A stretch of 64,000 bases of DNA, taken from positions 128,001 to 192,000 of the forward strand of contig JAYFMW010000020.1 in NCBI GenBank assembly GCA_042408215.1, written 5' to 3'. Shown here piece by piece: positions 1 to 64,000 of the stretch. The number at the start of each line of letters is the position of its first letter. Position 1 is the stretch's first letter. This DNA is from Microcoleus sp. GTDB lineage: Bacteria > Cyanobacteriota > Cyanobacteriia > Cyanobacteriales > Microcoleaceae. Made by a program: the position numbers and the translations under genes. Below the pieces are notes generated by a model. That model saw only the letters and a program-made list of their open reading frames with translations, was not told where the DNA came from and ran no database searches.

Positions 1-50
1 CGACTTTTTGAATAAGTCGGGTATCTAGGGGAGTTCACAGAAAACCGAAG

Positions 51-677
51 TTAGCGAATTCGATAGGAATTTGACTCCGAAGGCAAAATCAAGTGCATCA
101 AGCCCTCGATCAGTCGATCGCGCTCCATTGGTATAATTTCTTGGCCGTGCATCATATCCTGCGTTAACTGGAAATATACCAAAGATCCAATAAAAATTCG
201 CGCCGTTGCTTCTGGATCGGCTAATTGCAACTCCGGGCAAGATGCCAAATATTGAGTGAGTCGCTCAATCCCTGGTTTAGCTAAGTTTTTGACAAATATC
301 TGGGCTAGCTGAGGAAAACGCCCTGATTCAGCAATCACTAACCTCACGAAGGTGAGAAAATGAGGTTCGTGACTCGCCTGATCCATTATAGTCGTGGCAA
401 TGAATCGCAGCGCGATCGCCGGTTCGGTTTCTGGCACCGGAAAATACACTAATTTTTCTGCCGCTAGCCGTTGAATCAAAGCCACAAACAATCCCTCTTT
501 ATCTTGAAAATAGCTGTAAACCGTAGCTTTGGAAACTCCCCCCGTCTTCGCTACCTTGTCCATACTCGTGCCCGCATAGCCGTGGGTTAAAAATTCTTGC
601 ATCGCACCTTGGAGAATTTGCTCGCTCTTGTCACATCCTGTGGCTGCGTCTGGTTCCATCGGTTTTGTCCTTGTCAT
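51..677 (-). CDS. TetR/AcrR family transcriptional regulator
   Basis: N-terminal TetR HTH (ILQGAMQEFLTHGYAGTSMDKVAKTGGVSKATVYSYFQDKEGLF); divergent from devB-like gene. Confidence 0.95.
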   Translation of the reverse strand: MTRTKPMEPDAATGCDKSEQILQGAMQEFLTHGYAGTSMDKVAKTGGVSKATVYSYFQDKEGLFVALIQRLAAEKLVYFPVPETEPAIALRFIATTIMDQASHEPHFLTFVRLVIAESGRFPQLAQIFVKNLAKPGIERLTQYLASCPELQLADPEATARIFIGSLVYFQLTQDMMHGQEIIPMERDRLIEGLMHLILPSESNSYRIR

Positions 678-707
678 TGCTTGTTTCTGTAATTTTTGCT
701 TGGGGTC

Positions 708-764
708 TTGACATTATTATACTAAACGGTTTAGTTTAAATATATCAGAACTAAACCGTTTAGT
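708..764. promoter_or_regulatory. Putative TetR operator pair overlapping devB promoter
   Basis: Two 15-bp palindromes ACTAAAC-N-GTTTAGT at 721-735 and 750-764; TTGACA (708-713) N18 TAGTTT (732-737) overlaps the first. Confidence 0.75.
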
Positions 765-784
765 TTTTAGTCCTCAAATCAGAG

Positions 785-2215
785 GTGCTCGTTATGGTAC
801 ATCCCTCGACAGCAGAAGGCTTAGCCTCCAATCCATCCTTAGTTAAGCAACTCCTAGTTGTGGCAGCAGTAGCAACCCTGGCGGCTGGGGGAACTACAGG
901 CTACGCGGTGTGGCGATCGCACATTCCCGATCCCAATGCAGCAACGATAGCAGCAGCGGCCACAGCATCGCAATTAACCACAGTGACAGCCTTGGGGAGA
1001 CTGGAACCCAAGGGAGAAGTCATCAAAGTATCGGCCTCTGGTTCCGCCGAAGGAAGCCGGATCGATCGGCTTTTGGTGAAAGAAGGAGATCGGGTAAACA
1101 CAGGCCAAGCGATCGCAATTCTCGACAGTCGCGATCGCCTCTCGGCGGCCTTCGACCAAGCTCAAGAACAAGTGCGCGTCGCCCAGGCGAATCTAGCCAA
1201 AGTTAAAGCTGGAGCCAAAAATGGCGAAATTCAAGCCCAGAAAGCCACCATTGGCCGTTTAGAAGCCGATCGCAGTCACGAAATCGCAGCGCAACAGGCG
1301 ATCGTTGCTCGCTTATCTGTCGATCGCAGTACCGAAATTGCAGCGCAACAAGCGACAATTGCTCGCATCAGGGCCGAACAGCTTGGGGAAATTCAAACCC
1401 AACAAGCCACAATTGCTCGTCTACAAGCTGAACTTCGCAACGCTAGCAGTGAGTATCAGCGGTACTCGCAACTGTATCAAGAAGGAGCAATCTCTGCTTC
1501 CACCAGCGACAGCAAAAAACTAGCCGCAGAAACAGCCCAACAACAACTCAACGAAGGAAAGGCCAAACTCAATCAAATTCAGCAATCTCGCCAACAACAG
1601 ATTAATGAAGCCCAAGCCAAACTGAATCAAATTCAGCAATCTCGACACCAGCAGATTAATGAAGCCCAAGCTAAACTCAGCCAAATTCAGGAATCTCGAT
1701 ACCAGCAAATCGACGAAGCCAAAGCAAATCTCGATCGCATTTCCGAAGTGCGCCCCGTTGATGTGGAAGCCGCCAGCGCCGAAGTCGGTTCCGCCGCTTC
1801 CGCCGCCAAACAAGCCAAAGCCAATCTGGATTTAGCATACATCCGCGCACCGAGAGACGCGCAAGTTCTGAAAATTCACACCTATCCGGGGGAACGGGTG
1901 GGGAATGATGGCATTATTGAACTGGGACAAACTCGCGAGATGTTGGCTGTTGCTGAAATTTACCAAAGTGATGTGGACAAGGTACGCCTTGGACAGCAGG
2001 CCAAAATTACTAGCGATTCTTTCCAGGGGGAATTGCTGGGAAATGTCGAATACATTGGCTTACAAGTGCTGCGGCAAAACATTGTTAATACTGATCCTTC
2101 TGCTAATATTGACGCTCGAGTTGTGGAGGTGAAGGTGCGTTTGGATGCTGTTTCTAGTCGGAAAGTCGCGGGTTTGACTAATTTGCAAGTGAAGGTGGCG
2201 ATCGGCGGAAGTTAA
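785..2215 (+). CDS. devB: DevB-family ABC exporter membrane fusion protein (HlyD-like)
   Basis: TM anchor, VTALGRLEPKGEVIKVS, lipoyl-like halves, long coiled coil, C-terminal ARVVEVKVRLD...GLTNLQV; alternative ATG start at 794. Confidence 0.92.
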   Translation: MLVMVHPSTAEGLASNPSLVKQLLVVAAVATLAAGGTTGYAVWRSHIPDPNAATIAAAATASQLTTVTALGRLEPKGEVIKVSASGSAEGSRIDRLLVKEGDRVNTGQAIAILDSRDRLSAAFDQAQEQVRVAQANLAKVKAGAKNGEIQAQKATIGRLEADRSHEIAAQQAIVARLSVDRSTEIAAQQATIARIRAEQLGEIQTQQATIARLQAELRNASSEYQRYSQLYQEGAISASTSDSKKLAAETAQQQLNEGKAKLNQIQQSRQQQINEAQAKLNQIQQSRHQQINEAQAKLSQIQESRYQQIDEAKANLDRISEVRPVDVEAASAEVGSAASAAKQAKANLDLAYIRAPRDAQVLKIHTYPGERVGNDGIIELGQTREMLAVAEIYQSDVDKVRLGQQAKITSDSFQGELLGNVEYIGLQVLRQNIVNTDPSANIDARVVEVKVRLDAVSSRKVAGLTNLQVKVAIGGS

Positions 2216-2371
2216 GGATTAAGATTTTTTTAACCACAGAGAGCGCAGAGGACGCAGAGGAAGAGAATGGAGAGATGTATCATTCTGATTTAATTATTAA
2301 AGATTAAGAATTGTTCCCACATCAGGTTGCTGTCTTTAATCCAAAATCTCAAATCTAAAATCTAAAATAGT

Positions 2372-3556
2372 ATGCTCGGACTTATCAAACCATTACAACA
2401 GTTAAGGCGCAGAACTCCTCTCGGATGGCTGCAACTTAGTCACGACAAAGGGCGAATGGCCGTAGCTATAGCGGGAATTGCTTTTGCTGATGTTTTGATG
2501 TTCATGCAGTTGGGCTTCCAAAATGCGCTTTACACCAGCAATACGCGGCTGCACCAAACTTTGCAAGCTGACTTAGTTTTAATCAGCCCCCAAGGCCGGA
2601 ATTTGCTAAATTTGTCTTCTTTCCCTAGGCGCAGATTGTATCAGGCTATGAATGTACCGGGTGTGAAATCTGCCGAGCCGCTTTATGTCAAACTTGCTAA
2701 CTGGAAAGTTCCCGAAACTCGCCGCGAAACGTCCATTATGGTGGTGGGTTTTAATCCCGATCGCCCGGCGTTTGATCTCCCAGAAGTTAACCAAAATTTG
2801 AGCGCTATTAAATTGCCCGATACTGTGTTATTTGACCGAGCTGCAAGGGGAGATTATCAAAGAGCGATCGCCCAAATCAATCAGGGAAAATCTGTTAAAA
2901 CTGAGCTCGATCGACGCACCATTACGATCGGCGGCTTGTTTACAATTGGAGCATCTTTTGCCGCCGATGGAGCTTTAATTACCAGCGATCAAAATTACCT
3001 GCGCTTGTTTCCCAAACAAAATGCCGGGAGTGTTAATGCCGGATTAATTCAATTGCAAGCTGGTGCCGATCCTGTACAAGTCCAACAAGTTTTAAAAGCA
3101 TATTTGCCGCCGGATGTCAAGGTACTTACCAAACAAGAATTTATCGAGTTCGAGAAAAATTATTGGGCTACTAATACTGCGGTCGGCTTTGTGTTTAACT
3201 TAGGCGTAGCGATGGGTTTCGTTGTAGGAGTAATTATCGTTTACCAAGTCCTCTCAACCGATGTCAGCGACCACATGGCAGAATATGCTACTTTTAAAGC
3301 AATGGGCTACCGCAATATTTACTTGCTAGGCATCGTTTTTGAAGAAGCTTTAATTTTGTCAATTCTCGGTTTTCTGCCTGGAGTGGGAGTGTCTGTAGCA
3401 CTTTACACCTTAACTCGCAGAGCTACAAATCTGCCCATATACATGACACTAATGCGAGCAATTGTTGTGTTAACTTTGACTCTAATTATGTGCGGTATTT
3501 CGGGAACTATTGCTACTCGCAAACTTCAAGCAGCCGACCCCGCAGACATTTTTTAA
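2372..3556 (+). CDS. devC: DevC-family ABC exporter permease (FtsX-like)
   Basis: RRTPLGWLQL...AGIAFADVLMFMQLGFQNALY; C-terminal KLQAADPADIF. Confidence 0.93.
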   Translation: MLGLIKPLQQLRRRTPLGWLQLSHDKGRMAVAIAGIAFADVLMFMQLGFQNALYTSNTRLHQTLQADLVLISPQGRNLLNLSSFPRRRLYQAMNVPGVKSAEPLYVKLANWKVPETRRETSIMVVGFNPDRPAFDLPEVNQNLSAIKLPDTVLFDRAARGDYQRAIAQINQGKSVKTELDRRTITIGGLFTIGASFAADGALITSDQNYLRLFPKQNAGSVNAGLIQLQAGADPVQVQQVLKAYLPPDVKVLTKQEFIEFEKNYWATNTAVGFVFNLGVAMGFVVGVIIVYQVLSTDVSDHMAEYATFKAMGYRNIYLLGIVFEEALILSILGFLPGVGVSVALYTLTRRATNLPIYMTLMRAIVVLTLTLIMCGISGTIATRKLQAADPADIF

Positions 3557-3736
3557 TCGGGTTCCTAAAGCCGAAAATTCGCCTATATGTGCAGATTTGT
3601 ACTCACTCCAATCATAACACCTAACTCCTCCCCTGTCAAGAGGTTTTTGAGAATTGTTCCATGATTATTTTGAGTGATTGCTAACTGGCTAAAGCTCAAA
3701 CCTCCGGTTAGTGCGATCGCCTCCATTTTCGGGCTT

Positions 3737-3902
3737 ATACCAGTTTTTTATGAGGCCCCGTAGAATCTGATCCCCCCTAACCCCCCTTAATAAGGGGGGA
3801 ACAAGATTCTGCTCTTTCGTCACCCCCTACTCACACCCTACTCCCTTATTAAGGGGGATTTAGGGGGATCAGATTCTATGCAACGACCCATTAAATTGGT
3901 AT
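3737..3902. repeat. MITE/REP-like composite element with CCCCC-TTAATAAG-GGGGG hairpins
   Basis: Nested inverted repeats (TAGAATCTGATCCCCC...GGGGGATCAGATTCTA, outer ATACCA...TGGTAT); same core recurs at ~18810-18925 and ~52785-52865. Confidence 0.65.
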
Positions 3903-4629
3903 TAGCGTATAGTCTCTTCCCCAGCAATCTTACAAGAAAGAGCCACTATTAAGAGCTGTTTGATTCACATTATAAACCACTCCCAAGTAGTTATTCCCAG
4001 ACTTAATCGCCGTTGATGCTACAGCAGTTGCACCATCTAAGATGACATTAACTGACTCAAAGGTTAGTTGACTGAAAGTGACACCAATCAACTTGATTTT
4101 ATCGTCGGAAGTGAAGTCAGCGATCGCATCAGCTTGAGATGGGTTAGTAGCCGTATATTGTAACACAAAGGTATCCTTTCCTGCACCACCGGTGAGCACA
4201 TCGAAACCTCGATCGCCCCACAATTCATCATCGCCATTCCCACCTATCAAAACATCATTTTCCTTACCCCCGCGTAAGAGATCGTTACCCTCGCCACCAG
4301 TGACAGTATCGTTGTCATTATTTCCACTCAAGAAGTCATTCCCATTACCACCAGACAATTGATCCGATTTTTTCCCCCCAAACAAGTTGTCGTTACCATC
4401 ACCGCCATCAATGGTATCAGCGCCTTCGTTACCATAGATGATGTCATTCTCGGCACTTCCCGTCAATTTATCATTACCTGATAAGCCGAATATAGGTTTA
4501 CCAAATGCTGATTGTGGGATACTGGTGTCATCATTATCACTCAGTAGATATTGGTTATCTACCACTTGATTTTGTGGGAAATTAGTTGGTTCACCGCGAT
4601 CGATATTACCGACTGATGGTGTGTTAATT

Positions 4630-4790
4630 GCGATCGCCGTGGGTGTTACCGATGGTGTCGGTGTTACCAATGGAATTGGTGTCGGTTGCGGTGTTACCGA
4701 TGGAGTTGGTGTTACCGATGGTGTTGGTGTTACCGATGGTGTTGGTGTTACCGATGGTGTTGGTGTTACCGGTGGTGTTGGTGTAGTATT
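4630..4790 (-). repeat. 18-bp tandem repeat encoding (TPTPSV)n Pro/Thr linker
   Basis: GGTGTTACCGATGGTGTT-type units repeated in tandem. Confidence 0.9.
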
Positions 4791-4899
4791 TGTATTGACT
4801 ACCCCCACATCCGTCACATCAAAGCCACTGTATTTAGCATCGGTAGAAGTCGCACTCCCTGTGATAATTTGATAAGCAATATCACCATCAAATACGGTA

Positions 4900-7800
4900 T
4901 CATCTACTCCTGTTACTGTGACTGTTTGTGCTACATTCCAGTCGATCGGTGTGAAAGTAACAGTTGATTTATCTACAATACCTTCGGTAGTTTTGCTGCT
5001 AGTTAATGGAATGGTGACATCGGCTGTTGGCTGAGTGTTTAGCTTGACAGTAAATGTGGCTGTTCCACCCGCTTCTGTGGTGGTTAATCCGGTGGTTGGG
5101 CTGACTGTGATTCCAGCAGTTTCGTTGTCGGTGTTGGTGACAGCTACATCGGCTGGTTTGAGATTTTTGTAGTTGGTATCTGTCGTAGTTGTGTCAGCCG
5201 TCGTCAGAATTTGATAGGCTTGATTTCCGTCAGCAATTGAGTCATCTACTCCTGTTACTGTGACTGTTTGTGCTACATTCCAGTCGGTCGGTGTGAAAGT
5301 AACAGTTGATTTATCTACAGTACCTTCAGCGGTGTTACTGCTAGTTAATGGAATGGTGACATCGGCTGTGGGTTGCGTGTTTAACTTGACAGTAAATGTA
5401 GCTGTTCCGCCTGCTTCAGTTGTGGTTAATCCGGTGGTTGGGCTGACTGTGATTCCAGCAGTTTCGTTGTCGGTGTTGGTGACAGCTACATCGGCTGGTT
5501 TGAGATTTTTGTAGTTGGTATCTGTGGTAGTTGTATCAGCCGTCGTGAGAATTTGATAGGCTTGATTTCCGTCAGCAATTGAGTCATCTACTCCTGTTAC
5601 TGTGACTGTTTGGGGAGTATTCCAGTTAGCATTCGTGAAGGTGACACTGTTTTTATCTACAATACCTTCGGTAGTTTTGCTGCTAGTTAATGGAATGGTG
5701 ACATCGGCTGTTGGTTGCGTGTTTAGCTTGACAGTAAATGTGGCTGTTCCGCCTGCTTCTGTGGTGGTTAATCCGGTGGTTGGGCTGACTGTGATTCCAG
5801 CAGTTTCGTTGTCGGTGTTGGTGACAGCTACATCGGCTGGTTTGAGATTTTTGTAGTTGGTATCTGTGGTAGTTGTGTCAGCCGTCGTCAGAATTTGATA
5901 GGCTTGATTTCCGTCAGCAATTGAGTCATCTACTCCTGTTACTGTGACTGTTTGTGCTACATTCCAGTTATTAGGTGTGAAAGTAACAGTTGATTTATCT
6001 ACAGTTCCTTCGGTAGTTTTGCTGCTAGTTAATGGAATGGTGACATCGGCTGTTGGTTGCGTGTTTAGCTTGACAGTAAATGTAGCTGTTCCACCCGCTT
6101 CAGTTGTGGTTAATCCGGTGGTTGGGCTGACTGTGATTCCAGCAGTTTCGTTGTCGGTGTTGGTGACAGCTACATCGGCTGGTTTGAGATTTTTGTAGTT
6201 GGTATCTGTGGTAGTTGTGTCAGCCGTCGTCAGAATTTGATAGGCTTGATTTCCGTCAGCAATTGAGTCATCTACTCCTGTTACTGTGACTGTTTGTGCT
6301 ACATTCCAGTCGGTCGGTGTGAAAGTAACAGTTGATTTATCTACAGTTCCTTCGGTAGTTTTGCTGCTAGTTAATGGAATGGTGACATCGGCTGTTGGCT
6401 GAGTGTTTAACTTGACAGTAAATGTAGCTGTTCCACCCGCTTCAGTTGTGGTTAATCCGGTGGTTGGGCTGACTGTGATTCCAGCAGTTTCGTTGTCGGT
6501 GTTGGTGACAGCTACATCGGCTGGTTTGAGATTTTTGTAGTTGGTATCTGTGGTAGTTGTGTCAGCCGTCGTCAGAATTTGATAGGCTTGATTTCCGTCA
6601 GCAATTGAGTCATCTACTCCTGTTACTGTGACTGTTTGTGCTACATTCCAGTTATTAGGTGTGAAAGTAACAGTTGATTTATCTACAGTTCCTTCGGTAG
6701 TTTTGCTGCTAGTTAATGGAATGGTGACATCGGCTGTTGGTTGCGTGTTTAGCTTGACAGTAAATGTAGCTGTTCCACCCGCTTCAGTTGTGGTTAATCC
6801 GGTGGTTGGGCTGACTGTGATTCCAGCAGTTTCGTTGTCGGTGTTGGTGACAGCTACATCGGCTGGTTTGAGATTTTTGTAGTTGGTATCTGTGGTAGTT
6901 GTGTCAGCCGTCGTCAGAATTTGATAGGCTTGATTTCCGTCAGCAATTGAGTCATCTACTCCTGTTACTGTGACTGTTTGTGCTACATTCCAGTTAGTCG
7001 GTGTGAAAGTAACAGTTGATTTATCTACAGTTCCTTCGGTAGTTTTGCTGCTAGTTAATGGAATGGTGACATCGGCTGTTGGTTGCGTGTTTAGCTTGAC
7101 AGTAAATGTAGCTGTTCCACCCGCTTCAGTTGTGGTTAATCCGGTGGTTGGGCTGACTGTGATTCCAGCAGTTTCGTTGTCGGTGTTGGTGACAGCTACA
7201 TCGGCTGGTTTGAGATTTTTGTAGTTGGTATCTGTGGTAGTTGTGTCAGCCGTCGTCAGAATTTGATAGGCTTGATTTCCGTCAGCAATTGAGTCATCTA
7301 CTCCTGTTACTGTGACTGTTTGTGCTACATTCCAGTTAGCATTGGTGAAGGTGACAGTTGATTTATCTACAATACCTTCGGTAGTTTTGCTGCTAGTTAA
7401 TGGAATGGTGACATCGGCTGTTGGTTGCGTGTTTAGCTTGACAGTAAATGTGGCTGTTCCACCCGCTTCAGTTGTGGTTAATCCGGTGGTTGGGCTGACT
7501 GTGATTCCAGCAGTTTCGTTGTCGGTGTTGGTGACAGCTACATCGGCTGGTTTGAGATTTTTGTAGTTGGTATCTGTGGTAGTTGTGTCAGCCGTCGTCA
7601 GAATTTGATAGGCTTGATTTCCGTCAGCAATTGAGTCATCTACTCCTGTTACTGTGACTGTTTGTGCTACATTCCAGTTATTAGGTGTGAAAGTAACAGT
7701 TGATTTATCTACAGTTCCTTCGGTAGTTTTGCTGCTAGTTAATGGAATGGTGACATCGGCTGTTGGTTGCGTGTTTAGCTTGACAGTAAATGTAGCTGTT

Positions 7801-9577
7801 CCACCCGCTTCAGTTGTGGTTAATCCGGTGGTTGGGCTGACTGTGATTCCAGCAGTTTCGTTGTCGGTGTTGGTGACAGCTACATCGGCTGGTTTGAGAT
7901 TTTTGTAGTTGGTATCTGTGGTAGTTGTGTCAGCCGTCGTCAGAATTTGATAGGCTTGATTTCCGTCAGCAATTGAGTCATCTACTCCTGTTACTGTGAC
8001 TGTTTGTGCTACATTCCAGTCGGTCGGTGTGAAAGTAACAGTTGATTTATCTACAGTTCCTTCGCGTAGTTTTGCTGCTAGTTAATGGAATGGTGACATC
8101 GGCTGTTGGTTGCGTGTTTAACTTGACAGTAAATGTAGCTGTTCCGCCCGCTTCAGTTGTGGTTAATCCGGTGGTTGGGCTGACTGTGATTCCAGCAGTT
8201 TCGTTGTCGGTGTTGGTGACAGCTACATCGGCTGGTTTGAGATTTTTGTAGTTGGTATCTGTGGTAGTTGTGTCAGCCGTCGTCAGAATTTGATAGGCTT
8301 GATTTCCGTCAGCAATTGAGTCATCTACTCCTGTTACTGTGACTGTTTGTGCTACATTCCAGTTAGTCGGTGTGAAAGTAACAGTTGATTTATCTACAGT
8401 TCCTTCGGTAGTTTTGCTGCTAGTTAATGGAATGGTGACATCGGCTGTTGGTTGCGTGTTTAGCTTGACAGTAAATGTAGCTGTTCCACCCGCTTCAGTT
8501 GTGGTTAATCCGGTGGTTGGGCTGACTGTGATTCCAGCAGTTTCGTTGTCGGTGTTGGTGACAGCTACATCGGCTGGTTTGAGATTTTTGTAGTTGGTAT
8601 CTGTGGTAGTTGTGTCAGCCGTCGTCAGAATTTGATAGGCTTGATTTCCGTCAGCAATTGAGTCATCTACTCCTGTTACTGTGACTGTTTGTGCTACATT
8701 CCAGTCGGTCGGTGTGAAAGTAACAGTTGATTTATCTACAATACCTTCGGTAGTTTTGCTGCTAGTTAATGGAATGGTGACATCGGCTGTTGGTTGCGTG
8801 TTTAACTTGACAGTAAATGTAGCTGTTCCACCCGCTTCAGTTGTGGTTAATCCGGTGGTTGGGCTGACTGTGATTCCAGCAGTTTCGTTGTCGGTGTTGG
8901 TGACAGCTACATCGGCTGGTTTGAGATTTTTGTAGTTGGTATCTGTGGTAGTTGTGTCAGCCGTCGTCAGAATTTGATAGGCTTGATTTCCGTCAGCAAT
9001 TGAGTCATCTACTCCTGTTACTGTGACTGTTTGTGCTACATTCCAGTTATTAGGTGTGAAAGTAACAGTTGATTTATCTACAATACCTTCGGTAGTTTTG
9101 CTGCTAGTTAATGGAATGGTGACATCGGCTGTTGGTTGCGTGTTTAGCTTGACAGTAAATGTAGCTGTTCCACCCGCTTCAGTTGTGGTTAATCCGGTGG
9201 TTGGGCTGACTGTGATTCCAGCAGTTTCGTTGTCGGTGTTGGTGACAGCTACATCGGCTGGTTTGAGATTTTTGTAGTTGGTATCTGTGGTAGTTGTGTC
9301 AGCCGTCGTCAGAATTTGATAGGCTTGATTTCCGTCAGCAATTGAGTCATCTACTCCTGTTACTGTGACTGTTTGTGCTACATTCCAGTTAGCATTGGTG
9401 AAGGTGACAGTTGATTTATCTACAATACCTTCGGTAGTTTTGCTGCTAGTTAATGGAATGGTGACATCGGCTGTTGGTTGCGTGTTTAGCTTGACAGTAA
9501 ATGTGGCTGTTCCACCCGCTTCAGTTGTGGTTAATCCGGTGGTTGGGCTGACTGTGATTCCAGCAGTTTCGTTGTCG
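4900..9577 (-). repeat. Tandem array of ~14 near-identical 342-bp coding repeats (114-aa Calx-beta/cadherin-like beta-sandwich units)
   Basis: Equivalent positions at 4918, 5260, 5602, 5944, 6286, 6628, 6970, 7312, 7654, 7996, then (+1) 8339, 8681, 9023, 9365; unit DNETAGITVSPTTGLTTTEAGGTATFTVKLNTQPTADV...WNVAQTVTVTGVDD. Confidence 0.97.
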
Positions 9578-12551
9578 CTAATTATTACACTTTGGTTTAG
9601 GGTATTTCCTAATGCGATTCCTGTGGACTGGTTGCTAATTATTAAAGTAGCGGTTTCCGTACCTTCGGCAAGTAAATCATCATTAACTGTAATGGTTACT
9701 TGTCCTGTATTACTACCATTTGGGATGGTTATTTGAGTGGTAATAGCACCAGTAAAATCAGCCGCATTCGCAGTACCAGTTAATGCTAAATCAATGGTTT
9801 GATTGCCGACGACATTACCTTCAGCAGTGGCGGTAAAGGTAATAGCTGTTGTCCCGGCTTCACTAGCAGTAGTTGTGCTGGCACTGAGGTTAACTTTCGG
9901 TGCGGGAACGGTGATATTAAAGGTAGCTGTGTTGGAAAGGTCAACACCAGTATTGGCTATACCACCGTCATCTTGCAGTTGCACGCTAACGGTGGCAGTA
10001 CCGGGTTTACCACTGGGAGTGTAAGTCAGCGTGCCATTGGTTGCTACACTGGGTTGAGCGGTAAATAAGGTATTGTCGGTGTTAGTAACGGTGTAGTTGC
10101 TAACTGTTTGAGTTGATTCATTCGCTGGGCCGAAGATAACAGTATTTGCCCAGCCGCTAACTGTTTGAATTGTGTTTGTCCATGATGTTAGGGTTTGATT
10201 GCTTAAGTTACTGAAACTGGGTTTGTCGTTGACTGGATTGACAGTGATGGTGAGGGTTTGGGTGGCGGAGGTATCAACACCTGGAGTGCCGCCACTGTCT
10301 TTTACTGTCACATCAAAGGTGGAGGTGCCGTTAGCATCAGCCGCAGGAGTGTAGGTGAGTTGACCGTTAGCATCTACGGCCGGCCCTGTCGCAAATAAGC
10401 TGGGGTTGCCGATATTGGTAACAGTGTATGTCGCTGTTTGCGTGGCTTCATCCGTACCCCCTCCTCGATTAAAGGTCGCCCAACCCGCTACTGTTTGTAC
10501 CCCAGCGTCTTCGTTGACTGTTGGGTTGGTGGCGGTGAAACTGGGAATGTCGTTGACGGGGGTAACGGTGATGGCGGCGGTGTCGGTGGCGACGCTGAAA
10601 GCCGTATTACCGCCGTTGGTAGTGGTGTCTGCGGTGCTGCCGTTAGTGCCTGTCATTTGATCCCAGGCGCGGAAGGTGATGCCGTTGGTGATAGCACCGT
10701 TGTAGTTGGCGTTGGGTTGGAAGTAAATGCGGGTACTGCCATTAGCCGCAAGTAAGCGGGCACTGGTAGTGGATACTGCGCCCAATGCGTTCCAGTTAGT
10801 ACCGCCATCCGTGGTATAAAACCAACTGCCATTAGTTGTGTTGGCGGCGGTGATGGCGAGGCCTGCTACTGGGCCGATGTCGGGATCTGTGATGTTATTT
10901 TGACCTGTACCGATGGCCGTAATGGCAGAGATCAGGGTGCCGACAGCGCCGATGGGAGTACCGGAGTCTTCGAGGATATTGCTGAGAGTGACAACGGTAT
11001 CGGCGAGGACGGGAGCGGTGTTGATGCTGCCGTAGACATCTTCATTGTCCTGAGTTCGTCCTTGACCGTTGGTAGGGGTGTTGCCAGTAGCGTTAGCGCT
11101 GTTGTTGCCGATGAAAGTTGCTCCTAATGATGTGACCAAGGGTACGGTGGTTGGCATTTGAAGGTTGTTGCCATTGGTGTTAGTAGTGGAGGCCATAACA
11201 AATATTGCGCCACCCTTGCCTTGGCCAGGATTGAGACCCGTGCCACCTGTGGTTGAGTTATTAGTAAGGGCGGTATTATTCAGAATTAAAGAGCCACTGC
11301 GGATGAATATGGCACCCCCTAAGCCAGCACCACCGCCACCCAGTTGGCTAGCCCCACCGCCAGCCCCACCGCCAAAGCCAGCAGCACCAGCCCCGAAAGT
11401 GCCTGATCCTCCACCGCCACCATAACCGCCCTTACCTGCGGAAGCGTTTCTTGCGCCACCGCCGCCACCACCAAAACCCCCAGCGCCGGCACTACCACCG
11501 CCGTACTTACCACCACCACCACCACCAAAACCCCCAGCGCCGGCACTACCACCGCCACCACCACCTGTCCCACTAGCACCAGCGGCTCCGCCAGCGCCAC
11601 CGAATGCCCCGCCAGAGCCACCGACAGAGCCAATACCGTTGCCGCCGAAGCCACCGCCGCCTCCGTTGTTGACGGAGACACCGGCACCGAACATCCCGCC
11701 ACCGCCTCCGCCAGAGTAGGTCCCGACACCATTCCCACCGATCGCCTGATTGTTGGAGAAGGTCACATTATTCAGGCTCACCGTACCGTTATAGATAAAG
11801 AGTCCGCCCCCCATACCAGCACCACCGGCAGCCCGATTGCCCCCATTACCACCTTGGGCGCGGCCTCCAGCTATAGTCATGTTGGAGAAACTAACGGTTC
11901 CCGACTTCACAAAGAAGGGGCGAACATCACCCGCGTTATTTGTAGCGCTATTATCCGCATCCCCGCTCAGGCTAAAACCGCCACCGATAAAGCTGATATT
12001 GCTGTCAATTAGAACCTGGGGAGCGGCTGTAAATCGGACATTAGTAGTAAGGGTAATAGTGTCATCACCGGCTGCGGCATTCGCATCTAAAATGGCTTTG
12101 CTCAATGTGCCGGCTACAGTGCCGGTGCCATCATCGGTGGCAACCGTTACATCGTAATTCGCCAGTGTATAGTCATAATCTGCCATCGCCTCCTGATTAA
12201 AGGGCACGGCGGCTTCTATTTGGCCAGTTGCTATTTCTAAATCCCAGTCGCCACCCTTAGCTTGATTCCCGGTTTTATTAGTAGAGGAGGCAATATCAGC
12301 ACCCGTTAATTGATGCAGATTTTGGATAAATTGTGGTCCCGTTTGTCCCGCGCCGACATCGCAACCATAGAGGAGGATATCCCCATTTTTAGTTAAGGCT
12401 TTACCCCACTGTTGAATTTTATTACTAAATTGCGCTAAATCCTGATTATTAAGGGTATCTGAACCTAGTTTTAAACTACCTTCGCTCCCGTGAGAAAGGA
12501 TATGAATTGCTTCAATATCTTTTTCTCCTGCCAAGGCTTTTGTAATTTGAT

Positions 12552-12598
12552 CGATGGCGCTAAAATTTTCATTTTAAATGAAAATTTTAGCGCCATCG
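12552..12598. repeat. 47-bp palindrome (perfect 23-bp arms, 1-nt centre at 12575) inside the adhesin 5' coding region
   Basis: CGATGGCGCTAAAATTTTCATTT-T-AAATGAAAATTTTAGCGCCATCG. Confidence 0.97.
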
Positions 12599-12918
12599 GC
12601 GTTTTTGATAAGGCTTTGATAATCTTGTACTGAGGAGTCTACGAAAATAATTTGCTTGTTCATGTTGGGTACGTTCATAATTGCTGAAATTCTTGATATC
12701 TATCGTTTACATTCAAGTCCGGCTCTTGTTGAAACCCCCGCCTCAAAGCTTAATATCAAATCCGGTGGTATTGGAATTGATATTGCCCACAGTCAGGAAA
12801 CGGCAATGCCGTGTCCCTACAATTAATCGGGCGATGGTTACATCCGAAGGAGGACTAATGATTATTTGGGGGTAGGGAAACGGCATTGCCGTGTCCGATA
12901 TTGCTCAGGTTTTACGGT

Positions 12919-13740
12919 TTATTTAGCTTTCGCTACAATCGCACTAGCGCGGCTATTTGTTGCCTCTGTCCAAAAAGATAAGCCATCAAATCGCTCAAAC
13001 AAATCGGGAGGTAAAATCGTTGTTCTCGGTTTAAACTCTACTTGAGAACGCACTTGATGTAACCCTTTTGTTTGCAGTCTATTATCAAATTCTGGCTCTT
13101 CATATTGAACATTCTCGAAATCATGCTCGAAAGGCTCTTCGCCCAGAAATTGATAAATTAATGACATAGTTTTAGCCGGCCCTTTGGTTAATAGATCGTA
13201 ATCTACCAGTAGAAGAGATGCACTCTGTTCGCTGTAGAATGCTTCTTTCAGGGCGTTATAGGCATAACCCACTAAACGCGAACCTTGACTTAATGCTTCG
13301 GTACGGCTATAAACTGTAGCCCGTTCTGCTGGATTATTAAATAACCTGGAAACATCAAAGGCGTTGCGCCGAATTAGTAGCTCGATGCTATCCATAATCC
13401 AAGCGATATTTCTGACACAACAGATAATTTTAGCTTCAGGAAATAGTTCCCGAATTAATGGCAGTTTGCTGCACCACAGGCGATTGGTGTCGAAGATTAT
13501 TTCTTTGTCAACTTGCGGGTGGTAATAGGCAGAAAAAATGCTCAGAATCAGCGCTCTTTTTTGTTCCTGTGAAATAAATACGGAAAACTCATTGTCTTCG
13601 CTCATGGCTTCTAACATTCGCTCTACTAAACCCCCCACTGGGCTAGTCATGGCCGCGTGAAACCGGGGATTTTGGCGCAATAAAGCGGCCAGTAAAGTAG
13701 AGCCTGAGCGTGGTAGTCCTGAGATGAAATGGGCTTTCAC
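12919..13740 (-). CDS. PAPS-dependent sulfotransferase family protein
   Basis: 5'-PSB motif FISGLPRSGSTLLAALL; KIICCVRNIAWIMDS 3'-PB-like motif; LLVDYDLL...IYQFLG. Confidence 0.88.
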   Translation of the reverse strand: MKAHFISGLPRSGSTLLAALLRQNPRFHAAMTSPVGGLVERMLEAMSEDNEFSVFISQEQKRALILSIFSAYYHPQVDKEIIFDTNRLWCSKLPLIRELFPEAKIICCVRNIAWIMDSIELLIRRNAFDVSRLFNNPAERATVYSRTEALSQGSRLVGYAYNALKEAFYSEQSASLLLVDYDLLTKGPAKTMSLIYQFLGEEPFEHDFENVQYEEPEFDNRLQTKGLHQVRSQVEFKPRTTILPPDLFERFDGLSFWTEATNSRASAIVAKAK

Positions 13741-14287
13741 TGACCTTGCGTTGCAATGGGGTTGTATAAATCATATGCGAGGTAAATATATCATAGTAAG
13801 GGCATATTTTTTGAGATTATATGTTTATTTAATATTTCTTAACACAACCTCAAGGTTTACGATATCTTTATAATCTAGACATGGTGAGTAGGGACACGGC
13901 ACTGCCGTGTCCCTACTTGGGATTTCTAGATTGTGTAACAGTTAAAAAAGCCAAAGTTCGCAAAAATTAAGGATGAAAAGATCATTTCGCGATTGAAATC
14001 GGGGCAACCACGGCTGGGCTGTTTCATTCTTTGTAGGGGCAATCCCTCGTGAAGAGCCCCGACCGCTGAAACAGCAGATTGTGGATGGGGAGGGACGGGG
14101 TACGACAAGAGTCAAAATCCTGATTTCCCTGAGAATGAAACAGCCCTGGGGCAACCACGGGGGATTGCCCCTACACAAACTTTCGTCCCTCTCTGCGGAG
14201 ACTAAGAAATAAGGGGGTATTTAAGCCGGATTTGGGATCGGTCATTTTGAGGACTTTAGTCCTCACTACAAACCTCACTTTTAACTT

Positions 14288-15004
14288 ATGAAATCCACTA
14301 ATATCAACCCAACAACTAACAAATTACCGATTTCTGAGCCGGTAATTTCTCTGCACAAACTCGACCACTACTTCGGTCAAGGTCAACTGCGAAAACAGGT
14401 ACTTTCTGACATAAACATAGAAATTAATGCAGGTGAGATTGTGCTGATGACCGGGCCTTCTGGTTCAGGAAAAACAACGCTTTTGACTTTGATTGGCGGA
14501 CTGCGATCGGGTCAATCTGGAAGTCTCAAAATTCTTGGTCAAGAGATGTGTCATGCGAGTTCAGATAAATTGGTAAAGACGCGGCGCAACATTGGCTATA
14601 TTTTTCAGGCGCACAACTTGCACCGCAGTTTAACAGCACTACAAAACGTGCAAATGGGTTTGGAAGTTCACGGCAATTTGTCGCGTTCCGAAATGGGCGA
14701 TCGCTCTGCAAAAATGCTAGAATTAGTAGGACTGGAAGAGCGGATTAACTATTATCCAGATGACTTGTCAGGGGGACAGAAACAAAGAGTTGCGATCGCC
14801 CGCGCTTTGGTTAGTCATCCGCAAATTGTTTTAGCTGACGAACCAACAGCGGCCCTGGACAGCAAATCCGGTCGCGAAGTGGTGAATTTGATGCAGAAAC
14901 TTGCCAAAGAGCAAGGTTGTACTATTCTGTTAGTAACCCACGACAATCGAATTTTGGATATTGCCGATCGCATTATTCATCTGGAAGATGGCAAATTAGC
15001 ATAA
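14288..15004 (+). CDS. devA: DevA-family ABC exporter ATP-binding protein
   Basis: Walker A GPSGSGKTT, LSGGQKQRVAIARAL, LADEPTAALDSKSG, VTHDNRILD. Confidence 0.93.
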   Translation: MKSTNINPTTNKLPISEPVISLHKLDHYFGQGQLRKQVLSDINIEINAGEIVLMTGPSGSGKTTLLTLIGGLRSGQSGSLKILGQEMCHASSDKLVKTRRNIGYIFQAHNLHRSLTALQNVQMGLEVHGNLSRSEMGDRSAKMLELVGLEERINYYPDDLSGGQKQRVAIARALVSHPQIVLADEPTAALDSKSGREVVNLMQKLAKEQGCTILLVTHDNRILDIADRIIHLEDGKLA

Positions 15005-15154
15005 ATAGTTATTTGTTAGTTGTTAGTTGTTATTTGCGGTGCCCTGAGCGTAGTCGAAGGGTTATTGGTTATTTGCGGTGCCCTGAGCGTAGTCGAAGGG
15101 CACCGCAACTAACCAATAACAACTAACCAATAACAACTAACCCATAACTCATAA
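15005..15154. repeat. Heptamer repeat tract with two embedded small dispersed repeat copies (TGCGGTGCCCTGAGCGTAGTCGAAGGG)
   Basis: TAGTTAT/TTGTTAG and AACTAAC/CAATAAC units flank a direct duplication; a related CCCTGAGCGGAGTCGAAGGG occurs at ~52223. Confidence 0.7.
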
Positions 15155-16192
15155 CTAATGGGTAACAACCAATCCTTGGCGGTAAATCCCCAAATTCTTC
15201 TGATACATTGCTTCGAGTTTGGGCATCGAGGATTCCACAGAACCGCCAAAACGCCGAAAAGAAGGCCAGATGTCAGCGAGTTTTTTCACTGCTGACGACC
15301 ATCGACCCGCTTCTATATCTCCTAAGGCACCTTGTTCTCGGATTAATTCTATAGCTACAAGGTCTTGATTTTGCGGGCTGAAATCGTTGACACCAAATTT
15401 TTGGGCGAACCTGTCCCAGGTGGTGCTGAGAAACTGATATCGCCCCGCTGCGTCGGAACAGAGTTTTTTGCCGTAGCGGCGGCCGCACTTCATTTCCCTG
15501 GGATGGTCACTGAAACTGGCAAATTTGGTGCCGGTGTACTGAGTGCGGTAGCCATCGGGTGTAGCGGTGCCTTCGGCGGCGGCGATGGTGTCGAGAAAGG
15601 CTTTGACTCGATCGCGCTCGATGTTATGCTCTCCTTTGTCTGGTGACTTCAGCGTTGGAGTTTCCGGCTGTCGATCGCCCTCAATGTTATGCTCTCCTTT
15701 GTCTGGTGCATCGATGGCTGCAACGGACGGCCGGCGTTTCGGGGCGGGCGAGCTTTCTGCCGAGACTGATTGTCCCCACAGTCTGGGGGTGATTCGACTT
15801 AAGAAAAAACAAAAACAGATGCACAAACTCCAGGAGAGTTTAAAACCGAGGCGTTTGGGGCGTTTAGTGCTCACCACCGGCCACCCGTACATGGGGATTG
15901 CTGCGGGCAAAATTCCCGTTTGCTGACCGAAGGCGAACAGCGATTTCAGCGCTAGCAAAGTTTGCTTGCAGAGACTGGGTGCAAGTTTGTGAGCTCTCAT
16001 CTGCGCGGCGAAAGTCTCGACATCTGCCAGAGTAACTTGTGCTAACGGTTTTTCTACAAACAGCAGAAACTGGTTTGCCACCAGCCTGCTAAAGCCCTGG
16101 CTGCGGGGGGCTTGGCGCTTTACCCACAGACGAATTAGCTCGATGTCGTCCATAGGGTAAAGATGGTTTTCCAGATGTTCTTGTGCGTACAA
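15155..16192 (-). CDS. Fusion protein: N-terminal tyrosine-integrase SAM-like (core-binding) domain, hydrophobic segment, C-terminal lambda-type lysozyme (GH104)
   Basis: C-term RVKAFLDTIAAAEGT...FSDHPR...SDAAGRYQFLSTTWD...DFSPQNQD is lambda R-like. N-term DIELIRLW...FLLFVEKPLAQVTLADVETFA...LAPS...LLALKSLFAFG resembles cyanobacterial integrase N-termini. AGGAGG RBS lies 5 nt before the TTG start. Confidence 0.82.
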   Translation of the reverse strand: MYAQEHLENHLYPMDDIELIRLWVKRQAPRSQGFSRLVANQFLLFVEKPLAQVTLADVETFAAQMRAHKLAPSLCKQTLLALKSLFAFGQQTGILPAAIPMYGWPVVSTKRPKRLGFKLSWSLCICFCFFLSRITPRLWGQSVSAESSPAPKRRPSVAAIDAPDKGEHNIEGDRQPETPTLKSPDKGEHNIERDRVKAFLDTIAAAEGTATPDGYRTQYTGTKFASFSDHPREMKCGRRYGKKLCSDAAGRYQFLSTTWDRFAQKFGVNDFSPQNQDLVAIELIREQGALGDIEAGRWSSAVKKLADIWPSFRRFGGSVESSMPKLEAMYQKNLGIYRQGLVVTH

Positions 16193-16553
16193 GAGTACCT
16201 CCTGATATCACTTCCGGTTGAAATTTCCCTGTTTGTGGATTTGTGATTTTTGATTGGTTCCGCAGTGGAAATTCAGGTGTTGTACGGAACCAAATTGCCA
16301 ACGGGCGATCGCAAATCTCAAATTTCTCCGTATAAACCGAGGGGTAGGGACAGGGATCAAGACAAACTTGCTTCAACCATATTCAGTGATACTACTAAGT
16401 GTTCGCGGGGTCAAGTTGATTGGCCGATTTGGCGATGGGCTGAGTCTAAAATTTGGCGATGACCGAGGCACCGCCGTCCCAATTGACATAGGTTTCAAGG
16501 TGCGGGCGGCCGACTAGCTCAAAAGCGATCGCGCATTTTTTTGCGATCTAATA

Positions 16554-17471
16554 TTAAGAACTCTTCCGCTGTTTGGGTGCGGAGGATTGCAACTGTTGCT
16601 GATGGAGGAGATTCTTTCGTTTAGCCAGCATCAGGGAACCGTAGCGGTTAGCCCAAACTTGAGTAAACTCAGCACCTAAGAACAGAATCTGAGCCGAATA
16701 ATTGATCCAAAGTAAGATAATCACGAAGGAACCAGCAGCACCGTAGGTAGAGGCGATACCGCTACCTCCGAGGTAAATTCCAATTAGGGATTTGCCGATC
16801 GTAAACAACACGGAGGTGATAGCTGCGCCGATCCAAACATCGTTCCAAGCCAGATTAACATCGGGCAATAGTTTGTAAATTAAGGCAAACAGCAGCGTGA
16901 CTACACCAAAAGAAATGGCAAAGTCTACAATCTGCCAAATGCCGACGGGTAAGTGCAGCCAGCCGTTCAACCAATAGCTAACGGCTGCTAAAAGGGCGCT
17001 AATTACCAAAGAAACTAGCAGTAAAAAGCCTATGCCTAAAATCATGGCAAAAGACAGTACCCGGTCTTGCAAAAAGCCCCAGACGCCTCGTCCGGGGGCT
17101 GGTTTAACATTCCAAATAGTATTGAGGGCTTCTTTAAGATTAGTAAAAACGTTGGAAGCGCCCCACAAAAGTGTAGCAACCCCGACTAAGGTAGCAATCA
17201 TTCCCGATTTAGGTTCGGAGGCTTTGACGATCAAGTCTTGGACTGTTTGGGCGCCATCTTTGCCGATTAAACTTTGGAGTTGGGCGACGATTTGGCCTTG
17301 GGCTGCGTCGGCACCAAAGACTAAACCGGCGATCGCAATCACGATAATTAGCAGCGGGGCGAGAGAAAATACTGTGTAATACGCCAGGGCTGCTGCTAGG
17401 GTTGGCGCTTTATCTTCTTGCCATTCACTAAAAGTTTGTTTTAATAGCGATAAGACTGTTTTTAAGTTCAC
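16554..17471 (-). CDS. YihY/virulence factor BrkB family inner-membrane protein
   Basis: AAALAYYTVFSLAPLL, ALNTIW, YGAAGSFVIILLWINYSAQILFLGAE. Confidence 0.93.
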   Translation of the reverse strand: MNLKTVLSLLKQTFSEWQEDKAPTLAAALAYYTVFSLAPLLIIVIAIAGLVFGADAAQGQIVAQLQSLIGKDGAQTVQDLIVKASEPKSGMIATLVGVATLLWGASNVFTNLKEALNTIWNVKPAPGRGVWGFLQDRVLSFAMILGIGFLLLVSLVISALLAAVSYWLNGWLHLPVGIWQIVDFAISFGVVTLLFALIYKLLPDVNLAWNDVWIGAAITSVLFTIGKSLIGIYLGGSGIASTYGAAGSFVIILLWINYSAQILFLGAEFTQVWANRYGSLMLAKRKNLLHQQQLQSSAPKQRKSS

Positions 17472-17812
17472 GGCATTTAGTCGGATTTACTTATTGTTCA
17501 CAAGCAGATTTTACGAAGTCAAGAGTTTTTTAGCGTCAGCCACAAGATAGATTTATGGATCGGCAAATTACCTTTTTTATCTGTTTTGAACGAACCGCGA
17601 AGACGCTCATAGCGCGTTCGGCGAAGCCGTTCCCGAAGGGTAGGAAGAAAAGAGAAGGGAAGAGAAAGAGTTTACAAGTTTTACGGGTGTGCAGTAGGCA
17701 CTTACGAATACGGGTAGTGCGGATATCCGAAATGTGTGGCGATAAACCTATCTAAATCGCAAGCTAAAATAAAAGAATTAACCGAAAACATCTATAATAT
17801 TAGATATCTATC

Positions 17813-18709
17813 TTGAACAGCATTACTTCCCTAGAAATAGAAGTCGCCGAAACACTGCTGAGGTTGGCGATGTTGCTCGGCTTAACACTCTTAATCGCCT
17901 TTTTCGTGGCATCAGAATTGGCTTTAGTATCAGCAGACAGGCATCAAATCCGCCAACTCGCGCAGTTGTCCGACTCTCCAAAAACCGCCGCATCCGCCCA
18001 ACTCGTCCACCAAGCTCAAAACGACATCCCCCATTACCTATCCGTCACCCAAACGGGTACAACAGCAGGGAGTTTGCTCTTAGGTTGGCTGGGCGAAGGA
18101 GCGACGGTGCATTGGATCGAACCGTGGATTGACAAATTGCCTCTAGGTGATTTTCCCGCGATGCTGACTGCTCATGCGATCGCAGTTCCAGTAGCTTTCG
18201 TCTTAGTAACCTACGTGGAGATAGTCTTAGGAGAACTCATCCCCAAAGTATTAGCAAACCACGCCCCAGAACGCACCGCTTTACTGCTGATACGTCCCCT
18301 GAAAATCTGCTCTAATTTGCTGTGGCCATTGCTAGCAATTCTCAACGGTACTGTGCGGCTGATGACTGGTTGGATTACCCGCAATGAATCTCCACCTTTA
18401 CTATCATCTTCGGAGGCAACTATCGTTCAAAACGACGCACATTCTGTACTGCTTTCTGGGGGATGGGAAGTGACAGTAGTCAACGAAAAACTGGGATTAA
18501 AACTACCAACTAACGAGGCTTATAAAACAATAGCTGGATTTATGATTCACCATTTGGGTAAACTGCCAAATCAAGGGGAGCGATTGTTGTGGGGTGAGTT
18601 GGAAATAGAAGCAGCAAATGTAGTAGAAGGCAGTTTAGAAACAGTGCTGCTGCGTCAGGTAACTCGTCCTTTGTTTGAGACTCAACAGCCAGAACTTGTG
18701 TTGAATTGA
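17813..18709 (+). CDS. CNNM (DUF21) transmembrane domain plus CorC_HlyC transporter-associated domain, lacking CBS pair
   Basis: AFFVASELALVS, YLSVTQTGTT...LGWLGE, IVLGELIPKVLA; C-term LGLKLPTNEAYKTIAGFMIHHLGKLPNQGE. Confidence 0.85.
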   Translation: MNSITSLEIEVAETLLRLAMLLGLTLLIAFFVASELALVSADRHQIRQLAQLSDSPKTAASAQLVHQAQNDIPHYLSVTQTGTTAGSLLLGWLGEGATVHWIEPWIDKLPLGDFPAMLTAHAIAVPVAFVLVTYVEIVLGELIPKVLANHAPERTALLLIRPLKICSNLLWPLLAILNGTVRLMTGWITRNESPPLLSSSEATIVQNDAHSVLLSGGWEVTVVNEKLGLKLPTNEAYKTIAGFMIHHLGKLPNQGERLLWGELEIEAANVVEGSLETVLLRQVTRPLFETQQPELVLN

Positions 18710-18744
18710 ATAGCCGTTTTTAATAGGAGTAGGGACACTCAAGC

Positions 18745-18985
18745 GTGCCCATTGGTGTCAACTTAACGTCAAACCCAGTCAGAGAATGCTGTTTGACTAT
18801 TAAGCCTAGATCCCCCCGCATTCTTGCCCCCTACTCCCCCTTCTTAAGGGGGGGACAAGAGTCTTCTCAAAGTCAACCCCTACTCACACCCTACTCCCTT
18901 TTTAAGGGGGATTTAGGGGGATCTGGACTCAGGTAAAAACGAGATTTATCAAGGCTTTCAGGCTTAAGTTGACACCTATGGGCAC
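18745..18985. mobile_element. MITE-like element (22-bp terminal inverted repeats) nested in a REP-like GTAGGGACAC...GTGTCCCTAC cluster
   Basis: GTGCCCATTGGTGTCAACTTAA (18745-18766) vs TTAAGTTGACACCTATGGGCAC (18964-18985), 1 mismatch; internal CCCCC-TTAAG-GGGGG hairpins. Confidence 0.7.
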
Positions 18986-19161
18986 TGCCGTCTCCTCTTA
19001 CGGACACGACAATTAGGAGGACACGACAATTAGGAGGACACGACAATGCCGTGTCCCTACTGGCGATCGGGTTAAAACAATGTTAGGTTGTAATTGGTCG
19101 CTCAGTGCGACCACCTACCAGAAATCTGCAAATTGCATAAAGCAAAGTTTATGAGGTGGAT

Positions 19162-19356
19162 ATGCTGAAAACACTTTGGGCTACTGTTCGACAAGGGAAA
19201 ATTGAACTGCTGGAGTTATCAGAGTTACCCGAAGGGGCCAAAGTATTAGTAACACTCTTACCTGATGAAGAAGCTGAGTTTTGGCTTCAATCCAGTCAAA
19301 CATCACTAGACACAGTTTGGGATAATACTGAGGATTCAGATATTCGCTTAATTTAA
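19162..19356 (+). CDS. Small putative antitoxin-like protein, no toxin partner downstream
   Basis: MLKTLWATVRQGKIELLE...LPEGAKVLVTLL...FWLQSSQTSLDTVWDNTED resembles small proteins that precede PemK/MazF-like toxins; GAGG RBS. Confidence 0.5.
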   Translation: MLKTLWATVRQGKIELLELSELPEGAKVLVTLLPDEEAEFWLQSSQTSLDTVWDNTEDSDIRLI

Positions 19357-19511
19357 CCGTTCCCAGATATATTCATAATATTTGAAGCATTTCTTTTGCC
19401 CTTAAAAATCAAGCATATTTCAGTTTGTGAAGTAGGGACACGGCACTGCCGTCTCCTCTTACGGACACGGCAGTGCCGTGTCCCTACAGATATCCTCTAC
19501 TCCGCCTTTCA

Positions 19512-22500
19512 TCACCCAACAGCCACCTTAACCCCACCCCCAACAAACTGCTCGTAATCCGTCAACAACCACTCCGGCAAACAAGTATTAGCATCCTCCA
19601 CCCGCAACTGTCCAGCGCGACAAAACAGCATCGCAGCTAACAAATAATTCACAGCTTTCGGCCTTCCAAACCCTAGACTTAACTCAGCAACTAACGAATT
19701 AAAAACAGCACGTTCCGTTTCATTCAACGGCTCGTTAATAAACCCACTAGCGAGCATTGCTTTGTAACCTTTACCGAAATCGCTCCGGTACAAAACTTCT
19801 AGTTGTTCCTCGGAAACACTCACCCACAAATCAGAAATTTGCTGGCGAATTTGCCGCAAATCTGCTATCACCAATTCCGCCGTCGGGTCGATCTTATAAA
19901 GATTGATACCAGCAGTTAATTGATTGATAAATTGCGGCAGATAATCTTGTTTAACCAAGGTTTGTTCTGTTTGAGCCAATGCACTTTCAAACACCTTTTC
20001 GTAATCGTCAATCAACCACTTTGGCAAACGAGTGTTAGCATCGGGAACCCGCATTTTACCAGGCACAAAATACAACATCGCACCCAACAAAGAATTGATA
20101 GCTTGCGGATGCACTAAGCCTTTGCTAATTTCAGTCAACTGCTCCAAAAACTTCTGTTCGGCGTCAGTCATTGATTCTGCTTGCAAGCCAGATTTAAGTA
20201 TTGCTTGATATCCTTTGCGAACTTCGCCTTGATAAAAAGTTTCCAGTTTTTCTGGCGGAACAGTTAGCCAAAAATCCGCCAGTTGTTTTCTGATTTGGCG
20301 GAGTTCCAAAACAACTGATGCGTCAGATGAATCAATGCGATAGAGATTAACGCATCCTAATAATTGATTGACAAACTGCGGGGATTGAATGTATTGAGCT
20401 AGCAAGTCAGAACTCGATTGGTAATTGACAGCATTCTCTGGCTCAAAAACTTGTTCGTAATCGCCGATTAACCATTGCGGCAAACGGTTGCGAGCATCGG
20501 GAATTCGCATGGTTTCCGGTGGGAAATATAGCATCGCTGCGAGCAGGGCATTGAGAGCTTTGGGATGTACTAATCCTTTGCTAATCTGGGTTAATTGCTG
20601 CAAAAATCTTTGTTCGTCTTCCATCATTGGTTGATGTTGAAAGCCGGAAGCTAGCAGAATTTGGTAGCTTTTTCCTGAATCGCCTTTGTAGGCATTTTCT
20701 AGATTCTCAACGGAAACGTTTAGCCAGAAATCGGCTATTTGTTTGCGGATTTGACGTAATTGTGAGATGGCTGATATATTGGAGGAATTGGTTTGGTAGA
20801 GTTTGACGGTATTCAATAGGCGATCGCCCAAAGTGGCCGGTTTGGGAATGCTATCCTGTAGGATGCGGGATGTTGCTTGGTGGCTGGTTTGCCATTTGTG
20901 AAAGAGTTGTTGAAATAATTTTGCGATCGCCCCTGAATATGCAACACTATCAAAACAAGCGGGATTGGCTTGCATTTTCTGCTGAATTTCCTGGCGATAG
21001 CGCTGCCGCAATTCAGGATTAGTAGCGAGAGTAACGGCTAGCTGAATATAAGATGCTTCGCTATGGGTAATTAAATCTGGCATTTGTAATTCCCGCAGCA
21101 TCGCCGAACCTTGCCGAAACCGCAAAGCATTTCCTTCCACAACCACCGTCGGTAATCCTACTTGCAAAGGATCGATTAACGATGTCGCCCCAGCGTAAGG
21201 ATAGGAATCGAGATAAACATCTGCTAGCTGCAAAAATTCTTTCACATCTGCGCGACTAGGCAGTTGTTTTACGAACCGCAAACGGTTGTTATTCACGCCG
21301 TATTTAGCGCATACAGCATTCAGATTGTTGACAAAAGGTGTGATTGGATAACTGCGAGTCCAAGCGGGGCCAAAGGGATATAAAATCAAGATTGAATTAG
21401 GTACTGACGCTAAAATCTTTACCCAAGTTTCTCTCAATTCCGGTAGAATTTTATAGAAGTTTGCGCCGGAGATAAAAACTGTTGTTTTGTCGTCTATTCC
21501 CAGACTTTTGCGGGTAGGTTTAACTGTAGCAACTTCCGATTCCGTTGCATATTTGAAACAAAAACCACTGCCTTCAAGAGTAGCTAATTGTTCCCGATAT
21601 TGTTCTTGATATGTAGCATCAGGAACCGTAAAGTTTCCCGCAATGTAGTAATCCATGTGCCTGATTCCCGTGGTAGTCGGGGAACAGAAAGATGTCGTTT
21701 GTACCCGCGCCAAACGGTGCATTGCTAGTGAAACCAACGGTTTGTTAACAGCAGTTAAATTAGTACCAAAAAACAGGATATCTAAGTCATCGGCGCGAAT
21801 TGTTTGGACTTGAGTTGCAAAGTCTGTGGGGAGTGTCACTAGCTTATCGGCGCGACTTTGGCAATACTGTTCTAATTGGTGTCCGTTGGTGTTGAGCGCA
21901 TAGAGAATAATCTCGAATTGGTTGCGGTTTAAATGCTCGAAAACCGGGATGGTGGCGAAGGTTTCGGTTTGGGGTGTGAAATGGTCGTTGATGATGCCGA
22001 GGCGGATTTTTGTCCGATTTGGCGATCGCCCTGGGAAGATACAATCAATGGAACTACCGCGACTTTTGAGTGCAAACTCGATAATATCTGCCCGTTTGGT
22101 GTAAAGATCGCGCAGGTTTGCAGTTGTGAAGTACAGCGGGATAAAGTTAGCAACTTGGGAGAAAAAGAAAGCAATGTTTTGCCAAAGTTGGGCATCGGGA
22201 TTTTTGAAGATATTACTATGAATGTAATTCACCCATCCTTGGATATATTGATAGTAATTGTCTGCTTCTCCGATGTTTTGAAATAAGTTCGGAGAGGCAA
22301 ACATAAATTTGAGATAGTCGTTGGCAAACCAGTTGGGAATTTGAGCGCGATCGTACTTAAGTGGCAATTGATCGGCGCGTCGGTACAACATGGCTGCTAG
22401 CAGGTAATTGATGGCTTTGGGGTCATTAAATCCTTTGGCAATATATGCTGTTAGTTCATTGACAAAAGTCTCTTCTGTATCCGTTAGCGGTTCATATTTA

Positions 22501-22622
22501 ATTTCGCTATTTAGCAATAATTGGTGAAGTTTTCCTGTATCACCTGCATAGGCTGATCGCAAGTTGTGCAGGGGGCAAATTGAGCCAGGTATCGGCAATT
22601 TGTTTGCGAGCTTGGCGGACAT
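19512..22622 (-). CDS. C-terminal part of giant glycosyltransferase: GT41 (O-GlcNAc transferase/HMW1C-like) domain plus helical repeats; joined to upstream ORF by a frameshift near 22562
   Basis: KIRLGIINDHF, IRADDLDILFF, RLARVQ...TTGIRHMDYYI, DVYLDSYPYAGATSLIDPLQVGLPTV. Confidence 0.85.
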   Translation of the reverse strand: MSAKLANKLPIPGSICPLHNLRSAYAGDTGKLHQLLLNSEIKYEPLTDTEETFVNELTAYIAKGFNDPKAINYLLAAMLYRRADQLPLKYDRAQIPNWFANDYLKFMFASPNLFQNIGEADNYYQYIQGWVNYIHSNIFKNPDAQLWQNIAFFFSQVANFIPLYFTTANLRDLYTKRADIIEFALKSRGSSIDCIFPGRSPNRTKIRLGIINDHFTPQTETFATIPVFEHLNRNQFEIILYALNTNGHQLEQYCQSRADKLVTLPTDFATQVQTIRADDLDILFFGTNLTAVNKPLVSLAMHRLARVQTTSFCSPTTTGIRHMDYYIAGNFTVPDATYQEQYREQLATLEGSGFCFKYATESEVATVKPTRKSLGIDDKTTVFISGANFYKILPELRETWVKILASVPNSILILYPFGPAWTRSYPITPFVNNLNAVCAKYGVNNNRLRFVKQLPSRADVKEFLQLADVYLDSYPYAGATSLIDPLQVGLPTVVVEGNALRFRQGSAMLRELQMPDLITHSEASYIQLAVTLATNPELRQRYRQEIQQKMQANPACFDSVAYSGAIAKLFQQLFHKWQTSHQATSRILQDSIPKPATLGDRLLNTVKLYQTNSSNISAISQLRQIRKQIADFWLNVSVENLENAYKGDSGKSYQILLASGFQHQPMMEDEQRFLQQLTQISKGLVHPKALNALLAAMLYFPPETMRIPDARNRLPQWLIGDYEQVFEPENAVNYQSSSDLLAQYIQSPQFVNQLLGCVNLYRIDSSDASVVLELRQIRKQLADFWLTVPPEKLETFYQGEVRKGYQAILKSGLQAESMTDAEQKFLEQLTEISKGLVHPQAINSLLGAMLYFVPGKMRVPDANTRLPKWLIDDYEKVFESALAQTEQTLVKQDYLPQFINQLTAGINLYKIDPTAELVIADLRQIRQQISDLWVSVSEEQLEVLYRSDFGKGYKAMLASGFINEPLNETERAVFNSLVAELSLGFGRPKAVNYLLAAMLFCRAGQLRVEDANTCLPEWLLTDYEQFVGGGVKVAVG

Positions 22623-25600
22623 TTCCTAGTGCAGATAAATCAGCAGAATTTTTATGATATTGCTCAATAATGCTTAACAAAGAAGCTTGACTCTGAGTCG
22701 AAATAGCAGGTAATTGCTGTTTGCTACCACAGGCTTGTATCAAAGCATCACTAACTATTTTTGCCATTTTTGACCAAGAGAAGTTTTTAGCTTGTTCCAA
22801 ACCAGCAGAAATTAATGATTGGCGAATCTCAGGCTTTTGAACTTCAATTAGTGCCTGTTTCAATCCTTCAACATCTTCTGAGTTCACATACAAAGCTGCT
22901 TGACCAGCCACTTCAGGAATTGAACTATTTTTACAGGCAATCACTGGACATCCGCAGGCGATCGCTTCCAGTATTGGCAATCCAAAACCTTCATATTTTG
23001 ATGTTTGAACTAATGCTACAGCACCGGAATAAGCGCTTTTTAACTCGTTGTCGTTTAATTTTAGTAGGTGAAAGTTGATGTCAGAAGTGTATGCTTTTAA
23101 CTCTGTTTCTAATACGGAGTTACCGCCTACGCATACCATTTCAAAGTCATGTTTACTGTCTAATTGAGCAAAGGCTTTGAAAAACAATATAGCATTTTTA
23201 TAACCGTTAAATCCGATGCGATCGCCCACCCACAAAAAGTATGGTTTTGAGATGCCGTATTTCATCTTAAATTGATTAACTTCGACAAAGGTTAAGGGCG
23301 AAAATCCTTTGTCAATGCCACAATGGGCTACTGTTACCGACTCACGATAAATTTCAGGAAAGCATTTTACTAAATCGCGGGCAGTATTTTCAGAAATCGC
23401 TATGTATGCAGAAGCGTGACGAATACCATGATATTTTTCTGTCCACATTGGGTTAGCTAGATTAGCTCCCATGACTTCTGGAATCATGTCATAAGCCATG
23501 AATACAGATGGTGTCGAGCGCGGTGTGGTATAGTAAGTGGAAATAAACAAATCCGCTTGTTCTTCATCGCAGATTTGCTGCAACATTTCGCGATCGCCTT
23601 CCGTATTACTATAGTCATAGGCTGGGACTTGCCGATAATTGATCCCGGCAATTTTGGGAAAAGTTCCATTGCGATCGAGTACGAGGATGTGCTGGCTGAA
23701 ACTCTGAGTTGCCCATTCTGTAATTAATGATTGCCAGACACGGGTAATTCCAGACTTGTGAATCTGAAACATTACGCCGTCAATGATAATTTTTATCGCA
23801 GGTTTCGCTTCTGTATTACTCGGTTTTTGTGCAGTTTCATTAGACAAGAATACAGCCGGAAGTAAGTTAATTACTTTGGCAGAGGTGCTGCATTTCAATC
23901 CTTCTTTAATTTGGGCGATCGCTGAATTTCCCTCTCCTTTAGCAATCATGGAATGCGCCATTTTCAAAGCTTCTATCGCATAATGTTCTCTCGCCTGATT
24001 TGATAATTCCTCAGCACTCTCTTTTGGTAAATAGGATTGGGAAATTTCGATCGCCTTTCTAGCCTCTGCAATATTTTCACCCGCTTGAAATAAGCGAGAT
24101 GTCCATGATGAAGAGTTCATCCGCGTACAAGCAAAAGTTTGAGGCTCATACCACATCGGATAATACACTGAAATTCGTTTCCACATTTCCCAATCAGCCG
24201 CAGCACCAGCCTGGGGGCAAAATCCACCCAACTCCTCATAAACGCTACGCTTAACTACCATAGAAGCCGCCGCAATCCAAGAATACACAGCCAGTTTTTT
24301 GATCCAGTCAGTTAAAATCCCAGGAGTTTCCCTTTCCAAAGGTGATAACCATAAAGGCGCATTTTCTTCATTAACATGGAGACAGCGACAGAAAGCAGCA
24401 CCAATTGTTAATTGTTTTTCTATTGATTCCCGAAGGCTGCGATAAAATCCAGGCTTGACAAAATCATCATCGTGCAGAATGTGCACCCATTGACCGCGTG
24501 CTTGCTGAATGCAAATATTAAAAATGGCAGTTTGACCAACATTAGTTTCAGAATGCCGATAAAACTTTATGCGATCGCCAGCCACTTTTTTGATAATTGC
24601 TGCTATCTCAGCTTGAACTGACTGACTCGGATGATCGTTGACAACTTCAATCTGCATTTCATCGGGAAATGGAGCTTGTTCAATAACACTCCTGAGCGTT
24701 TGTTCTAGATATTTTTCCTTCAGATTATAGGTCGGTATCATCACCGACCAAAAAGGTCTTTTATTGCTTGACGAGACAGGCGAAATTGTCGGAAATTCAA
24801 ATTCAGAAGATGTTTTCATGGTCAAGTTTTGATGTGATAAAGCCAATTGGCGCGAATCCGAGCCTGAAATCAACTGTTGTAATAACTGAGTATAATTTTC
24901 ATCAGTAATTAACATAATATTTTGAGGCTGGTCTGTTTTGGTCAACAACTCAGTTTTGACAAAGGTTTTGAGCTGTTCGTGCCAGCCGTATCGCTCGGCG
25001 GTATATAATAGCGATCGCGCAGCTTTCAGATACTCACCTTTTTGCAAGAGAGCCTGACGAATCAAGGTAAAATAGAAGTCAAAATGAAGCGGCATTTTTT
25101 GGTTAAATCGGCTTCGCGCTGCGGAAAATCCTTGAATCAGAGCAGTATAAGCACATTCTACTACCTGTTCTATTGGGCAAGCCGTCATTTCTAAAACTTG
25201 CTCCGATGACTGTTGCGAATATTCCAAATCGTGGGCGATCGAAGCATATACTGATGTAGATGCTAGCAACAACTGAATCATCGGTAACGGTTTAGCCCAA
25301 TCTGTTAATGCTATTTGCGTTACGCCACTCGAACAGCCAATTAAAAGAGAGCAATACTTAGTTAACTCCGCATTTTCGCGTAGCGTCAATACACTACCAT
25401 CAATAATACGTGTATCTCCTGTGGTAATTTTAATGTGAGATGACAGAATAATAGTGCAATCGGGTAAGCGAGACAGTAGCCCTTGAGCAACAGACAAAGC
25501 GTATTCTGGCTTCACAAAAGACTGACTGCTACTACTCGTATACTCAAATAAAATTACATGACTGCGTTTCAGCAAATTGTGCTGTTCAGCAAAATTGCGA

Positions 25601-26325
25601 ACTCTTTCAATCTCATCACTTCGGAGACGCAGAATATTCTGAATCGGAACCGTAATCGGCTTTGGATATCCTCTAAAAAGAGAGCCTTTAGTGGTTCCAT
25701 CATAATTTTGATAGTTGTTCGGGCTTACCTGCGTCAAAAATACTTCATCAAATTCACCGCGACTGAGACGCGCCTGCACCTCTTTTTCCAGCCCATACCA
25801 AGCAGCCACAATTTCCTGCCAATTCCTAGCAGCAACTTCCCAAATTTCATCAACAAATGGATTACCTTCAATCATACTTCGACACATTGATGAAATTGCC
25901 CAAGTCAAATGACAATTCGGATAATCATGCTTAATTTGTCTCGCCAAGGTAGTTGCATGAAGACAATCTCCATTTGAGCCAAGTTGTGCCAACAAAATGC
26001 GCTGACCGGAATTATTTTGTGGGAATTCAGCAGTGAAAAAACCTGACCAAGAACGTTCTGTTTGCCAACGTGGTATCTGAGCTTCCAGAGATTTCGCGCT
26101 GCCCTCCATAACCACAACTTGGTCAATATCAGGATTATTTTGCAGCAACATCTCACCTTCCCCAGTAGTGAACCATGTAATTATGCAGTTTGGTTCGCTA
26201 TTTTTGAGATTTTTTGCTGTGGGCAGATAGGACAATATTTGCTGTGGATTAAAAAATGCAAAACCGTAATGCTTGTGCATCGGTTTATAGGGGTAAGAAG
26301 CTGGCTGAGATAATTGTTTCATCAT
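22540..26325 (-). CDS. N-terminal part of giant glycosyltransferase: GT9-like, GT2 and GT4 domains
   Basis: QRILLAQLGSNGDCLHATTLARQIK (GT9-like); WSVMIPTYN...ARGQWVHILHDDD (GT2); SKYEGFGLPILEAIACGCPVI (GT4). Confidence 0.88.
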   Translation of the reverse strand: MMKQLSQPASYPYKPMHKHYGFAFFNPQQILSYLPTAKNLKNSEPNCIITWFTTGEGEMLLQNNPDIDQVVVMEGSAKSLEAQIPRWQTERSWSGFFTAEFPQNNSGQRILLAQLGSNGDCLHATTLARQIKHDYPNCHLTWAISSMCRSMIEGNPFVDEIWEVAARNWQEIVAAWYGLEKEVQARLSRGEFDEVFLTQVSPNNYQNYDGTTKGSLFRGYPKPITVPIQNILRLRSDEIERVRNFAEQHNLLKRSHVILFEYTSSSSQSFVKPEYALSVAQGLLSRLPDCTIILSSHIKITTGDTRIIDGSVLTLRENAELTKYCSLLIGCSSGVTQIALTDWAKPLPMIQLLLASTSVYASIAHDLEYSQQSSEQVLEMTACPIEQVVECAYTALIQGFSAARSRFNQKMPLHFDFYFTLIRQALLQKGEYLKAARSLLYTAERYGWHEQLKTFVKTELLTKTDQPQNIMLITDENYTQLLQQLISGSDSRQLALSHQNLTMKTSSEFEFPTISPVSSSNKRPFWSVMIPTYNLKEKYLEQTLRSVIEQAPFPDEMQIEVVNDHPSQSVQAEIAAIIKKVAGDRIKFYRHSETNVGQTAIFNICIQQARGQWVHILHDDDFVKPGFYRSLRESIEKQLTIGAAFCRCLHVNEENAPLWLSPLERETPGILTDWIKKLAVYSWIAAASMVVKRSVYEELGGFCPQAGAAADWEMWKRISVYYPMWYEPQTFACTRMNSSSWTSRLFQAGENIAEARKAIEISQSYLPKESAEELSNQAREHYAIEALKMAHSMIAKGEGNSAIAQIKEGLKCSTSAKVINLLPAVFLSNETAQKPSNTEAKPAIKIIIDGVMFQIHKSGITRVWQSLITEWATQSFSQHILVLDRNGTFPKIAGINYRQVPAYDYSNTEGDREMLQQICDEEQADLFISTYYTTPRSTPSVFMAYDMIPEVMGANLANPMWTEKYHGIRHASAYIAISENTARDLVKCFPEIYRESVTVAHCGIDKGFSPLTFVEVNQFKMKYGISKPYFLWVGDRIGFNGYKNAILFFKAFAQLDSKHDFEMVCVGGNSVLETELKAYTSDINFHLLKLNDNELKSAYSGAVALVQTSKYEGFGLPILEAIACGCPVIACKNSSIPEVAGQAALYVNSEDVEGLKQALIEVQKPEIRQSLISAGLEQAKNFSWSKMAKIVSDALIQACGSKQQLPAISTQSQASLLSIIEQYHKNSADLSALGNVRQARKQIADTWLNLPPAQLAISLCR

Positions 26326-26352
26326 GGAAATCTCTAAATTTAGACGGTAATT

Positions 26353-27225
26353 TTATAGGGTTTCTAGCATCATAGTTGCGAGTTGGCGCAGGTCAATCTT
26401 GGGATGCCAATCTAGGCTGTGCATTAGCGCCGGATTGGATACTAATCGCTGATATTCAGGCTGAAAATTTTTAGCCTCCTCTAAGTAGCGTGTCCAATCC
26501 AAGCCAAGGTGTGAAAAGCAGACTTCTATCCAATCTTTTATAGAATGAGTTTTGCCGGCACCGATTACAGCTTCAAAAACATTTTCCTGTTCTACTAGCG
26601 TCATGATTCCCTGTGCTACATCCCCTGCAAATGTCCATTCTTTCTCTACATTAACATCGCCAATTTGGAGTTTTTCTTCCGATCCCTGAGCAATGCGTTT
26701 AGCCGCGAGTACAATTTTCTGGCTAACATGATTTGGCTTTCTGAGAGGACTTTCATGATGGAATAAATATCCAACATAGGCTTTGATACCGAGAATTCTG
26801 TAATATCGAGCAGCATAAACTGATTGGATTCGAGCAACGGCATAAGCACTACTTGCTTCAAAAGCAGTATCCTCAGAAATGGGATTACCATCATTATAGA
26901 ATTGAACGCCGCTACCTGTAATAAAAACTTTAGAATTGGGGCTATGCTTGTAAACCGATTCTAAAATATTTAGTGTACCTGTCGAAATTGCTGCATGATT
27001 TTCAAACAGCGCATCGTGTCGCGTTGTTGATGTAGCTGCTAAGTGAAATATGTAGGTTGGTTTGTATTCTTTTACGAACCCCTCAACCTGTTTGTAATCA
27101 GACACATCGCCACGAATCCCATCTCCCGATCGCGATACAGCTACAGGTTTAATTCCTTTAGCTTTGCACAACTGATGGAGATAGTATCCATCTTGTCCGT
27201 TAGCACCAAAAATAAGAGCGTTCAC
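26353..27225 (-). CDS. GDP-mannose 4,6-dehydratase-like NAD(P)-dependent epimerase/dehydratase
   Basis: ALIFGANGQDGYYL, IFHLAA, SAYAVARI, LFHHESPLR, EKEWTFAGD. Confidence 0.82.
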   Translation of the reverse strand: MNALIFGANGQDGYYLHQLCKAKGIKPVAVSRSGDGIRGDVSDYKQVEGFVKEYKPTYIFHLAATSTTRHDALFENHAAISTGTLNILESVYKHSPNSKVFITGSGVQFYNDGNPISEDTAFEASSAYAVARIQSVYAARYYRILGIKAYVGYLFHHESPLRKPNHVSQKIVLAAKRIAQGSEEKLQIGDVNVEKEWTFAGDVAQGIMTLVEQENVFEAVIGAGKTHSIKDWIEVCFSHLGLDWTRYLEEAKNFQPEYQRLVSNPALMHSLDWHPKIDLRQLATMMLETL

Positions 27226-29756
27226 AGTTTATTTTTCTGAAAAACAAAGGTGGCAAATGTATAACGACATCCTTCATAGATAAAATCGGGGTTCGGACAA
27301 TCCCACTGCGGAACATCAGGGAGAACACAATTTTTCAATAAAGGAAGCAGTCGTTGTTTGAAGTCTTTTTGAGTGTAAAGACGAAAGTCTACGCCGGGAA
27401 TGCGATCGCCCGGTTTATACTGGTCATTATAATCGCACGTTAAAATAGCAACACCTCCCGGTGCAAGAAGTTCAGCAATTTGCATCAAAAACAACTCGTC
27501 ATTTTCAACGTGTTCAATCACAGATGTTGAAAAAATAATATCATAGCTCCCTTTGATAGTAGACGGCTTTTGGAAATACATATTCAGATCGCAGTTGATC
27601 GCCGGATCGATTTCTTCCAGGTGGTAGCCGATTTGTTTCAACGCAGCAGCAGCACTATCTTCATAACTGCCAACGCATAAAATTTTAGGGGTGACGAATT
27701 GGGAGGCAAATTTTTGCACTGTATCCAATATAAAGGCTTGCTGAATATTCGCTGCTGGTATTTTACGCACCATCATCTCAGGAACTAGTGCAAATAACCG
27801 ATCGATGATAGGTTGGTACTGCGATCGCGCCGCATCGTCCAAGATCCGATTGAATGATGTTACATTAGGAATCCCAACATCTAAATACCTCTGGCTGTGC
27901 GACTTCTGTGGATTTTCTAATACTTGAGCAAGTATACGCTCATAATCCCAAATGAAATTAGCTTCGCTCCATTCATTGTAAAATGGCACCAGCGGTGCAA
28001 TACCGTTATCAACAATTTGTTTCAAGCTGGAATCTTCTATACAAATTGAAGGCTGTGCTGAAACAATATGTCTGAACATATTGCTTTTTGTAATGGCGAT
28101 CGGTCTTTTTACAGCCAGGGCATGATCGATGGTGCTAGAGATACCACGATTATCATATCTTTCATAAAAAAATGCGTTGAGCGTATTTTGTGCCAGAAAA
28201 TCCAGTAATTGCTCTTGAGTGAGAAAATCGTGACTTAAACTCAGTTTTATACCAGGCTTGACGATCGCCTGCTGACATCTTTTTGCTATGGCTACTGCTT
28301 GACTTCCATCAGCATCCGCAAAAGTTGCAAAGGGAATATGCAGCCTAATCAATGCCTCATCATACTCTTGCTGTACAGTAGCAATGACCTTCTCAAATCC
28401 TTTTCCTTCCAGTCCAAATCCAAAACTACCAATAGTTACGATCTCTGGTAATTTGTGATTATTCCTGTAGGGCAATACAATTCTTCCCGTTTTAAATACA
28501 ATTGGATTCTTCAGTTCTAAAGTCGGATCTGGAGCTATATGGTATTGAAAAAGTGAATCATTTGATACATCGGCGATGCGCTGAGTAACTTCATGAATAA
28601 TGCCTATATGTGGCACATTGATAGATTGAAGAATAGTGGGATTGACCCAACTTAAAGTCAAGGGATGATAGTTGTAAATAATTGCTACTGGCTTGAGCTT
28701 TTTCACGCTCTCCAACAACTCTTCGGAACTGGAACATTCGGCATATACGAAACAGTATTTAGTTGATTTTTCCAGGGTTTTTGCTATGTTTAAACCATAC
28801 TGCTGCACGCCGCATTGTTTTTCTTTGTGGGAGACAATCAAAATTTTATCCTGCAAGTTATCGTTCTCTTTACTTGCTGATGGTGTCTGAAATTTTGATT
28901 CCCTAGTAACCCAAATATTTGCTGTTTTAGCTTCTCCTGTAGATAAGCTAATCTCTTCAACTATCTTGCCCAGCCATTGTTGGAGTTCGGCATAATTCTT
29001 GGCATAAATCACCGGATTTTCCAAGTTGTCCCAAAGTTTCTCTGCTAAGTCCCAGCCCACAATGCAACGAGGTTTATATCGATTAATCTCCGTTTGGCAA
29101 GCGGCGTTGATAGCGCTTCCTTTCATCAACAAACCAATACATTTGTCTCCCATTTGCGACAATTGCTTCAGATTCATGCCACTGCAATCTACAAGATTTG
29201 CCGCCTGGGATTTAGGTGGAGCCGAACAGTAAAAATTGAGTTGAGGAAAATCCGCTGCTATTTGTTTGAGGTGTTCGTTTAAATAAAAATAGCTTTGATT
29301 CGAGAAAACTTCCCCGTTTTCTACCAAAATACTGTTGGCTCTAACTTCTATTTCCGGCTCTCTCTGCCCAAAGAAGTTAATCGTGGGGGTGTGAATCGGT
29401 ATCGGCAGGAGATATTTATGATTCAGTCTGTGCTGATACATCTGGCGATTAAAGGTATGAACGTTATTTTGGTACGTCATACCGTAGAGGTTCAAAATGT
29501 CATCAAAAACCCCAAACCACATATTGACAAATATGGCATCATCCGGGCAGTTTGGCGTGGGTTCTGTGCCTTTGTATTCGCAGCCTTGATAGAGCGCGAT
29601 CGCCAAATCTAAATCCTGCCAAAGATAAGCAGAGACTTCATCGCACTCTAGGGTAATTTTTGCCCCCGTAAACTTAATTCTAATCGCCTGAATTACGGCT
29701 CTTGTCAAAATCACATCGCCGCTGTGAAAACTGTTATGAATGAAGAAATGTGTCAT
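27222..29756 (-). CDS. Multidomain glycosyltransferase-like / class I SAM methyltransferase fusion
   Basis: N-term HNSFHSGDVILTR (GT9-like), central KILIVSHKEKQCGVQQY (GT-B-like), C-term YDIIFSTSVIEHV...LLAPGGVAILT. Confidence 0.7.
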   Translation of the reverse strand: MTHFFIHNSFHSGDVILTRAVIQAIRIKFTGAKITLECDEVSAYLWQDLDLAIALYQGCEYKGTEPTPNCPDDAIFVNMWFGVFDDILNLYGMTYQNNVHTFNRQMYQHRLNHKYLLPIPIHTPTINFFGQREPEIEVRANSILVENGEVFSNQSYFYLNEHLKQIAADFPQLNFYCSAPPKSQAANLVDCSGMNLKQLSQMGDKCIGLLMKGSAINAACQTEINRYKPRCIVGWDLAEKLWDNLENPVIYAKNYAELQQWLGKIVEEISLSTGEAKTANIWVTRESKFQTPSASKENDNLQDKILIVSHKEKQCGVQQYGLNIAKTLEKSTKYCFVYAECSSSEELLESVKKLKPVAIIYNYHPLTLSWVNPTILQSINVPHIGIIHEVTQRIADVSNDSLFQYHIAPDPTLELKNPIVFKTGRIVLPYRNNHKLPEIVTIGSFGFGLEGKGFEKVIATVQQEYDEALIRLHIPFATFADADGSQAVAIAKRCQQAIVKPGIKLSLSHDFLTQEQLLDFLAQNTLNAFFYERYDNRGISSTIDHALAVKRPIAITKSNMFRHIVSAQPSICIEDSSLKQIVDNGIAPLVPFYNEWSEANFIWDYERILAQVLENPQKSHSQRYLDVGIPNVTSFNRILDDAARSQYQPIIDRLFALVPEMMVRKIPAANIQQAFILDTVQKFASQFVTPKILCVGSYEDSAAAALKQIGYHLEEIDPAINCDLNMYFQKPSTIKGSYDIIFSTSVIEHVENDELFLMQIAELLAPGGVAILTCDYNDQYKPGDRIPGVDFRLYTQKDFKQRLLPLLKNCVLPDVPQWDCPNPDFIYEGCRYTFATFVFQKNKL

Positions 29757-29792
29757 ATTTTTATCCTGTTGTGGGCTGTATTGAGTCTTGGT

Positions 29793-31052
29793 TTAGTGTT
29801 TGATAATTTCCAGGTTAGGCAAAGGGAAGATTAAACCAACACCGCTGTTTAGTGTTTCTTGCTCGCGCTTGAGAAATTCTTCCTTGAAATGCCACGGCAA
29901 CACTAAATAATAATCCGGCTTCATGGCTCTTGAATCGGCTTCGCTGACAATAGGAATGTCACTACCTAGCGTATAAGCACCATATTTATCTGGGTTTCTT
30001 TCCGCCGCTACATCTATAATCCGATTGTCAATTCCGCACCACTGTAAAATTGTATTACCTTTGGTCGATGCACCGTAGATATGAATGCTTTTACCTTCTT
30101 TTTTAAGCATTTTTAGCAGCGAAACTAACTGCTCTTTATGCACGTTAATCCTGTCTTGAAAATTTTTGTATGGTTTGTCGGTATCCAGCTCCATGTCAAA
30201 TTCTGTCTGACGTAATAGCTTGATGCGCGTCACAGCTTCTTGTTTCTTAAAACGAAAGTTATTAAGATGCGTTGCGTAACAGCGAATGCTACCACCATTG
30301 ATGTCATTCAGGACAGCATCTACTATTTTTAAGTCGGCTTGTTTTAGGATATATTCCAGCACTGCCAAACTGTAATACTCCAAGTGTTCATGACAAATTG
30401 TGTCATAAGAATTCATTTTTAGCATGGATGGCATATAGGACATTTCAAAGACCCATAAGCCATCAGGAGTTAGCGATTTTTTGATTTCCTTGCAGAAGCT
30501 TACCGGATCTTCGAGGTCATAAAACATGGCGATAGATGTAATAATATCAAATTTTTCGCCTTGTAAAATCTTGGTCAGTTCTTCGGAAGGGAAAATGTCT
30601 TGAATTGCAGTAATGTCCCCGGTTATTTCTTGAGCGACGTCAGACGGATCGACACCAAATTTAATAAATTCTTGGGGATAGCACTTGAGTAAAGTGCCGT
30701 CATTACAGCCAATATCTAAAACACGAGCATTACTTTTGTCAATCAGCGATGCTGCTTCTTCCGTAATTTCCTGCAAGTGATTTCGCATAGTTTGGTTCGT
30801 ACCGGAACGATACCAGTATGCAGAATATAAAACTTCTGGCGGTACGGTATGTTCCATTTGCAATAAACCGCAAGCTTTTTCATCTTTGGTGGGATCGCAC
30901 CGCAGGAGAGAAAGCGCAATTTTTCTGAGGGGCGGTTCTTCTTTCCCAGGCTTGACAAATGAACCTTGCAAATGCTGTTCGCCTAAATTAATGACTGGAG
31001 TCAGTGCTGAAGAACCGCATACCCGACAAGTTTTACGATGACCTAAGTGCAT
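29793..31052 (-). CDS. NDP-hexose C-methyltransferase (Zn-binding N-term, SAM domain, C-methyltransferase C-term)
   Basis: CRVCG, VLDIGCNDGTLL, YDTICHEHLEYYSL, NGGSIR, YGASTKGNTILQ, PDYYLVLPWHF. Confidence 0.9.
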   Translation of the reverse strand: MHLGHRKTCRVCGSSALTPVINLGEQHLQGSFVKPGKEEPPLRKIALSLLRCDPTKDEKACGLLQMEHTVPPEVLYSAYWYRSGTNQTMRNHLQEITEEAASLIDKSNARVLDIGCNDGTLLKCYPQEFIKFGVDPSDVAQEITGDITAIQDIFPSEELTKILQGEKFDIITSIAMFYDLEDPVSFCKEIKKSLTPDGLWVFEMSYMPSMLKMNSYDTICHEHLEYYSLAVLEYILKQADLKIVDAVLNDINGGSIRCYATHLNNFRFKKQEAVTRIKLLRQTEFDMELDTDKPYKNFQDRINVHKEQLVSLLKMLKKEGKSIHIYGASTKGNTILQWCGIDNRIIDVAAERNPDKYGAYTLGSDIPIVSEADSRAMKPDYYLVLPWHFKEEFLKREQETLNSGVGLIFPLPNLEIIKH

Positions 31053-31072
31053 TTATTTACCTTTAAAAATAT

Positions 31073-31525
31073 TTATTTTTGATGAGAGCCGAGCTTTTCT
31101 ACAAGTGCTTGGAAATTTTTGTCTATTCCATCTATACACTTATTCCGCTGCAAGTTCAGGATGGCTAGCTGTTTGACCACTTGATCTTTTTTTGTTACAA
31201 CTACTTTGTCAAATTCATAGACTTTTTCTTGTTCGTGCCACAAGTTGCAGTTAACTTGGGCGAGTTCCGAGAAGATTTCGCCGATACTACCACCGACATC
31301 TGCCACATAATTGCCCTCTTTTTTATAAACTTTATTGGAGGCAAAAGTTAGGCGATCGCTCGGAATTTGCCCAGCTATAGCAGCACTAATAAATTCGTTG
31401 ATTTCCTCCTGAAGCTGTTTCTCTTGAACAGTAAGGCTCTTGAGTCTGATTTCGTCTTCGGAATGCCACTGTTTCAATTTGACAATTGTCAATTTATCGC
31501 AGAGAGAGCCAAGTGTTTCTGCCAT
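31073..31525 (-). CDS. Hypothetical helical protein, DUF4254/DUF6165-like
   Basis: ETLGSLCDKLTIVKLKQWH and VNCNLWHEQE...LNLQRNKCIDGID motifs; first gene of the glycan operon. Confidence 0.6.
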   Translation of the reverse strand: MAETLGSLCDKLTIVKLKQWHSEDEIRLKSLTVQEKQLQEEINEFISAAIAGQIPSDRLTFASNKVYKKEGNYVADVGGSIGEIFSELAQVNCNLWHEQEKVYEFDKVVVTKKDQVVKQLAILNLQRNKCIDGIDKNFQALVEKLGSHQK

Positions 31526-32012
31526 AGGTCAAATGTGATTGATTTGAAAGAATTTGAATCTGGATGCTGGCGATAGTGAGTATAGATCGTTTGCTATCAG
31601 ACGAATACCCATTTTGGGTGTTCCCATAATGATCCATTGTATTTGATACAACGTTTTTGAGCATACACAGGATTATCTTACACAGAAGGCACTTTTGATT
31701 GAGATATCCGATCGCCAGTGAGCACAATTACCACAACTCTGGAGACTATTGACAAATTAAAACTCCAAAGCGTGCTCATTTAGCCATTGACAAAAACAAA
31801 CAATTGTGGTATTTCAAAAAGAAATTGTATAGAAACCCGCTCTTAGAATGAGCCAGAAGCGATCGACGTTCGGTTTCCACCACCTCAGAGGGTCGATCGC
31901 CCTTACGCCGGATTCCTCACCAACCAAAAACAAGTTACAATTACGTTAAGATTGATGAACATAAATAAAAATTCCCAAATCACAGGGACTAAATAATAGG
32001 AGATCGACCTCG

Positions 32013-33851
32013 GTGAATAAACGCTGGAGAAACGCTGGCCTGTACGCACTTCTGGCTATTGTAGTCATTGCCTTAGCAACCGCATTTTTTGACAAACAGC
32101 CCCCAAGCCGGGAAGTTTGGAAGTATAGTCAATTCATTCAGGAAGTCGAAGGCAAGAGAGTAGACAAAATAAATATCACTTCCGATCGCAGCAAAGCCCT
32201 CGTCACAGCCCAAGACGGCAACAAAGTGATCGTCAACCTGCCCAACGACCCAGAACTGATCAACATCCTGACCAAAAACAACGTAGACATATCCGTCCTA
32301 CCCCAAAACGAGGAAGGCTTCTGGGTAAAAGCCATCAGCAGCCTGTTCTTCCCGATTCTGCTCTTGGTAGGACTGTTTTTCCTGGTGCGACGCGCCCAAA
32401 ACGGGCCCGGCAACCAAGCCATGAACTTCGGCAAATCCAAAGCTAGAGTCCAAATGGAGCCCCAAACTCAAGTCACTTTCAGCGACGTAGCCGGCATCGA
32501 ACAAGCCAAGCTAGAGCTCGCCGAAGTCGTAGACTTCCTGAAAAATGCAGACCGCTTCACCGCAGTCGGCGCCAAAATCCCCAAAGGCGTACTGCTAGTC
32601 GGCCCTCCCGGAACAGGCAAAACCCTCTTAGCAAAAGCAGTTGCTGGAGAAGCAGGCGTTCCTTTCTTCTCAATTTCCGGTTCGGAGTTTGTAGAAATGT
32701 TCGTCGGTGTGGGTGCTTCCCGCGTCCGCGACTTGTTTGAACAAGCTAAATCTAACGCTCCTTGCATCGTATTTATTGATGAAATTGACGCGGTAGGCCG
32801 TCAACGCGGCGCGGGAATGGGTGGTGGTAACGATGAACGGGAACAAACCCTCAACCAGTTGCTGACTGAAATGGACGGTTTTGAGGGTAATACCGGCATC
32901 ATTATTATTGCTGCTACGAACCGTCCTGATGTGCTGGATTCCGCGCTGCTGCGTCCGGGCCGTTTCGATCGCCAAGTTGTGGTCGATCGCCCTGATTTCG
33001 CCGGCCGCCTGGAAATTCTCAACGTTCACGCCCGCGGCAAAACTTTGTCGAAAGATGTGGACTTGGAGAAAATCGCCCGCCGCACTCCCGGTTTCACCGG
33101 TGCCGATTTGGCGAACCTGTTGAACGAATCTGCAATTTTGGCCGCCCGCCGCAACTTGACCGAAGTTTCGATGGATGAAGTCAACGATGCGATCGACCGC
33201 GTGCTCGCAGGCCCAGAAAAGAAAGACCGCGTAATGAGCGAAAAGCGCAAAACTTTGGTAGCTTACCACGAAGCCGGTCACGCCTTAGTCGGTGCCCTGA
33301 TGCCCGACTATGACCCTGTTCAGAAAATTAGCATTATCCCCCGCGGCCGCGCCGGTGGTTTGACTTGGTTCACACCCAGCGAAGATCGGATGGATTCTGG
33401 CTTGTATTCTCGTTCATACTTGCAAAATCAAATGGCGGTAGCTTTGGGCGGCCGCATTGCTGAAGAGATTGTCTTCGGCGAAGAAGAAGTGACAACTGGC
33501 GCTTCCAATGACTTGCAACAAGTGGCAAGAGTAGCACGCCAAATGGTGACTCGCTTCGGAATGAGCGATCGACTCGGCCCTGTAGCTCTCGGCCGCCAAC
33601 AAGGGAATATGTTCATGGGTCGCGATATCATGGCTGAACGGGATTTCTCCGAAGAAACCGCAGCGACGATCGACGATGAAGTCCGTTTGTTGGTAGAGCA
33701 AGCTTATCGCCGCGCTAAAGATGTGCTCGTCGGCAACCGCCACGTCCTTAACACTTTGGCTGATCTGCTAGTTGAAAAGGAAACTGTGGATTCCGACGAA
33801 TTGCAAAACTTGTTAGCTAATAGCGATGTGAAAATGGCGACGATCGCCTAA
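32013..33851 (+). CDS. ftsH: ATP-dependent zinc metalloprotease FtsH (FtsH3-type)
   Basis: N-term [12 protein letters not shown] typical of FtsH3; [25 protein letters not shown]. Confidence 0.97.
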
Positions 33852-33907
33852 TCAATTTTGGATTTTGGATTTTGAATTTTGGATTAAATCTAAAGTTTAA
33901 AATCGGT

Positions 33908-33952
33908 AATTGGGGGGATTCTGGGATGGTCTGGAATCGCCCCAATTTTTTT
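33908..33952 (+). terminator. Putative intrinsic terminator after ftsH
   Basis: Stem AATTGGGGGGATTC...GAATCGCCCCAATT followed by a T-run. Confidence 0.65.
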
Positions 33953-34182
33953 GTGGGTTAGATCAAATCCGCGCTTCATCGGAATTATTCATCTCTCTCT
34001 TCTCTGACTCTGCGTTCTCTGTGTCCTCTGCGGTTTAATTATTCCGTTCCAACCGGAATTGAGATTATACCAGAAGCAAGAAGGAAGAAGGAAGACTAAT
34101 TCTCAAGGCCCAATGCCCAATGCTTTTCGGCCCAATGTTACTAATGTGTACTAAAATTATAAGTGAGGCAGAATGAGTTGGC

Positions 34183-34821
34183 ATGAATCATCAATCTTGG
34201 TTAACGTTACTAAAAAAACACCGCGCGATCGCCGTGATCCGTTCCTCCGAAAAGGAACTCGCTTTGCAAATGGCAAAAGCCGTAGCAGCAGGAGGAATCC
34301 AGTTTATTGAAATTACATGGAACAGCCACAAAGCCGCTGAATTAATTTCCCAACTCCGCTCAGAATTACCTACCTTTACTATTGGCACCGGCACGCTCTT
34401 AAACTGTGAACAAATAAAGCAAGCAAGAGATTGTGGCGCTCAATTTCTGTTTACTCCCCACACCGATTTAACGATGATTAAAACAGCAATTGATGCGGGA
34501 TTGCCGATCGTCCCTGGTGCTTTTTCTCCTACAGAAATTTTGACGGCGTGGAACGCCGGCGCTACCTGCGTCAAAGTGTTTCCGATATCAGGTTTGGGAG
34601 GTGCGGCTTACCTGAAAAGCCTGCAAGGCCCCCTCGGCCACATTCCTTTAATCCCGACGGGCGGGGTGACGCTGGAAAATGCGAAACTATTTATCGCAGC
34701 CGGGGCGATCGCAGTTGGTTTAGCCGGAGACTTATTTCCCAAACACTTAGTGAAAAATGGAGATTGGGAGGCGATCGCTCAAATTGCTCGGAATCTCGCC
34801 CAAAACTTAACAACTTCTTAA
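34183..34821 (+). CDS. eda: KHG/KDPG aldolase
   Basis: AIAVIRS, GGIQFIEIT, IGTGT, PGAFSPTEI, VKVFP, PLIPTGGV. Confidence 0.93.
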   Translation: MNHQSWLTLLKKHRAIAVIRSSEKELALQMAKAVAAGGIQFIEITWNSHKAAELISQLRSELPTFTIGTGTLLNCEQIKQARDCGAQFLFTPHTDLTMIKTAIDAGLPIVPGAFSPTEILTAWNAGATCVKVFPISGLGGAAYLKSLQGPLGHIPLIPTGGVTLENAKLFIAAGAIAVGLAGDLFPKHLVKNGDWEAIAQIARNLAQNLTTS

Positions 34822-34828
34822 TCCCTAT

Positions 34829-35102
34829 TTTTCTGACTCCCCCCTTGTTAAGGGGGGTTGGGGGGGATCTAATTTTTTCTGACTCCCCCCTTGTTAAGGG
34901 GGGTTGGGGGGGATCTAATTTTTTCTGACTCCCCCTTGTTAAGGGAGGTTGAGGGGGATCTAAATTTTTCTGACTCCCCCCTTGTTAAGGGGGGTTGGGG
35001 GGGAGAGAAATTTTTCTGACTCCCCCCTTGTTAAGGGGGGTTGGGGAGGAGAGAAATTTTTCTGACTCCCCCCTTGTTAAGGGGGGTTGGGGGGGATCTA
35101 AT
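34829..35102. repeat. Six tandem ~46-bp REP-like palindromic units
   Basis: TTTTTCTGACTCCCCCCTTGTTAAGGGGGGTTGGGGGGGATCTAA x6 with minor variants and no unique spacers. Confidence 0.9.
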
Positions 35103-35230
35103 TTTGAAACTTTCTGCACAAAAATTCTAACATTATGTTGCTAAAATAAGCTGCAAACAATCAATTGAGATATCCTGTAATTAAGGATTCCTCCAAAGAT
35201 GTAGTTTTCTAGATTGAAGAGGTGTGAGCA

Positions 35231-35746
35231 ATGAAAAGCATTATCAACTCAACTTACTTGCGTCGCGCTGGAACTTTAATAGCAAGCTGCGCCCTGACTG
35301 TTGCTGTTTTCTGCGGCGGTTCAACTGCCGCAATTACCGACCAGCAGCACAACATAATTGCCAATAGAATTATGCAGTTGCAAGAATCCAGCCAGCGCTG
35401 GATAGAAATTGATTTGTCCCGACAAAAGTTAGTGGCTTGGGAAGGAAATAAACCCGTTTATGCTGTAACTATTTCCAGCGGGAAATCATCGACTCCCACC
35501 CGCACGGGAACTTTTGCCGTTCAAACCAAATACCGCGTTGCGAGGATGACTGGGCCCGACTACGACGTGCCCGACGTTCCCTATACAATGTATTACGATG
35601 GAGGCATGGCAATTCATGGCGCTTACTGGCACAATTTGTTTGGCAATCCCGTCACTCACGGCTGTACAAATGTGGCTGTAAATCACGCTAAATGGCTATT
35701 TGAATGGGCCTCGGTGGGAACACCCGTGGTGGTGCACAAATCTTAA
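35231..35746 (+). CDS. L,D-transpeptidase (YkuD/ErfK family)
   Basis: WIEIDLSRQKL, ISSGK..TPTRTG, AIHGAYWH...HGCTN. Confidence 0.93.
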   Translation: MKSIINSTYLRRAGTLIASCALTVAVFCGGSTAAITDQQHNIIANRIMQLQESSQRWIEIDLSRQKLVAWEGNKPVYAVTISSGKSSTPTRTGTFAVQTKYRVARMTGPDYDVPDVPYTMYYDGGMAIHGAYWHNLFGNPVTHGCTNVAVNHAKWLFEWASVGTPVVVHKS

Positions 35747-35836
35747 TTGTTAGTTGTTAACAGTTAACTGTTAACTGTTAATTGTTAGTTGTTAACTGTT
35801 AACTGTTAACTGTTAACTGTTAGTTGTTAGTTGTTA
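35747..35836. repeat. Heptamer STRR tract (TGTTAAC/TGTTAGT)
   Basis: Tandem 7-mers between convergent genes. Confidence 0.85.
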
Positions 35837-37224
35837 TAGCCTTTCTCAGGTAGATTCAGCAAATAACGACTTTTAATATATTCTTTTAAAATGGGGCTTA
35901 AACTGATTAAATTACCATTTTCTGTAGTTTCTGTTTCCAGTAAAAATCGCATTTTTAAGGATAATATGCTATTGACTATTTCTGTCGCTACTAGGTCAAT
36001 TTTATGGGTGATTTTAGAGATGCCAATGGGTGCTGTTTCTTGGGCTAATTGTAACATGATTTTTTGTTCGTTTTGCGCTAATTTTTGCCATTTTTTATCG
36101 AGGTGCGATCGCACTCCTTCTGGCACAATTAATCCCTGATATTCTAAAAACTCACTAACATTTCCGGCATATAATTCACCGATTAATTCGGCAGTCAATT
36201 CTAACCATAAGGGATGACTTTGATAAAGGGTTATTAATTGTGGCCATAGTTCTTGATTGGCTAAGTTTTGGTGATGTAAAATTTCTGTTGCATCTGAGTC
36301 TAAGCCTGATAAGATTAAAGATTTAACGGGATAATTAGCTTTTTCTAATTGTTGAATTTCTAGCCATTTTTCTTGAGATAGTAGGATGATGTTACTGTGA
36401 TGGGAAGATTGGGCGATCGCCTGAAATAATAGGTGATAGGAAGTGCGATCGGTTTGCCAAGTCCCCGCTAATTTTTGGGGCGTAAAAAGATTTTGGATAT
36501 CATCAAGTATAATTAAACATTGATATTGAGTGAGGTAGTCAATAAAGAGGTTAATTTGGGATTCAATATCGTTAGGTATTTCTGGTGGTGAGAAGATTTG
36601 TAATAAATTAGTTAATGTGGTGGTAAGGGAAGGGGAAAAATAGAGCGCGCGATAAATAATATAGTCAAAGTGTTGGGGAATTTCGTTAATGAGATGAAGC
36701 GCGATCGTGGTTTTACCAATACCGCTAATACCGAAAATGGTAATGAGGCGAATCTCTTGATGAATTAGCCAATCTTTGAGGGTAGAGACTTCGTTATTTC
36801 TGCCGTAAAAATCGGGAAATTTAGGAGCGTTGTTGAGGTGGAGTTTAGGGTTTTCCGCTTGGGGCTTTGGCGGTGAATTAATTTTGGGTATGCTGGGTTT
36901 GTGGCAGTTGTTAATGTTATTATTAACATTGATAATACCACTAAAAATAACACCAGAAACTTGATTAAAATTTGTTTTTTCTAAAATAGCTTTAACATTA
37001 GCTTTTCTCACCTTTTCTCCTAATAACTCAGATAAAAATTTCCATAAATCAGAAGCGGTATCAGCGACATGACTTTCACTATATCCAGTTTTGAGAGCAA
37101 TTTCCGAATAAGTTTTATCTTGTAAAGTATTTTCTAAAACAGATTTTTGTATAAAATCCAGATGGGACCCTGTTTTATCAAAGAGTAGCTCATCTAAAAT
37201 ATTAACAACCTGGGCTATGTCCAT
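35827..37224 (-). CDS. N-terminal HTH plus NB-ARC (STAND) ATPase, without C-terminal WD40/TPR sensor
   Basis: KTYSEIALKTGYSESHVADTASDLWKFLSELLGEKV; FYGR, GISGIGKT, LIILDD, HPLWLEL. Confidence 0.85.
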   Translation of the reverse strand: MDIAQVVNILDELLFDKTGSHLDFIQKSVLENTLQDKTYSEIALKTGYSESHVADTASDLWKFLSELLGEKVRKANVKAILEKTNFNQVSGVIFSGIINVNNNINNCHKPSIPKINSPPKPQAENPKLHLNNAPKFPDFYGRNNEVSTLKDWLIHQEIRLITIFGISGIGKTTIALHLINEIPQHFDYIIYRALYFSPSLTTTLTNLLQIFSPPEIPNDIESQINLFIDYLTQYQCLIILDDIQNLFTPQKLAGTWQTDRTSYHLLFQAIAQSSHHSNIILLSQEKWLEIQQLEKANYPVKSLILSGLDSDATEILHHQNLANQELWPQLITLYQSHPLWLELTAELIGELYAGNVSEFLEYQGLIVPEGVRSHLDKKWQKLAQNEQKIMLQLAQETAPIGISKITHKIDLVATEIVNSILSLKMRFLLETETTENGNLISLSPILKEYIKSRYLLNLPEKGYNN

Positions 37225-37262
37225 AAATTAAAGAGATGCTGGAGTTCCGGTCATTATATCAT

Positions 37263-37334
37263 AACTTTCCGAATTTTCCTAACTTTCCTAACTTTCCTAA
37301 TTTAATTTGCCATTATTAAGTCCCGAAGTTTCCT
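37263..37334. promoter_or_regulatory. 9-bp direct repeat array in divergent promoter (putative operator)
   Basis: AACTTTCCG AATTTTCCT AACTTTCCT AACTTTCCT (37263-37298), plus TAAGTCCCG AAGTTTCCT (37317-37334). Confidence 0.55.
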
Positions 37335-37404
37335 AAACAGGTATTGGGTTCATATAGTTTAAAATATTTTCAGGTATGTATCTTACCACACAGGAGTTTT
37401 CTAA

Positions 37405-37869
37405 ATGAAAATTAAAACTTTTGTAATATTAGGTTCTCTGTTTGCCAGTTTGGGACTTTTTTCAGCAACAACAGCATTAGCTCAAGGCAGGGTTGTAAAT
37501 TATCAAGGTGAGACATATCTTTTCCGGCCACAAAATGAAGAACTGGGGCCAAGCGTGCGCTGTAGTCGTGATGGCAGAAACTGTTATTCTCTTGAACCAG
37601 TTGATTGTAACGCTCGTTACAATCAACAAATAGGATGTTTATATCGGTTTTCTCCTATCACAGAAAGTGTATTTCAGAACCCTATTTGGGCAAATGCCTG
37701 CTGGAGTTTGGGTTCTACCGCAGAGTACATTCTTGGCTCAAACCCTGGCATTGACTGTAGAGTATATGGAATGTCTAATCAAATGTTTCAAGAAAAGAAG
37801 AGGCAGGCAGAATATACTAAAAGAAAACTTGATGAGTCACTAAGACAATTACAACAAACAGGAAATTAA
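37405..37869 (+). CDS. Hypothetical secreted Cys-containing protein
   Basis: CAGGAG RBS; signal peptide MKIKTFVILGSLFASLGLFSATTALA; six Cys; no recognised domain. Confidence 0.75.
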   Translation: MKIKTFVILGSLFASLGLFSATTALAQGRVVNYQGETYLFRPQNEELGPSVRCSRDGRNCYSLEPVDCNARYNQQIGCLYRFSPITESVFQNPIWANACWSLGSTAEYILGSNPGIDCRVYGMSNQMFQEKKRQAEYTKRKLDESLRQLQQTGN

Positions 37870-38004
37870 TCAGGTAATTTTGCTCTAAATTACCTCCAGA
37901 TTTAGGCTGGGTCAAGCGCCAGCGCGACCCAACTTATGGTTTTGATTAATTATAGCGATCGCTCTATCACGATTACCTTATAGCAGTGCGGAGCCATCAA
38001 GGGT

Positions 38005-38418
38005 TTATACTTGTGAACTTTTCCGCAAACGCTGTCTTTCTTTCAATCGATCATCACTATTCAACTGAAGCAATATAACAGTTGTACGCCCTTCAGGCGT
38101 TAAACCAATTATTATCCTATCTAAACTCAATTCAAAATGTTCAGACCATAATTGTTGACGGGGGTGAAATAAAAAACTAAATTCACCTGTATTCGGATCA
38201 AATGAACCCAGATCGCTTCCTTTGTGACGATTACAACGCCAACAAGCAAAAGCTAAGTTATTAGCATCTGTCACACCACCATGTTTTTCCGCTATAATAT
38301 GATCAATTTCATGGGGAAAAAATGATAAAGAGTTTGACAAAAGACAATACTCACAACAATAGTTAGCCCTTTCCTCAACTAAACGTCGCAAAGAAGCAGA
38401 AATATAAGTAACACTCAT
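38005..38418 (-). CDS. HNH endonuclease
   Basis: CEYC...HEIDHIIAEKHGG...NLAFACWRCNRHKG. Confidence 0.92.
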   Translation of the reverse strand: MSVTYISASLRRLVEERANYCCEYCLLSNSLSFFPHEIDHIIAEKHGGVTDANNLAFACWRCNRHKGSDLGSFDPNTGEFSFLFHPRQQLWSEHFELSLDRIIIGLTPEGRTTVILLQLNSDDRLKERQRLRKSSQV

Positions 38419-38425
38419 AATCTAA

Positions 38426-38767
38426 TTAATGACTTAAATAACTTAAAGCACCTGTTTTAAACATGATGACTAAATGCTCAATGTGTTCATATTCTCTTAA
38501 TTCCATCTCTTCTAAATTTGTTAATTCTCCTCTTTGAGCGCGAGATAACAAAAGGCGTAATCTTTGTTGCATTTCATCTGTTGGCCGAAAATCTGCTATT
38601 TGTTGTTGAGTGGGCGCACTTGCCAAAAAATCAACAATATAACGATAGACCTGAACTGGTAATAATGGTTGATCTACTGATTGAGCTAAAACTTCAGGTA
38701 ATCGCTCTTGTATTAGACTCAGTTTAGCTGATAGTTCTTCTGGTATTTCTATAGTAATAGTTGCCAT
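38426..38767 (-). CDS. Hypothetical protein, putative antitoxin partner of the HNH nuclease
   Basis: MATITIEIPEELS (RHH-like), IVDFLASAPT...FRP...QQRL..LL; ends 7 bp upstream of the HNH gene. Confidence 0.65.
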   Translation of the reverse strand: MATITIEIPEELSAKLSLIQERLPEVLAQSVDQPLLPVQVYRYIVDFLASAPTQQQIADFRPTDEMQQRLRLLLSRAQRGELTNLEEMELREYEHIEHLVIMFKTGALSYLSH

Positions 38768-38790
38768 GCTGTTACCTCTTAATTAAAGTC

Positions 38791-38954
38791 TCGATAAATC
38801 TAATCGCCACTATCACACTCGATCGCCATATACCAATTATAGTATTAATTGATCGTTTTTCCAGTAGCACGCTCAAAAATTGCCCGACAACGTTTCCCAT
38901 ATTAGCCTTTGGCCTTTTTTATTGGGCTAAGCTGGCGATCGAAACTCGTCCTTA
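38791..38954 (-). pseudogene. Degenerate paralogous fragment of the 39491-39808 gene
   Basis: Aligns by eye with ~39600-39775 (TATACCAAT.ATAGT..., CGCTCAAAAAT.GCCCGACA.CGTT, GAAACTCGTCCTT) with indels. Confidence 0.7.
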
Positions 38955-39186
38955 TAAGTTTAACCGATTCACAACTCAAAACACTATGAGCAAAATGCCC
39001 TAAAATTTTTTGTTGTTCATTCAGAGATTCCTTGGTACTAGCAACTTCTAACCAACCTTCGATCGCCTCTTGCAACATTTCTATTAAATGTTCATAATTG
39101 TCACCATAGGTGTGACAACCTGGTAAGCCAGGTACAGAAGCGCACCAAACATCATCTTCTTGCCAAATCACAACTTTTATTTTCAT
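38902..39186 (-). CDS. HicB-family antitoxin; native C-terminus probably replaced after ~39000, no hicA nearby
   Basis: MKIKVVIWQEDDVWCASVPGLPGCHTYGDNYEHLIEMLQEAIEGWL. Confidence 0.85.
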   Translation of the reverse strand: MKIKVVIWQEDDVWCASVPGLPGCHTYGDNYEHLIEMLQEAIEGWLEVASTKESLNEQQKILGHFAHSVLSCESVKLIRTSFDRQLSPIKKAKG

Positions 39187-39191
39187 ATCAA

Positions 39192-39437
39192 TTATTGGTT
39201 TACAGTTTCATAATTTACCGATAAAGCGATAATGCGATCGTCCAAGTAACTAGAAGCAAAAATTAGACATTGCTGGATATCCTCTTCTTCTAATTCAGGA
39301 AATTCTTGACGTAACTCTTGACGATCGCGATAAGTAGCAAGTAACTCTATTACCCGTCGTACTGTCAAACGCATATTCCGAACACATGGCTGTCCATTCA
39401 TGCGGCCCGGATGACTGGTGATTCGATCTAGTTTCAT
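39192..39437 (-). CDS. DUF433 domain protein (putative antitoxin)
   Basis: RITSHPGRMNGQPCVRNMRLTVRRVIELL...FPELEEEDIQQCL. Confidence 0.9.
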   Translation of the reverse strand: MKLDRITSHPGRMNGQPCVRNMRLTVRRVIELLATYRDRQELRQEFPELEEEDIQQCLIFASSYLDDRIIALSVNYETVNQ

Positions 39438-39490
39438 GTTCTCCTCCTTTTTTTGAAAGTATCAACTATTGGTATTAAACTGGCCTCTAA

Positions 39491-39808
39491 TCATATTTTT
39501 CCACAACAACCTGTTTCATTTAAGCGCGTAATCAGACATTTAGCATGAGGATGTTTGGTATGTATTTTTTGGCTGGCAATTTTGTCATCTGGATCGATCG
39601 CATAATCTCCACTATCTGGTTCGATGACAATATACCAATCATAGTGTTGAGGGATGATCTCTCCAGCCACGCGCTCAAAAATAGCCCGACATCGTTGGCC
39701 AAAGGCTTCATTCTCGGCTTGTCGTCGGGCTTTTTCTACTGGGTCAAGTTGATGATCGGGGAAAACTCGTCCTTGTCTGGCGATCGGTTTTGGTAATATT
39801 TGGGTCAT
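39491..39808 (-). CDS. Hypothetical protein of a family usually preceding a retropepsin-like aspartyl protease
   Basis: RCRAIFERV...HYDWYIVIEPDSGDYAIDPD...RLNETGCCGKI; stop overlaps ATG of a 10-codon stub. Confidence 0.65.
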   Translation of the reverse strand: MTQILPKPIARQGRVFPDHQLDPVEKARRQAENEAFGQRCRAIFERVAGEIIPQHYDWYIVIEPDSGDYAIDPDDKIASQKIHTKHPHAKCLITRLNETGCCGKI

Positions 39809-39902
39809 AAATAGTACCTGAGTAGTGATTAATCAGTAGTCTATCATAATAACTATGGCTATTGCTTTTCTAGTTTATTGCTACGATCGTGTCGAACTCA
39901 CG

Positions 39903-41492
39903 TTAACTTAACTGCACCACTGGTTGATCCTCTAACAAAGTTTGATTGGCCAGCAAATCTTCCACGGTAATACGCAAAAAGCGCTGTTCGTCAACGCGAA
40001 ACAAAATTTTGACGCGATCGCTCCCCGGATACCCAGGCGGCGTCAATTGCGCGATACTGCGGGCTCCGTCTTTGTCGTTTAGCGGCTGTACGGATGTGGT
40101 GCCCGCGAGTTGTTTGGTAATCAATCTGTCGCCGTCAAAATAGATCTCAGTGCCGCCAGTTTCCGCCCCCAATTCACCGATAATTAATTCAATACTCGGC
40201 TGATTTTCCACAGAAGCACCCAACACTAATTCTACTGGTTCGCTCATCGGATAAGACTGACCGGATTTGATTAAATTGTGCCAACTGTGGCAATTTTCGC
40301 GGCGATTCCAGTAGCGAATTCCGTAACTGTGATATAGAAAATCTTTGACTTCTATGCCTTGACTGAGTTGCAAAGCACCTTGGGCTATGGCTTCAAAAGG
40401 TCGATCGCACTTAATCTTTGCCTTGTCGAAATATTGCTCAACCCACCGCTGGACAGCAGGAATTTGGACAGTGCCGCCAACTAGCAAAACTGCATCAATG
40501 TCAGCAATTTCTAAGCCTTGACGTCGGGCTTGCTGCAATACTTGATTCATGCACTCGTCGAGGTTGTCAAAAAACTGATGTTCTGCGAGAATAGATTCAA
40601 ATTCAGCGCGATCTAATTCTAATTCGTAAGCCTCAAAGTTTTCATCGTCAAAATAAACCTCAGTCGCATTTTCTACCAAAGACAACTGAATCTTTAATCG
40701 TTCTGCTAATCGCGTGGTTATCGGAGATTTCACCAAGCCTTTTGTTTTGACAAAATAATCTACTAGCCAATTATCAATATCAGAACCGCCTAAATTTTGT
40801 CCGGCTTTAGCCAAAACCCTGGCAACTTTTGCCTTTTGTCCCTCACTGTCAGCCAGCAATTTTTCGCCCCATTTCAGAATAAAACCGAGAGGCTTTTTGC
40901 CGGCCTTATTGTCAAGCCGCACCAAAGAAAGGTCGAGAGTTCCGCCACCAAAATCAATTACTAACAGATTTTCGCGATCTGCTAAACCGTAACCCAAAGC
41001 CGCCGCCGTAGGTTCGTCCAACATCCGCACCTGTTCTACTTCCAAAGATTGAGAAACTTTTCCCAGCCAATTGCGGTAAGCTTCAAAACTATCTACTGGA
41101 ACAGTAAAAACCAAAGAATCTACAGATAGCGGCAGTTCGCGAATTGACCGGACTATTTGCTCTATAAACCACTGTCCTACTTGTTCAAAAGTAATAATTT
41201 TCCCGTCAAGTTCCGGCATGAAACCCTGAATTTGAGTACCAATTCCCCGCTTAAAATTGCGGAAAAATCGAGAATCTGTACTCAAATCAAGGCCTTTGTC
41301 TCGGACTTGTTGGCCAAGTATTACTTTATTTTCAGCAGCGTCCTCAACGTAGAGTAAACTGGGAATTAGGGGCGGATTTTGAGCCGAGATTGCCGAAAGT
41401 CCCGGCAATTTCAAAGTTTCGGGCTGCGGTCGGGCCGGATTCCAGCGAGCGACAACAGTGTTGCTAGTTCCAAAGTCAATTGCGATCGTCAT
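39903..41492 (-). CDS. Hsp70/DnaK-like family protein
   Basis: IAIDFGTSNT, LDEPTAAALGY, VIDFGGGTLD, LGGSDID, VLLVGGT. Confidence 0.92.
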   Translation of the reverse strand: MTIAIDFGTSNTVVARWNPARPQPETLKLPGLSAISAQNPPLIPSLLYVEDAAENKVILGQQVRDKGLDLSTDSRFFRNFKRGIGTQIQGFMPELDGKIITFEQVGQWFIEQIVRSIRELPLSVDSLVFTVPVDSFEAYRNWLGKVSQSLEVEQVRMLDEPTAAALGYGLADRENLLVIDFGGGTLDLSLVRLDNKAGKKPLGFILKWGEKLLADSEGQKAKVARVLAKAGQNLGGSDIDNWLVDYFVKTKGLVKSPITTRLAERLKIQLSLVENATEVYFDDENFEAYELELDRAEFESILAEHQFFDNLDECMNQVLQQARRQGLEIADIDAVLLVGGTVQIPAVQRWVEQYFDKAKIKCDRPFEAIAQGALQLSQGIEVKDFLYHSYGIRYWNRRENCHSWHNLIKSGQSYPMSEPVELVLGASVENQPSIELIIGELGAETGGTEIYFDGDRLITKQLAGTTSVQPLNDKDGARSIAQLTPPGYPGSDRVKILFRVDEQRFLRITVEDLLANQTLLEDQPVVQLS

Positions 41493-41576
41493 GAGCGCCA
41501 AAATACACAGCTATTAGAGATTAGAGCATATTATGGTATTTGGACGCGCAAATGCAAACATAATATTATGTAACTC

Positions 41577-42020
41577 ATGAATCTACCTTCTTTCTTGTGG
41601 TTGTGGAAAATAGCGGCTTGGTCAATGGGCTTTTCGCTGTTTGCTTATCTGCTGTTGGCTGTTACTGGAACTTGGATGTTTTACGATCGCCATACCAAAC
41701 AGCCGCGCCCAAAATGGCTGCGTCCCGTTCATCTGGCTGTAGGTGCTGTCATGGCGACTCTGGTAATTTTACTGCTGGGAATTGGCGTAGTCGGCACCCT
41801 GGGAGAGTACGGCAATTTGGGTCACTCGGCTCATTTACCTGCGGGGTTAGCGGTGGTTACTTTGGTGTTAGTTTCTGTTGGAAGCGGCTTGCAAATTAGC
41901 CCAAAACGCCCTTGGGCTCGTCCCCTCCACATTAGCACTAATGTGACTTTGTTGGCGGGATTTGTGACAGTCCTGCTGACAGGATGGACGATCGTACAAA
42001 AGTATTTGCCTACAGCTTAA
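41577..42020 (+). CDS. DUF4079 family membrane protein (cytochrome b561-like His pattern)
   Basis: Four TM helices with His (RPVH, GHSAH, RPLH). Confidence 0.75.
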   Translation: MNLPSFLWLWKIAAWSMGFSLFAYLLLAVTGTWMFYDRHTKQPRPKWLRPVHLAVGAVMATLVILLLGIGVVGTLGEYGNLGHSAHLPAGLAVVTLVLVSVGSGLQISPKRPWARPLHISTNVTLLAGFVTVLLTGWTIVQKYLPTA

Positions 42021-42149
42021 AACCTGTATATTTGCATATTTTTGATTTCAGAATATCCCCAAATACCGGATTTGTAGGGGCGGGTTTCACCAACAATTTA
42101 TGCCTCAAATCAATTCCGGTTGCACCGTCAGGTGATTGTTGACGGTTGA

Positions 42150-42219
42150 CAGTTAACAGTTAACAGTTAACAGTTAACAGTTAACAGTTAACAGTTAACA
42201 GTTAACAGTTAACAGTTAA
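42150..42219. repeat. Heptamer STRR (CAGTTAA)10 within REP-like element cluster
   Basis: Ten perfect copies; flanked by GTAGGGGCGGGTTT...AAACCCGCCCCTAC. Confidence 0.9.
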
Positions 42220-42412
42220 CTCAAATTTACTATTCCGATGAATAGAGGATTTGATCTCAAATCAAACATCTCAAAAACCCGCCCCCACCCACCAAAAATA
42301 AAAATATTGATCGTCTGAATGTAGATTATTCGCTGGGTTTGGTGCGGGTTGATGAGATTATTTATTTGAGTCGTTGATGGTCGGTAAAACCCGCCCCTAC
42401 AGACGCGGTACA

Positions 42413-43303
42413 TTATGTTTTAGCTATGAAATCTAAAATGTGCTGTGCGGTAATCTGCGGTTTTTCTAAGTGGGGAACGTGCCCGCAATCGGGGAGCCAA
42501 ATTAGTTGGGAATTCGCGATCGCACTTTCAAACTTTGCCGCATCTGCTATCCCCAAAATTCGGTCTTGTTTCCCCCACAAAATCAGCGTTTGCTGCTGAA
42601 TCTGCGACAGTTTTTCCCCAAAACCTCTATAACCCCCGCTTTTGGTAAAGGCAATTAAAGCTTGATTCCAATTGGGCATTTCCAAATGCAGGGCGGCGCA
42701 AGTTTGTGCATCTACAGAAGCCAAAGTTTCATCGAAATAAGCATTAACGCTAATTTTTTGGCGAATTTTAGGGTTTCGCAAAAATGAAGTGGCCAAATAT
42801 CCTAAAGGAGGAATTAAAAATTTCCCTTTATTAGAAGTGATGGCAAAACCTGCACTGTCTATTAAGACCAATTTTTTGACAGATTCGGGATGATTGAGAG
42901 TGAAATCAATTGCTGCTGCACCTCCCATTGACGCACCAATTAATATTACAGGCTGCGAAATTAGCGTTTTCCAAAAATAGTAGAGATGACTGCCAATTGC
43001 TGTGGCGCTGAATGGGAAACCTGCCACTCTTTCTGTAAAGCCAAAACCTAGTAAATCCACCGCCCAAGTTTCATTTTTTTCTGCTAGCAGCGGCAACAAA
43101 CGGCGGAATTCAAACACCGAACTGTCGAAGCCGTGAATTAGCAAAATAGGCGTGTTTCCGCTACCTTGATGCACGTAGGTTGTGGCAATTGGTCCAGAAG
43201 TTAGGGGAGTTGTAATTGCCTCCCGTTGAATGCTTTCGGCTAAAGCTATTGATGTGGATTCTGTTAGTTGTGCGATGGATTTTGGCAGAAAACTTGCTGG
43301 CAT
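42413..43303 (-). CDS. Alpha/beta hydrolase
   Basis: LLIHGFDSS, DLLGFG, GASMGG, ILWGKQD, CGHVPHLEKP. Confidence 0.93.
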   Translation of the reverse strand: MPASFLPKSIAQLTESTSIALAESIQREAITTPLTSGPIATTYVHQGSGNTPILLIHGFDSSVFEFRRLLPLLAEKNETWAVDLLGFGFTERVAGFPFSATAIGSHLYYFWKTLISQPVILIGASMGGAAAIDFTLNHPESVKKLVLIDSAGFAITSNKGKFLIPPLGYLATSFLRNPKIRQKISVNAYFDETLASVDAQTCAALHLEMPNWNQALIAFTKSGGYRGFGEKLSQIQQQTLILWGKQDRILGIADAAKFESAIANSQLIWLPDCGHVPHLEKPQITAQHILDFIAKT

Positions 43304-43473
43304 AATTCTTGATCTGTTAATCGGTACGGGGGGAGCGGCTTAAGTATCTATGCTCGATCGCTATTTTAGGGCTTCGGGCGATCGCGCCATGAAAATTCGA
43401 TCGCAATTTAGAATTATTCTGCCCGCAACACGGCTGCTTGGCGGCTGAGCTTGTTTGATTCTACTAAATTTAT

Positions 43474-43493
43474 TTGAGAACTATTGCTAATAA
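43474..43493 (+). promoter_or_regulatory. Putative Fur box upstream of feo operon
   Basis: TTGAGAACTATTGCTAATAA resembles cyanobacterial Fur consensus. Confidence 0.5.
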
Positions 43494-43712
43494 ACAGTTT
43501 TTCATATAACATGATTCAAAGCAGCAATTGTGACACATAGGCGATTTGACCGCAGATCTGCATCTAACTCCAGAGAGATTTCAGCTCTCTCGAACCCGGA
43601 AAATCAGTCTAATTACGGGGTTTGGGGAATATCTGTGCCCAAAATATCCAAGGGCCAAGGAAAATGTCAAAATCCCTAATTTTGGGTTTCCAGTGGTCGC
43701 GGGTCGAGTATA

Positions 43713-43729
43713 TTGAGAATAGATGTCAA
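43713..43729 (+). promoter_or_regulatory. Second putative Fur box upstream of feoA
   Basis: TTGAGAATAGATGTCAA, an imperfect TTGAnAAT-n-ATTnTCAA palindrome. Confidence 0.5.
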
Positions 43730-43786
43730 GTTGCCAGTGCCAGTCAGACCAAACAACTTGTTGCTAAAACCGATATCAGAAAGGCC

Positions 43787-44167
43787 ATGAAACAAAACAG
43801 AGAAGACTACAGCGAACAATACCAAGAGTCAAACCCCAGACAGTTCGGGGGTTTTGCCTTTTACGGCGAGACGCCAGAAGTCTCTGGAACCGAGGACAGC
43901 AGCACAGAAACTCAGCCTGCGGTGGCGGGCGGTAAATCACTCCCCCTAGCAATGGCCAGCGTCGGCGAGAAATTGCGGATTGTCAAACTCAAAGGTTCAG
44001 AGGGCACGGTGCGCCGCCTCATCGGCCTGGGATTGGTCCCCAGCATCGAAGTTCAAATCGTCAGCACCTCTGGCGGTTCTGTAATTGTGGCAATTGGGGA
44101 CAACCGCATTGGTTTGGGGGCGGGTATGGCACAGAAAATTATGTGTACGAATTCAAAATTTCCATAA
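43787..44167 (+). CDS. feoA: FeoA family protein with acidic N-terminal extension
   Basis: PLAMASVGEKLRIV...RRLIGLGLVP...RIGLGAGMAQKI; ATG at 43787 preferred over TTG at 43622. Confidence 0.85.
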   Translation: MKQNREDYSEQYQESNPRQFGGFAFYGETPEVSGTEDSSTETQPAVAGGKSLPLAMASVGEKLRIVKLKGSEGTVRRLIGLGLVPSIEVQIVSTSGGSVIVAIGDNRIGLGAGMAQKIMCTNSKFP

Positions 44168-44340
44168 AAAAATTGCATCTACAGCAATCCTATTTCATTG
44201 GTGAAAAAGATTTTTTTTATTAACCGCAGAGGGCGCAGAGGGCGCAGAGGAAGAGTAAAGAGAGATGTTCGCACATTTTGAAAGGGTTGCTAGATTCAGG
44301 AGTTTAATTTGTTCACATTTAGACTTTATTACAACAACTG

Positions 44341-44583
44341 ATGAACGAGAGAAAACAATTAGGGGATTTGGCTGTAGGCGCTATCGGTCGCGTCGTTGGT
44401 TATGAGAAAACAGCCAGAGGTTATAAGGGCAAATTGTTGGCAATGGGGCTGACACCGGGAACTGAATTTACCGTCATCAGGCTGGCACCTTTAGGAGATC
44501 CCGTAGAAATCCTCGTGCGGGGTTTTAAACTCAGTTTGCGTAAAGATGAAGCTAAAACTCTATTTGTAGAAGAGGTTAAATAA
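44341..44583 (+). CDS. feoA: FeoA family protein
   Basis: KLLAMGLTPG...RLAPLGDPVEI.VRGFKLSLRKDEA. Confidence 0.93.
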   Translation: MNERKQLGDLAVGAIGRVVGYEKTARGYKGKLLAMGLTPGTEFTVIRLAPLGDPVEILVRGFKLSLRKDEAKTLFVEEVK

Positions 44584-46925
44584 TGGCTAAGCAAATTATT
44601 GGATTGGTGGGTAATCCTAACTGTGGCAAAACTACCTTATTTAATGCTCTTACAGGGGCTAACCAACGAGTAGGTAATTGGCCGGGAGTAACAGTGGAAC
44701 GCAAAGAGGGAAAATATACTCACGATGGTTTAGCAATTACGATTGTTGACTTACCGGGAGTTTATTCTCTTGATGCGGAAGATGGAGACACGGGTTTAGA
44801 TGAATTGGTGGCGCGAGATTATTTGTTATCTGGTGAAGCTGATGTGATTATTAATATTGTTGATGCTTCCAATTTAGAGCGCAATTTGTATCTCAATACC
44901 CAAATTTTGGAGATGCGCGTACCGACAATTTTGGCGCTGAATATGATGGATGTTGCCAAAGAACGGGATTTCCGAATTAATGTTAGCAAACTTGCAGAAC
45001 GTCTCGGCTGTACGGTGGTGCCGATGAGTGCTTCTTCAAATGATGGAGTGCCACTCTTGCGGGATGCTATTAATCGGGCGTTGTCTCAGCCGATCGTACC
45101 ATCTGCCTATGTCGCTTATCCGGCTGCGATCGAAGATGCGATCGCCCAATTAATACCACACATCGAAAAACACAGTCCAAATCGCACCGTAGATGCCCGC
45201 TGGACAGCCCTGAAACTCTTAGAATATCAGGATGAAGTCGCCCCGGAACTCGCCAATACAGAATTAGAAAAAATAGTAGTCCCGCACCGCCGTCGAGTCC
45301 ACGAAACCCTCGACGACGACCTCGATATTATCATCGCCGACAGTCGCTATACCTTCATCCGCAACTTAACCCAAGGTGTCGCCGAATGTTCTAGGGAAGT
45401 CAAAACCAATGTTTCCGACAAAATCGACCAAATTGTTCTCAACCGTTTCTTAGGCATTCCCGTATTCTTAGCGGTAATGTACCTAATGTTTACCATTTCG
45501 ATTAACGTTGGTGCAGTGTTTATCGACTTCTTTGATATCACATTGGGGACAATTTTTGTGGATGGTTTCGGTAAACTTTTAGCAAGCATCAGTACGCCAG
45601 GATGGTTGATTGGACTGCTAGCAAAAGGTGCTGGTGGCGGCATTCAAACCACATCTACATTTATCCCCCAAATTGGGATGATGTTCTTATGTTTGTCTGT
45701 TTTAGAAGACTCGGGCTACATGGCGCGGGCGGCCTTCGTGATGGACAGATTAATGCGATTTGTCGGACTTCCCGGTAAATCTTTTGTGCCGATGATGGTG
45801 GGTTTCGGCTGCAACATCCCCGGAATTATGGCGACGCGGACATTAGAAAATAAGCGCGATCGCACGATGACAATTATGATGAATCCATTCATGTCTTGTA
45901 GCGCCAGATTAGCAGTTTACGCCCTATTTTGTGGCGCATTCTTCCAAGTCGGCGGTCAAAACATGGTATTAGGACTTTACCTAATAGGAATTATAGCGGC
46001 AGTTTTCACCGGACTAATCTTAAAAAATACCCTTTTGCAAGGAGAAGCCGCGCCTTTTGTGATGGAACTCCCACCCTACCACATTCCCAAACTCAAAGGA
46101 GTGCTGCTGCGTACTTGGGATAGACTGAAAGCTTTTATTACAAAAGCCGGAATTGCGATCGTCATCATGGTGATTGTACTAGGATTTATGAACTCCGTCG
46201 GCACCGACGGTTCCTTCGGCCAAGAAAACACCAAAGACTCAATTCTTAGCGCAGTCGGCCGCACAGTAACACCAGTATTTACACCAATGGGAATCACCCA
46301 AGAAAACTGGCCAGCCACCGTCGGTTTACTAACAGGAGTATTTGCCAAAGAAGTAATGGTTGGAACCTTAGACTCTCTATACACCCAACTAGCCGACGAA
46401 CAACAAGCAGCAGCAGGCGCAGCACCTGAGAAAGAAGAAGAATTTAGTTTCTGGGGAAATATCGGCAAAGCATTTTTCAGCATACCAGAGAATATAACAA
46501 AACTGCCCGGTCAACTTTTCGATCCCCTCGGCTTCAGTTCTGCCAATATTACCGACCAAAAACAAGCAGAAGAAGATCAAGGTATCTCTGGTAGCACCTA
46601 CGGACAAATGTCCCAACGGTTCGGTTCCAATGCAGCCGCTTTTGCCTATTTGCTGTTTGTATTACTGTACTTTCCCTGCGTCTCCGCAACGGCCGCCCTT
46701 TACCGCGAAACTAACTTAGGCTGGACAATATTCGCAGGTTCCTGGACTACTGGTATCGCCTATTTCACAGCAGTTGGATACTATCAAATCGCCACATTCT
46801 CAGAGCATCCAGACTCATCTCTGGTTTGCATTGTCAGACTAATCATAGCTATGAGTCTGACTCTTGTGGGATTAAAAATGGCTGGTGCAAAACGACCAAA
46901 GCGGCGCGAAGCAATCAGTAGTTAG
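44583..46925 (+). CDS. feoB: Ferrous iron transporter FeoB
   Basis: GNPNCGKT, GNWPGVTVE, DLPG, NMMD, LEDSGYMARAA, MSCSARL, LLYFPC. Confidence 0.97.
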   Translation: MAKQIIGLVGNPNCGKTTLFNALTGANQRVGNWPGVTVERKEGKYTHDGLAITIVDLPGVYSLDAEDGDTGLDELVARDYLLSGEADVIINIVDASNLERNLYLNTQILEMRVPTILALNMMDVAKERDFRINVSKLAERLGCTVVPMSASSNDGVPLLRDAINRALSQPIVPSAYVAYPAAIEDAIAQLIPHIEKHSPNRTVDARWTALKLLEYQDEVAPELANTELEKIVVPHRRRVHETLDDDLDIIIADSRYTFIRNLTQGVAECSREVKTNVSDKIDQIVLNRFLGIPVFLAVMYLMFTISINVGAVFIDFFDITLGTIFVDGFGKLLASISTPGWLIGLLAKGAGGGIQTTSTFIPQIGMMFLCLSVLEDSGYMARAAFVMDRLMRFVGLPGKSFVPMMVGFGCNIPGIMATRTLENKRDRTMTIMMNPFMSCSARLAVYALFCGAFFQVGGQNMVLGLYLIGIIAAVFTGLILKNTLLQGEAAPFVMELPPYHIPKLKGVLLRTWDRLKAFITKAGIAIVIMVIVLGFMNSVGTDGSFGQENTKDSILSAVGRTVTPVFTPMGITQENWPATVGLLTGVFAKEVMVGTLDSLYTQLADEQQAAAGAAPEKEEEFSFWGNIGKAFFSIPENITKLPGQLFDPLGFSSANITDQKQAEEDQGISGSTYGQMSQRFGSNAAAFAYLLFVLLYFPCVSATAALYRETNLGWTIFAGSWTTGIAYFTAVGYYQIATFSEHPDSSLVCIVRLIIAMSLTLVGLKMAGAKRPKRREAISS

Positions 46926-46965
46926 TCATTAGTCATTAGTCATTAGTCATTAGTCATTAGTCATC
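46922..46965. repeat. Heptamer STRR (TTAGTCA)n
   Basis: About six tandem copies after feoB. Confidence 0.85.
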
Positions 46966-47028
46966 AGCCAACAGCCAACAGTCATAAGTGTTCATCTGCG
47001 TTTAAGAATCAAACAAAGGAGAAAAGCC

Positions 47029-47295
47029 ATGATTTTAAGCGACATCCAAAAATTTATTGCTGACAACAAAAGAGCCTCCATCGCCGATCTAAAAATCCAC
47101 TTTCGCATGGATGGCGACGCCTTGCGCGGAATTCTCAACCGCCTAATTCGCAAAGGCCGAATCAGTAAAATGGAAGAAGCCAAAAAGTGCGGAGGATGTC
47201 ACAGTTGCGGAGACGATGCAACCGAGATTTATGTATGGGTAAATCCAGGCGAGTCGGTGTCAGCAAAAGAGCAGGTTTCTTCAACTTGTCATTAA
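47029..47295 (+). CDS. feoC: FeoC-like winged-helix protein with Cys motif
   Basis: MILSDIQKFI...LRGILNRLIRKGRI...CGGCHSC...EIYVW; follows feoB. Confidence 0.88.
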   Translation: MILSDIQKFIADNKRASIADLKIHFRMDGDALRGILNRLIRKGRISKMEEAKKCGGCHSCGDDATEIYVWVNPGESVSAKEQVSSTCH

Positions 47296-47538
47296 GTGAG
47301 GACAAACGTCCGCCAGGGAATTCATTCCCTGGCTAATAGCTAATTCCTCTAAAGAGGACTAATGAGTTGAAAAGCCACCCCTTTATCATTCGGCGGTTGA
47401 AACCGCTTCTACACAAACAAAGTCCACCGACGCGGACTAAGAAATAAAAATTATACAATTTGGTATATCATTTTAGTCAACATCTAAATACCTGTTCAAT
47501 GATTGCGATCATTCTAAAATCTCAACAGGATGCTGATT

Positions 47539-47781
47539 ATGACTGCAACTTCTCCTCTCAAAGGCGATCGGAACATCCTTTAGCTAAGGCAATTGTCGCC
47601 CAAGCAGAAGAACAGGGGATTGAGTTAGAAACTCCTGAAATTTTTACTGCTTATCCGGGTAAATGGATTAGCGGAAAGTTTGGCAATAACCTTTATTTTG
47701 TGGGCAATCGGCGGTTATTTGTAGACCAAAATATTGCACTTTCAGAATCAACATTATCTCTTTTAGATGACATTGAAAAGT
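47539..47781 (+). pseudogene. Internally deleted remnant of the heavy-metal P1B ATPase, with copied promoter at ~47462-47538
   Basis: First 8 codons match 53028-53051, fused via AAA to sequence matching 54439-54660 (SEHPLAKAIV...). Confidence 0.88.
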
Positions 47782-47932
47782 GGTGTCAACTTATAATCTG
47801 GCGATGGTTATATCTCTCGTGAGGAAGATTGATTATTTTGGGGTAGGGAAACGGCATTGCCTTGTCCTCTAATTAAACTTAAAAATTCAAAAATATAGAT
47901 GCACTAACTGATATTAAATTCAAACAAGTGTC

Positions 47933-49927
47933 TTAACTCTGGCAAAGACAAGCGCCTTCTTTAATGGGAGCTTTAACAGGTAAATAAATCACAAACTCTG
48001 CTCCCTCACCTAGTTCCGAAGTCACTTCGATTTTCCCCTGATGCTTCTCGATAATCTGGTAAGAAATCGACAACCCTAAACCAGTCCCTTTACCCACAGG
48101 TTTAGTCGTAAAAAATGGGTCAAATAACCGATGAATCGCATCAGGGTCAATCCCATTACCGTTATCTCTAATCCTCACCACCACTTGATTTACTCCTACC
48201 ATTTCTGTGATAATTTTAATCTCCTTGTTTCGCAGATTTGGAGCGCTCAGCAGTGCATCAGCAGCATTAGCCATGATATTCATAAATACCTGGTTTAACT
48301 GCGATGGATAGCATTCTAATAATGGCAATTTTCCATAATTTTTAATTACTTTAATCGCTGTTTTCATTTGGCTGTTTAAAATTAACAGAGTGCTGTCAAT
48401 TCCTTCGTGGATATCGACTGGTTTCATTTCCGCTTCATCCAACCTAGAGAAGTTCCGCAGCGATAAAACAATTTGCTGAATTCGCTCAGTTCCCATTTTC
48501 ATAGAAGATAGCAACTTCGACAAATCTTCTGATAAAAAGTCGAGTTCAATTTCTTCTATGTAGTCTTGAATCTGGGCTGTTGTATTCGGATATTCCTGCT
48601 GGTAAAGTCCGATAAGTCTGAGCAAATCTGTGGTGTATTGATTGGCGTGACAGAGGTTGCCATAAATAAAGTTAACTGGGTTGTTAATTTCGTGAGCAAT
48701 ACCAGCCACCATCAATCCCAAGCTGGACATTTTTTCGGCTTGAATTAGTTGAGATTGGGCATTTTTTAAATCGTGAAGCGTTTGTTGCAGTTGGTGCAAT
48801 TGTAGGTTGAGTGTACGATCGCGCTTTTCTACTTGTTCTATCATAAAGTTGAAAGCTTCAGCAAGTTGACCTAATTCATAGCCGGAAGGAATGGGTACTT
48901 TACCAGAAAAGTATTCATTGCTTGCCATCCAATTCACATTTTGAGTTAAATCAAGGATTGGTTTTCCGATGATTCGGCTAACTATACCACCAACAATAGT
49001 GGCTATAATTACTCCTGCCCAAAAGAAACTATCGAGCCTGTTAGATAAAGTTAATTGCGTCTGCTGCATTGTCGCCATTGGGCTAAACACGGCTAGGTTT
49101 ATACTGTCGCCTATGTCCGACATTTCTACCGTTTTCATTATGTAAGATTGGCGCTCAATATCGATTTTAGTAGTCGAGGTCTGTTGTTCAGGTGCGTGCC
49201 AAGATTTCGAGCGGATTTCGGGAAAATTAGTGGCAATTAATTCGCCGGATTTGAAGATGGCAAAGTAATTCACATTGTTAGTATCAATGCTGATTTGCTG
49301 CAATTGTTCGTCTGTCACTAAATAACCCATTAGTACAGCACCAATTATCCTATTATTGCTTCTAATCGGTGCAAATCCTACTAGCAATGCTTGTGGTTTG
49401 CCGTCAATGCTGACAAAATTTGATTTTTCTAAGCCTTTGAGTGCTGAATTTATCGCTGCGCTATTGCTCAAGTTTTTGCCTGTGAGCCACTCTTCTCGCA
49501 ACTCTGCTACTATGTCGCCGCGCGCGTCTACTACTTTGACTAAATCTAGTTTGAAAGTGGTTTGTAGAGATAATATATCTTGACGCAAGATGTCTGTGTC
49601 TTTTTGTTGTAAAGCCCGAATAACTTCTGGTGATTCTGATAACAATTTGGCTTGCTTTGTCAATTGAGTCGATCGACTTTTGAAGTCTCGCAGGGCTAAA
49701 GCTGCTTGGTTTTCAACTTGATCGCGCACTCCTTTCTCGAGAGTGTTGGCAAATCCGATTTTGACTGTGTGTATCACTAATAACAATAGAGTGACGGATA
49801 CACTTAGAAACGGCACGATAATTTTGAGGCTCAGCGGTACTCGAAAACGGCTGACTTTTGATTGAGCTGTTGTTGCGTTCGTAGGCGCAAGGCGGGGCGT
49901 AGCCATCGCACTTTTTAAATTTTTCAC
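47933..49927 (-). CDS. Membrane sensor histidine kinase (Cache-like sensor, HAMP, HisKA, HATPase)
   Basis: Two TM helices, ELGQLAEAFN, AGIAHEINNP, QVFMNIMANA, DNGNG, FDPFFTTKPVGKGTGLGL. Confidence 0.93.
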   Translation of the reverse strand: MKNLKSAMATPRLAPTNATTAQSKVSRFRVPLSLKIIVPFLSVSVTLLLLVIHTVKIGFANTLEKGVRDQVENQAALALRDFKSRSTQLTKQAKLLSESPEVIRALQQKDTDILRQDILSLQTTFKLDLVKVVDARGDIVAELREEWLTGKNLSNSAAINSALKGLEKSNFVSIDGKPQALLVGFAPIRSNNRIIGAVLMGYLVTDEQLQQISIDTNNVNYFAIFKSGELIATNFPEIRSKSWHAPEQQTSTTKIDIERQSYIMKTVEMSDIGDSINLAVFSPMATMQQTQLTLSNRLDSFFWAGVIIATIVGGIVSRIIGKPILDLTQNVNWMASNEYFSGKVPIPSGYELGQLAEAFNFMIEQVEKRDRTLNLQLHQLQQTLHDLKNAQSQLIQAEKMSSLGLMVAGIAHEINNPVNFIYGNLCHANQYTTDLLRLIGLYQQEYPNTTAQIQDYIEEIELDFLSEDLSKLLSSMKMGTERIQQIVLSLRNFSRLDEAEMKPVDIHEGIDSTLLILNSQMKTAIKVIKNYGKLPLLECYPSQLNQVFMNIMANAADALLSAPNLRNKEIKIITEMVGVNQVVVRIRDNGNGIDPDAIHRLFDPFFTTKPVGKGTGLGLSISYQIIEKHQGKIEVTSELGEGAEFVIYLPVKAPIKEGACLCQS
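49878..49904 (-). mobile_element. 27-nt SDR5-like insertion within a HIP1 site (in-frame, kinase N-terminus)
   Basis: Minus strand GCGAT|GGCTACGCCCCGCCTTGCGCCTACGAA|CGC. Confidence 0.65.
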
Positions 49928-50127
49928 AATTAGTTATTGAAAATAAGACTCATTAATCTATGATAATACATCAACCATAAATTTTCATGGCGGGGAGATG
50001 CTAGTGCTGCAAATCCTTAATATATAAAGAGTTGACAGGATAGTAATTTTTTGCAGCATGGCGAGTAGACTGCTTTTAGCACCCCAAAACTTGTTAATTA
50101 TTTAGATCAATAGTGGCGCTCTAGAAT

Positions 50128-50865
50128 CTAGAACTTCAAATCTAAAATCGGTTGGCGGCTGTGTATGGATAGCCAAAAATTCAGTATTTCTTCCCCAACT
50201 TGTTCTGGATAGAAGTGATGGAAAAAATGCCTACCGTCTTTACATTCCCAAAGCCGATCGCCTTTTTTCAGCAACTTCAGCCAGCGGCGCATCAGAATAG
50301 GAGATACTACAAAGTCTGTCTTGCTACTGCATAATAACAAAGGTACTTCGACACCCTCATCGGATAAATTGCTCATACTAAATAATGAATGAGGAGAAGG
50401 CGAAATTGCTAAATCCTCTTCAAAATATGATACAAATCTTGGATTGATATACTGATTTTGTTCTCCCAACATATCGCAAACCATTTGACTTAAAATTTGT
50501 TCGCGACTCCAAGTAAAAGCCGAAAGATGTGTATAGTAATGAGCTTGCCAATTAATATTAGATGGCAAGCCGACAGCTAAGAGTCCCAAAGAGCTTACTT
50601 TGTGAGGATAGCGGCGGGCATACATTAAACCAATTAGTCCGCTGGTACTGTGACCAATTAGATGAATTGGGCGATCGCGCAATTTTAAATAATGATGTAG
50701 TAGCTCAACAGCGACATCTAAAGAACAACCTTCATCTTCAGTTTGTTCGTATTCCCATATTTGGATTGGTATTGACTGATTTAAGTAGTTAAGGAGAGAG
50801 CGATCGAATAATTGCAAACTTGGACTGGCACTTAGCCATAGCACATCCTCTGAAGTAGATCTCAT
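50128..50865 (-). CDS. Alpha/beta hydrolase-fold protein, IsiC-like
   Basis: PIHLIGHSTSGLIG, GRHFFH; directly downstream of flavodoxin as in isiB-isiC operons. Confidence 0.78.
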   Translation of the reverse strand: MRSTSEDVLWLSASPSLQLFDRSLLNYLNQSIPIQIWEYEQTEDEGCSLDVAVELLHHYLKLRDRPIHLIGHSTSGLIGLMYARRYPHKVSSLGLLAVGLPSNINWQAHYYTHLSAFTWSREQILSQMVCDMLGEQNQYINPRFVSYFEEDLAISPSPHSLFSMSNLSDEGVEVPLLLCSSKTDFVVSPILMRRWLKLLKKGDRLWECKDGRHFFHHFYPEQVGEEILNFWLSIHSRQPILDLKF

Positions 50866-50939
50866 CAATTTTAAGTGGGAAATAAAGTTATTCAGAATTT
50901 ATATTGTGGGGCGGGCTAGAAACCCGCCCACCATTAATC

Positions 50940-51452
50940 TTAGAGCCCAAATTCTTTCTTGAGTTGAGAAACCCAAGATTTGACCCGCGCTTCCGTCATC
51001 TCAGATTGGTTGTCTTCATCGATCGCCAGACCCAAGAATTTGCCATTAACCACAGCCTTAGATTCACTAAAATCATAGCCTTCTACCGGCCAATAGCCAA
51101 CAGTTTCACCGCCCTTTTCCGTGATTTTTTCAGCCAAAATCCCCATTGCATCCATAAAATTATCCGGGTAGCCTTCTTGGTCGCCCGTTCCCAAATAAGC
51201 TACTTTTTTGCCACTAAAATCAATATTTTCGATTTCTGGGAAAAAGCCTTCCCAGTCACTTTGCAGTTCACCAATATTCCAAGTAGGACAGGCGATAATC
51301 AAACATTCGTATTCAGCAAAATCATCACTGTCAGCGCCGCCGATATCGTGCAAAGTTACAATGCTACCGCCAAATTCATCCCGAATCATGTCAGCGACAG
51401 ACTCAGTTTTGCCAGTTGTGGTTCCGTAAAAAAGACCAAGAGATTTAGACAT
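50940..51452 (-). CDS. isiB: Long-chain flavodoxin
   Basis: GLFYGTTTGKTE, IIACPTWNIGELQSDW, VAYLGTGDQEGYPDNF, GLAIDEDNQ. Confidence 0.96.
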   Translation of the reverse strand: MSKSLGLFYGTTTGKTESVADMIRDEFGGSIVTLHDIGGADSDDFAEYECLIIACPTWNIGELQSDWEGFFPEIENIDFSGKKVAYLGTGDQEGYPDNFMDAMGILAEKITEKGGETVGYWPVEGYDFSESKAVVNGKFLGLAIDEDNQSEMTEARVKSWVSQLKKEFGL

Positions 51453-51614
51453 TGTTACTCCGAAGGTGAAAGTTGACAGGGTTTGAGATTAATTTTTTTT
51501 GAATCAAGACTTGGCATTTCCAGCCGGCAATTCATACAAAAACAGTAGACGCGATTGTGGCGAACCTGAGAAATCAGGGAATCAAGACAGCAAGGGCACT
51601 GTTTTTTCATCTGC

Positions 51615-51947
51615 TTAAAATTGAAAATTCATTAACCAAGCTGACTCGCTCATATCGGGGTCTGCTTCGGAGTTAATGAGTAAAAGATTCAGCGTCGTTT
51701 CTGCTTTTAGAGTGCGCGGAATACCAGCGGGAATAAACACAAATACTCCCGGTTGTAAAGTAACTGTCCGATCGCCCACAGCCAGATTTCCCAGCCCTTC
51801 TAAGACGGCGATGGTTACATCTTGAGAATGATCGAGGTCGGGTATTTCTGAATTTGTACCCAAACCGATCAGTTTTTGGCTGTACGGGGCTTGTGTGTCG
51901 CAGGCGCGATCGGCAAACAAGGACACCATTGCTGCTGTTGCTGTCAC
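51615..51947 (-). CDS. Cupin-fold protein
   Basis: IAVLEGLGNLAVGDRTVTLQPGVFVFIPAGIPRTLKA; canonical metal His residues appear lost. Confidence 0.7.
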   Translation of the reverse strand: MTATAAMVSLFADRACDTQAPYSQKLIGLGTNSEIPDLDHSQDVTIAVLEGLGNLAVGDRTVTLQPGVFVFIPAGIPRTLKAETTLNLLLINSEADPDMSESAWLMNFQF

Positions 51948-51981
51948 GGTGATTGACCTCCAGGTACTGTTAACTTCCGGT

Positions 51982-52008
51982 ACTTATTGCAATTAATAAT
52001 CAATAAGT
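51982..52008 (-). promoter_or_regulatory. Putative Fur box upstream of cupin-isiB-isiC-like operon
   Basis: ACTTATTG-CAATTAATAAT-CAATAAGT palindrome; iron-stress genes downstream. Confidence 0.7.
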
Positions 52009-52470
52009 TACCATATAATTTAGCTAAATTGTCAAAAGCATAACATTAAGTTTTGTTACAATCAGCTATGTATCTGGGTTTACAAGCAGCGATTGCAGCC
52101 CAGACTTGATGCGGGTGGTAATTTTCGATAAAAAAATTACGGTGGGGGCGATCGTGCCCACCGCAGAATACTTGCTAAGAATTTTCAGTTATAGCAGTCG
52201 CGAAGGCGCTTTGGTTATCGTTCCCTGAGCGGAGTCGAAGGGCAGGATAAACGCAGTCGAAGGGTTTAATGACCATAATGCCTTAACAGCCTTGGCGGTT
52301 GCTATATTTCTAAAAAATGTTATTAGTTATTGGTTATTGGCAGCAGCTAAAAAACAACAAGTAACCAATAATATCAAATCCATTGGTATCAGAATTCTTC
52401 ATTTCTCTCTTCTCTGACTCTGCGCCCTCTGTGCCCTCTGCGGTTAAAAATAAAACAAAGGAGAAAAGCC

Positions 52471-52737
52471 ATGATTTTAAGCGACATCCAAAAATTTATT
52501 GCTGACAACAAAAGAGCCTCCATCGCCGATCTAAAAATCCACTTACCCATGGATGGCGACGCCTTGCGCGGAATGCTAAACCGCCTAATTCGCAAAGGCC
52601 GAATCAGTAAAATGGAAGAAGCCAAAAAGTGCGGCGGATGTCACAGTTGCGGAGACGATGCAACCGAGATTTATGTATGGGTAAATCCAGGCGAGTCGGT
52701 GTCAGCAAAAGAGCAGGTTTCTTCAACTTGCCATTAA
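52471..52737 (+). CDS. feoC: Second, near-identical FeoC-like copy
   Basis: Differs from 47029-47295 at three residues (HLPM vs HFRM, GML vs GIL). Confidence 0.88.
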   Translation: MILSDIQKFIADNKRASIADLKIHLPMDGDALRGMLNRLIRKGRISKMEEAKKCGGCHSCGDDATEIYVWVNPGESVSAKEQVSSTCH

Positions 52738-52965
52738 ATGATAAGTAAGCCCACCTCAAAAACAGAATACTAATCAAACCCGGAGATCCCCCCTAACCCC
52801 CCTTAATAAGGGGGGACAAGATTATTCTCAAAGTCCCCCTTCTTAAGGGGGATTTAGGGGGATCTAGACTCGACTAAAAGCGACATTTATTATGGGCTTC
52901 AGTCTTAGTTGTCACCAATGGGCTTACTTAACAACTTTAGTGAAATTAGTATATGATTTTATTAA

Positions 52966-52989
52966 ACATCTGAAGATATGTTCAGTAAT
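52966..52989 (+). promoter_or_regulatory. Putative SmtB/ZiaR (ArsR-family) operator
   Basis: ACATCTGAA-GATATG-TTCAGTAAT with core CTGAA-N6-TTCAG upstream of the ATPase. Confidence 0.65.
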
Positions 52990-53027
52990 AGTGATAATCA
53001 TTCTAAAATCTCAAAAGGATACTGTTG

Positions 53028-55256
53028 ATGACTCCAACTTCTCCTCTCAAAACCCTACAAACTAAAATTGGCGGCATGGATTGCGGCAACTGTGCCAAAA
53101 CCGTAGAAGCGGGCCTGCAAAAGTTACCGGGAGTTACCGATATTAATGTAGTTTTTACAACAGAAAGCTTACGGTTAAATTATGACCCGCAGCAAGTAAG
53201 CGAAAAAGCAATTTTCGATCGCATTAAAACTTTGGGCTACACTATTGAACAGACTGTAGCAGCAATACCACCATCGGAGGATTCCTGTTGTTCACAGGAA
53301 CAGGAACAGGAACACCAGCAGCATCATCATCACCAGCATTCAACAGTCCAGAAAACTCAAAAGACAAATCCAACTAACTGGGAATTCTGGATTCGCAATC
53401 GCCGGGGACAGACTGTAATTTTAGCAGGATTGGGATTAGTTCTGGGATTGCTAACTCAGCATTTAGCACTGCCAATTTTGCTGTCGCGGGGTTTTTACGG
53501 TATCGGTATTATTGTAGCCGGATTTGCGATCGCCCGCGCCGGTCTGATGGAGTTGCGGTTGCGGCGCGCTGACATGAACCTGTTGATGACAATTTCGGTA
53601 ATTGGTGCGGTGATTTTAGGCGATTGGTTTGAAGCGGCGCTGGTTGTATTTCTGTTTAGTTTGGGAACAACTTTGCAAACTTTCACTTTCAGCCGCACTC
53701 GCAATGCTATTGCTAGTTTAATGGATATAACACCTGCGACGGCAACTGTCAAGCGCGACAATAATCAGGAAGTAACGGTGCGCGTCGAGGAAATTCAAGT
53801 AGGAGAAATTCTGACAATTCGTCCCGGACAAAAGGTGGCTTTAGATGGTATAGTTGTATCGGGAAATTCTGCGATCGACCAATCCCCAATTACGGGAGAA
53901 TCTATCCCGGAAGATAAGGAAAAGGGCGATCGGGTTTTTGCGGGAACGTTAAATCAAACTGGCTTTTTGGAAGTTCAAGTCACCCACACTGCTAATGATA
54001 CCACGGTTGCTAAAATTGTTCATTTAGTCGAATCAGCCCAATCCAGCCGCGCCCCGACTCAGCAGTGGGTGGATAAGTTTGCAGAAATTTATACTCCAAT
54101 TGTGATAGTAAGTGCGATCGCCCTAACTGTAATTGGGCCCTTAATTTTTGCCCAGCCGTTCAATGTTTGGTTTTACCGGGCGCTGGTAATGTTAGTCATA
54201 GCCTGTCCTTGCGCCTTAGTAATTTCTACTCCAGTTTCTATTGTCAGCGCCATTGGTGCAGCCACCAGTCAAGGTGTTTTGTTCAAGGGTGGAAATGGGC
54301 TAGAAACTGCTGGAAAACTCCAGAGTATTGCTTTTGATAAAACCGGAACTTTGACTCAAGGAAAACCTACGGTAAAAAAGGTGTACGATCTGGGAGAATT
54401 GAGCGCAAGTGCGGTATTATTGATTGCAGCTTGTTTGGAAAGGCGATCGGAACATCCTTTAGCTAAGGCAATTGTTGCCCAAGCTGAAGCCCAGGGAATT
54501 GAGTTAGAAACTCCTGAAAGTTTTACGGCTTATCCAGGTAAAGGAATTAGCGGAAAGTTTGGCAACAACCTTTATTTGGCGGGCAATCGGCGGTTATTTG
54601 TAGACCTAAAGATGGCACTTTCAGCATCAACATTATCTCTTTTAGATGACATAGAAAAGTTAGGACAAACTCCTGTTTTGGTAGGAGGCGATCGCGGTTT
54701 ATTAGGAATCATTGCTTTGGCTGACGGCTTGCGGCTAGAAGCTGGGGAGGCAGTACATTTGCTCAAACAGATGGGGCTGAAGCGACTGGTAATGCTCACG
54801 GGCGATCGAACTGTTGTGGCAGCCCAAATAGCTGAACAGCTCAACCTATCTGAGTATAAAGCAGAACTGCTCCCAGAAGACAAACTGCAAGAGATTCAAC
54901 AATTACGCAGTTTTGGGGCTGTAGGGATGGTGGGCGACGGAATAAACGATGCCCCAGCTTTAGCAGCCGCCGATATTAGCTTTGCAGTTGGCGGCATTGA
55001 TATGGCACTAGAAACCGCCGATGTGGTGCTAGTTGGTAGCGACTTAAGAAAACTCGCCTATGCAGTTGATTTGAGCCGCCGCACTGTAGCTGTAATTCGG
55101 CAGAATGTGATTTTTTCCTTAGTCACAAAAGCGCTGTTTTTGTTATTGGGAACTTTTGGATTTGTCGGGTTAGCAGTTGCAGTTATTGCAGATACGGGAA
55201 CATCCTTAATTGTGACAGCAAATGGAATGCGGTTGTTTCGCTCCAAGTTGAATTAG
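53028..55256 (+). CDS. Heavy-metal-translocating P1B-type ATPase (Zn/Cd, ZiaA/CadA-like)
   Basis: HMA GMDCGNC, His-rich linker, TGES, CPC, DKTGT, SEHPLA, GDGINDAPALA. Confidence 0.95.
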   Translation: MTPTSPLKTLQTKIGGMDCGNCAKTVEAGLQKLPGVTDINVVFTTESLRLNYDPQQVSEKAIFDRIKTLGYTIEQTVAAIPPSEDSCCSQEQEQEHQQHHHHQHSTVQKTQKTNPTNWEFWIRNRRGQTVILAGLGLVLGLLTQHLALPILLSRGFYGIGIIVAGFAIARAGLMELRLRRADMNLLMTISVIGAVILGDWFEAALVVFLFSLGTTLQTFTFSRTRNAIASLMDITPATATVKRDNNQEVTVRVEEIQVGEILTIRPGQKVALDGIVVSGNSAIDQSPITGESIPEDKEKGDRVFAGTLNQTGFLEVQVTHTANDTTVAKIVHLVESAQSSRAPTQQWVDKFAEIYTPIVIVSAIALTVIGPLIFAQPFNVWFYRALVMLVIACPCALVISTPVSIVSAIGAATSQGVLFKGGNGLETAGKLQSIAFDKTGTLTQGKPTVKKVYDLGELSASAVLLIAACLERRSEHPLAKAIVAQAEAQGIELETPESFTAYPGKGISGKFGNNLYLAGNRRLFVDLKMALSASTLSLLDDIEKLGQTPVLVGGDRGLLGIIALADGLRLEAGEAVHLLKQMGLKRLVMLTGDRTVVAAQIAEQLNLSEYKAELLPEDKLQEIQQLRSFGAVGMVGDGINDAPALAAADISFAVGGIDMALETADVVLVGSDLRKLAYAVDLSRRTVAVIRQNVIFSLVTKALFLLLGTFGFVGLAVAVIADTGTSLIVTANGMRLFRSKLN

Positions 55257-55383
55257 TAGTAATCCCAAATCCGGCTTAAATATCCTCCTTATTTCTTAGT
55301 CTCGCGTTGCACGGACTTTGTTTGTGTAGTAGCGATTGCAATCGCCGAATAATCGAGGGGATAACGAACCCGGACTTGGTATC

Positions 55384-55789
55384 AGTCATCAGTCAATAGT
55401 CATCAGTCATCAGTCATCAGTCAATAGTCATTAGTCAATAGTCATCAGTCATCAGTCATCAGTCAATAGTCATCAGTCATCAGTCATCAGTCAATAGTCA
55501 TCAGTCATCAGTCATTAGTCATCAGTCATTAGTCATCAGTCATCAGTCAATAGTCATCAGTCATCAGTCAATAGTCATCAGTCATTAGTCATAAGTCATC
55601 AGTCAATAGTCATCAGTCAACAGTCATCAGTCAATAGTCATCAGTCATCAGTCAATAGTCATCAGTCAACAGTCATCAGTCAATAGTCATCAGTCAATAG
55701 TCATCAGTCAATAGTCAACAGTCATCAGTCAATAGTCATCAGTCAATAGTCATCAGTCATCAGTCAATAGTCATCAGTCAACAGTCAAC
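55384..55789. repeat. Long heptamer STRR array (~58 units, AGTCATC/AGTCAAT/AGTCATT/AGTCAAC)
   Basis: 406 bp of tandem AGTCAnn between convergent genes. Confidence 0.95.
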
Positions 55790-55799
55790 AATTAACACA

Positions 55800-56657
55800 C
55801 TAATTCTTTGCTCCCACGCCAACATACATAATCGAAGTATCCTGATTAATTTTGATTTTAAACAACCCAGATTTTTTGTAATCAACATAGTTAGCGATAT
55901 TAGATGTTAAGGTTTGAGATGCTTGTTTGAGAAGATCGGCGTCTGGGAATAGCTGCTTTCCCCCCATCAAATTTCCCCAAAAACTGTTTAATTCAGTTAA
56001 AAGAGCGCCAATTTCTCCAAACACATCAAAACCTTTAATTTCAATATTGCCAAAACCGGTATCACCCATTACCACAGACAGTTCCTCCGGCGTAATAAAC
56101 TTGTCCCAATCGTGAACGCCCCGCTTAATTTCCTGCAAGATGTTTTCCATCAGCCCAATCATCACAACTTGCGAGGAAAAAGTTCGATTAATCGTATCAA
56201 AAAAGAACAATCCCCCAGGCTTGAGAATTCTGTGAACCTCTGAGACAACCTGTTTGTAATCGGCAACGTGTTCTAAAACATCTACGCAGATTACCACATC
56301 AAAGGTATTATCATCGTAGGGCATATTTTCCGCAAAACCTTGCCTGTAGTCAATCTCAAAACCGCTAATCACTGCATGATTTATAGCTGCTTGAACGCAC
56401 TTCTGGGATTGGTCTATTCCAGAAACAATCGCGCCTCTCTCGGCCATAAATTCGCTGGAAAAGCCGCCGCCGCACCCGACATCTAAGGTTTTTAGCCCTC
56501 GCCAATTTGTCGCGTGTCTGTCGAAAAACTCAAATCTGGGTTTATTGAGATGGTAGAGAGCATAGATTTTGGATTTTTCGTCCCACCAATTATCGGCATT
56601 TTCGTCGTAAAATTCTAAATCATTTTTTACTTCTGTTTTTACCATGCTTTTTTCCAT
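55800..56657 (-). CDS. UbiG-like class I SAM O-methyltransferase
   Basis: NDLEFY...WWD...LYHLNKPRF, LDVGCGGG, FDVVICVDVLEHV, LKPGG.FFFDTINR, HDWDKFITP; start ATG 56657 or 56645. Confidence 0.85.
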   Translation of the reverse strand: MEKSMVKTEVKNDLEFYDENADNWWDEKSKIYALYHLNKPRFEFFDRHATNWRGLKTLDVGCGGGFSSEFMAERGAIVSGIDQSQKCVQAAINHAVISGFEIDYRQGFAENMPYDDNTFDVVICVDVLEHVADYKQVVSEVHRILKPGGLFFFDTINRTFSSQVVMIGLMENILQEIKRGVHDWDKFITPEELSVVMGDTGFGNIEIKGFDVFGEIGALLTELNSFWGNLMGGKQLFPDADLLKQASQTLTSNIANYVDYKKSGLFKIKINQDTSIMYVGVGAKN

Positions 56658-56671
56658 CCTAGTTAGAACAA

Positions 56672-56835
56672 TAGGACTTACGCACGGGTGGTCAGAAACC
56701 GGGTTTTTCCGAGAAAACTTCGTTACAGTCGGCAAAAATGGGTGGTCAGAAACCGGGTTTTTCCGAGAAAACTTCGTTACAGTCGGCAAAAATGGCAAAA
56801 ACCCGGTTTATGCAGGTTTTGATGCGTAAGTCCTA
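56672..56835. mobile_element. MITE with 13-bp TIRs, 5-bp flanking duplication and internal 54-bp tandem duplication
   Basis: TAGGACTTACGCA...TGCGTAAGTCCTA; AACAA on both sides (56667-71, 56836-40); duplicated unit starts at 56686 and 56740. Confidence 0.8.
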
Positions 56836-56897
56836 AACAATATAGCTTTGCTTCACGCATTTTTGATTATAATACCTTTGGCCTAAATTTCAACCAG

Positions 56898-57653
56898 ATG
56901 AATCGCGTTTCTATTATTATTCCGACTCTGAACGAAGCGACTTGTCTGGAACGTACCCTCCTTCAACTCAGCATTCTCAATCCTCCTGCTTGGGAGGTTT
57001 TGGTGGTAGATGGCGGTAGTCAAGACGAAACAGTGGCGATTCCCTACGGGATAGCTGCGCTTCACGCCCTCACCTCCCAAACCCGTGTTATTTCTAGCAC
57101 TATACCGGGACGTTCCGTACAAATGAACCTAGGTGCACAAACCGCCACCGGCGAAATTCTTTGCTTTCTCCACGCCGATACTTTAGTACCAGACGACATT
57201 GTAGCAGTCATGCAGCAAACACTGTCCGATCCCAAAATTGTCGGTGGCGGATTTATCTCCCTGATGGCTGGTTCCCAGCAAACAAGATGGGGTTTTTCGC
57301 TGCACAATTACCTGAAAACTTATTACGCGCCGCTATTATTTCGCCCTCATTTATTTGTCAAAGGATTGCGGTTGCTATTTGGGGATCAAGTGATTTTTTG
57401 CCGTCGTACAGACTTTTTAGAATGCGATGGTTTTGATGCAGAACTGCCAATTATGGAGGAAGCTGATTTGTGTTTGAAGTTGGTAAGACGGGGTAAGATT
57501 AAGTTAGTAAATAGGATAGTCGAAAGTAGCGATCGGCGGGTTGCTTCTTGGGGCGAATTTAAGGCAATTGCTATCTATCTTTCTATTGGTTTTCTGTGGG
57601 GTTTTGGGGTTTCTGGGAGGTATCTCAAGCAATTTTATGAAGATATTCGCTGA
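56898..57653 (+). CDS. GT2 glycosyltransferase, TIGR04283-like
   Basis: VSIIIPTLNEA, VVDGGSQD, GRSVQMNLGA, FLHADT, FGDQVIF, PIMEEADL, SSDRR. Confidence 0.88.
   Translation: MNRVSIIIPTLNEATCLERTLLQLSILNPPAWEVLVVDGGSQDETVAIPYGIAALHALTSQTRVISSTIPGRSVQMNLGAQTATGEILCFLHADTLVPDDIVAVMQQTLSDPKIVGGGFISLMAGSQQTRWGFSLHNYLKTYYAPLLFRPHLFVKGLRLLFGDQVIFCRRTDFLECDGFDAELPIMEEADLCLKLVRRGKIKLVNRIVESSDRRVASWGEFKAIAIYLSIGFLWGFGVSGRYLKQFYEDIR
57041..57064 (+). mobile_element. 24-nt SDR5-like double-hairpin insertion within a HIP1 site (in-frame)
   Basis: GCGAT|TCCCTACGGGATAGCTGCGCTTCA|CGC; removal restores GCGATCGC and ETVAIALTSQ. Confidence 0.8.
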
Positions 57654-57667
57654 AGAATCAACTCCGA

Positions 57668-58720
57668 TTAAACACCCAGAATGTACTGGCTGTACTTCTT
57701 GGGCAAAACTTTTTGCAGCAGGTAAATAATCGCCAAACAAACCAGCAAAGTCACGGTAACTATAAAGGCCAGCTTGATTAGGGGATCGCCTGGGTCAAAA
57801 ATCTTATAAAACACTAAAAGAACATACTGCACTACTGCTGGATCCAGCAGGTATATAGGGAATGAATAAGCAGCCAATATCTTGATTAACCCAGATACTC
57901 TACTGGGAAGTCTGATACTTTTAGAAAATGCGAGAATCGACAATACGAATAAAATTGCGTATCCTTGAGCTGATATTTTAAAAAATGCTCTGGCAAACCA
58001 TCCATTATCATTAACTGCATAGAGCGAGTAATTTTCCCAAATACTAGCTAGATAGAACAAGACAGTTACTGCTAAAACTGGTATTTTTATGCGTTGCAGA
58101 GCTGCTTGGATTCTGTCATAGGAGCCGCCCAGAATTAAACCTGTTGAAAATGGCAAAATCCAACTAAAAATCCACCGTTCCATCAAGGGTAGAGGTATTG
58201 AAATGTATTTGAGAGCTGTTAAGTAAAAGAGGATTGTATAAATTATTTGAATTGTCAAACCCAAAGCTAAAATTTTTCGGGTTTCTAAAAAATTAAATTT
58301 AACTAAGAGCCACCACCACAAATAGCATTGAACAATCACAACTATAAAGTAATAGGGTGGCTTTACTGAGCCTGTCAGCACATCTATGACTAATGCCAAT
58401 AAATCCAATTTGTTGAGGTTTTCTAAATTATTTAAGATGTACAAAACTACCGACCAAAATAGATATGGAGGTATAATTCTTGACAGTCTTTTCTTTAATA
58501 TCAGTGTGGGATTATTTTGATTTTCCAGTTTGTTGGTCAGAAAAAAACCGCTCAGCATTAAAAATGCTGGTACGCAGAAAAGCTGGAGTGTATCGATCGC
58601 AATAAATAGAATTCTGCGATCGGTAAATGCCAAGAATCCAGCATGAGTAATCACAACACTTACGATCGCCAAAGCTCGGATTAAATCAAATTCCGCGAAC
58701 CGATTAGGAGCTGTTTGCAT
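57668..58720 (-). CDS. Acyltransferase family 3 membrane protein
   Basis: FDLIRALAIVSVVITH, FCVPAFLMLSGFF, KKRLSRIIPPYLFWS, YSFPIYL. Confidence 0.9.
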   Translation of the reverse strand: MQTAPNRFAEFDLIRALAIVSVVITHAGFLAFTDRRILFIAIDTLQLFCVPAFLMLSGFFLTNKLENQNNPTLILKKRLSRIIPPYLFWSVVLYILNNLENLNKLDLLALVIDVLTGSVKPPYYFIVVIVQCYLWWWLLVKFNFLETRKILALGLTIQIIYTILFYLTALKYISIPLPLMERWIFSWILPFSTGLILGGSYDRIQAALQRIKIPVLAVTVLFYLASIWENYSLYAVNDNGWFARAFFKISAQGYAILFVLSILAFSKSIRLPSRVSGLIKILAAYSFPIYLLDPAVVQYVLLVFYKIFDPGDPLIKLAFIVTVTLLVCLAIIYLLQKVLPKKYSQYILGV

Positions 58721-59014
58721 GGTAAAAATTAGATTGTAAAAATTTGAGTCAGATTCGGAAATATAGCAGAAGTCCGATGGAAGTCGGAAGAAGATCGATG
58801 TGGAAATGCAGCCACAGTAAGAGTTTCAGCTATCAAGAATGCGATGCACGATCGCCCAGTCCAAGTGTCCTAACCGTCTTGGCGGTTGCTATATTAAAGT
58901 TGTTTTTAGTAAGGACTTTAGTCCTGATGATTGAAAACTATGAGGAATTCAGTCCTCACTACAAACGATGTATAGCGACGAAATTAGTTAACAATTAGTT
59001 ACCGTTTCTGCGAT

Positions 59015-59680
59015 CTATTGTCCAGAAACACTATCTAACCGATCGCGCCCATTGCGAACTACTCGCAGCATATCGCTCAGCTTATGCTCGATATTGTCCA
59101 ACATTTGGTCGGCGTAGTCGTCGGCTCCGTTTTGAATTTCCTCGCATTCAGCCATCGCCCTCGCTCTCATCTCTGCCAATTCCTCTTGAGCCTGGTAGCG
59201 AATTTGTTCAACTTCCGCCAGCGTCGCCTGCTGAATTGCTTCGCAGTCGAGCAAAACTTGCTGTCGCAACTGATCGGCTTCTACCTTCGCCTGTTGGATC
59301 AGGCCCATATCGTTTAAAAGCTCTGCCGCTCGCAGCTCTGCGGCTTCTACGACTTTAGTCGCGTACAGTTCGGCTTCTTGAAGCAAGTCGTCTTTGTGTC
59401 GGATAATCAGCTCGGCTTCCTGAAAGGCGATCGGCAAATTCAGCCTCACCAAGTCTAACTGGTCGAGCAACTGTTCTTCATCCACCAGAGTGCGTCTAGT
59501 CATGGGAATTCGCGGACTGTCGAGAACAATTTCCTCAAGTCGGTTCAATTCCCGCTGGATGTCTACTCCTGTGGTTCTGGTGTCGTCTCCGAAGGCGGCT
59601 GGGTGCTGAGGTGGTTCGTGCTCAGTGCTGCGTCCGGTGCTGTCTGGTTCGATGCGAGTTGGTTCCTGCTGGCGTAACAT
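59015..59680 (-). CDS. cdv3: DivIVA-like coiled-coil cell-division protein (Cdv3-like)
   Basis: [15 protein letters not shown]...[13 protein letters not shown]...GADDYAD...VVRNGR; downstream of coaD. Confidence 0.78.
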
Positions 59681-60141
59681 TTGTAAATATCTAGAGCGAC
59701 GTGTTTCGGAACAAGATGATCTACGGAGCCTCCAAACTTGGCTATTTCCTTAACTACACTACTACTTAAAAAGCTGTATTCGTTAGAAGTAGCCAAAAAG
59801 ACTGTTTCAATTTCACCCAACAGGGTTTTATTGGTGTGGGCCATCTGGAGTTCCATTTCAAAGTCTGTTAATACTCGCAGCCCCCGCAGCAGCACTTTGG
59901 CTTGTCGAATTTTAGCATAGTTTACTGTCAAACCCTCAAAACTGTCTACTTCTACGTTTTGTAAGTGTTGGGTGGAGCGCAGGATCTGCTCGATTCGTTC
60001 CTCTACGGTAAATAGAGGGATTTTGCTGGGATTTCGGACTATGGTCACGATGACCCGATCGAATAGTTTACAGCCCCTCTCGATGATGTCTACGTGACCG
60101 AAAGTAATGGGGTCAAAGCTGCCTGGATAGATTGCAATCAC
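59563..60141 (-). CDS. coaD: Phosphopantetheine adenylyltransferase
   Basis: [35 protein letters not shown]. Confidence 0.97.
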
Positions 60142-60265
60142 GAGTTTAGCCCTAGGGAGAGGGGGAGTGGGGGAACATGGGGAGAGTGGGAGTGGGGGAA
60201 CATGGGGAGAGTGGGGAGATGTGGAAAATCTTCACATCGATCCTGTTCCTTCTTCCTTCTTCCTT

Positions 60266-61129
60266 CTACTTTTTGATCGAATGAGCTTTGTAGAAAGTTT
60301 CGAGGCTCTGTCTGTCGCCCACGAACCGCCAGTGCCAAGGCTCGTAACTAACTCCTTGGCGATTGTTTTTGGGGAACGACAGTTCAAAGCTAAATGTTGT
60401 TGCATTAGCTTCTAGCCACTTGAATGCTGGGGTATTTTCAAAGCTTTGACTCAGGTTACTGTCTGGGGAACTGCCATCGCCGAGGTCGATCGCGTAACCG
60501 GTGTGGTGTTCGCTGTACCCTGGAGGGGCGCTGACTTCGGCTCGCTTGCTGACATTTTGCTTGCGTTCGGCTTTCACGTCAAAAAATACGTGTTGTTGGT
60601 CTTCGAGGGAACGAAAGCCAGATATGGGAGCAAAATATATGCCGGAGGCGGCTGCGGCATTCACCATGTCCTGATATTTGGCTGCTGCTGAGGAGCGGAG
60701 TTTGACTGCGCCGTCGGGGGTGACGGCTACCAAGTCTGAGGCTGGTGCTTCTTGGTATGGCAAGTGTCCCAGCAGGTTGTCTGGGGTGACTGGGCCGGAT
60801 TTGCCAGTTGTTGATTTAGCAACTGGACTTGTCGCCGATGGCGAAGCAGAGCTGGCTGGTGCTGGGTTTTGTTCAGTTTGCTCTGCCCGACTGGTGGCTG
60901 GGAAAAAATTAAAGTTGAGGTGCAGCCAAATGCTGACCCCAAAGGCTAGTACGCCCAACCCAGCCAGTTTCCAAATCAGTCTTTTTTTCTGAGACTGACT
61001 CGGCTTGGCTTCTGGGTATGGGTTGTCTCGCACTGCTTCTGGAATTTCATCGGCGCCAAACTCTGAGGTGGGCGACGGTTTTCTCGACAGACTAGCGTTA
61101 TCCAAGCCAGCTCCACTCCTGCACTTCAA
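60266..61129 (-). CDS. D-alanyl-D-alanine carboxypeptidase (VanY, M15B)
   Basis: ISGFRS, SAPPGYSEHHTGYAID, YEPWHWRFVG; N-terminal TM anchor. Confidence 0.92.
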   Translation of the reverse strand: MKCRSGAGLDNASLSRKPSPTSEFGADEIPEAVRDNPYPEAKPSQSQKKRLIWKLAGLGVLAFGVSIWLHLNFNFFPATSRAEQTEQNPAPASSASPSATSPVAKSTTGKSGPVTPDNLLGHLPYQEAPASDLVAVTPDGAVKLRSSAAAKYQDMVNAAAASGIYFAPISGFRSLEDQQHVFFDVKAERKQNVSKRAEVSAPPGYSEHHTGYAIDLGDGSSPDSNLSQSFENTPAFKWLEANATTFSFELSFPKNNRQGVSYEPWHWRFVGDRQSLETFYKAHSIKK

Positions 61130-61268
61130 TAAGGCTCAACGTTAAAAATTGTAGACCGATCTGGGCGATCGAGTATCTACAATTGCCGCCCTTGATTATA
61201 TATCTATTCTTTCTGCTTGCCGATCGACTTCCGGGCCCATGCTTGAATCTGTGATGTTGCGGGATTTG

Positions 61269-61490
61269 CTAGTGTTCCACAAAATCCAACAACTCTTCGA
61301 TGGAAACATCAAAAGTCCGCGCCAATTTTACCAGAGCACCGATGTCAGCCATTGCCATACCGGGCGATCGCGCATAACTTTTCACCGTATTGTAGGATAC
61401 CCCGGAGCGATCGGCTACTTCCTTCAGCGTCCAGCCTTCCCTCTGGGCAAACTCTCTAATCCGCAATTTAACCAATTCTCCTCTTGACAT
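61269..61490 (-). CDS. XRE-family HTH regulator
   Basis: LRIREFAQREGWTLKEVADRSGVSYNTVKSY...KLARTFDVSIEEL. Confidence 0.9.
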   Translation of the reverse strand: MSRGELVKLRIREFAQREGWTLKEVADRSGVSYNTVKSYARSPGMAMADIGALVKLARTFDVSIEELLDFVEH

Positions 61491-61513
61491 AATGGTGAAT
61501 TTTCACCTATACT
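61484..61513 (+). promoter_or_regulatory. Sigma70-type promoter with operator palindrome in spacer
   Basis: TTGACA (61484-89) N18 TATACT (61508-13); GGTGAATTTTCACC at 61494-61507. Confidence 0.65.
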
Positions 61514-61560
61514 GTATATGAGATTGAAAGCGCCCACGACCGAAACCTTTATGATGCCAC

Positions 61561-61782
61561 CTAATCTTCCACCACATCAAACAAATCTTCAATCAACAGG
61601 TCAAAAGTTCGAGCTAATTTTTGCAGATGAGTAACGTCAACCGTTGCTAACCCTGGAGAACGAGCATAATTCTTAAGCGTGCTGTAGTGAACTCCCGATC
61701 GCTCAGAAACCTCTGTCAGAGTCCAACCCTTCTCGGCAGCTAGCTCTCGAATCCGCAACTTAACCAATCCCATTCTTGACAC
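61561..61782 (-). CDS. XRE-family HTH regulator (paralog of 61269-61490)
   Basis: LRIRELAAEKGWTLTEVSERSGVHYSTLKNY...KLARTFDLLIEDL. Confidence 0.9.
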   Translation of the reverse strand: MSRMGLVKLRIRELAAEKGWTLTEVSERSGVHYSTLKNYARSPGLATVDVTHLQKLARTFDLLIEDLFDVVED

Positions 61783-61805
61783 CTGGCCAGTATTGACCTT
61801 AAAAT
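61776..61805 (+). promoter_or_regulatory. Sigma70-type promoter with imperfect operator palindrome
   Basis: TTGACA (61776-81) N18 TAAAAT (61800-05); GGCCAGTATTGACC in spacer. Confidence 0.6.
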
Positions 61806-61892
61806 AGTTACATAATCATAAATAGCGATCGCCCCCCGGCATCTAAAACTGAAGAGCGAACAGCTATTTATTGAAATGACCGACAATTTGGC

Positions 61893-61980
61893 ATTCACCA
61901 ACAAAAAGTAGGATTCACCAACAAAAAGTAGGATTCACCCCAAATCAAGTCGCATTCACCCCAAAAAAGTCGGAGTCACC
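61893..61980 (+). repeat. Five ~20-bp direct repeats with ATTCACC core
   Basis: Cores at 61893, 61913, 61933, 61954 and 61974 (last is AGTCACC). Confidence 0.85.
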
Positions 61981-61984
61981 AACC

Positions 61985-62425
61985 ATGATACCAAAACAAA
62001 ACTCAGAAGCCAAGCAAATAAATCCACTAGCTCGCTTTGTCACCAAAGAAGCAGTTGCAAAAGTCTTGAAAGTCAAGCCAGAACAGATTCGCGAGATTCG
62101 CTGCTGGGCTTACATCATCCACGTTGTGGGAGTTGGCATCAGTCGATTTGTGAGTTACGCAGATATGCCGCCAATTTTAGGAGTCGAACCGCCGACACTG
62201 CAAGACTGCATCCGGTGGCGGAAACGCTGGAGAAGCACCCAACACCGAGCACCGATATTTTGGGTGGATTTTTATGAGGGAAAATTTCGGCAGTCTCGTA
62301 GTGTGGAAGAACTTTACAACTGGGGTAAATTGGTAGGTAGGATTAAGCATGGGTTATTATTATCTCAGGTCGAGTGGCTGCGGCATATTTATGGTGTAGT
62401 GAAAGAGTGTATTCAGGCTTTTTGA
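61985..62425 (+). CDS. Hypothetical basic, Trp-rich protein
   Basis: 146-aa ORF divergent from XRE pair; TKEAVAKVLKVKPEQI is a possible HTH-like start; no recognised family. Confidence 0.7.
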   Translation: MIPKQNSEAKQINPLARFVTKEAVAKVLKVKPEQIREIRCWAYIIHVVGVGISRFVSYADMPPILGVEPPTLQDCIRWRKRWRSTQHRAPIFWVDFYEGKFRQSRSVEELYNWGKLVGRIKHGLLLSQVEWLRHIYGVVKECIQAF

Positions 62426-62452
62426 GTTGAGTTTGTTTAGCCTTAATTAATT

Positions 62453-64000
62453 TCATTCGTGAGTAGAGCCATCTGGCATAATTGCACCGGTGAGTTTAGC
62501 ACTTTCCAAGTGAGCACCGCCTATTTTTGCATTTGTTAAGTTAGCGCCAGATAAGTCTGCACTCCTTAAATCTGCTGCGCGGAGGTCTGCTGAAATTAGG
62601 TCAGCACCACGCAGTTTTGCACGCATATAAATATGCTTGTCGCAAATCAGCTTCGGTTAAGTCTGCTGTAGTTAGATCGCACTTAGTAATCTTGCATCAT
62701 TCAAGTTAACCTGCCTCAAATTAGCTCCGCTCAAATTTGTGCGATCAAGGTTTGCTCCCTGAAGTTTGGCCCCACTCAAATTCGCATCTCTCAAATCGGA
62801 ATCATTCAATTGCGCTGAAATCAAATTAACACCTTGTAAATCGGCTCCCATCAAGTTAACACTGCTCAAGTCCCTACCACTTAGATCGGCATTTGGTAGC
62901 GATACATAAGGAGCAAGTAAATAAGCACCAGTTGTCACAGGATCGAAATCAGTAGGAAATAAAGTTGCTTGATTGCAAATCGCTCCTTGAAGCTGAATAC
63001 CCTTGAGATTTGCTCCATCAAGATTTGCTTCTAAAAGGTTAGTATTGCTCAGATTTGCATTCGTCAAATCAGCATTTATCATGTCTACTTTCCTCAAGTT
63101 TAGTCCGCTCAAGTTAGCTTGAATGAGGTTTGCACTGGTGAATTTTGTTCCTATGACTAAGTTTAGCACCGCTGAGGTTTGCACCGTTCAAATCGGCCTC
63201 ACTAAAATTTGCAGATTCTACGTTAGCTAATCTTAAGCTTGCTTTGCTTAATTTGGCTTTTTCTAGTTTAGCTGATTGTAAATTAGCCTGAGAAAGGTTG
63301 GCATTGACTAAGTTTGCTTGATTCAGATTGGCGCTGGATAAATTAGCCTGAGAAAGGTTGGCATTGGCTAAGTTTGCTTGATTCAGATTTGCGCTGGATA
63401 AATCAGCCTGAGAAAGGTTGGCATTGACCAAGTTTGCTTGATGCAGATTGGCACTGGATAAAGTAGCCTTAGAAAGGTTGACACCGCATAAATTCGCCTG
63501 ACTAAAATTTGTGCTATTAAAAATAGCATCTCTCATATCTGCTCCCTTCAAATTTGCCCCACTAAGATTTACACCTTGCCAATTAGCTTTATTCAAATTA
63601 GCTTTATTCAAATTAGCATTACTCAAATTAACACCAGAAGTTAGAGATATTCCGATCAAATCAGCACCAGCTAAATTAATCCCTGTAAAATCTCTTTCTC
63701 CCTCACTGTAACGCCGCAAAAACTCCTCAACACTAACCACAGGTTCCAGACATTCCTCAGACTCATCCTCCACATCCTCACAGCTATCCTCTAAAGCAAT
63801 ATCTTCAGCATCCGCCGCCAATCCTTCCAAATAATCCCCTCGATCCAAGTAATCCGAACTCGCGACAAACCGCCTTTCTATCTCCTCCTCATCTAATACT
63901 TCGCTGCTGTCGAATCGCTCAATTAATTGCTTGACAATTTGGCAATCATTGGTGCGGATTCCCACTTCTTTCTCGGCACTTTGGTCGCTATTCGTCAGCA
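62453..64000 (-). pseudogene. Pentapeptide-repeat protein, 5' end outside window, with three apparent frameshifts
   Basis: A(N/D)Lxx repeats continue across frames at ~63158, ~62679 and ~62627 to ...AKLTGAIMPDGSTHE* (TGA 62455-62453); frame is open to the window edge. Confidence 0.8.

Follow-up and report, generated by a model that had tools for sequence, protein, structure and literature searches.

A palindrome in the DUF4347 codons of giant Microcoleus proteins as a candidate recombinase-free sense/stop switch

The stretch of DNA that we analysed (the window, 64,000 nt) covers positions 128001-192000 of contig C20 in the 7.36-Mb, 30-contig genome of a Microcoleus species. It contains a giant gene on the minus strand, in which an in-frame TAA lies at the centre of a perfect palindrome. 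The gene has the following features, in window coordinates.

12676-12678, minus strand: second ATG, with no conservation among paralogues
12661..12663, minus strand: likely start codon ATG, kept in five of six paralogues, the sixth having GTG
12163..12651, minus strand: DUF4347 domain (Pfam match), split by the centre stop; predicted alpha/beta caspase/legumain-like fold
12552..12598, strandless: perfect palindrome (23-nt arms) over codons 23-38 as numbered from ATG 12663
12574..12576, minus strand: centre codon, TAA here; the complementary state is TTA (Leu30)
8047..12573, minus strand: open frame after the stop, 1508 codons; DUF4347, Gly-rich region, Ig/cadherin-like repeats and the first 114-aa repeats
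4900..9577, strandless: 342-bp tandem array within the gene, 13.7 copies with 96% matches
8063..8066, minus strand: +1 frameshift, a second lesion; extra G in one 342-bp repeat unit
3930..8081, minus strand: remainder of the gene, +1 frame, 1383 codons; 114-aa repeats and C-terminal RTX calcium-binding repeats

With the stop read as X, residues 10-172 matched the DUF4347 profile (PF14252) over its entire length (1-164 of 164) with 199 bits, compared with a gathering score of 24.6. RTX repeats (PF00353) were found in five stretches of the 3930-8081 frame (91.4 bits, gathering score 23), the best at 4383-4490. The original prediction described a 2,900-aa adhesin frame that was open except for the TAA. 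Instead, a +1 frameshift near 8065 splits the gene into 8047-12573 and 3930-8081; the repeat unit at this point reads ACTACGCGAAGG, and the repeat consensus reads ACTACCGAAGG. An uninterrupted DUF4347 N-terminus had also been expected from the TTA state. This expectation holds, but a flip at 12575 by itself would not restore a full-length protein from a copy that is frameshifted near 8065. The window's own copy is currently OFF and frameshifted, and may be a decaying member of its family.

Several features of the neighbourhood were recorded. Summed contig depth from four runs rose 10- to 20-fold at 12698-12904 and 13733-13939, and many contig joints and loose ends lay at ~12793-12871 and 13887-13916, with an inverted repeat (I7) at 13872-13932; the depth jump and the joints indicate high-copy dispersed repeats just upstream of the giant gene start. 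Genes for an HlyD-like adaptor, an FtsX-like permease and an ABC ATPase (a DevBCA/MacAB-type exporter set) lie at 785-3556 and 14288-15004, the set being interrupted by a sulfotransferase gene (12919-13740) as well as the giant gene. Positions 51-677 encode a TetR-family regulator. The minus-strand ORF at 15155-16192 (345 codons), whose C-terminal part has 28% identity to two copies in tandem on contig C6 (~918-920 kb), is probably a chimeric or degraded mobile-element gene. At 22540-22622 on the minus strand, two ORFs in different frames share 83 nt: 22540-26325, with glycosyltransferase families 2 and 4, and 19512-22622, with family 41. The protein sense is apparently continuous across the shift (...PPAQLA / AYAGDTGKLHQLL...); the overlap marks either a fusion gene of ~2,300 codons with a frameshift or an indel introduced in assembly.

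The palindrome spans 47 bp (12552-12598), its two 23-nt arms (12552-12574 and 12576-12598) being 100% complementary around a single unpaired base at 12575, i.e. a 1-nt spacer. From ATG 12678 or 12663, the minus-strand frame reads ...KNADGAKIFI-TAA-NENFSAIDQIT, with MNKQIIFVDSSVQDYQSLIKNADGAKIFI ahead of the TAA and NENFSAIDQIT... after it. The stop occupies 12576-12574 and its middle base coincides with the palindrome centre, while the plus strand reads TTA at the same codon. The perfect arms, this reading of the frame and the intact version on the opposite strand had all been predicted, and were borne out by direct sequence check and translation. Both ATGs had been proposed as starts; conservation among paralogues supports 12663 and not 12678, which makes the centre stop codon 30.

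The palindrome is in frame and codon-symmetric, such that left-arm codons are the reverse complements of their mirror codons in the right arm and the centre codon, T-N-A, is its own mirror. The arms have GC-rich outer clamps, and the inner 14 nt of either arm are AT-only. Folded as single-stranded DNA, the palindrome reached -25.4 kcal/mol compared with -8.6 +/- 2.3 for 200 shuffles (z -7.4; 0/200 as good), forming a 22-bp stem whose loop is the centre codon, and RNA folding gave an identical hairpin. Arithmetically, perfect 23-nt arms are expected at 4^-23 per position, or about 1e-7 per genome; the palindrome exceeds this chance expectation. Template-switch mutagenesis acts at inverted repeats with a short spacer and arms longer than ~9 bp, and the 23-nt arms and 1-nt spacer are of this kind.

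An AlphaFold model was made for the first 180 residues of an intact paralogue (L003:1245-1784) from a 30-row alignment (mean pLDDT 90.8), giving an alpha/beta domain for the DUF4347 N-terminus. The part of the model that the palindrome encodes comprises strand beta2 (residues 26-30), a loop and the beginning of helix alpha2. Leu30, which ends beta2, was invariant in all 30 DUF4347 N-termini of the alignment. The centre TAA leaves 29 residues, and the next in-frame start after it is TTG 12534, from which the product would be without beta1, alpha1 and beta2 of the predicted fold. His58 (SHG motif) and Cys101 (YGC) were also invariant in the 30 sequences. The best PDB match to the model was chain G of 9qpe, a type VI secretion Hcp3-Tce1 complex (E 8.6e-6, TM 0.54), and the next matches were legumains and caspases; the model suggests that the N-terminus of the giant proteins may have a cysteine-peptidase or self-processing role.

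The genome encodes 15 DUF4347 N-termini, including a subfamily of six to which the window gene belongs. The palindrome lies at identical codons in all six (five perfect, one with five arm mismatches). The centre codon is TAA in four and TTA in two, namely one perfect copy and the imperfect copy. Three outer-arm sequences were present among the five perfect palindromes, and every difference (GATGGC/GATCGC, CTAAAA/CTCAAA and TTTTC/TTGTC) was mirrored on the opposite arm. The nine non-palindromic paralogues have Leu at the centre position and no stop, and only 2-8 of their 23 arm positions are complementary, which is the chance level. Across the genome, 11 distinct perfect palindromes have arms of at least 23 nt, and five of them are this site in paralogues. 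Perfect palindromes with a 1-nt spacer and arms of at least 13 nt number 106, and those in long reading frames were DUF4347 sites only.

Other palindromes and the placement of the paralogues were also noted. Two further palindromes flagged as being in stop/sense register were rejected as copies of a dispersed non-coding repeat. A dispersed non-coding palindromic repeat family with the core CTTCTT-N-AAGAAG, arms of up to 20 nt and ~40 perfect copies occurs genome-wide, and its centre base is A, T, G or C depending on the copy (e.g. G000:C22:38378-38418, C6:1012339 and C17:39930). The subfamily paralogues are paired: on C7 (G000:C7:1-18441) the intact 3612-codon copy ends ~850 bp upstream of the next copy, and C20:116000-140700 contains two copies 16.6 kb apart. 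Such pairing would promote gene conversion among them.

As assembled, each of the five copies with a perfect palindrome in this genome has one to three extra frame breaks, whereas the single imperfect copy is an intact frame of 3612 codons. Five of these breaks were examined, of which two lie within short homopolymers and the others outside them. This contrast is explained by decay following knock-out no less well than by a working switch. It is also in line with the palindrome being a functionless mutational hotspot, where template switching perfects the arms and introduces the TAA, knock-out is followed by decay, and the perfection of the arms reflects biased conversion and not utility.

The genus survey covered 79 genomes; a degenerate pattern in gene sense, allowing three mismatches at most, found 75 sites in 51 of them, and the reversed pattern, used as a control, found 0 sites. 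Across the family, matches were present in 56 of 144 genomes, which belong to 3 of the 15 genera, and the matching relatives include Microcoleus, Tychonema, Kamptonema and Oscillatoria. A shorter pattern, run on one genome from each of 16 further families of the order, had no match. Alignment of homologous 5′ ends demonstrated that the palindrome is kept in paralogues and orthologues and that both centre states occur. The original prediction had allowed for a one-off template-switch mutation, which is ruled out by the conserved palindrome and the recurrence of TAA and TTA in homologues. The centre base was T or A at all 75 genus sites and C or G at none, and the identical stop TAA at 24 of the 75 is not the pattern of a one-off nonsense pseudogene. 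Genus sites were distributed as follows.

0 arm mismatches (perfect, 23-nt arms): TAA 20, TTA 10
1-2 arm mismatches: TAA 3, TTA 5
at least 3 arm mismatches: TAA 1, TTA 36

These counts show that TAA is confined to perfect or near-perfect palindromes (one TAA among the 37 sites with at least three mismatches), with related loci in the surveys not being independent. On a tree built from the flanks with the palindrome masked, 14 independent perfect-versus-imperfect pairs lay on supported branches. Over 200 random pairings, TAA accompanied the perfect palindrome in ~10 of the 14, the opposite occurred in ~0.3 and the states were equal in ~3.7 (median sign-test p 0.004). The 75 rows required at least 21 state changes on this tree, compared with a mean of 20.6 (range 16-24) for shuffled labels, and the 30 perfect sites required 9 of a possible 10. 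The centre state is without phylogenetic signal, as at a hypermutable site uncoupled from phylogeny. Perfect loci were scattered among imperfect ones on the tree, which is consistent with a hotspot.

The exact perfect-core pattern also matched 26 metagenome contigs (18 TAA, 8 TTA) and 39 loci in named genomes, 30 of them already in the set and nine new (5 TAA, 4 TTA). Since these two scans are blind to imperfect sites, the perfect-versus-imperfect comparison is fair in the genus and family surveys only, and their records were used for haplotypes and close pairs only. In four relatives (L063, L090, L143 and L147), DUF4347 ends prematurely beyond the palindrome, and a second DUF4347-like start comes next (...QALIEDIALVGTTKKAIAFINPTVEDYQ...), an arrangement that is a tandem duplication of the N-terminal module.

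The 110 site records, which include a few identical copies, contained 14 distinct perfect arm haplotypes, and 8 of the 14 were found in both states. Arm positions that vary are compensated at six places (5, 7, 13, 18, 19 and 22 nt from the centre), as would be expected if the arms were kept identical by conversion. The original prediction had asked whether compensatory synonymous changes accompany the palindrome. Compensation was complete, and the changes are non-synonymous in either arm (R/A/T/G/S in the left arm, A or G in the right), and symmetry is therefore maintained at the DNA level and not via synonymous sites.

Two contigs from different assemblies (L058 and L065) were identical over 2341 nt save for the centre base, T versus A, and two metagenome contigs (L134 and L149) were identical over 913 nt save for the centre base. 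Together with the T or A at all 75 genus sites, these two pairs are variants in which the reverse complement of the spacer, and nothing else, distinguishes the states, as in spacer inversion. Four further near-identical clusters each had one state within them. L150 and L067 have a common asymmetry at +/-5 and a different centre base; under template switching, this pattern implies that both switch points lay no more than 4 nt from the centre, or that the two loci have independent histories.

The inner 18 nt of either arm were nearly invariant across the 14 haplotypes, as would be the case for a protein-binding site, and the flip could in principle be driven by an unlinked enzyme, either a nuclease or a recombinase, with specificity for the palindrome or its cruciform. 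However, the variable outer arms speak against a fixed site, and no recombinase was found near the loci examined in the window. The original prediction had likewise seen no intact recombinase. In agreement, Pfam searches of 10 neighbouring ORFs returned no recombinase above cut-off and only a sub-threshold integrase SAM-like fragment in ORF 15155-16192; NCBIfam gave no match for this ORF, and tblastn against the genome found no copy of it near the other palindrome loci. Furthermore, invertases are unable to synapse in cis at inverted sites 1 bp apart. A site-specific recombinase is therefore unlikely as the driver, and we consider an enzyme-driven flip in general to be very unlikely.

Assembly or sequencing error could also affect the centre base. 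Both states share canonical short k-mers, and if the truth were always TTA, an assembler picking the orientation at random would equally confine TAA to perfect palindromes, leave the state without phylogenetic signal and create pairs distinguished by the centre base alone. Indeed, Logan contigs (k=31) break at the palindrome: within 9800-16000 of the window, contigs of four runs end at 12516 and restart at 12637, with none across 12517-12636, and contigs from the best-matching run agree gap-free with the window where it is covered. However, by reasoning, the k-mer ambiguity is limited to k of 23 or less, since a larger k spans the centre and a flank base. TAA also occurs where there is an asymmetry no more than 12 nt from the centre (L081, L059 and L150), in L015 with five mismatches and in a complete 6.3-Mb chromosome (L069), and the source assemblies come from many groups and programs. 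A hairpin-related consensus error, which had been raised with the original prediction, is unlikely given the TAA in asymmetric contexts and in the complete chromosome, and an artefact of either kind has, in our judgement, a very low probability.

Selection downstream of the palindrome was examined by dN/dS (Nei-Gojobori) over up to 330 codons, using pairs with dS of 0.03-0.6 that are not independent of each other.

TAA/TAA pairs (n=33): median dN/dS 0.22
TAA/TTA pairs (n=85): median dN/dS 0.30
TTA/TTA pairs (n=61): median dN/dS 0.36

Lineages that now read TAA have evolved under purifying selection downstream of it. For OFF alleles this holds family-wide (0.22) but not for the frameshifted copies of this genome. 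Outside this genome, five of the six determinable TAA genes were otherwise single frames of 1357-2084 codons reaching the RTX repeats: L069 (in the complete chromosome), L116 and L071 with perfect palindromes, and L064 and L081 with near-perfect ones. The sixth, L065, has a broken frame, and L077 (TAA) is outside the determinable set. Perfect TTA genes outside this genome comprised two intact and one broken (L094), with two undeterminable. Imperfect TTA genes, including the intact copy of this genome, comprised 15 intact and three broken, with one undeterminable and one with too little downstream DNA. Frame breaks outside this genome were somewhat commoner in perfect loci (2/7) than in imperfect loci (3/19, including the two near-perfect TAA genes).

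These results bear on the hotspot explanation, which has the frame breaks of this genome and the scatter of perfect loci in its favour. Against it, dN/dS was no higher for TAA/TAA than for TTA/TTA pairs, and five of the six determinable TAA genes elsewhere are otherwise intact over 4-6 kb. In addition, eight haplotypes occur in both states and state changes on the tree are saturated, which requires frequent reversion and not one-way loss. We therefore regard a functionless hotspot as rather unlikely.

Purifying selection downstream of the TAA would likewise be explained if the stop were tolerated, with a 22-bp mRNA hairpin that presents the stop as its apical triloop promoting read-through, bypass or re-initiation, and the palindrome being kept for this reason. 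The RNA fold does place the stop in the loop of a perfect stem. However, such tolerance leaves the recurrent T<->A change on eight haplotypes, and DNA-level arm perfection with non-synonymous compensation, unaccounted for. No known recoding signals were seen, and re-initiation at TTG 12534 would lose three of the predicted secondary-structure elements. We consider this explanation very improbable.

We favour the reading, which we hold to be reasonably probable, that the palindrome is a self-maintaining, recombinase-free switch in DUF4347 codons 23-38 of a giant RTX-repeat protein family. Both strands read arm-centre-arm, so a nascent strand that has finished the first arm could switch to the opposite template by annealing to its identical arm, take the centre base from this wrong strand and then return (intermolecular template switching, 'spacer inversion'). 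The net product would be a change of the centre T<->A only, i.e. between TTA (Leu30, ON) and TAA (stop after 29 residues, OFF), and since this product is again a perfect palindrome, the step would be reversible. Where the switch points are asymmetric, the outer part of one arm would be overwritten by the complement of the other arm. Such overwriting would keep the arms perfect and spread mutations to both, giving compensated haplotypes without selection on each pair. The several paralogues of a genome would switch independently. We infer the template-switch step from the anatomy of the palindrome and the pattern among relatives, and likewise infer a rate of centre-base switching within a culture and selection for switchability itself. 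The original prediction of a switch thus agrees with the comparative pattern of the family (conserved palindrome, both states), but restoration of a full-length protein from the window copy would be precluded by the frameshift near 8065.

Aspects of the proposed switch are shared with known systems. Simple-sequence-repeat contingency loci vary by slipped-strand mispairing in an early, hypermutable coding tract, and include multi-copy surface-protein families whose members switch independently. They share with the Microcoleus site reversible ON/OFF control without a recombinase, an early coding position and a multi-copy family, although switching is here predicted from sequence. The differences are that the site is a palindrome and not a repeat tract, that the change is a stop/sense substitution and not a frameshift, and that the organism is a free-living cyanobacterium. 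In plastids, whose genomes are of cyanobacterial descent, hairpin loops between short inverted repeats flip repeatedly and homoplasiously; in contrast to the site described here, these are non-coding, have loops of several bp and switch no expression.

The closest mechanistic parallel is template-switch mutagenesis at inverted repeats (the Ripley model), which needs only the replisome, gives the exact reverse complement of the spacer, homogenises the arms and is reversible. In yeast coding DNA, intermolecular template switching with arm homogenisation and spacer inversion has been described, reversible by sequential events, for arms of >9 bp and spacers of 2-5 bp (PMC8604942). Reporter work in E. 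coli has likewise addressed template switching at inverted repeats and quasipalindromes (PMC7202029). The cases in these sources are sporadic, with spacers of 2-5 bp and arms of ~10-16 bp, whereas the site here has a 1-bp spacer and 23-bp arms, is conserved over three genera and many paralogues, and has as its two states the sense and stop forms of an invariant codon. Intragenic invertons are inversions within a gene by an invertase that add or remove a premature stop (PMC10028968). Their inverted repeats flank tens to hundreds of bp and they depend on a site-specific recombinase. In contrast, the segment here is one base, and neighbouring ORFs gave no recombinase domain above cut-off. In a search made mostly outside subscription journals, we found no paper that joins template switching at palindromes or quasipalindromes with phase variation, and among papers that mention DUF4347, none addresses palindrome switching.

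To our knowledge, nearly all described cases of phase variation are in host-associated bacteria and involve repeat slippage or dedicated invertases. In a free-living cyanobacterial lineage, plain DNA geometry appears to give the same outcome, the centre base being the middle of T-A/T-A. If true, this would be a phase-variation mechanism beyond slippage, invertases, gene conversion, transposition and methylation. We see an even chance that the palindrome represents a new class of contingency locus, in which selection acts on a coding palindrome for the ability of its centre to toggle sense and stop through template switching alone, the same process keeping the palindrome perfect. With up to five independent copies per genome, such loci would give combinatorial ON/OFF control of giant, putatively secreted proteins with a caspase-like domain in Microcoleus-type mat cyanobacteria.

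If confirmed, an in-frame odd palindrome centred on TWA or TSA would be a searchable signature of switchable genes, and template switching, usually seen as a source of damage, could be an evolved, self-maintaining regulatory device. Caution would also be due in annotation, where such genes are called pseudogenes, and in assembly, where contigs break at the palindrome. For the organisms themselves, the finding would mark the DUF4347 giant proteins as putative variable surface or secreted factors in mat-forming, partly toxin-producing Microcoleus.

Follow-up and report, generated by a model that had tools for sequence, protein, structure and literature searches.

A predicted membrane-anchored GH104 protein of filamentous cyanobacteria that carries a recombinase-type core-binding domain

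Gene organization and genomic context

The window analysed here, a 64,000-nucleotide stretch of contig JAYFMW010000020.1 from Microcoleus sp., carries on its minus strand a gene for a protein of 345 amino acids in which a domain of the tyrosine-recombinase core-binding type is joined, through a predicted membrane helix and a poorly conserved linker, to a GH104 domain of the lambda-lysozyme type (Table 1). An original prediction made from the letters alone had described the same anatomy, and all of its elements were found at this locus. The open frame begins with a TTG codon at 16190-16192, as read from the sequence, and the strong ribosome-binding site that had been claimed corresponds to an AGGAGG 5 nt upstream of it. 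Among the Microcoleus-clade loci inspected (n=14), the TTG start is preceded by AGGAGG in 12 and by GGGAGG in 2, and a start codon and ribosome-binding site upstream of the N-terminal domain are kept across these loci. At the nine distant loci inspected, the longest open frame opens with ATG (6), GTG (2) or TTG (1).

Table 1. Features of the fusion gene and its protein, with positions in the window
Feature	Position	Strand	Basis
Whole coding sequence (345 codons and stop)	15155..16192	minus	ORF list and translation
Shine-Dalgarno AGGAGG, 5 nt upstream of the TTG start	16198..16203	minus	Read from sequence
Residues 14-100, tyrosine-recombinase core-binding (SAM-like) four-helix domain	15893..16153	minus	PF13495, structure search
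Residues 101-116, basic juxtamembrane stretch (…STKRPKRLG)	15845..15892	minus	Net charge
Residues 117-138, predicted single membrane helix, Cys-rich (LSWSLCICFCFFL)	15779..15844	minus	AlphaFold helix, Kyte-Doolittle
Residues 139-192, disordered, poorly conserved linker, predicted periplasmic	15617..15778	minus	pLDDT, identity
Two copies of a 38-nt direct repeat	15608..15708	minus	Repeat search
Residues 193-340, GH104 lambda-lysozyme-type domain, predicted periplasmic	15173..15616	minus	phmmer, PHROG, Foldseek
Codon of Glu207, counterpart of the catalytic Glu of lambda lysozyme	15572..15574	minus	AEGT aligned to SEGT
Codons of Cys236 to Cys245, Cys pair on a predicted beta-hairpin	15458..15487	minus	Alignment, predicted strands

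Contigs from the RNA libraries of three studies tile positions 15144-16402, with the N-terminal domain included, such libraries being ones that may also contain DNA. The ends of these contigs at 16363 (two studies) and 16402 give a weak hint of where the 5′ end of the gene may lie. A promoter consensus scan of 14950-16600 returned no promoter-like site on the strand of the gene, and the upstream alignment revealed a conserved block at approximately 16345-16400 to which neither a promoter nor an operator could be assigned.

The fusion gene is chromosomal and single-copy. Its neighbours encode a sulfotransferase, an ABC ATPase, BrkB/YihY, CNNM/CorC and glycosyltransferases; none is a phage gene, in agreement with the earlier statement that the locus lacks a prophage context. 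The neighbourhood differs between distant clades and therefore gives no functional hint; in two Kamptonema-type genomes (L083, L013) the fusion gene is convergent to an FtsW/RodA gene. The fusion was not found in 50,697 phage records, none of the 645 phage records with a match covers at least 80% of the query, and 0 families of the PADLOC-DB defence-system models match at E<=0.1. A prophage or defence reading was rejected on the neighbours, the phage collection and PADLOC, which favour a housekeeping gene over one of phage origin.

The GH104 domain

The C-terminal part of the protein is related to lambda lysozyme, with residues 195-334 aligning to residues 7-150 of the 1am7 chain (phmmer E 1.3e-21, approximately 35% identity), and it is matched by the PHROG endolysin family phrog_90 at E 4.2e-35. 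When the full-length AlphaFold model was submitted to Foldseek, the top matches were 1am7 (E 6.9e-5) and 3d3d (E 2.4e-4), both with a probability of 1.00 and with TM-scores, normalised to the target, of 0.68-0.69 (1am7 first, at 0.69). Per 10-residue block, the pLDDT of the domain ranges from 59 to 93. The AEGT of the window protein aligns with the SEGT motif of lambda lysozyme, the Glu of which is the catalytic residue of that enzyme, and all 19 aligned members share E207, G208 and T209. The GH104 muramidase with an AEGT Glu that had been predicted is thus borne out by homology and by conservation of the residue, and the chemistry of the domain is probably that of a lytic transglycosylase.

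Cys236 and Cys245 are likewise invariant (19/19 members) and lie on two strands predicted by AlphaFold at residues 235-239 and 242-246. Both are absent from lambda lysozyme in the alignment, and they may form a disulfide.

The N-terminal core-binding domain

The N-terminal domain, predicted to be cytoplasmic, is modelled by AlphaFold as four helices (residues 16-26, 29-46, 55-67 and 72-91/92) with a pLDDT of about 90. The Pfam family Phage_int_SAM_4 (PF13495) matches the whole window protein at E 3.5e-4 and 21.4 bits and the isolated domain at 24 bits, both under the 27-bit cut-off, and it matches 13 of 14 family members at E<=0.01, the best at 5.2e-8. A search of the modelled domain against 48,161 PDB chains returned, as its best 24 rows (Z 8.1-12.9), exclusively N-terminal domains of tyrosine recombinases or recombinase-like proteins, including 3nrw (Z 12.9, rmsd 2.1 over 96 residues) and XerD 1a0p (Z 11.8, rmsd 1.5 over 82 residues). 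The SAM-like fold that had been proposed for the N-terminus is therefore present, both by PF13495 and by structural comparison. Against PDB sequences the domain profile gave a weak best match, to XerA at E 0.0033, and for this reason the argument for the domain rests on the comparison of folds and on the recombinases among its relatives.

The family profile of the domain matches the N-terminal domains of complete cyanobacterial recombinases, down to E 4e-20, and all five of the recombinases examined behind these matches carry the catalytic domain PF00589. A word-indexed search with residues 1-112 returned 84 proteins, all from the fusion family, because distant recombinases share too few exact words with it. 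PF00589 has no match in the window protein at E<=1, just as the original prediction had noted the lack of an R-H-x-x-R-Y domain, and residue 100 is followed directly by the membrane segment, linker and GH104 domain. Since the R-H-R-Y domain is absent, the protein is not a recombinase and cannot recombine DNA.

In all 19 members the domain carries a net charge of +4 to +11, as compared with +4 to +7 in the N-terminal domains of parent-type recombinases (n=5), making the fusion domains at least as basic as their presumed donors. The lysine of a common KSL motif, Lys83, is conserved in 16 of the 19 aligned fusions as well as in all five recombinases. At the start of helix 2 the window protein reads PRSQGFSR, as opposed to PRSKRFSW or PHQRRDRR in relatives, so that Gln-Gly replaces two basic residues of most relatives. 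The genome from which the window comes holds no further member of the N-domain subfamily of the fusion, and thus no cognate recombinase or known site hints at a DNA target.

Membrane segment and linker

A basic and then hydrophobic, Cys-rich stretch (KRPKRLGFKLSWSLCICFCFFL) had been pointed out in the original prediction and is present in the translation. Over alignment columns 101-117 the window protein carries a net charge of +4, within a range of +2 to +13 for 19 members, and the net charge of the 15 residues before the hydrophobic segment is 0 to +9, being positive in 18 of 19 rows. The assignment of a membrane helix rests on a Kyte-Doolittle scan and on a helix predicted by AlphaFold. The maximum of the segment over 19 residues is only 1.42 in the window protein, which is marginal; the same segment reaches at least 1.6 in 12 of 19 aligned members, is weak throughout the Microcoleus clade (1.31-1.55) and is Gly/Ala-rich in other members. 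At least one Cys is present in the segment in 17 of 19 members. A topology with the N-terminus inside and the C-terminus outside is predicted, and it agrees with the basic flank, the predicted helix at residues 117-138 and the invariant Cys pair of the GH104 domain.

Residues 136-188 have a pLDDT below 50 in the AlphaFold model, and the mean identity of the linker to that of the window protein is 8% in 11 distant members. The duplicated PDKGEHNIE that had been noticed in the linker arises from the 38-nt direct repeat, whose copies (15608-15645 and 15671-15708) are 95% identical, are spaced 63 nt apart and yield a 21-aa duplication. A relative of 324 aa (P0003, 90% identical) has a single copy of the 21-aa unit.

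Distribution and selection

Homologs of the window protein at E<=1e-3 number 477, and among the 120 homologs listed, 112 cover at least 92% of the query. The full-length fusion is present at 80 of the 80 species-level genome loci listed, with Microcoleus, Tychonema, Kamptonema, Laspinema, Oscillatoria and Phormidium as carrier genera. Thick-walled filament formers with true multicellularity, such as Microcoleus, are among the carriers. In a sample of 401 cyanobacterial genomes, 22 have a full-length match, all from one GTDB family. The fusion is hence far from unique to one assembly, and it is not an assembly artefact, as follows from the 80 full-length loci, the 22 genomes, the preserved start codon and ribosome-binding site, and the coverage by RNA-library contigs. 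A search for short or split forms returned three proteins, one of them on a 1.2-kb contig, and two of the three diverge abruptly after approximately residue 104 in a manner that resembles a frame change; the three are read as broken or mis-assembled copies, and a natural split form was rejected. The automatic database labels are 'glycoside hydrolase family 104 protein' and, for one member, 'Core-binding (CB) domain-containing protein', and full-text literature searching found no paper on an architecture of core-binding domain, membrane segment and GH104 domain.

Over 71 sequences, dN/dS was estimated at 0.28 for the core-binding domain, 0.31 for the juxtamembrane and membrane segment, 0.44 for the linker and 0.14 for the GH104 domain. 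Judged by these substitution ratios, each part of the fusion is under purifying selection, including the core-binding domain.

These values bear on the possibility that the protein is a membrane-bound regulator of the ToxR/CadC kind, in which the GH104 domain would sense peptidoglycan or muropeptides while the core-binding domain binds an operator and controls transcription. The layout is indeed that of single-pass one-component regulators (a DNA-binding fold, one predicted helix and a periplasmic domain), recombinase-like repressors (MrpR, SroF) are found among the structure neighbours, and the TTG start may fit a protein of low abundance. The strongest constraint, though, falls on the GH104 domain, whose catalytic Glu and core are invariant, which argues for an active enzyme and not a sensor. 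The variable neighbourhood also leaves no candidate regulon evident, and neither a promoter-like site on the strand of the gene nor an operator in the conserved upstream block was recovered in the scans described above. A regulatory role is accordingly regarded as quite improbable.

Evolutionary origin

In other cyanobacterial families, the more distant relatives begin close to the hydrophobic segment, and the core-binding domain is therefore a lineage-specific addition and not part of the core of the enzyme. In a tree of GH104 domains, 12 fusion domains form one group (support 98/93) that is nested among non-fusion cyanobacterial GH104 proteins, and the closest non-fusion relatives, at 44-48% identity, consist of a basic tail of 40-70 residues, a membrane helix and the GH104 domain. 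The nearest relatives of the N-terminal domain are complete cyanobacterial recombinases. At the level of sequence comparison, the order of the domains, the homology of each part, the conservation of the fusion and its single grouping in the GH104 tree are well established. The recipient would have been a widespread cyanobacterial membrane-anchored GH104 protein with a basic tail, which appears to have acquired the core-binding domain of a cyanobacterial tyrosine recombinase, probably in a single event in the common ancestor of a set of non-heterocystous filamentous genera. The best reading of the protein is that of a membrane-anchored lytic transglycosylase that captured the DNA-binding domain of a recombinase as a cytoplasmic handle. 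It would represent a clean case of domain capture, in that both the donor (complete recombinases) and the recipient (tail, membrane helix and GH104) can still be identified in related genomes.

As the sister proteins function with a short basic tail only, the captured domain could be a passive anchor, that is, a ligand-free leftover of the fusion event that either serves as a bulky cytoplasmic plug to hold a segment resembling that of signal-anchor-release (SAR) proteins in the membrane or is removed by signal peptidase, for instance at ...SVSA\|E. The weak hydrophobicity of the segment in the Microcoleus clade and its Gly/Ala-rich composition in other members would suit such a role, as would the small residues that several members carry at -3/-1 after the segment (SVSA\|E, SQA\|E, AIA\|A). 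Some members lack the putative cleavage motif, however, and the selective constraint on the domain, together with residues that are invariant across sequences only about 40% identical, argues for a specific function. A purely passive domain is thus considered very improbable.

Possible function of the captured domain

The GH104 domain would be situated in the periplasm, with one predicted helix tethering it to the inner membrane, and may cut the glycan strands of peptidoglycan there as a lytic transglycosylase. The core-binding domain, devoid of its catalytic partner domain, would remain in the cytoplasm and likely binds DNA, and the wall-cutting enzyme may thereby be placed or restrained by where the nucleoid touches the membrane. 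The fold and topology are those of predictions, and we infer both the DNA binding by the N-terminal domain and the coupling between the two sides of the membrane. A periplasmic wall cutter positioned in this manner by a DNA-binding domain is put forward tentatively, as a serious possibility. In the original prediction the anatomy (a core-binding domain with no catalytic domain, followed by the basic and then hydrophobic stretch, the linker and a GH104 domain that retains its Glu) has stood; the accompanying idea that the position of DNA is coupled to local opening of the wall is kept here in this tentative form.

The role of the core-binding fold in recombinases is the binding of DNA, and this role, the positive charge, Lys83 and the structure neighbours weakly support a handle that binds DNA. 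Among these neighbours are DNA binders of recombinase descent, namely MrpR, SroF, Ndc10 and an ALOG domain, which do not carry out recombination or are not known to. In recombinases the core-binding domain clamps DNA jointly with the catalytic domain, and isolated core-binding domains bind DNA weakly. The high positive charge of the domain could simply reflect the positive-inside rule. Also counted against a DNA-binding handle are the Gln-Gly at helix 2, the Kyte-Doolittle value of 1.42, the lack of a cognate recombinase and the differing neighbourhoods.

In single-pass proteins of wall morphogenesis, a cytoplasmic DNA-binding fold can instead have a protein as its ligand, as in RodZ, whose helix-turn-helix domain binds MreB. 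With this precedent, the core-binding fold may have been re-used as an adaptor for a component of the elongation or division apparatus, such as MreB, FtsZ or a SEDS/PBP complex, and would target the enzyme to sites of wall synthesis. A domain that is conserved under purifying selection in a genome with no cognate recombinase or obvious DNA site would be expected of an adaptor, as would the loss from the window protein of the two basic helix 2 residues kept by most relatives, and the convergent FtsW/RodA gene of the two Kamptonema-type genomes points in the same direction. Set against this are a positive net charge kept in every one of the 19 members and the finding that most of the residues that never vary among the fusions are shared with the recombinases, a pattern that suggests maintenance of the fold and gives no sign of a new interface; in addition, the analysis yielded no partner, and none of the neighbours is shared by the distant clades. 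An adaptor function is therefore possible but rather doubtful. Returning to the DNA-binding handle, its most far-reaching form would be a physical link between nucleoid and wall, in which the enzyme senses through the captured domain whether DNA abuts the inner membrane, and in which that position licenses or blocks opening of the wall at closing septa or during programmed filament breakage at necridia; this extension is unlikely.

The spatial and temporal control of wall-cutting enzymes is a central problem for bacteria, and the known controls involve periplasmic or lipoprotein activators, or adaptors linked to the cytoskeleton. The fusion family would add another solution, namely a lytic transglycosylase with its own folded cytoplasmic handle derived from a DNA recombinase, and selection appears to have maintained the handle in a clade to which Microcoleus and Oscillatoria belong. 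For Microcoleus vaginatus, a 2026 review gives a peptidoglycan layer approximately 50 nm thick, wall pores, and sacrificial necridia at which filaments break. If the handle binds DNA, it would constitute a direct protein link between the chromosome and wall remodelling; if its ligand is a protein, the family would join RodZ as the second case in which a DNA-binding fold has been re-used for wall morphogenesis.

Comparison with known systems

Lambda lysozyme R (GH104; 1am7, 3d3d) shares with the fusion the homologous residues 195-334, the Glu of the (S/A)EGT motif and the predicted fold. R is a soluble phage endolysin of approximately 158 aa that is released through a holin, whereas the fusion is chromosomal, lies in no lysis cassette, and has 192 extra N-terminal residues and an invariant Cys pair. 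The closest non-fusion relatives, cyanobacterial GH104 proteins without the N-terminal domain (L009, L010, L094-L096), also run from a basic cytoplasmic stretch through one hydrophobic helix and a linker to a GH104 domain, in which the Cys pair is likewise present, but have a low-complexity basic tail of 40-70 residues in place of the folded core-binding domain. Literature searching found no characterisation of these membrane-anchored proteins.

With recombinases of the XerC, XerD and phage-integrase type, especially cyanobacterial ones of approximately 290-305 aa (L004-L008), the fusion has in common the four-helix N-terminal domain (27-33% identity) and the W, F, KPL-x-x-VT, D and KSL motifs, but it entirely lacks their catalytic domain (PF00589, R-H-R-Y). 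The fold has been re-used outside recombination in the ALOG domain, the Ndc10 domain and MrpR/SroF, which are structure neighbours of the N-terminal domain (Z 6.0-10.6); none of these is membrane-tethered or fused to a wall hydrolase.

SAR endolysins (P1 Lyz, phage 21 R) have a muramidase-type domain on a weakly hydrophobic tether. The tether of the fusion is similar in being weakly hydrophobic and rich in Gly, Ala, Ser or Cys, and the likeness to P1 Lyz extends to a Cys in the tether segment together with a Cys pair in the enzyme. The anchor of SAR endolysins, in contrast, lies at the extreme N-terminus and leaves the membrane, and their enzyme is of the T4-lysozyme type and not GH104. Because 116 residues including a folded domain precede the segment of the fusion, its release from the membrane should be prevented. 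Identity as an SAR endolysin was rejected on the grounds that the hydrophobic segment starts at residue 117, after a folded domain, that there are no phage neighbours, and that none of the 645 matching phage records covers at least 80% of the protein.

ToxR and CadC, which bind DNA, and RodZ, which binds MreB, resemble the fusion in having a cytoplasmic fold of the DNA-binding type (predicted in the fusion), one helix and a periplasmic domain. Their cytoplasmic fold is a winged helix or helix-turn-helix, whereas that of the fusion is a recombinase core-binding domain; no winged-helix family matches the window protein in Pfam at E<=1, and the OmpR-type DNA-binding domain is absent. The fusion further differs from all three in that its periplasmic part is an enzyme with an intact active site.

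The fusion gene and its start

The fusion gene is present as a single copy in its own 7.36-Mb genome (see table of coordinates); the fusion is unusual and the anatomy of its product is solid. The strong ribosome-binding site of the original prediction is there, and in the 14 Microcoleus-clade loci inspected the TTG start is preceded by AGGAGG (12 loci) or GGGAGG (2 loci); the translation start upstream of the N-terminal domain is thus conserved within this clade. The longest open frame in nine more distant loci inspected begins with ATG (six), GTG (two) or TTG (one).

Coordinates of the fusion gene and associated features in the window
Feature	Window position	Strand	Remarks
Fusion coding sequence	15155..16192	-	345 codons, TTG start
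Ribosome-binding site AGGAGG	16198-16203	-	5 nt 5' of TTG start
Membrane segment, residues 117-138	15779-15844		contains a Cys in 17/19 members
Cys236 and Cys245	15458-15487		invariant pair
Gap between ABC-ATPase and fusion genes	15005-15160		filled by long imperfect palindrome
Palindrome arms	15008-15045 and 15097-15134		38 nt, 89% complementary
GT4 glycosyltransferase gene remnant	~16396-16500		~100 nt of 3' end

The N-terminal core-binding domain

The Pfam model Phage_int_SAM_4 scores 21.4 bits against the window protein, short of the curated 27-bit threshold, and matches 13 of 14 family N-terminal domains at E ≤ 0.01 (best 5.2e-8). Modelled alone, the domain folds into four predicted helices (pLDDT 81, pTM 0.73). 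A structure search of 48,161 representative PDB chains places the N-terminal domain of a tyrosine recombinase or recombinase-like protein in every one of the 24 top rows (Z 8.1-12.9). Among them are 3nrw (Z 12.9, with an rmsd of 2.1 for 96 residues), XerD (1a0p; Z 11.8, with an rmsd of 1.5 for 82 residues) and XerA (Z 11.6); the entries below these, with Z < 7, are unrelated helical proteins. Helical bundles may score high Z by chance, and the assignment is kept despite this because a single family tops the list, clear of the rest, and the sequence evidence concurs.

Across an even sample of 401 cyanobacterial genomes, the family profile matches at least 22 places in its N-terminal part only (profile positions ~5-150, E down to 4e-20), within open frames of 261-370 amino acids. 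All five that were examined are complete recombinases with PF00589 and SAM-like domains; they are colinear with the fusion's N-terminal domain at 27-33% identity and have the W, F, KPL..VT, D and KSL motifs in common with it. By homology and predicted fold, this part of the fusion is a tyrosine-recombinase core-binding domain. The catalytic domain PF00589 has no match in the fusion at E ≤ 1, and the protein therefore cannot be a recombinase. The suggested resemblance to a recombinase DNA-binding domain devoid of its catalytic partner is upheld, the SAM-like fold being found both by the structure search and by Phage_int_SAM_4. No second member of the N-domain subfamily is found in its own genome at E ≤ 0.01, and the domain therefore has no cognate recombinase to act alongside.

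Membrane segment and linker

The basic stretch (KRPKR…) and subsequent hydrophobic, Cys-rich segment that had been read from the sequence are both present, and AlphaFold predicts a helix at residues 117-138. The Kyte-Doolittle maximum over 19 residues is 1.42 in the window protein, 1.31-1.55 in close relatives and at least 1.6 in 12 of the 19 aligned members. Net charge over the 15 residues preceding the segment ranges from 0 to +9 and is above zero in 18 of the 19 rows; this flank fits a predicted N-in, C-out orientation. The following linker of ~50 residues is predicted to be disordered (pLDDT < 50) and is hardly conserved. Its duplicated motif, also noticed earlier, corresponds to a 38-nt direct repeat (95% identical, 63 nt apart); a 324-residue relative, 90% identical, has a single copy, and linker length thus varies by a 21-codon unit.

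The GH104 domain

Similarity to phage lambda lysozyme (PDB 1am7, E 1.3e-21) extends over residues 195-334, with the AEGT motif of the fusion aligned to SEGT of the phage enzyme. The C-terminal half matches the PHROG endolysin family phrog_90 (E 4.2e-35) and has no significant match in Pfam. The best PDB matches found by Foldseek for an AlphaFold model built from a 19-sequence alignment are 1am7 and 3d3d (probability 1.00, target-normalised TM-score 0.68-0.69). None of the 19 aligned members varies at Glu207, Gly208 or Thr209, and the same holds for many GH104 core residues and for Cys236 and Cys245. Homology, motif and predicted fold all place the enzyme domain in GH104, in agreement with the original prediction of a GH104 muramidase retaining the AEGT glutamate.

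The two invariant cysteines, which have no counterparts in the aligned lambda lysozyme, lie on a predicted beta-hairpin and may form a disulfide, which would imply an oxidising, periplasmic location for the GH104 domain. A further Cys within the membrane segment is found in most members (see table).

Distribution, selection and expression

A search of 5.8 billion proteins returned 477 relatives at E ≤ 1e-3; 112 of those 120 that were listed span 92% or more of the query, with identities from 99% down to 39%. Contigs representing one genome per species contain 208 stretches that encode a relative, and all 80 loci kept are full-length (Microcoleus, Tychonema, Kamptonema, Lyngbya, Phormidium, Oscillatoria, Laspinema and unnamed assemblies). 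In the 401-genome sample, full-length matches occur in 22 genomes: its own, all 19 others of the genus, and two more genera. These carriers belong to one GTDB family, four other sampled genomes of which lack the fusion. The architecture is therefore not peculiar to one assembly; just three short forms were found, and these look truncated or frame-shifted.

Nei-Gojobori dN/dS was calculated for 71 sequences of at least 60% identity, as a ratio of sums over non-independent pairs. The GH104 domain has the lowest value (0.14), followed by the core-binding domain (0.28), the juxtamembrane and membrane segment (0.31) and the linker (0.44). Window positions 15144-16402, and hence the whole reading frame including the N-terminal domain, are tiled by contigs from three studies' RNA libraries, which may contain DNA; one contig of 662 nt bridges the GH104 region and the end of the N-terminal domain.

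Genomic context

Neighbours in the window include genes for a DUF4347 giant protein, a sulfotransferase, a CNNM/CorC transporter and large glycosyltransferases, with an ABC ATPase gene convergent to the fusion gene and a BrkB/YihY gene upstream on the same strand; none is a phage gene. Among 50,697 phage records, 645 match the GH104 part, none covers at least 80%, and the full architecture occurs in none, consistent with the absence of prophage context originally proposed. PADLOC defence models do not match the fusion.

Within 6 kb of the fusion gene, BrkB is found in 66 and the ABC ATPase in 51 of the 80 related loci, which are mostly close kin; neighbours differ at distant Laspinema, Oscillatoria and Phormidium loci. 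An intact GT4 glycosyltransferase gene (421-430 codons) lies between BrkB and the fusion gene in 43/80 loci, 100-200 nt upstream on the same strand. In the window and, for example, in related locus L047, only its decayed last part remains, ending at the former stop codon; a conserved block comes next, 5' of the fusion gene.

Two loci carry unexpected taxon labels. L086, from a record titled Actinomycetota MAG, has BrkB, GT4 and a full-length fusion (42% identical). L077, from a record titled Richelia sp., has CorC, a 422-residue open frame occupying the position of GT4 at other loci, and a full-length fusion (64% identical); no BrkB homolog was found at this locus. Both share their upstream gene order with Microcoleus-type loci, and the labels are probably binning or naming errors. 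In two Kamptonema-type genomes, L013 (sampled genome G212) and L083 (Kamptonema), a gene of the FtsW/RodA family is convergent with the fusion gene, ~100-240 nt downstream of it; this arrangement was seen in that one clade only.

The palindrome 3' of the fusion gene consists of 7-nt GTTAGTT/AACTAAC-type repeats around two 39-nt direct core copies. At ≤ 2 mismatches, the genome has 14 occurrences of the 26-nt core, against none for a reversed control, and in RNA-library contigs the element coincides with spikes in depth and skips of 78-143 nt. It is probably a small dispersed repeat that also serves as a bidirectional terminator hairpin.

Origin of the fusion

In other cyanobacteria the GH104 domain is preceded by N-terminal parts of different kinds: some proteins start like a signal peptide, some have several membrane helices, and some carry a basic tail of 40-70 residues plus one strongly hydrophobic helix. 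The closest non-fusion relatives are of this last type, with 44-48% identity in the GH104 domain and the same Cys pair. In a maximum likelihood tree of 36 GH104 domains (midpoint-rooted for drawing only), a single group with support 98/93 unites the 12 fusion proteins and lies within the cyanobacterial proteins that lack the fusion. Together, these relationships fit a single capture of a recombinase N-terminal domain by a membrane-anchored GH104 enzyme.

The same genome also carries two tandem copies of a second, distant GH104 gene type (C6:916964-921405; L002, L003), 28% identical to the fusion gene, with several predicted membrane helices and a 'GGDPY' motif ahead of the domain, in open frames of 290-428 amino acids. 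This type is found in most cyanobacterial genomes sampled, as frames of 220-440 amino acids.

Proposed function

Domain order, homologies, conservation and selection are established by the analysis; fold and topology are predictions. From these we infer that the fusion would act as a single-pass inner-membrane lytic transglycosylase whose active GH104 domain is tethered by a flexible linker in the periplasm, that it would belong to a widespread cyanobacterial type of housekeeping enzyme that remodels the wall, and that its cytoplasmic core-binding domain may bind DNA. Taken jointly, this statement is tentative, the balance lying slightly against every part of it holding at once.

DNA binding is the known function of the core-binding fold. 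The N-terminal domain is at least as basic as its parental recombinase domains (net charge +4 to +11 in all 19 members versus +4 to +7), Lys83 of the shared 'KSL' motif is retained in 16 of 19 aligned fusions and in 5/5 recombinases, and the structure neighbours include recombinase-derived plain DNA binders (MrpR, SroF, Ndc10, ALOG); each of these points to DNA binding. Against it, a core-binding domain on its own is without the catalytic half that completes the DNA clamp, and the window protein is missing two basic residues kept by most relatives. Such folds can also bind protein instead, as in RodZ, and by this analogy the domain might be a protein adaptor, a reading that we regard as rather unlikely. 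That it is a passive plug or a cleaved leader seems improbable. Functional coupling across the two sides of the membrane, by which DNA position had been proposed to direct wall opening, is hypothetical.

Comparison with known systems

Full-text literature searches (listings and abstracts) found no paper on this architecture. Automatic database names call members GH104/GH24 proteins and, in one case, 'Core-binding (CB) domain-containing protein'. The core-binding domain is shared with tyrosine recombinases, whereas their defining catalytic domain is missing. The P1 SAR endolysin has a three-cysteine disulfide switch, which the membrane-segment Cys and enzyme-domain Cys pair may recall; identity with SAR endolysins was rejected, as the anchor is not N-terminal and phage context is absent. 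A ToxR-like regulator or sensor is improbable; membership of the ToxR-type class itself was rejected on the different DNA-binding fold. The enzyme class and the membrane-anchored layout are already known; what is new, and unprecedented, is a conserved cytoplasmic module on a GH104 enzyme.
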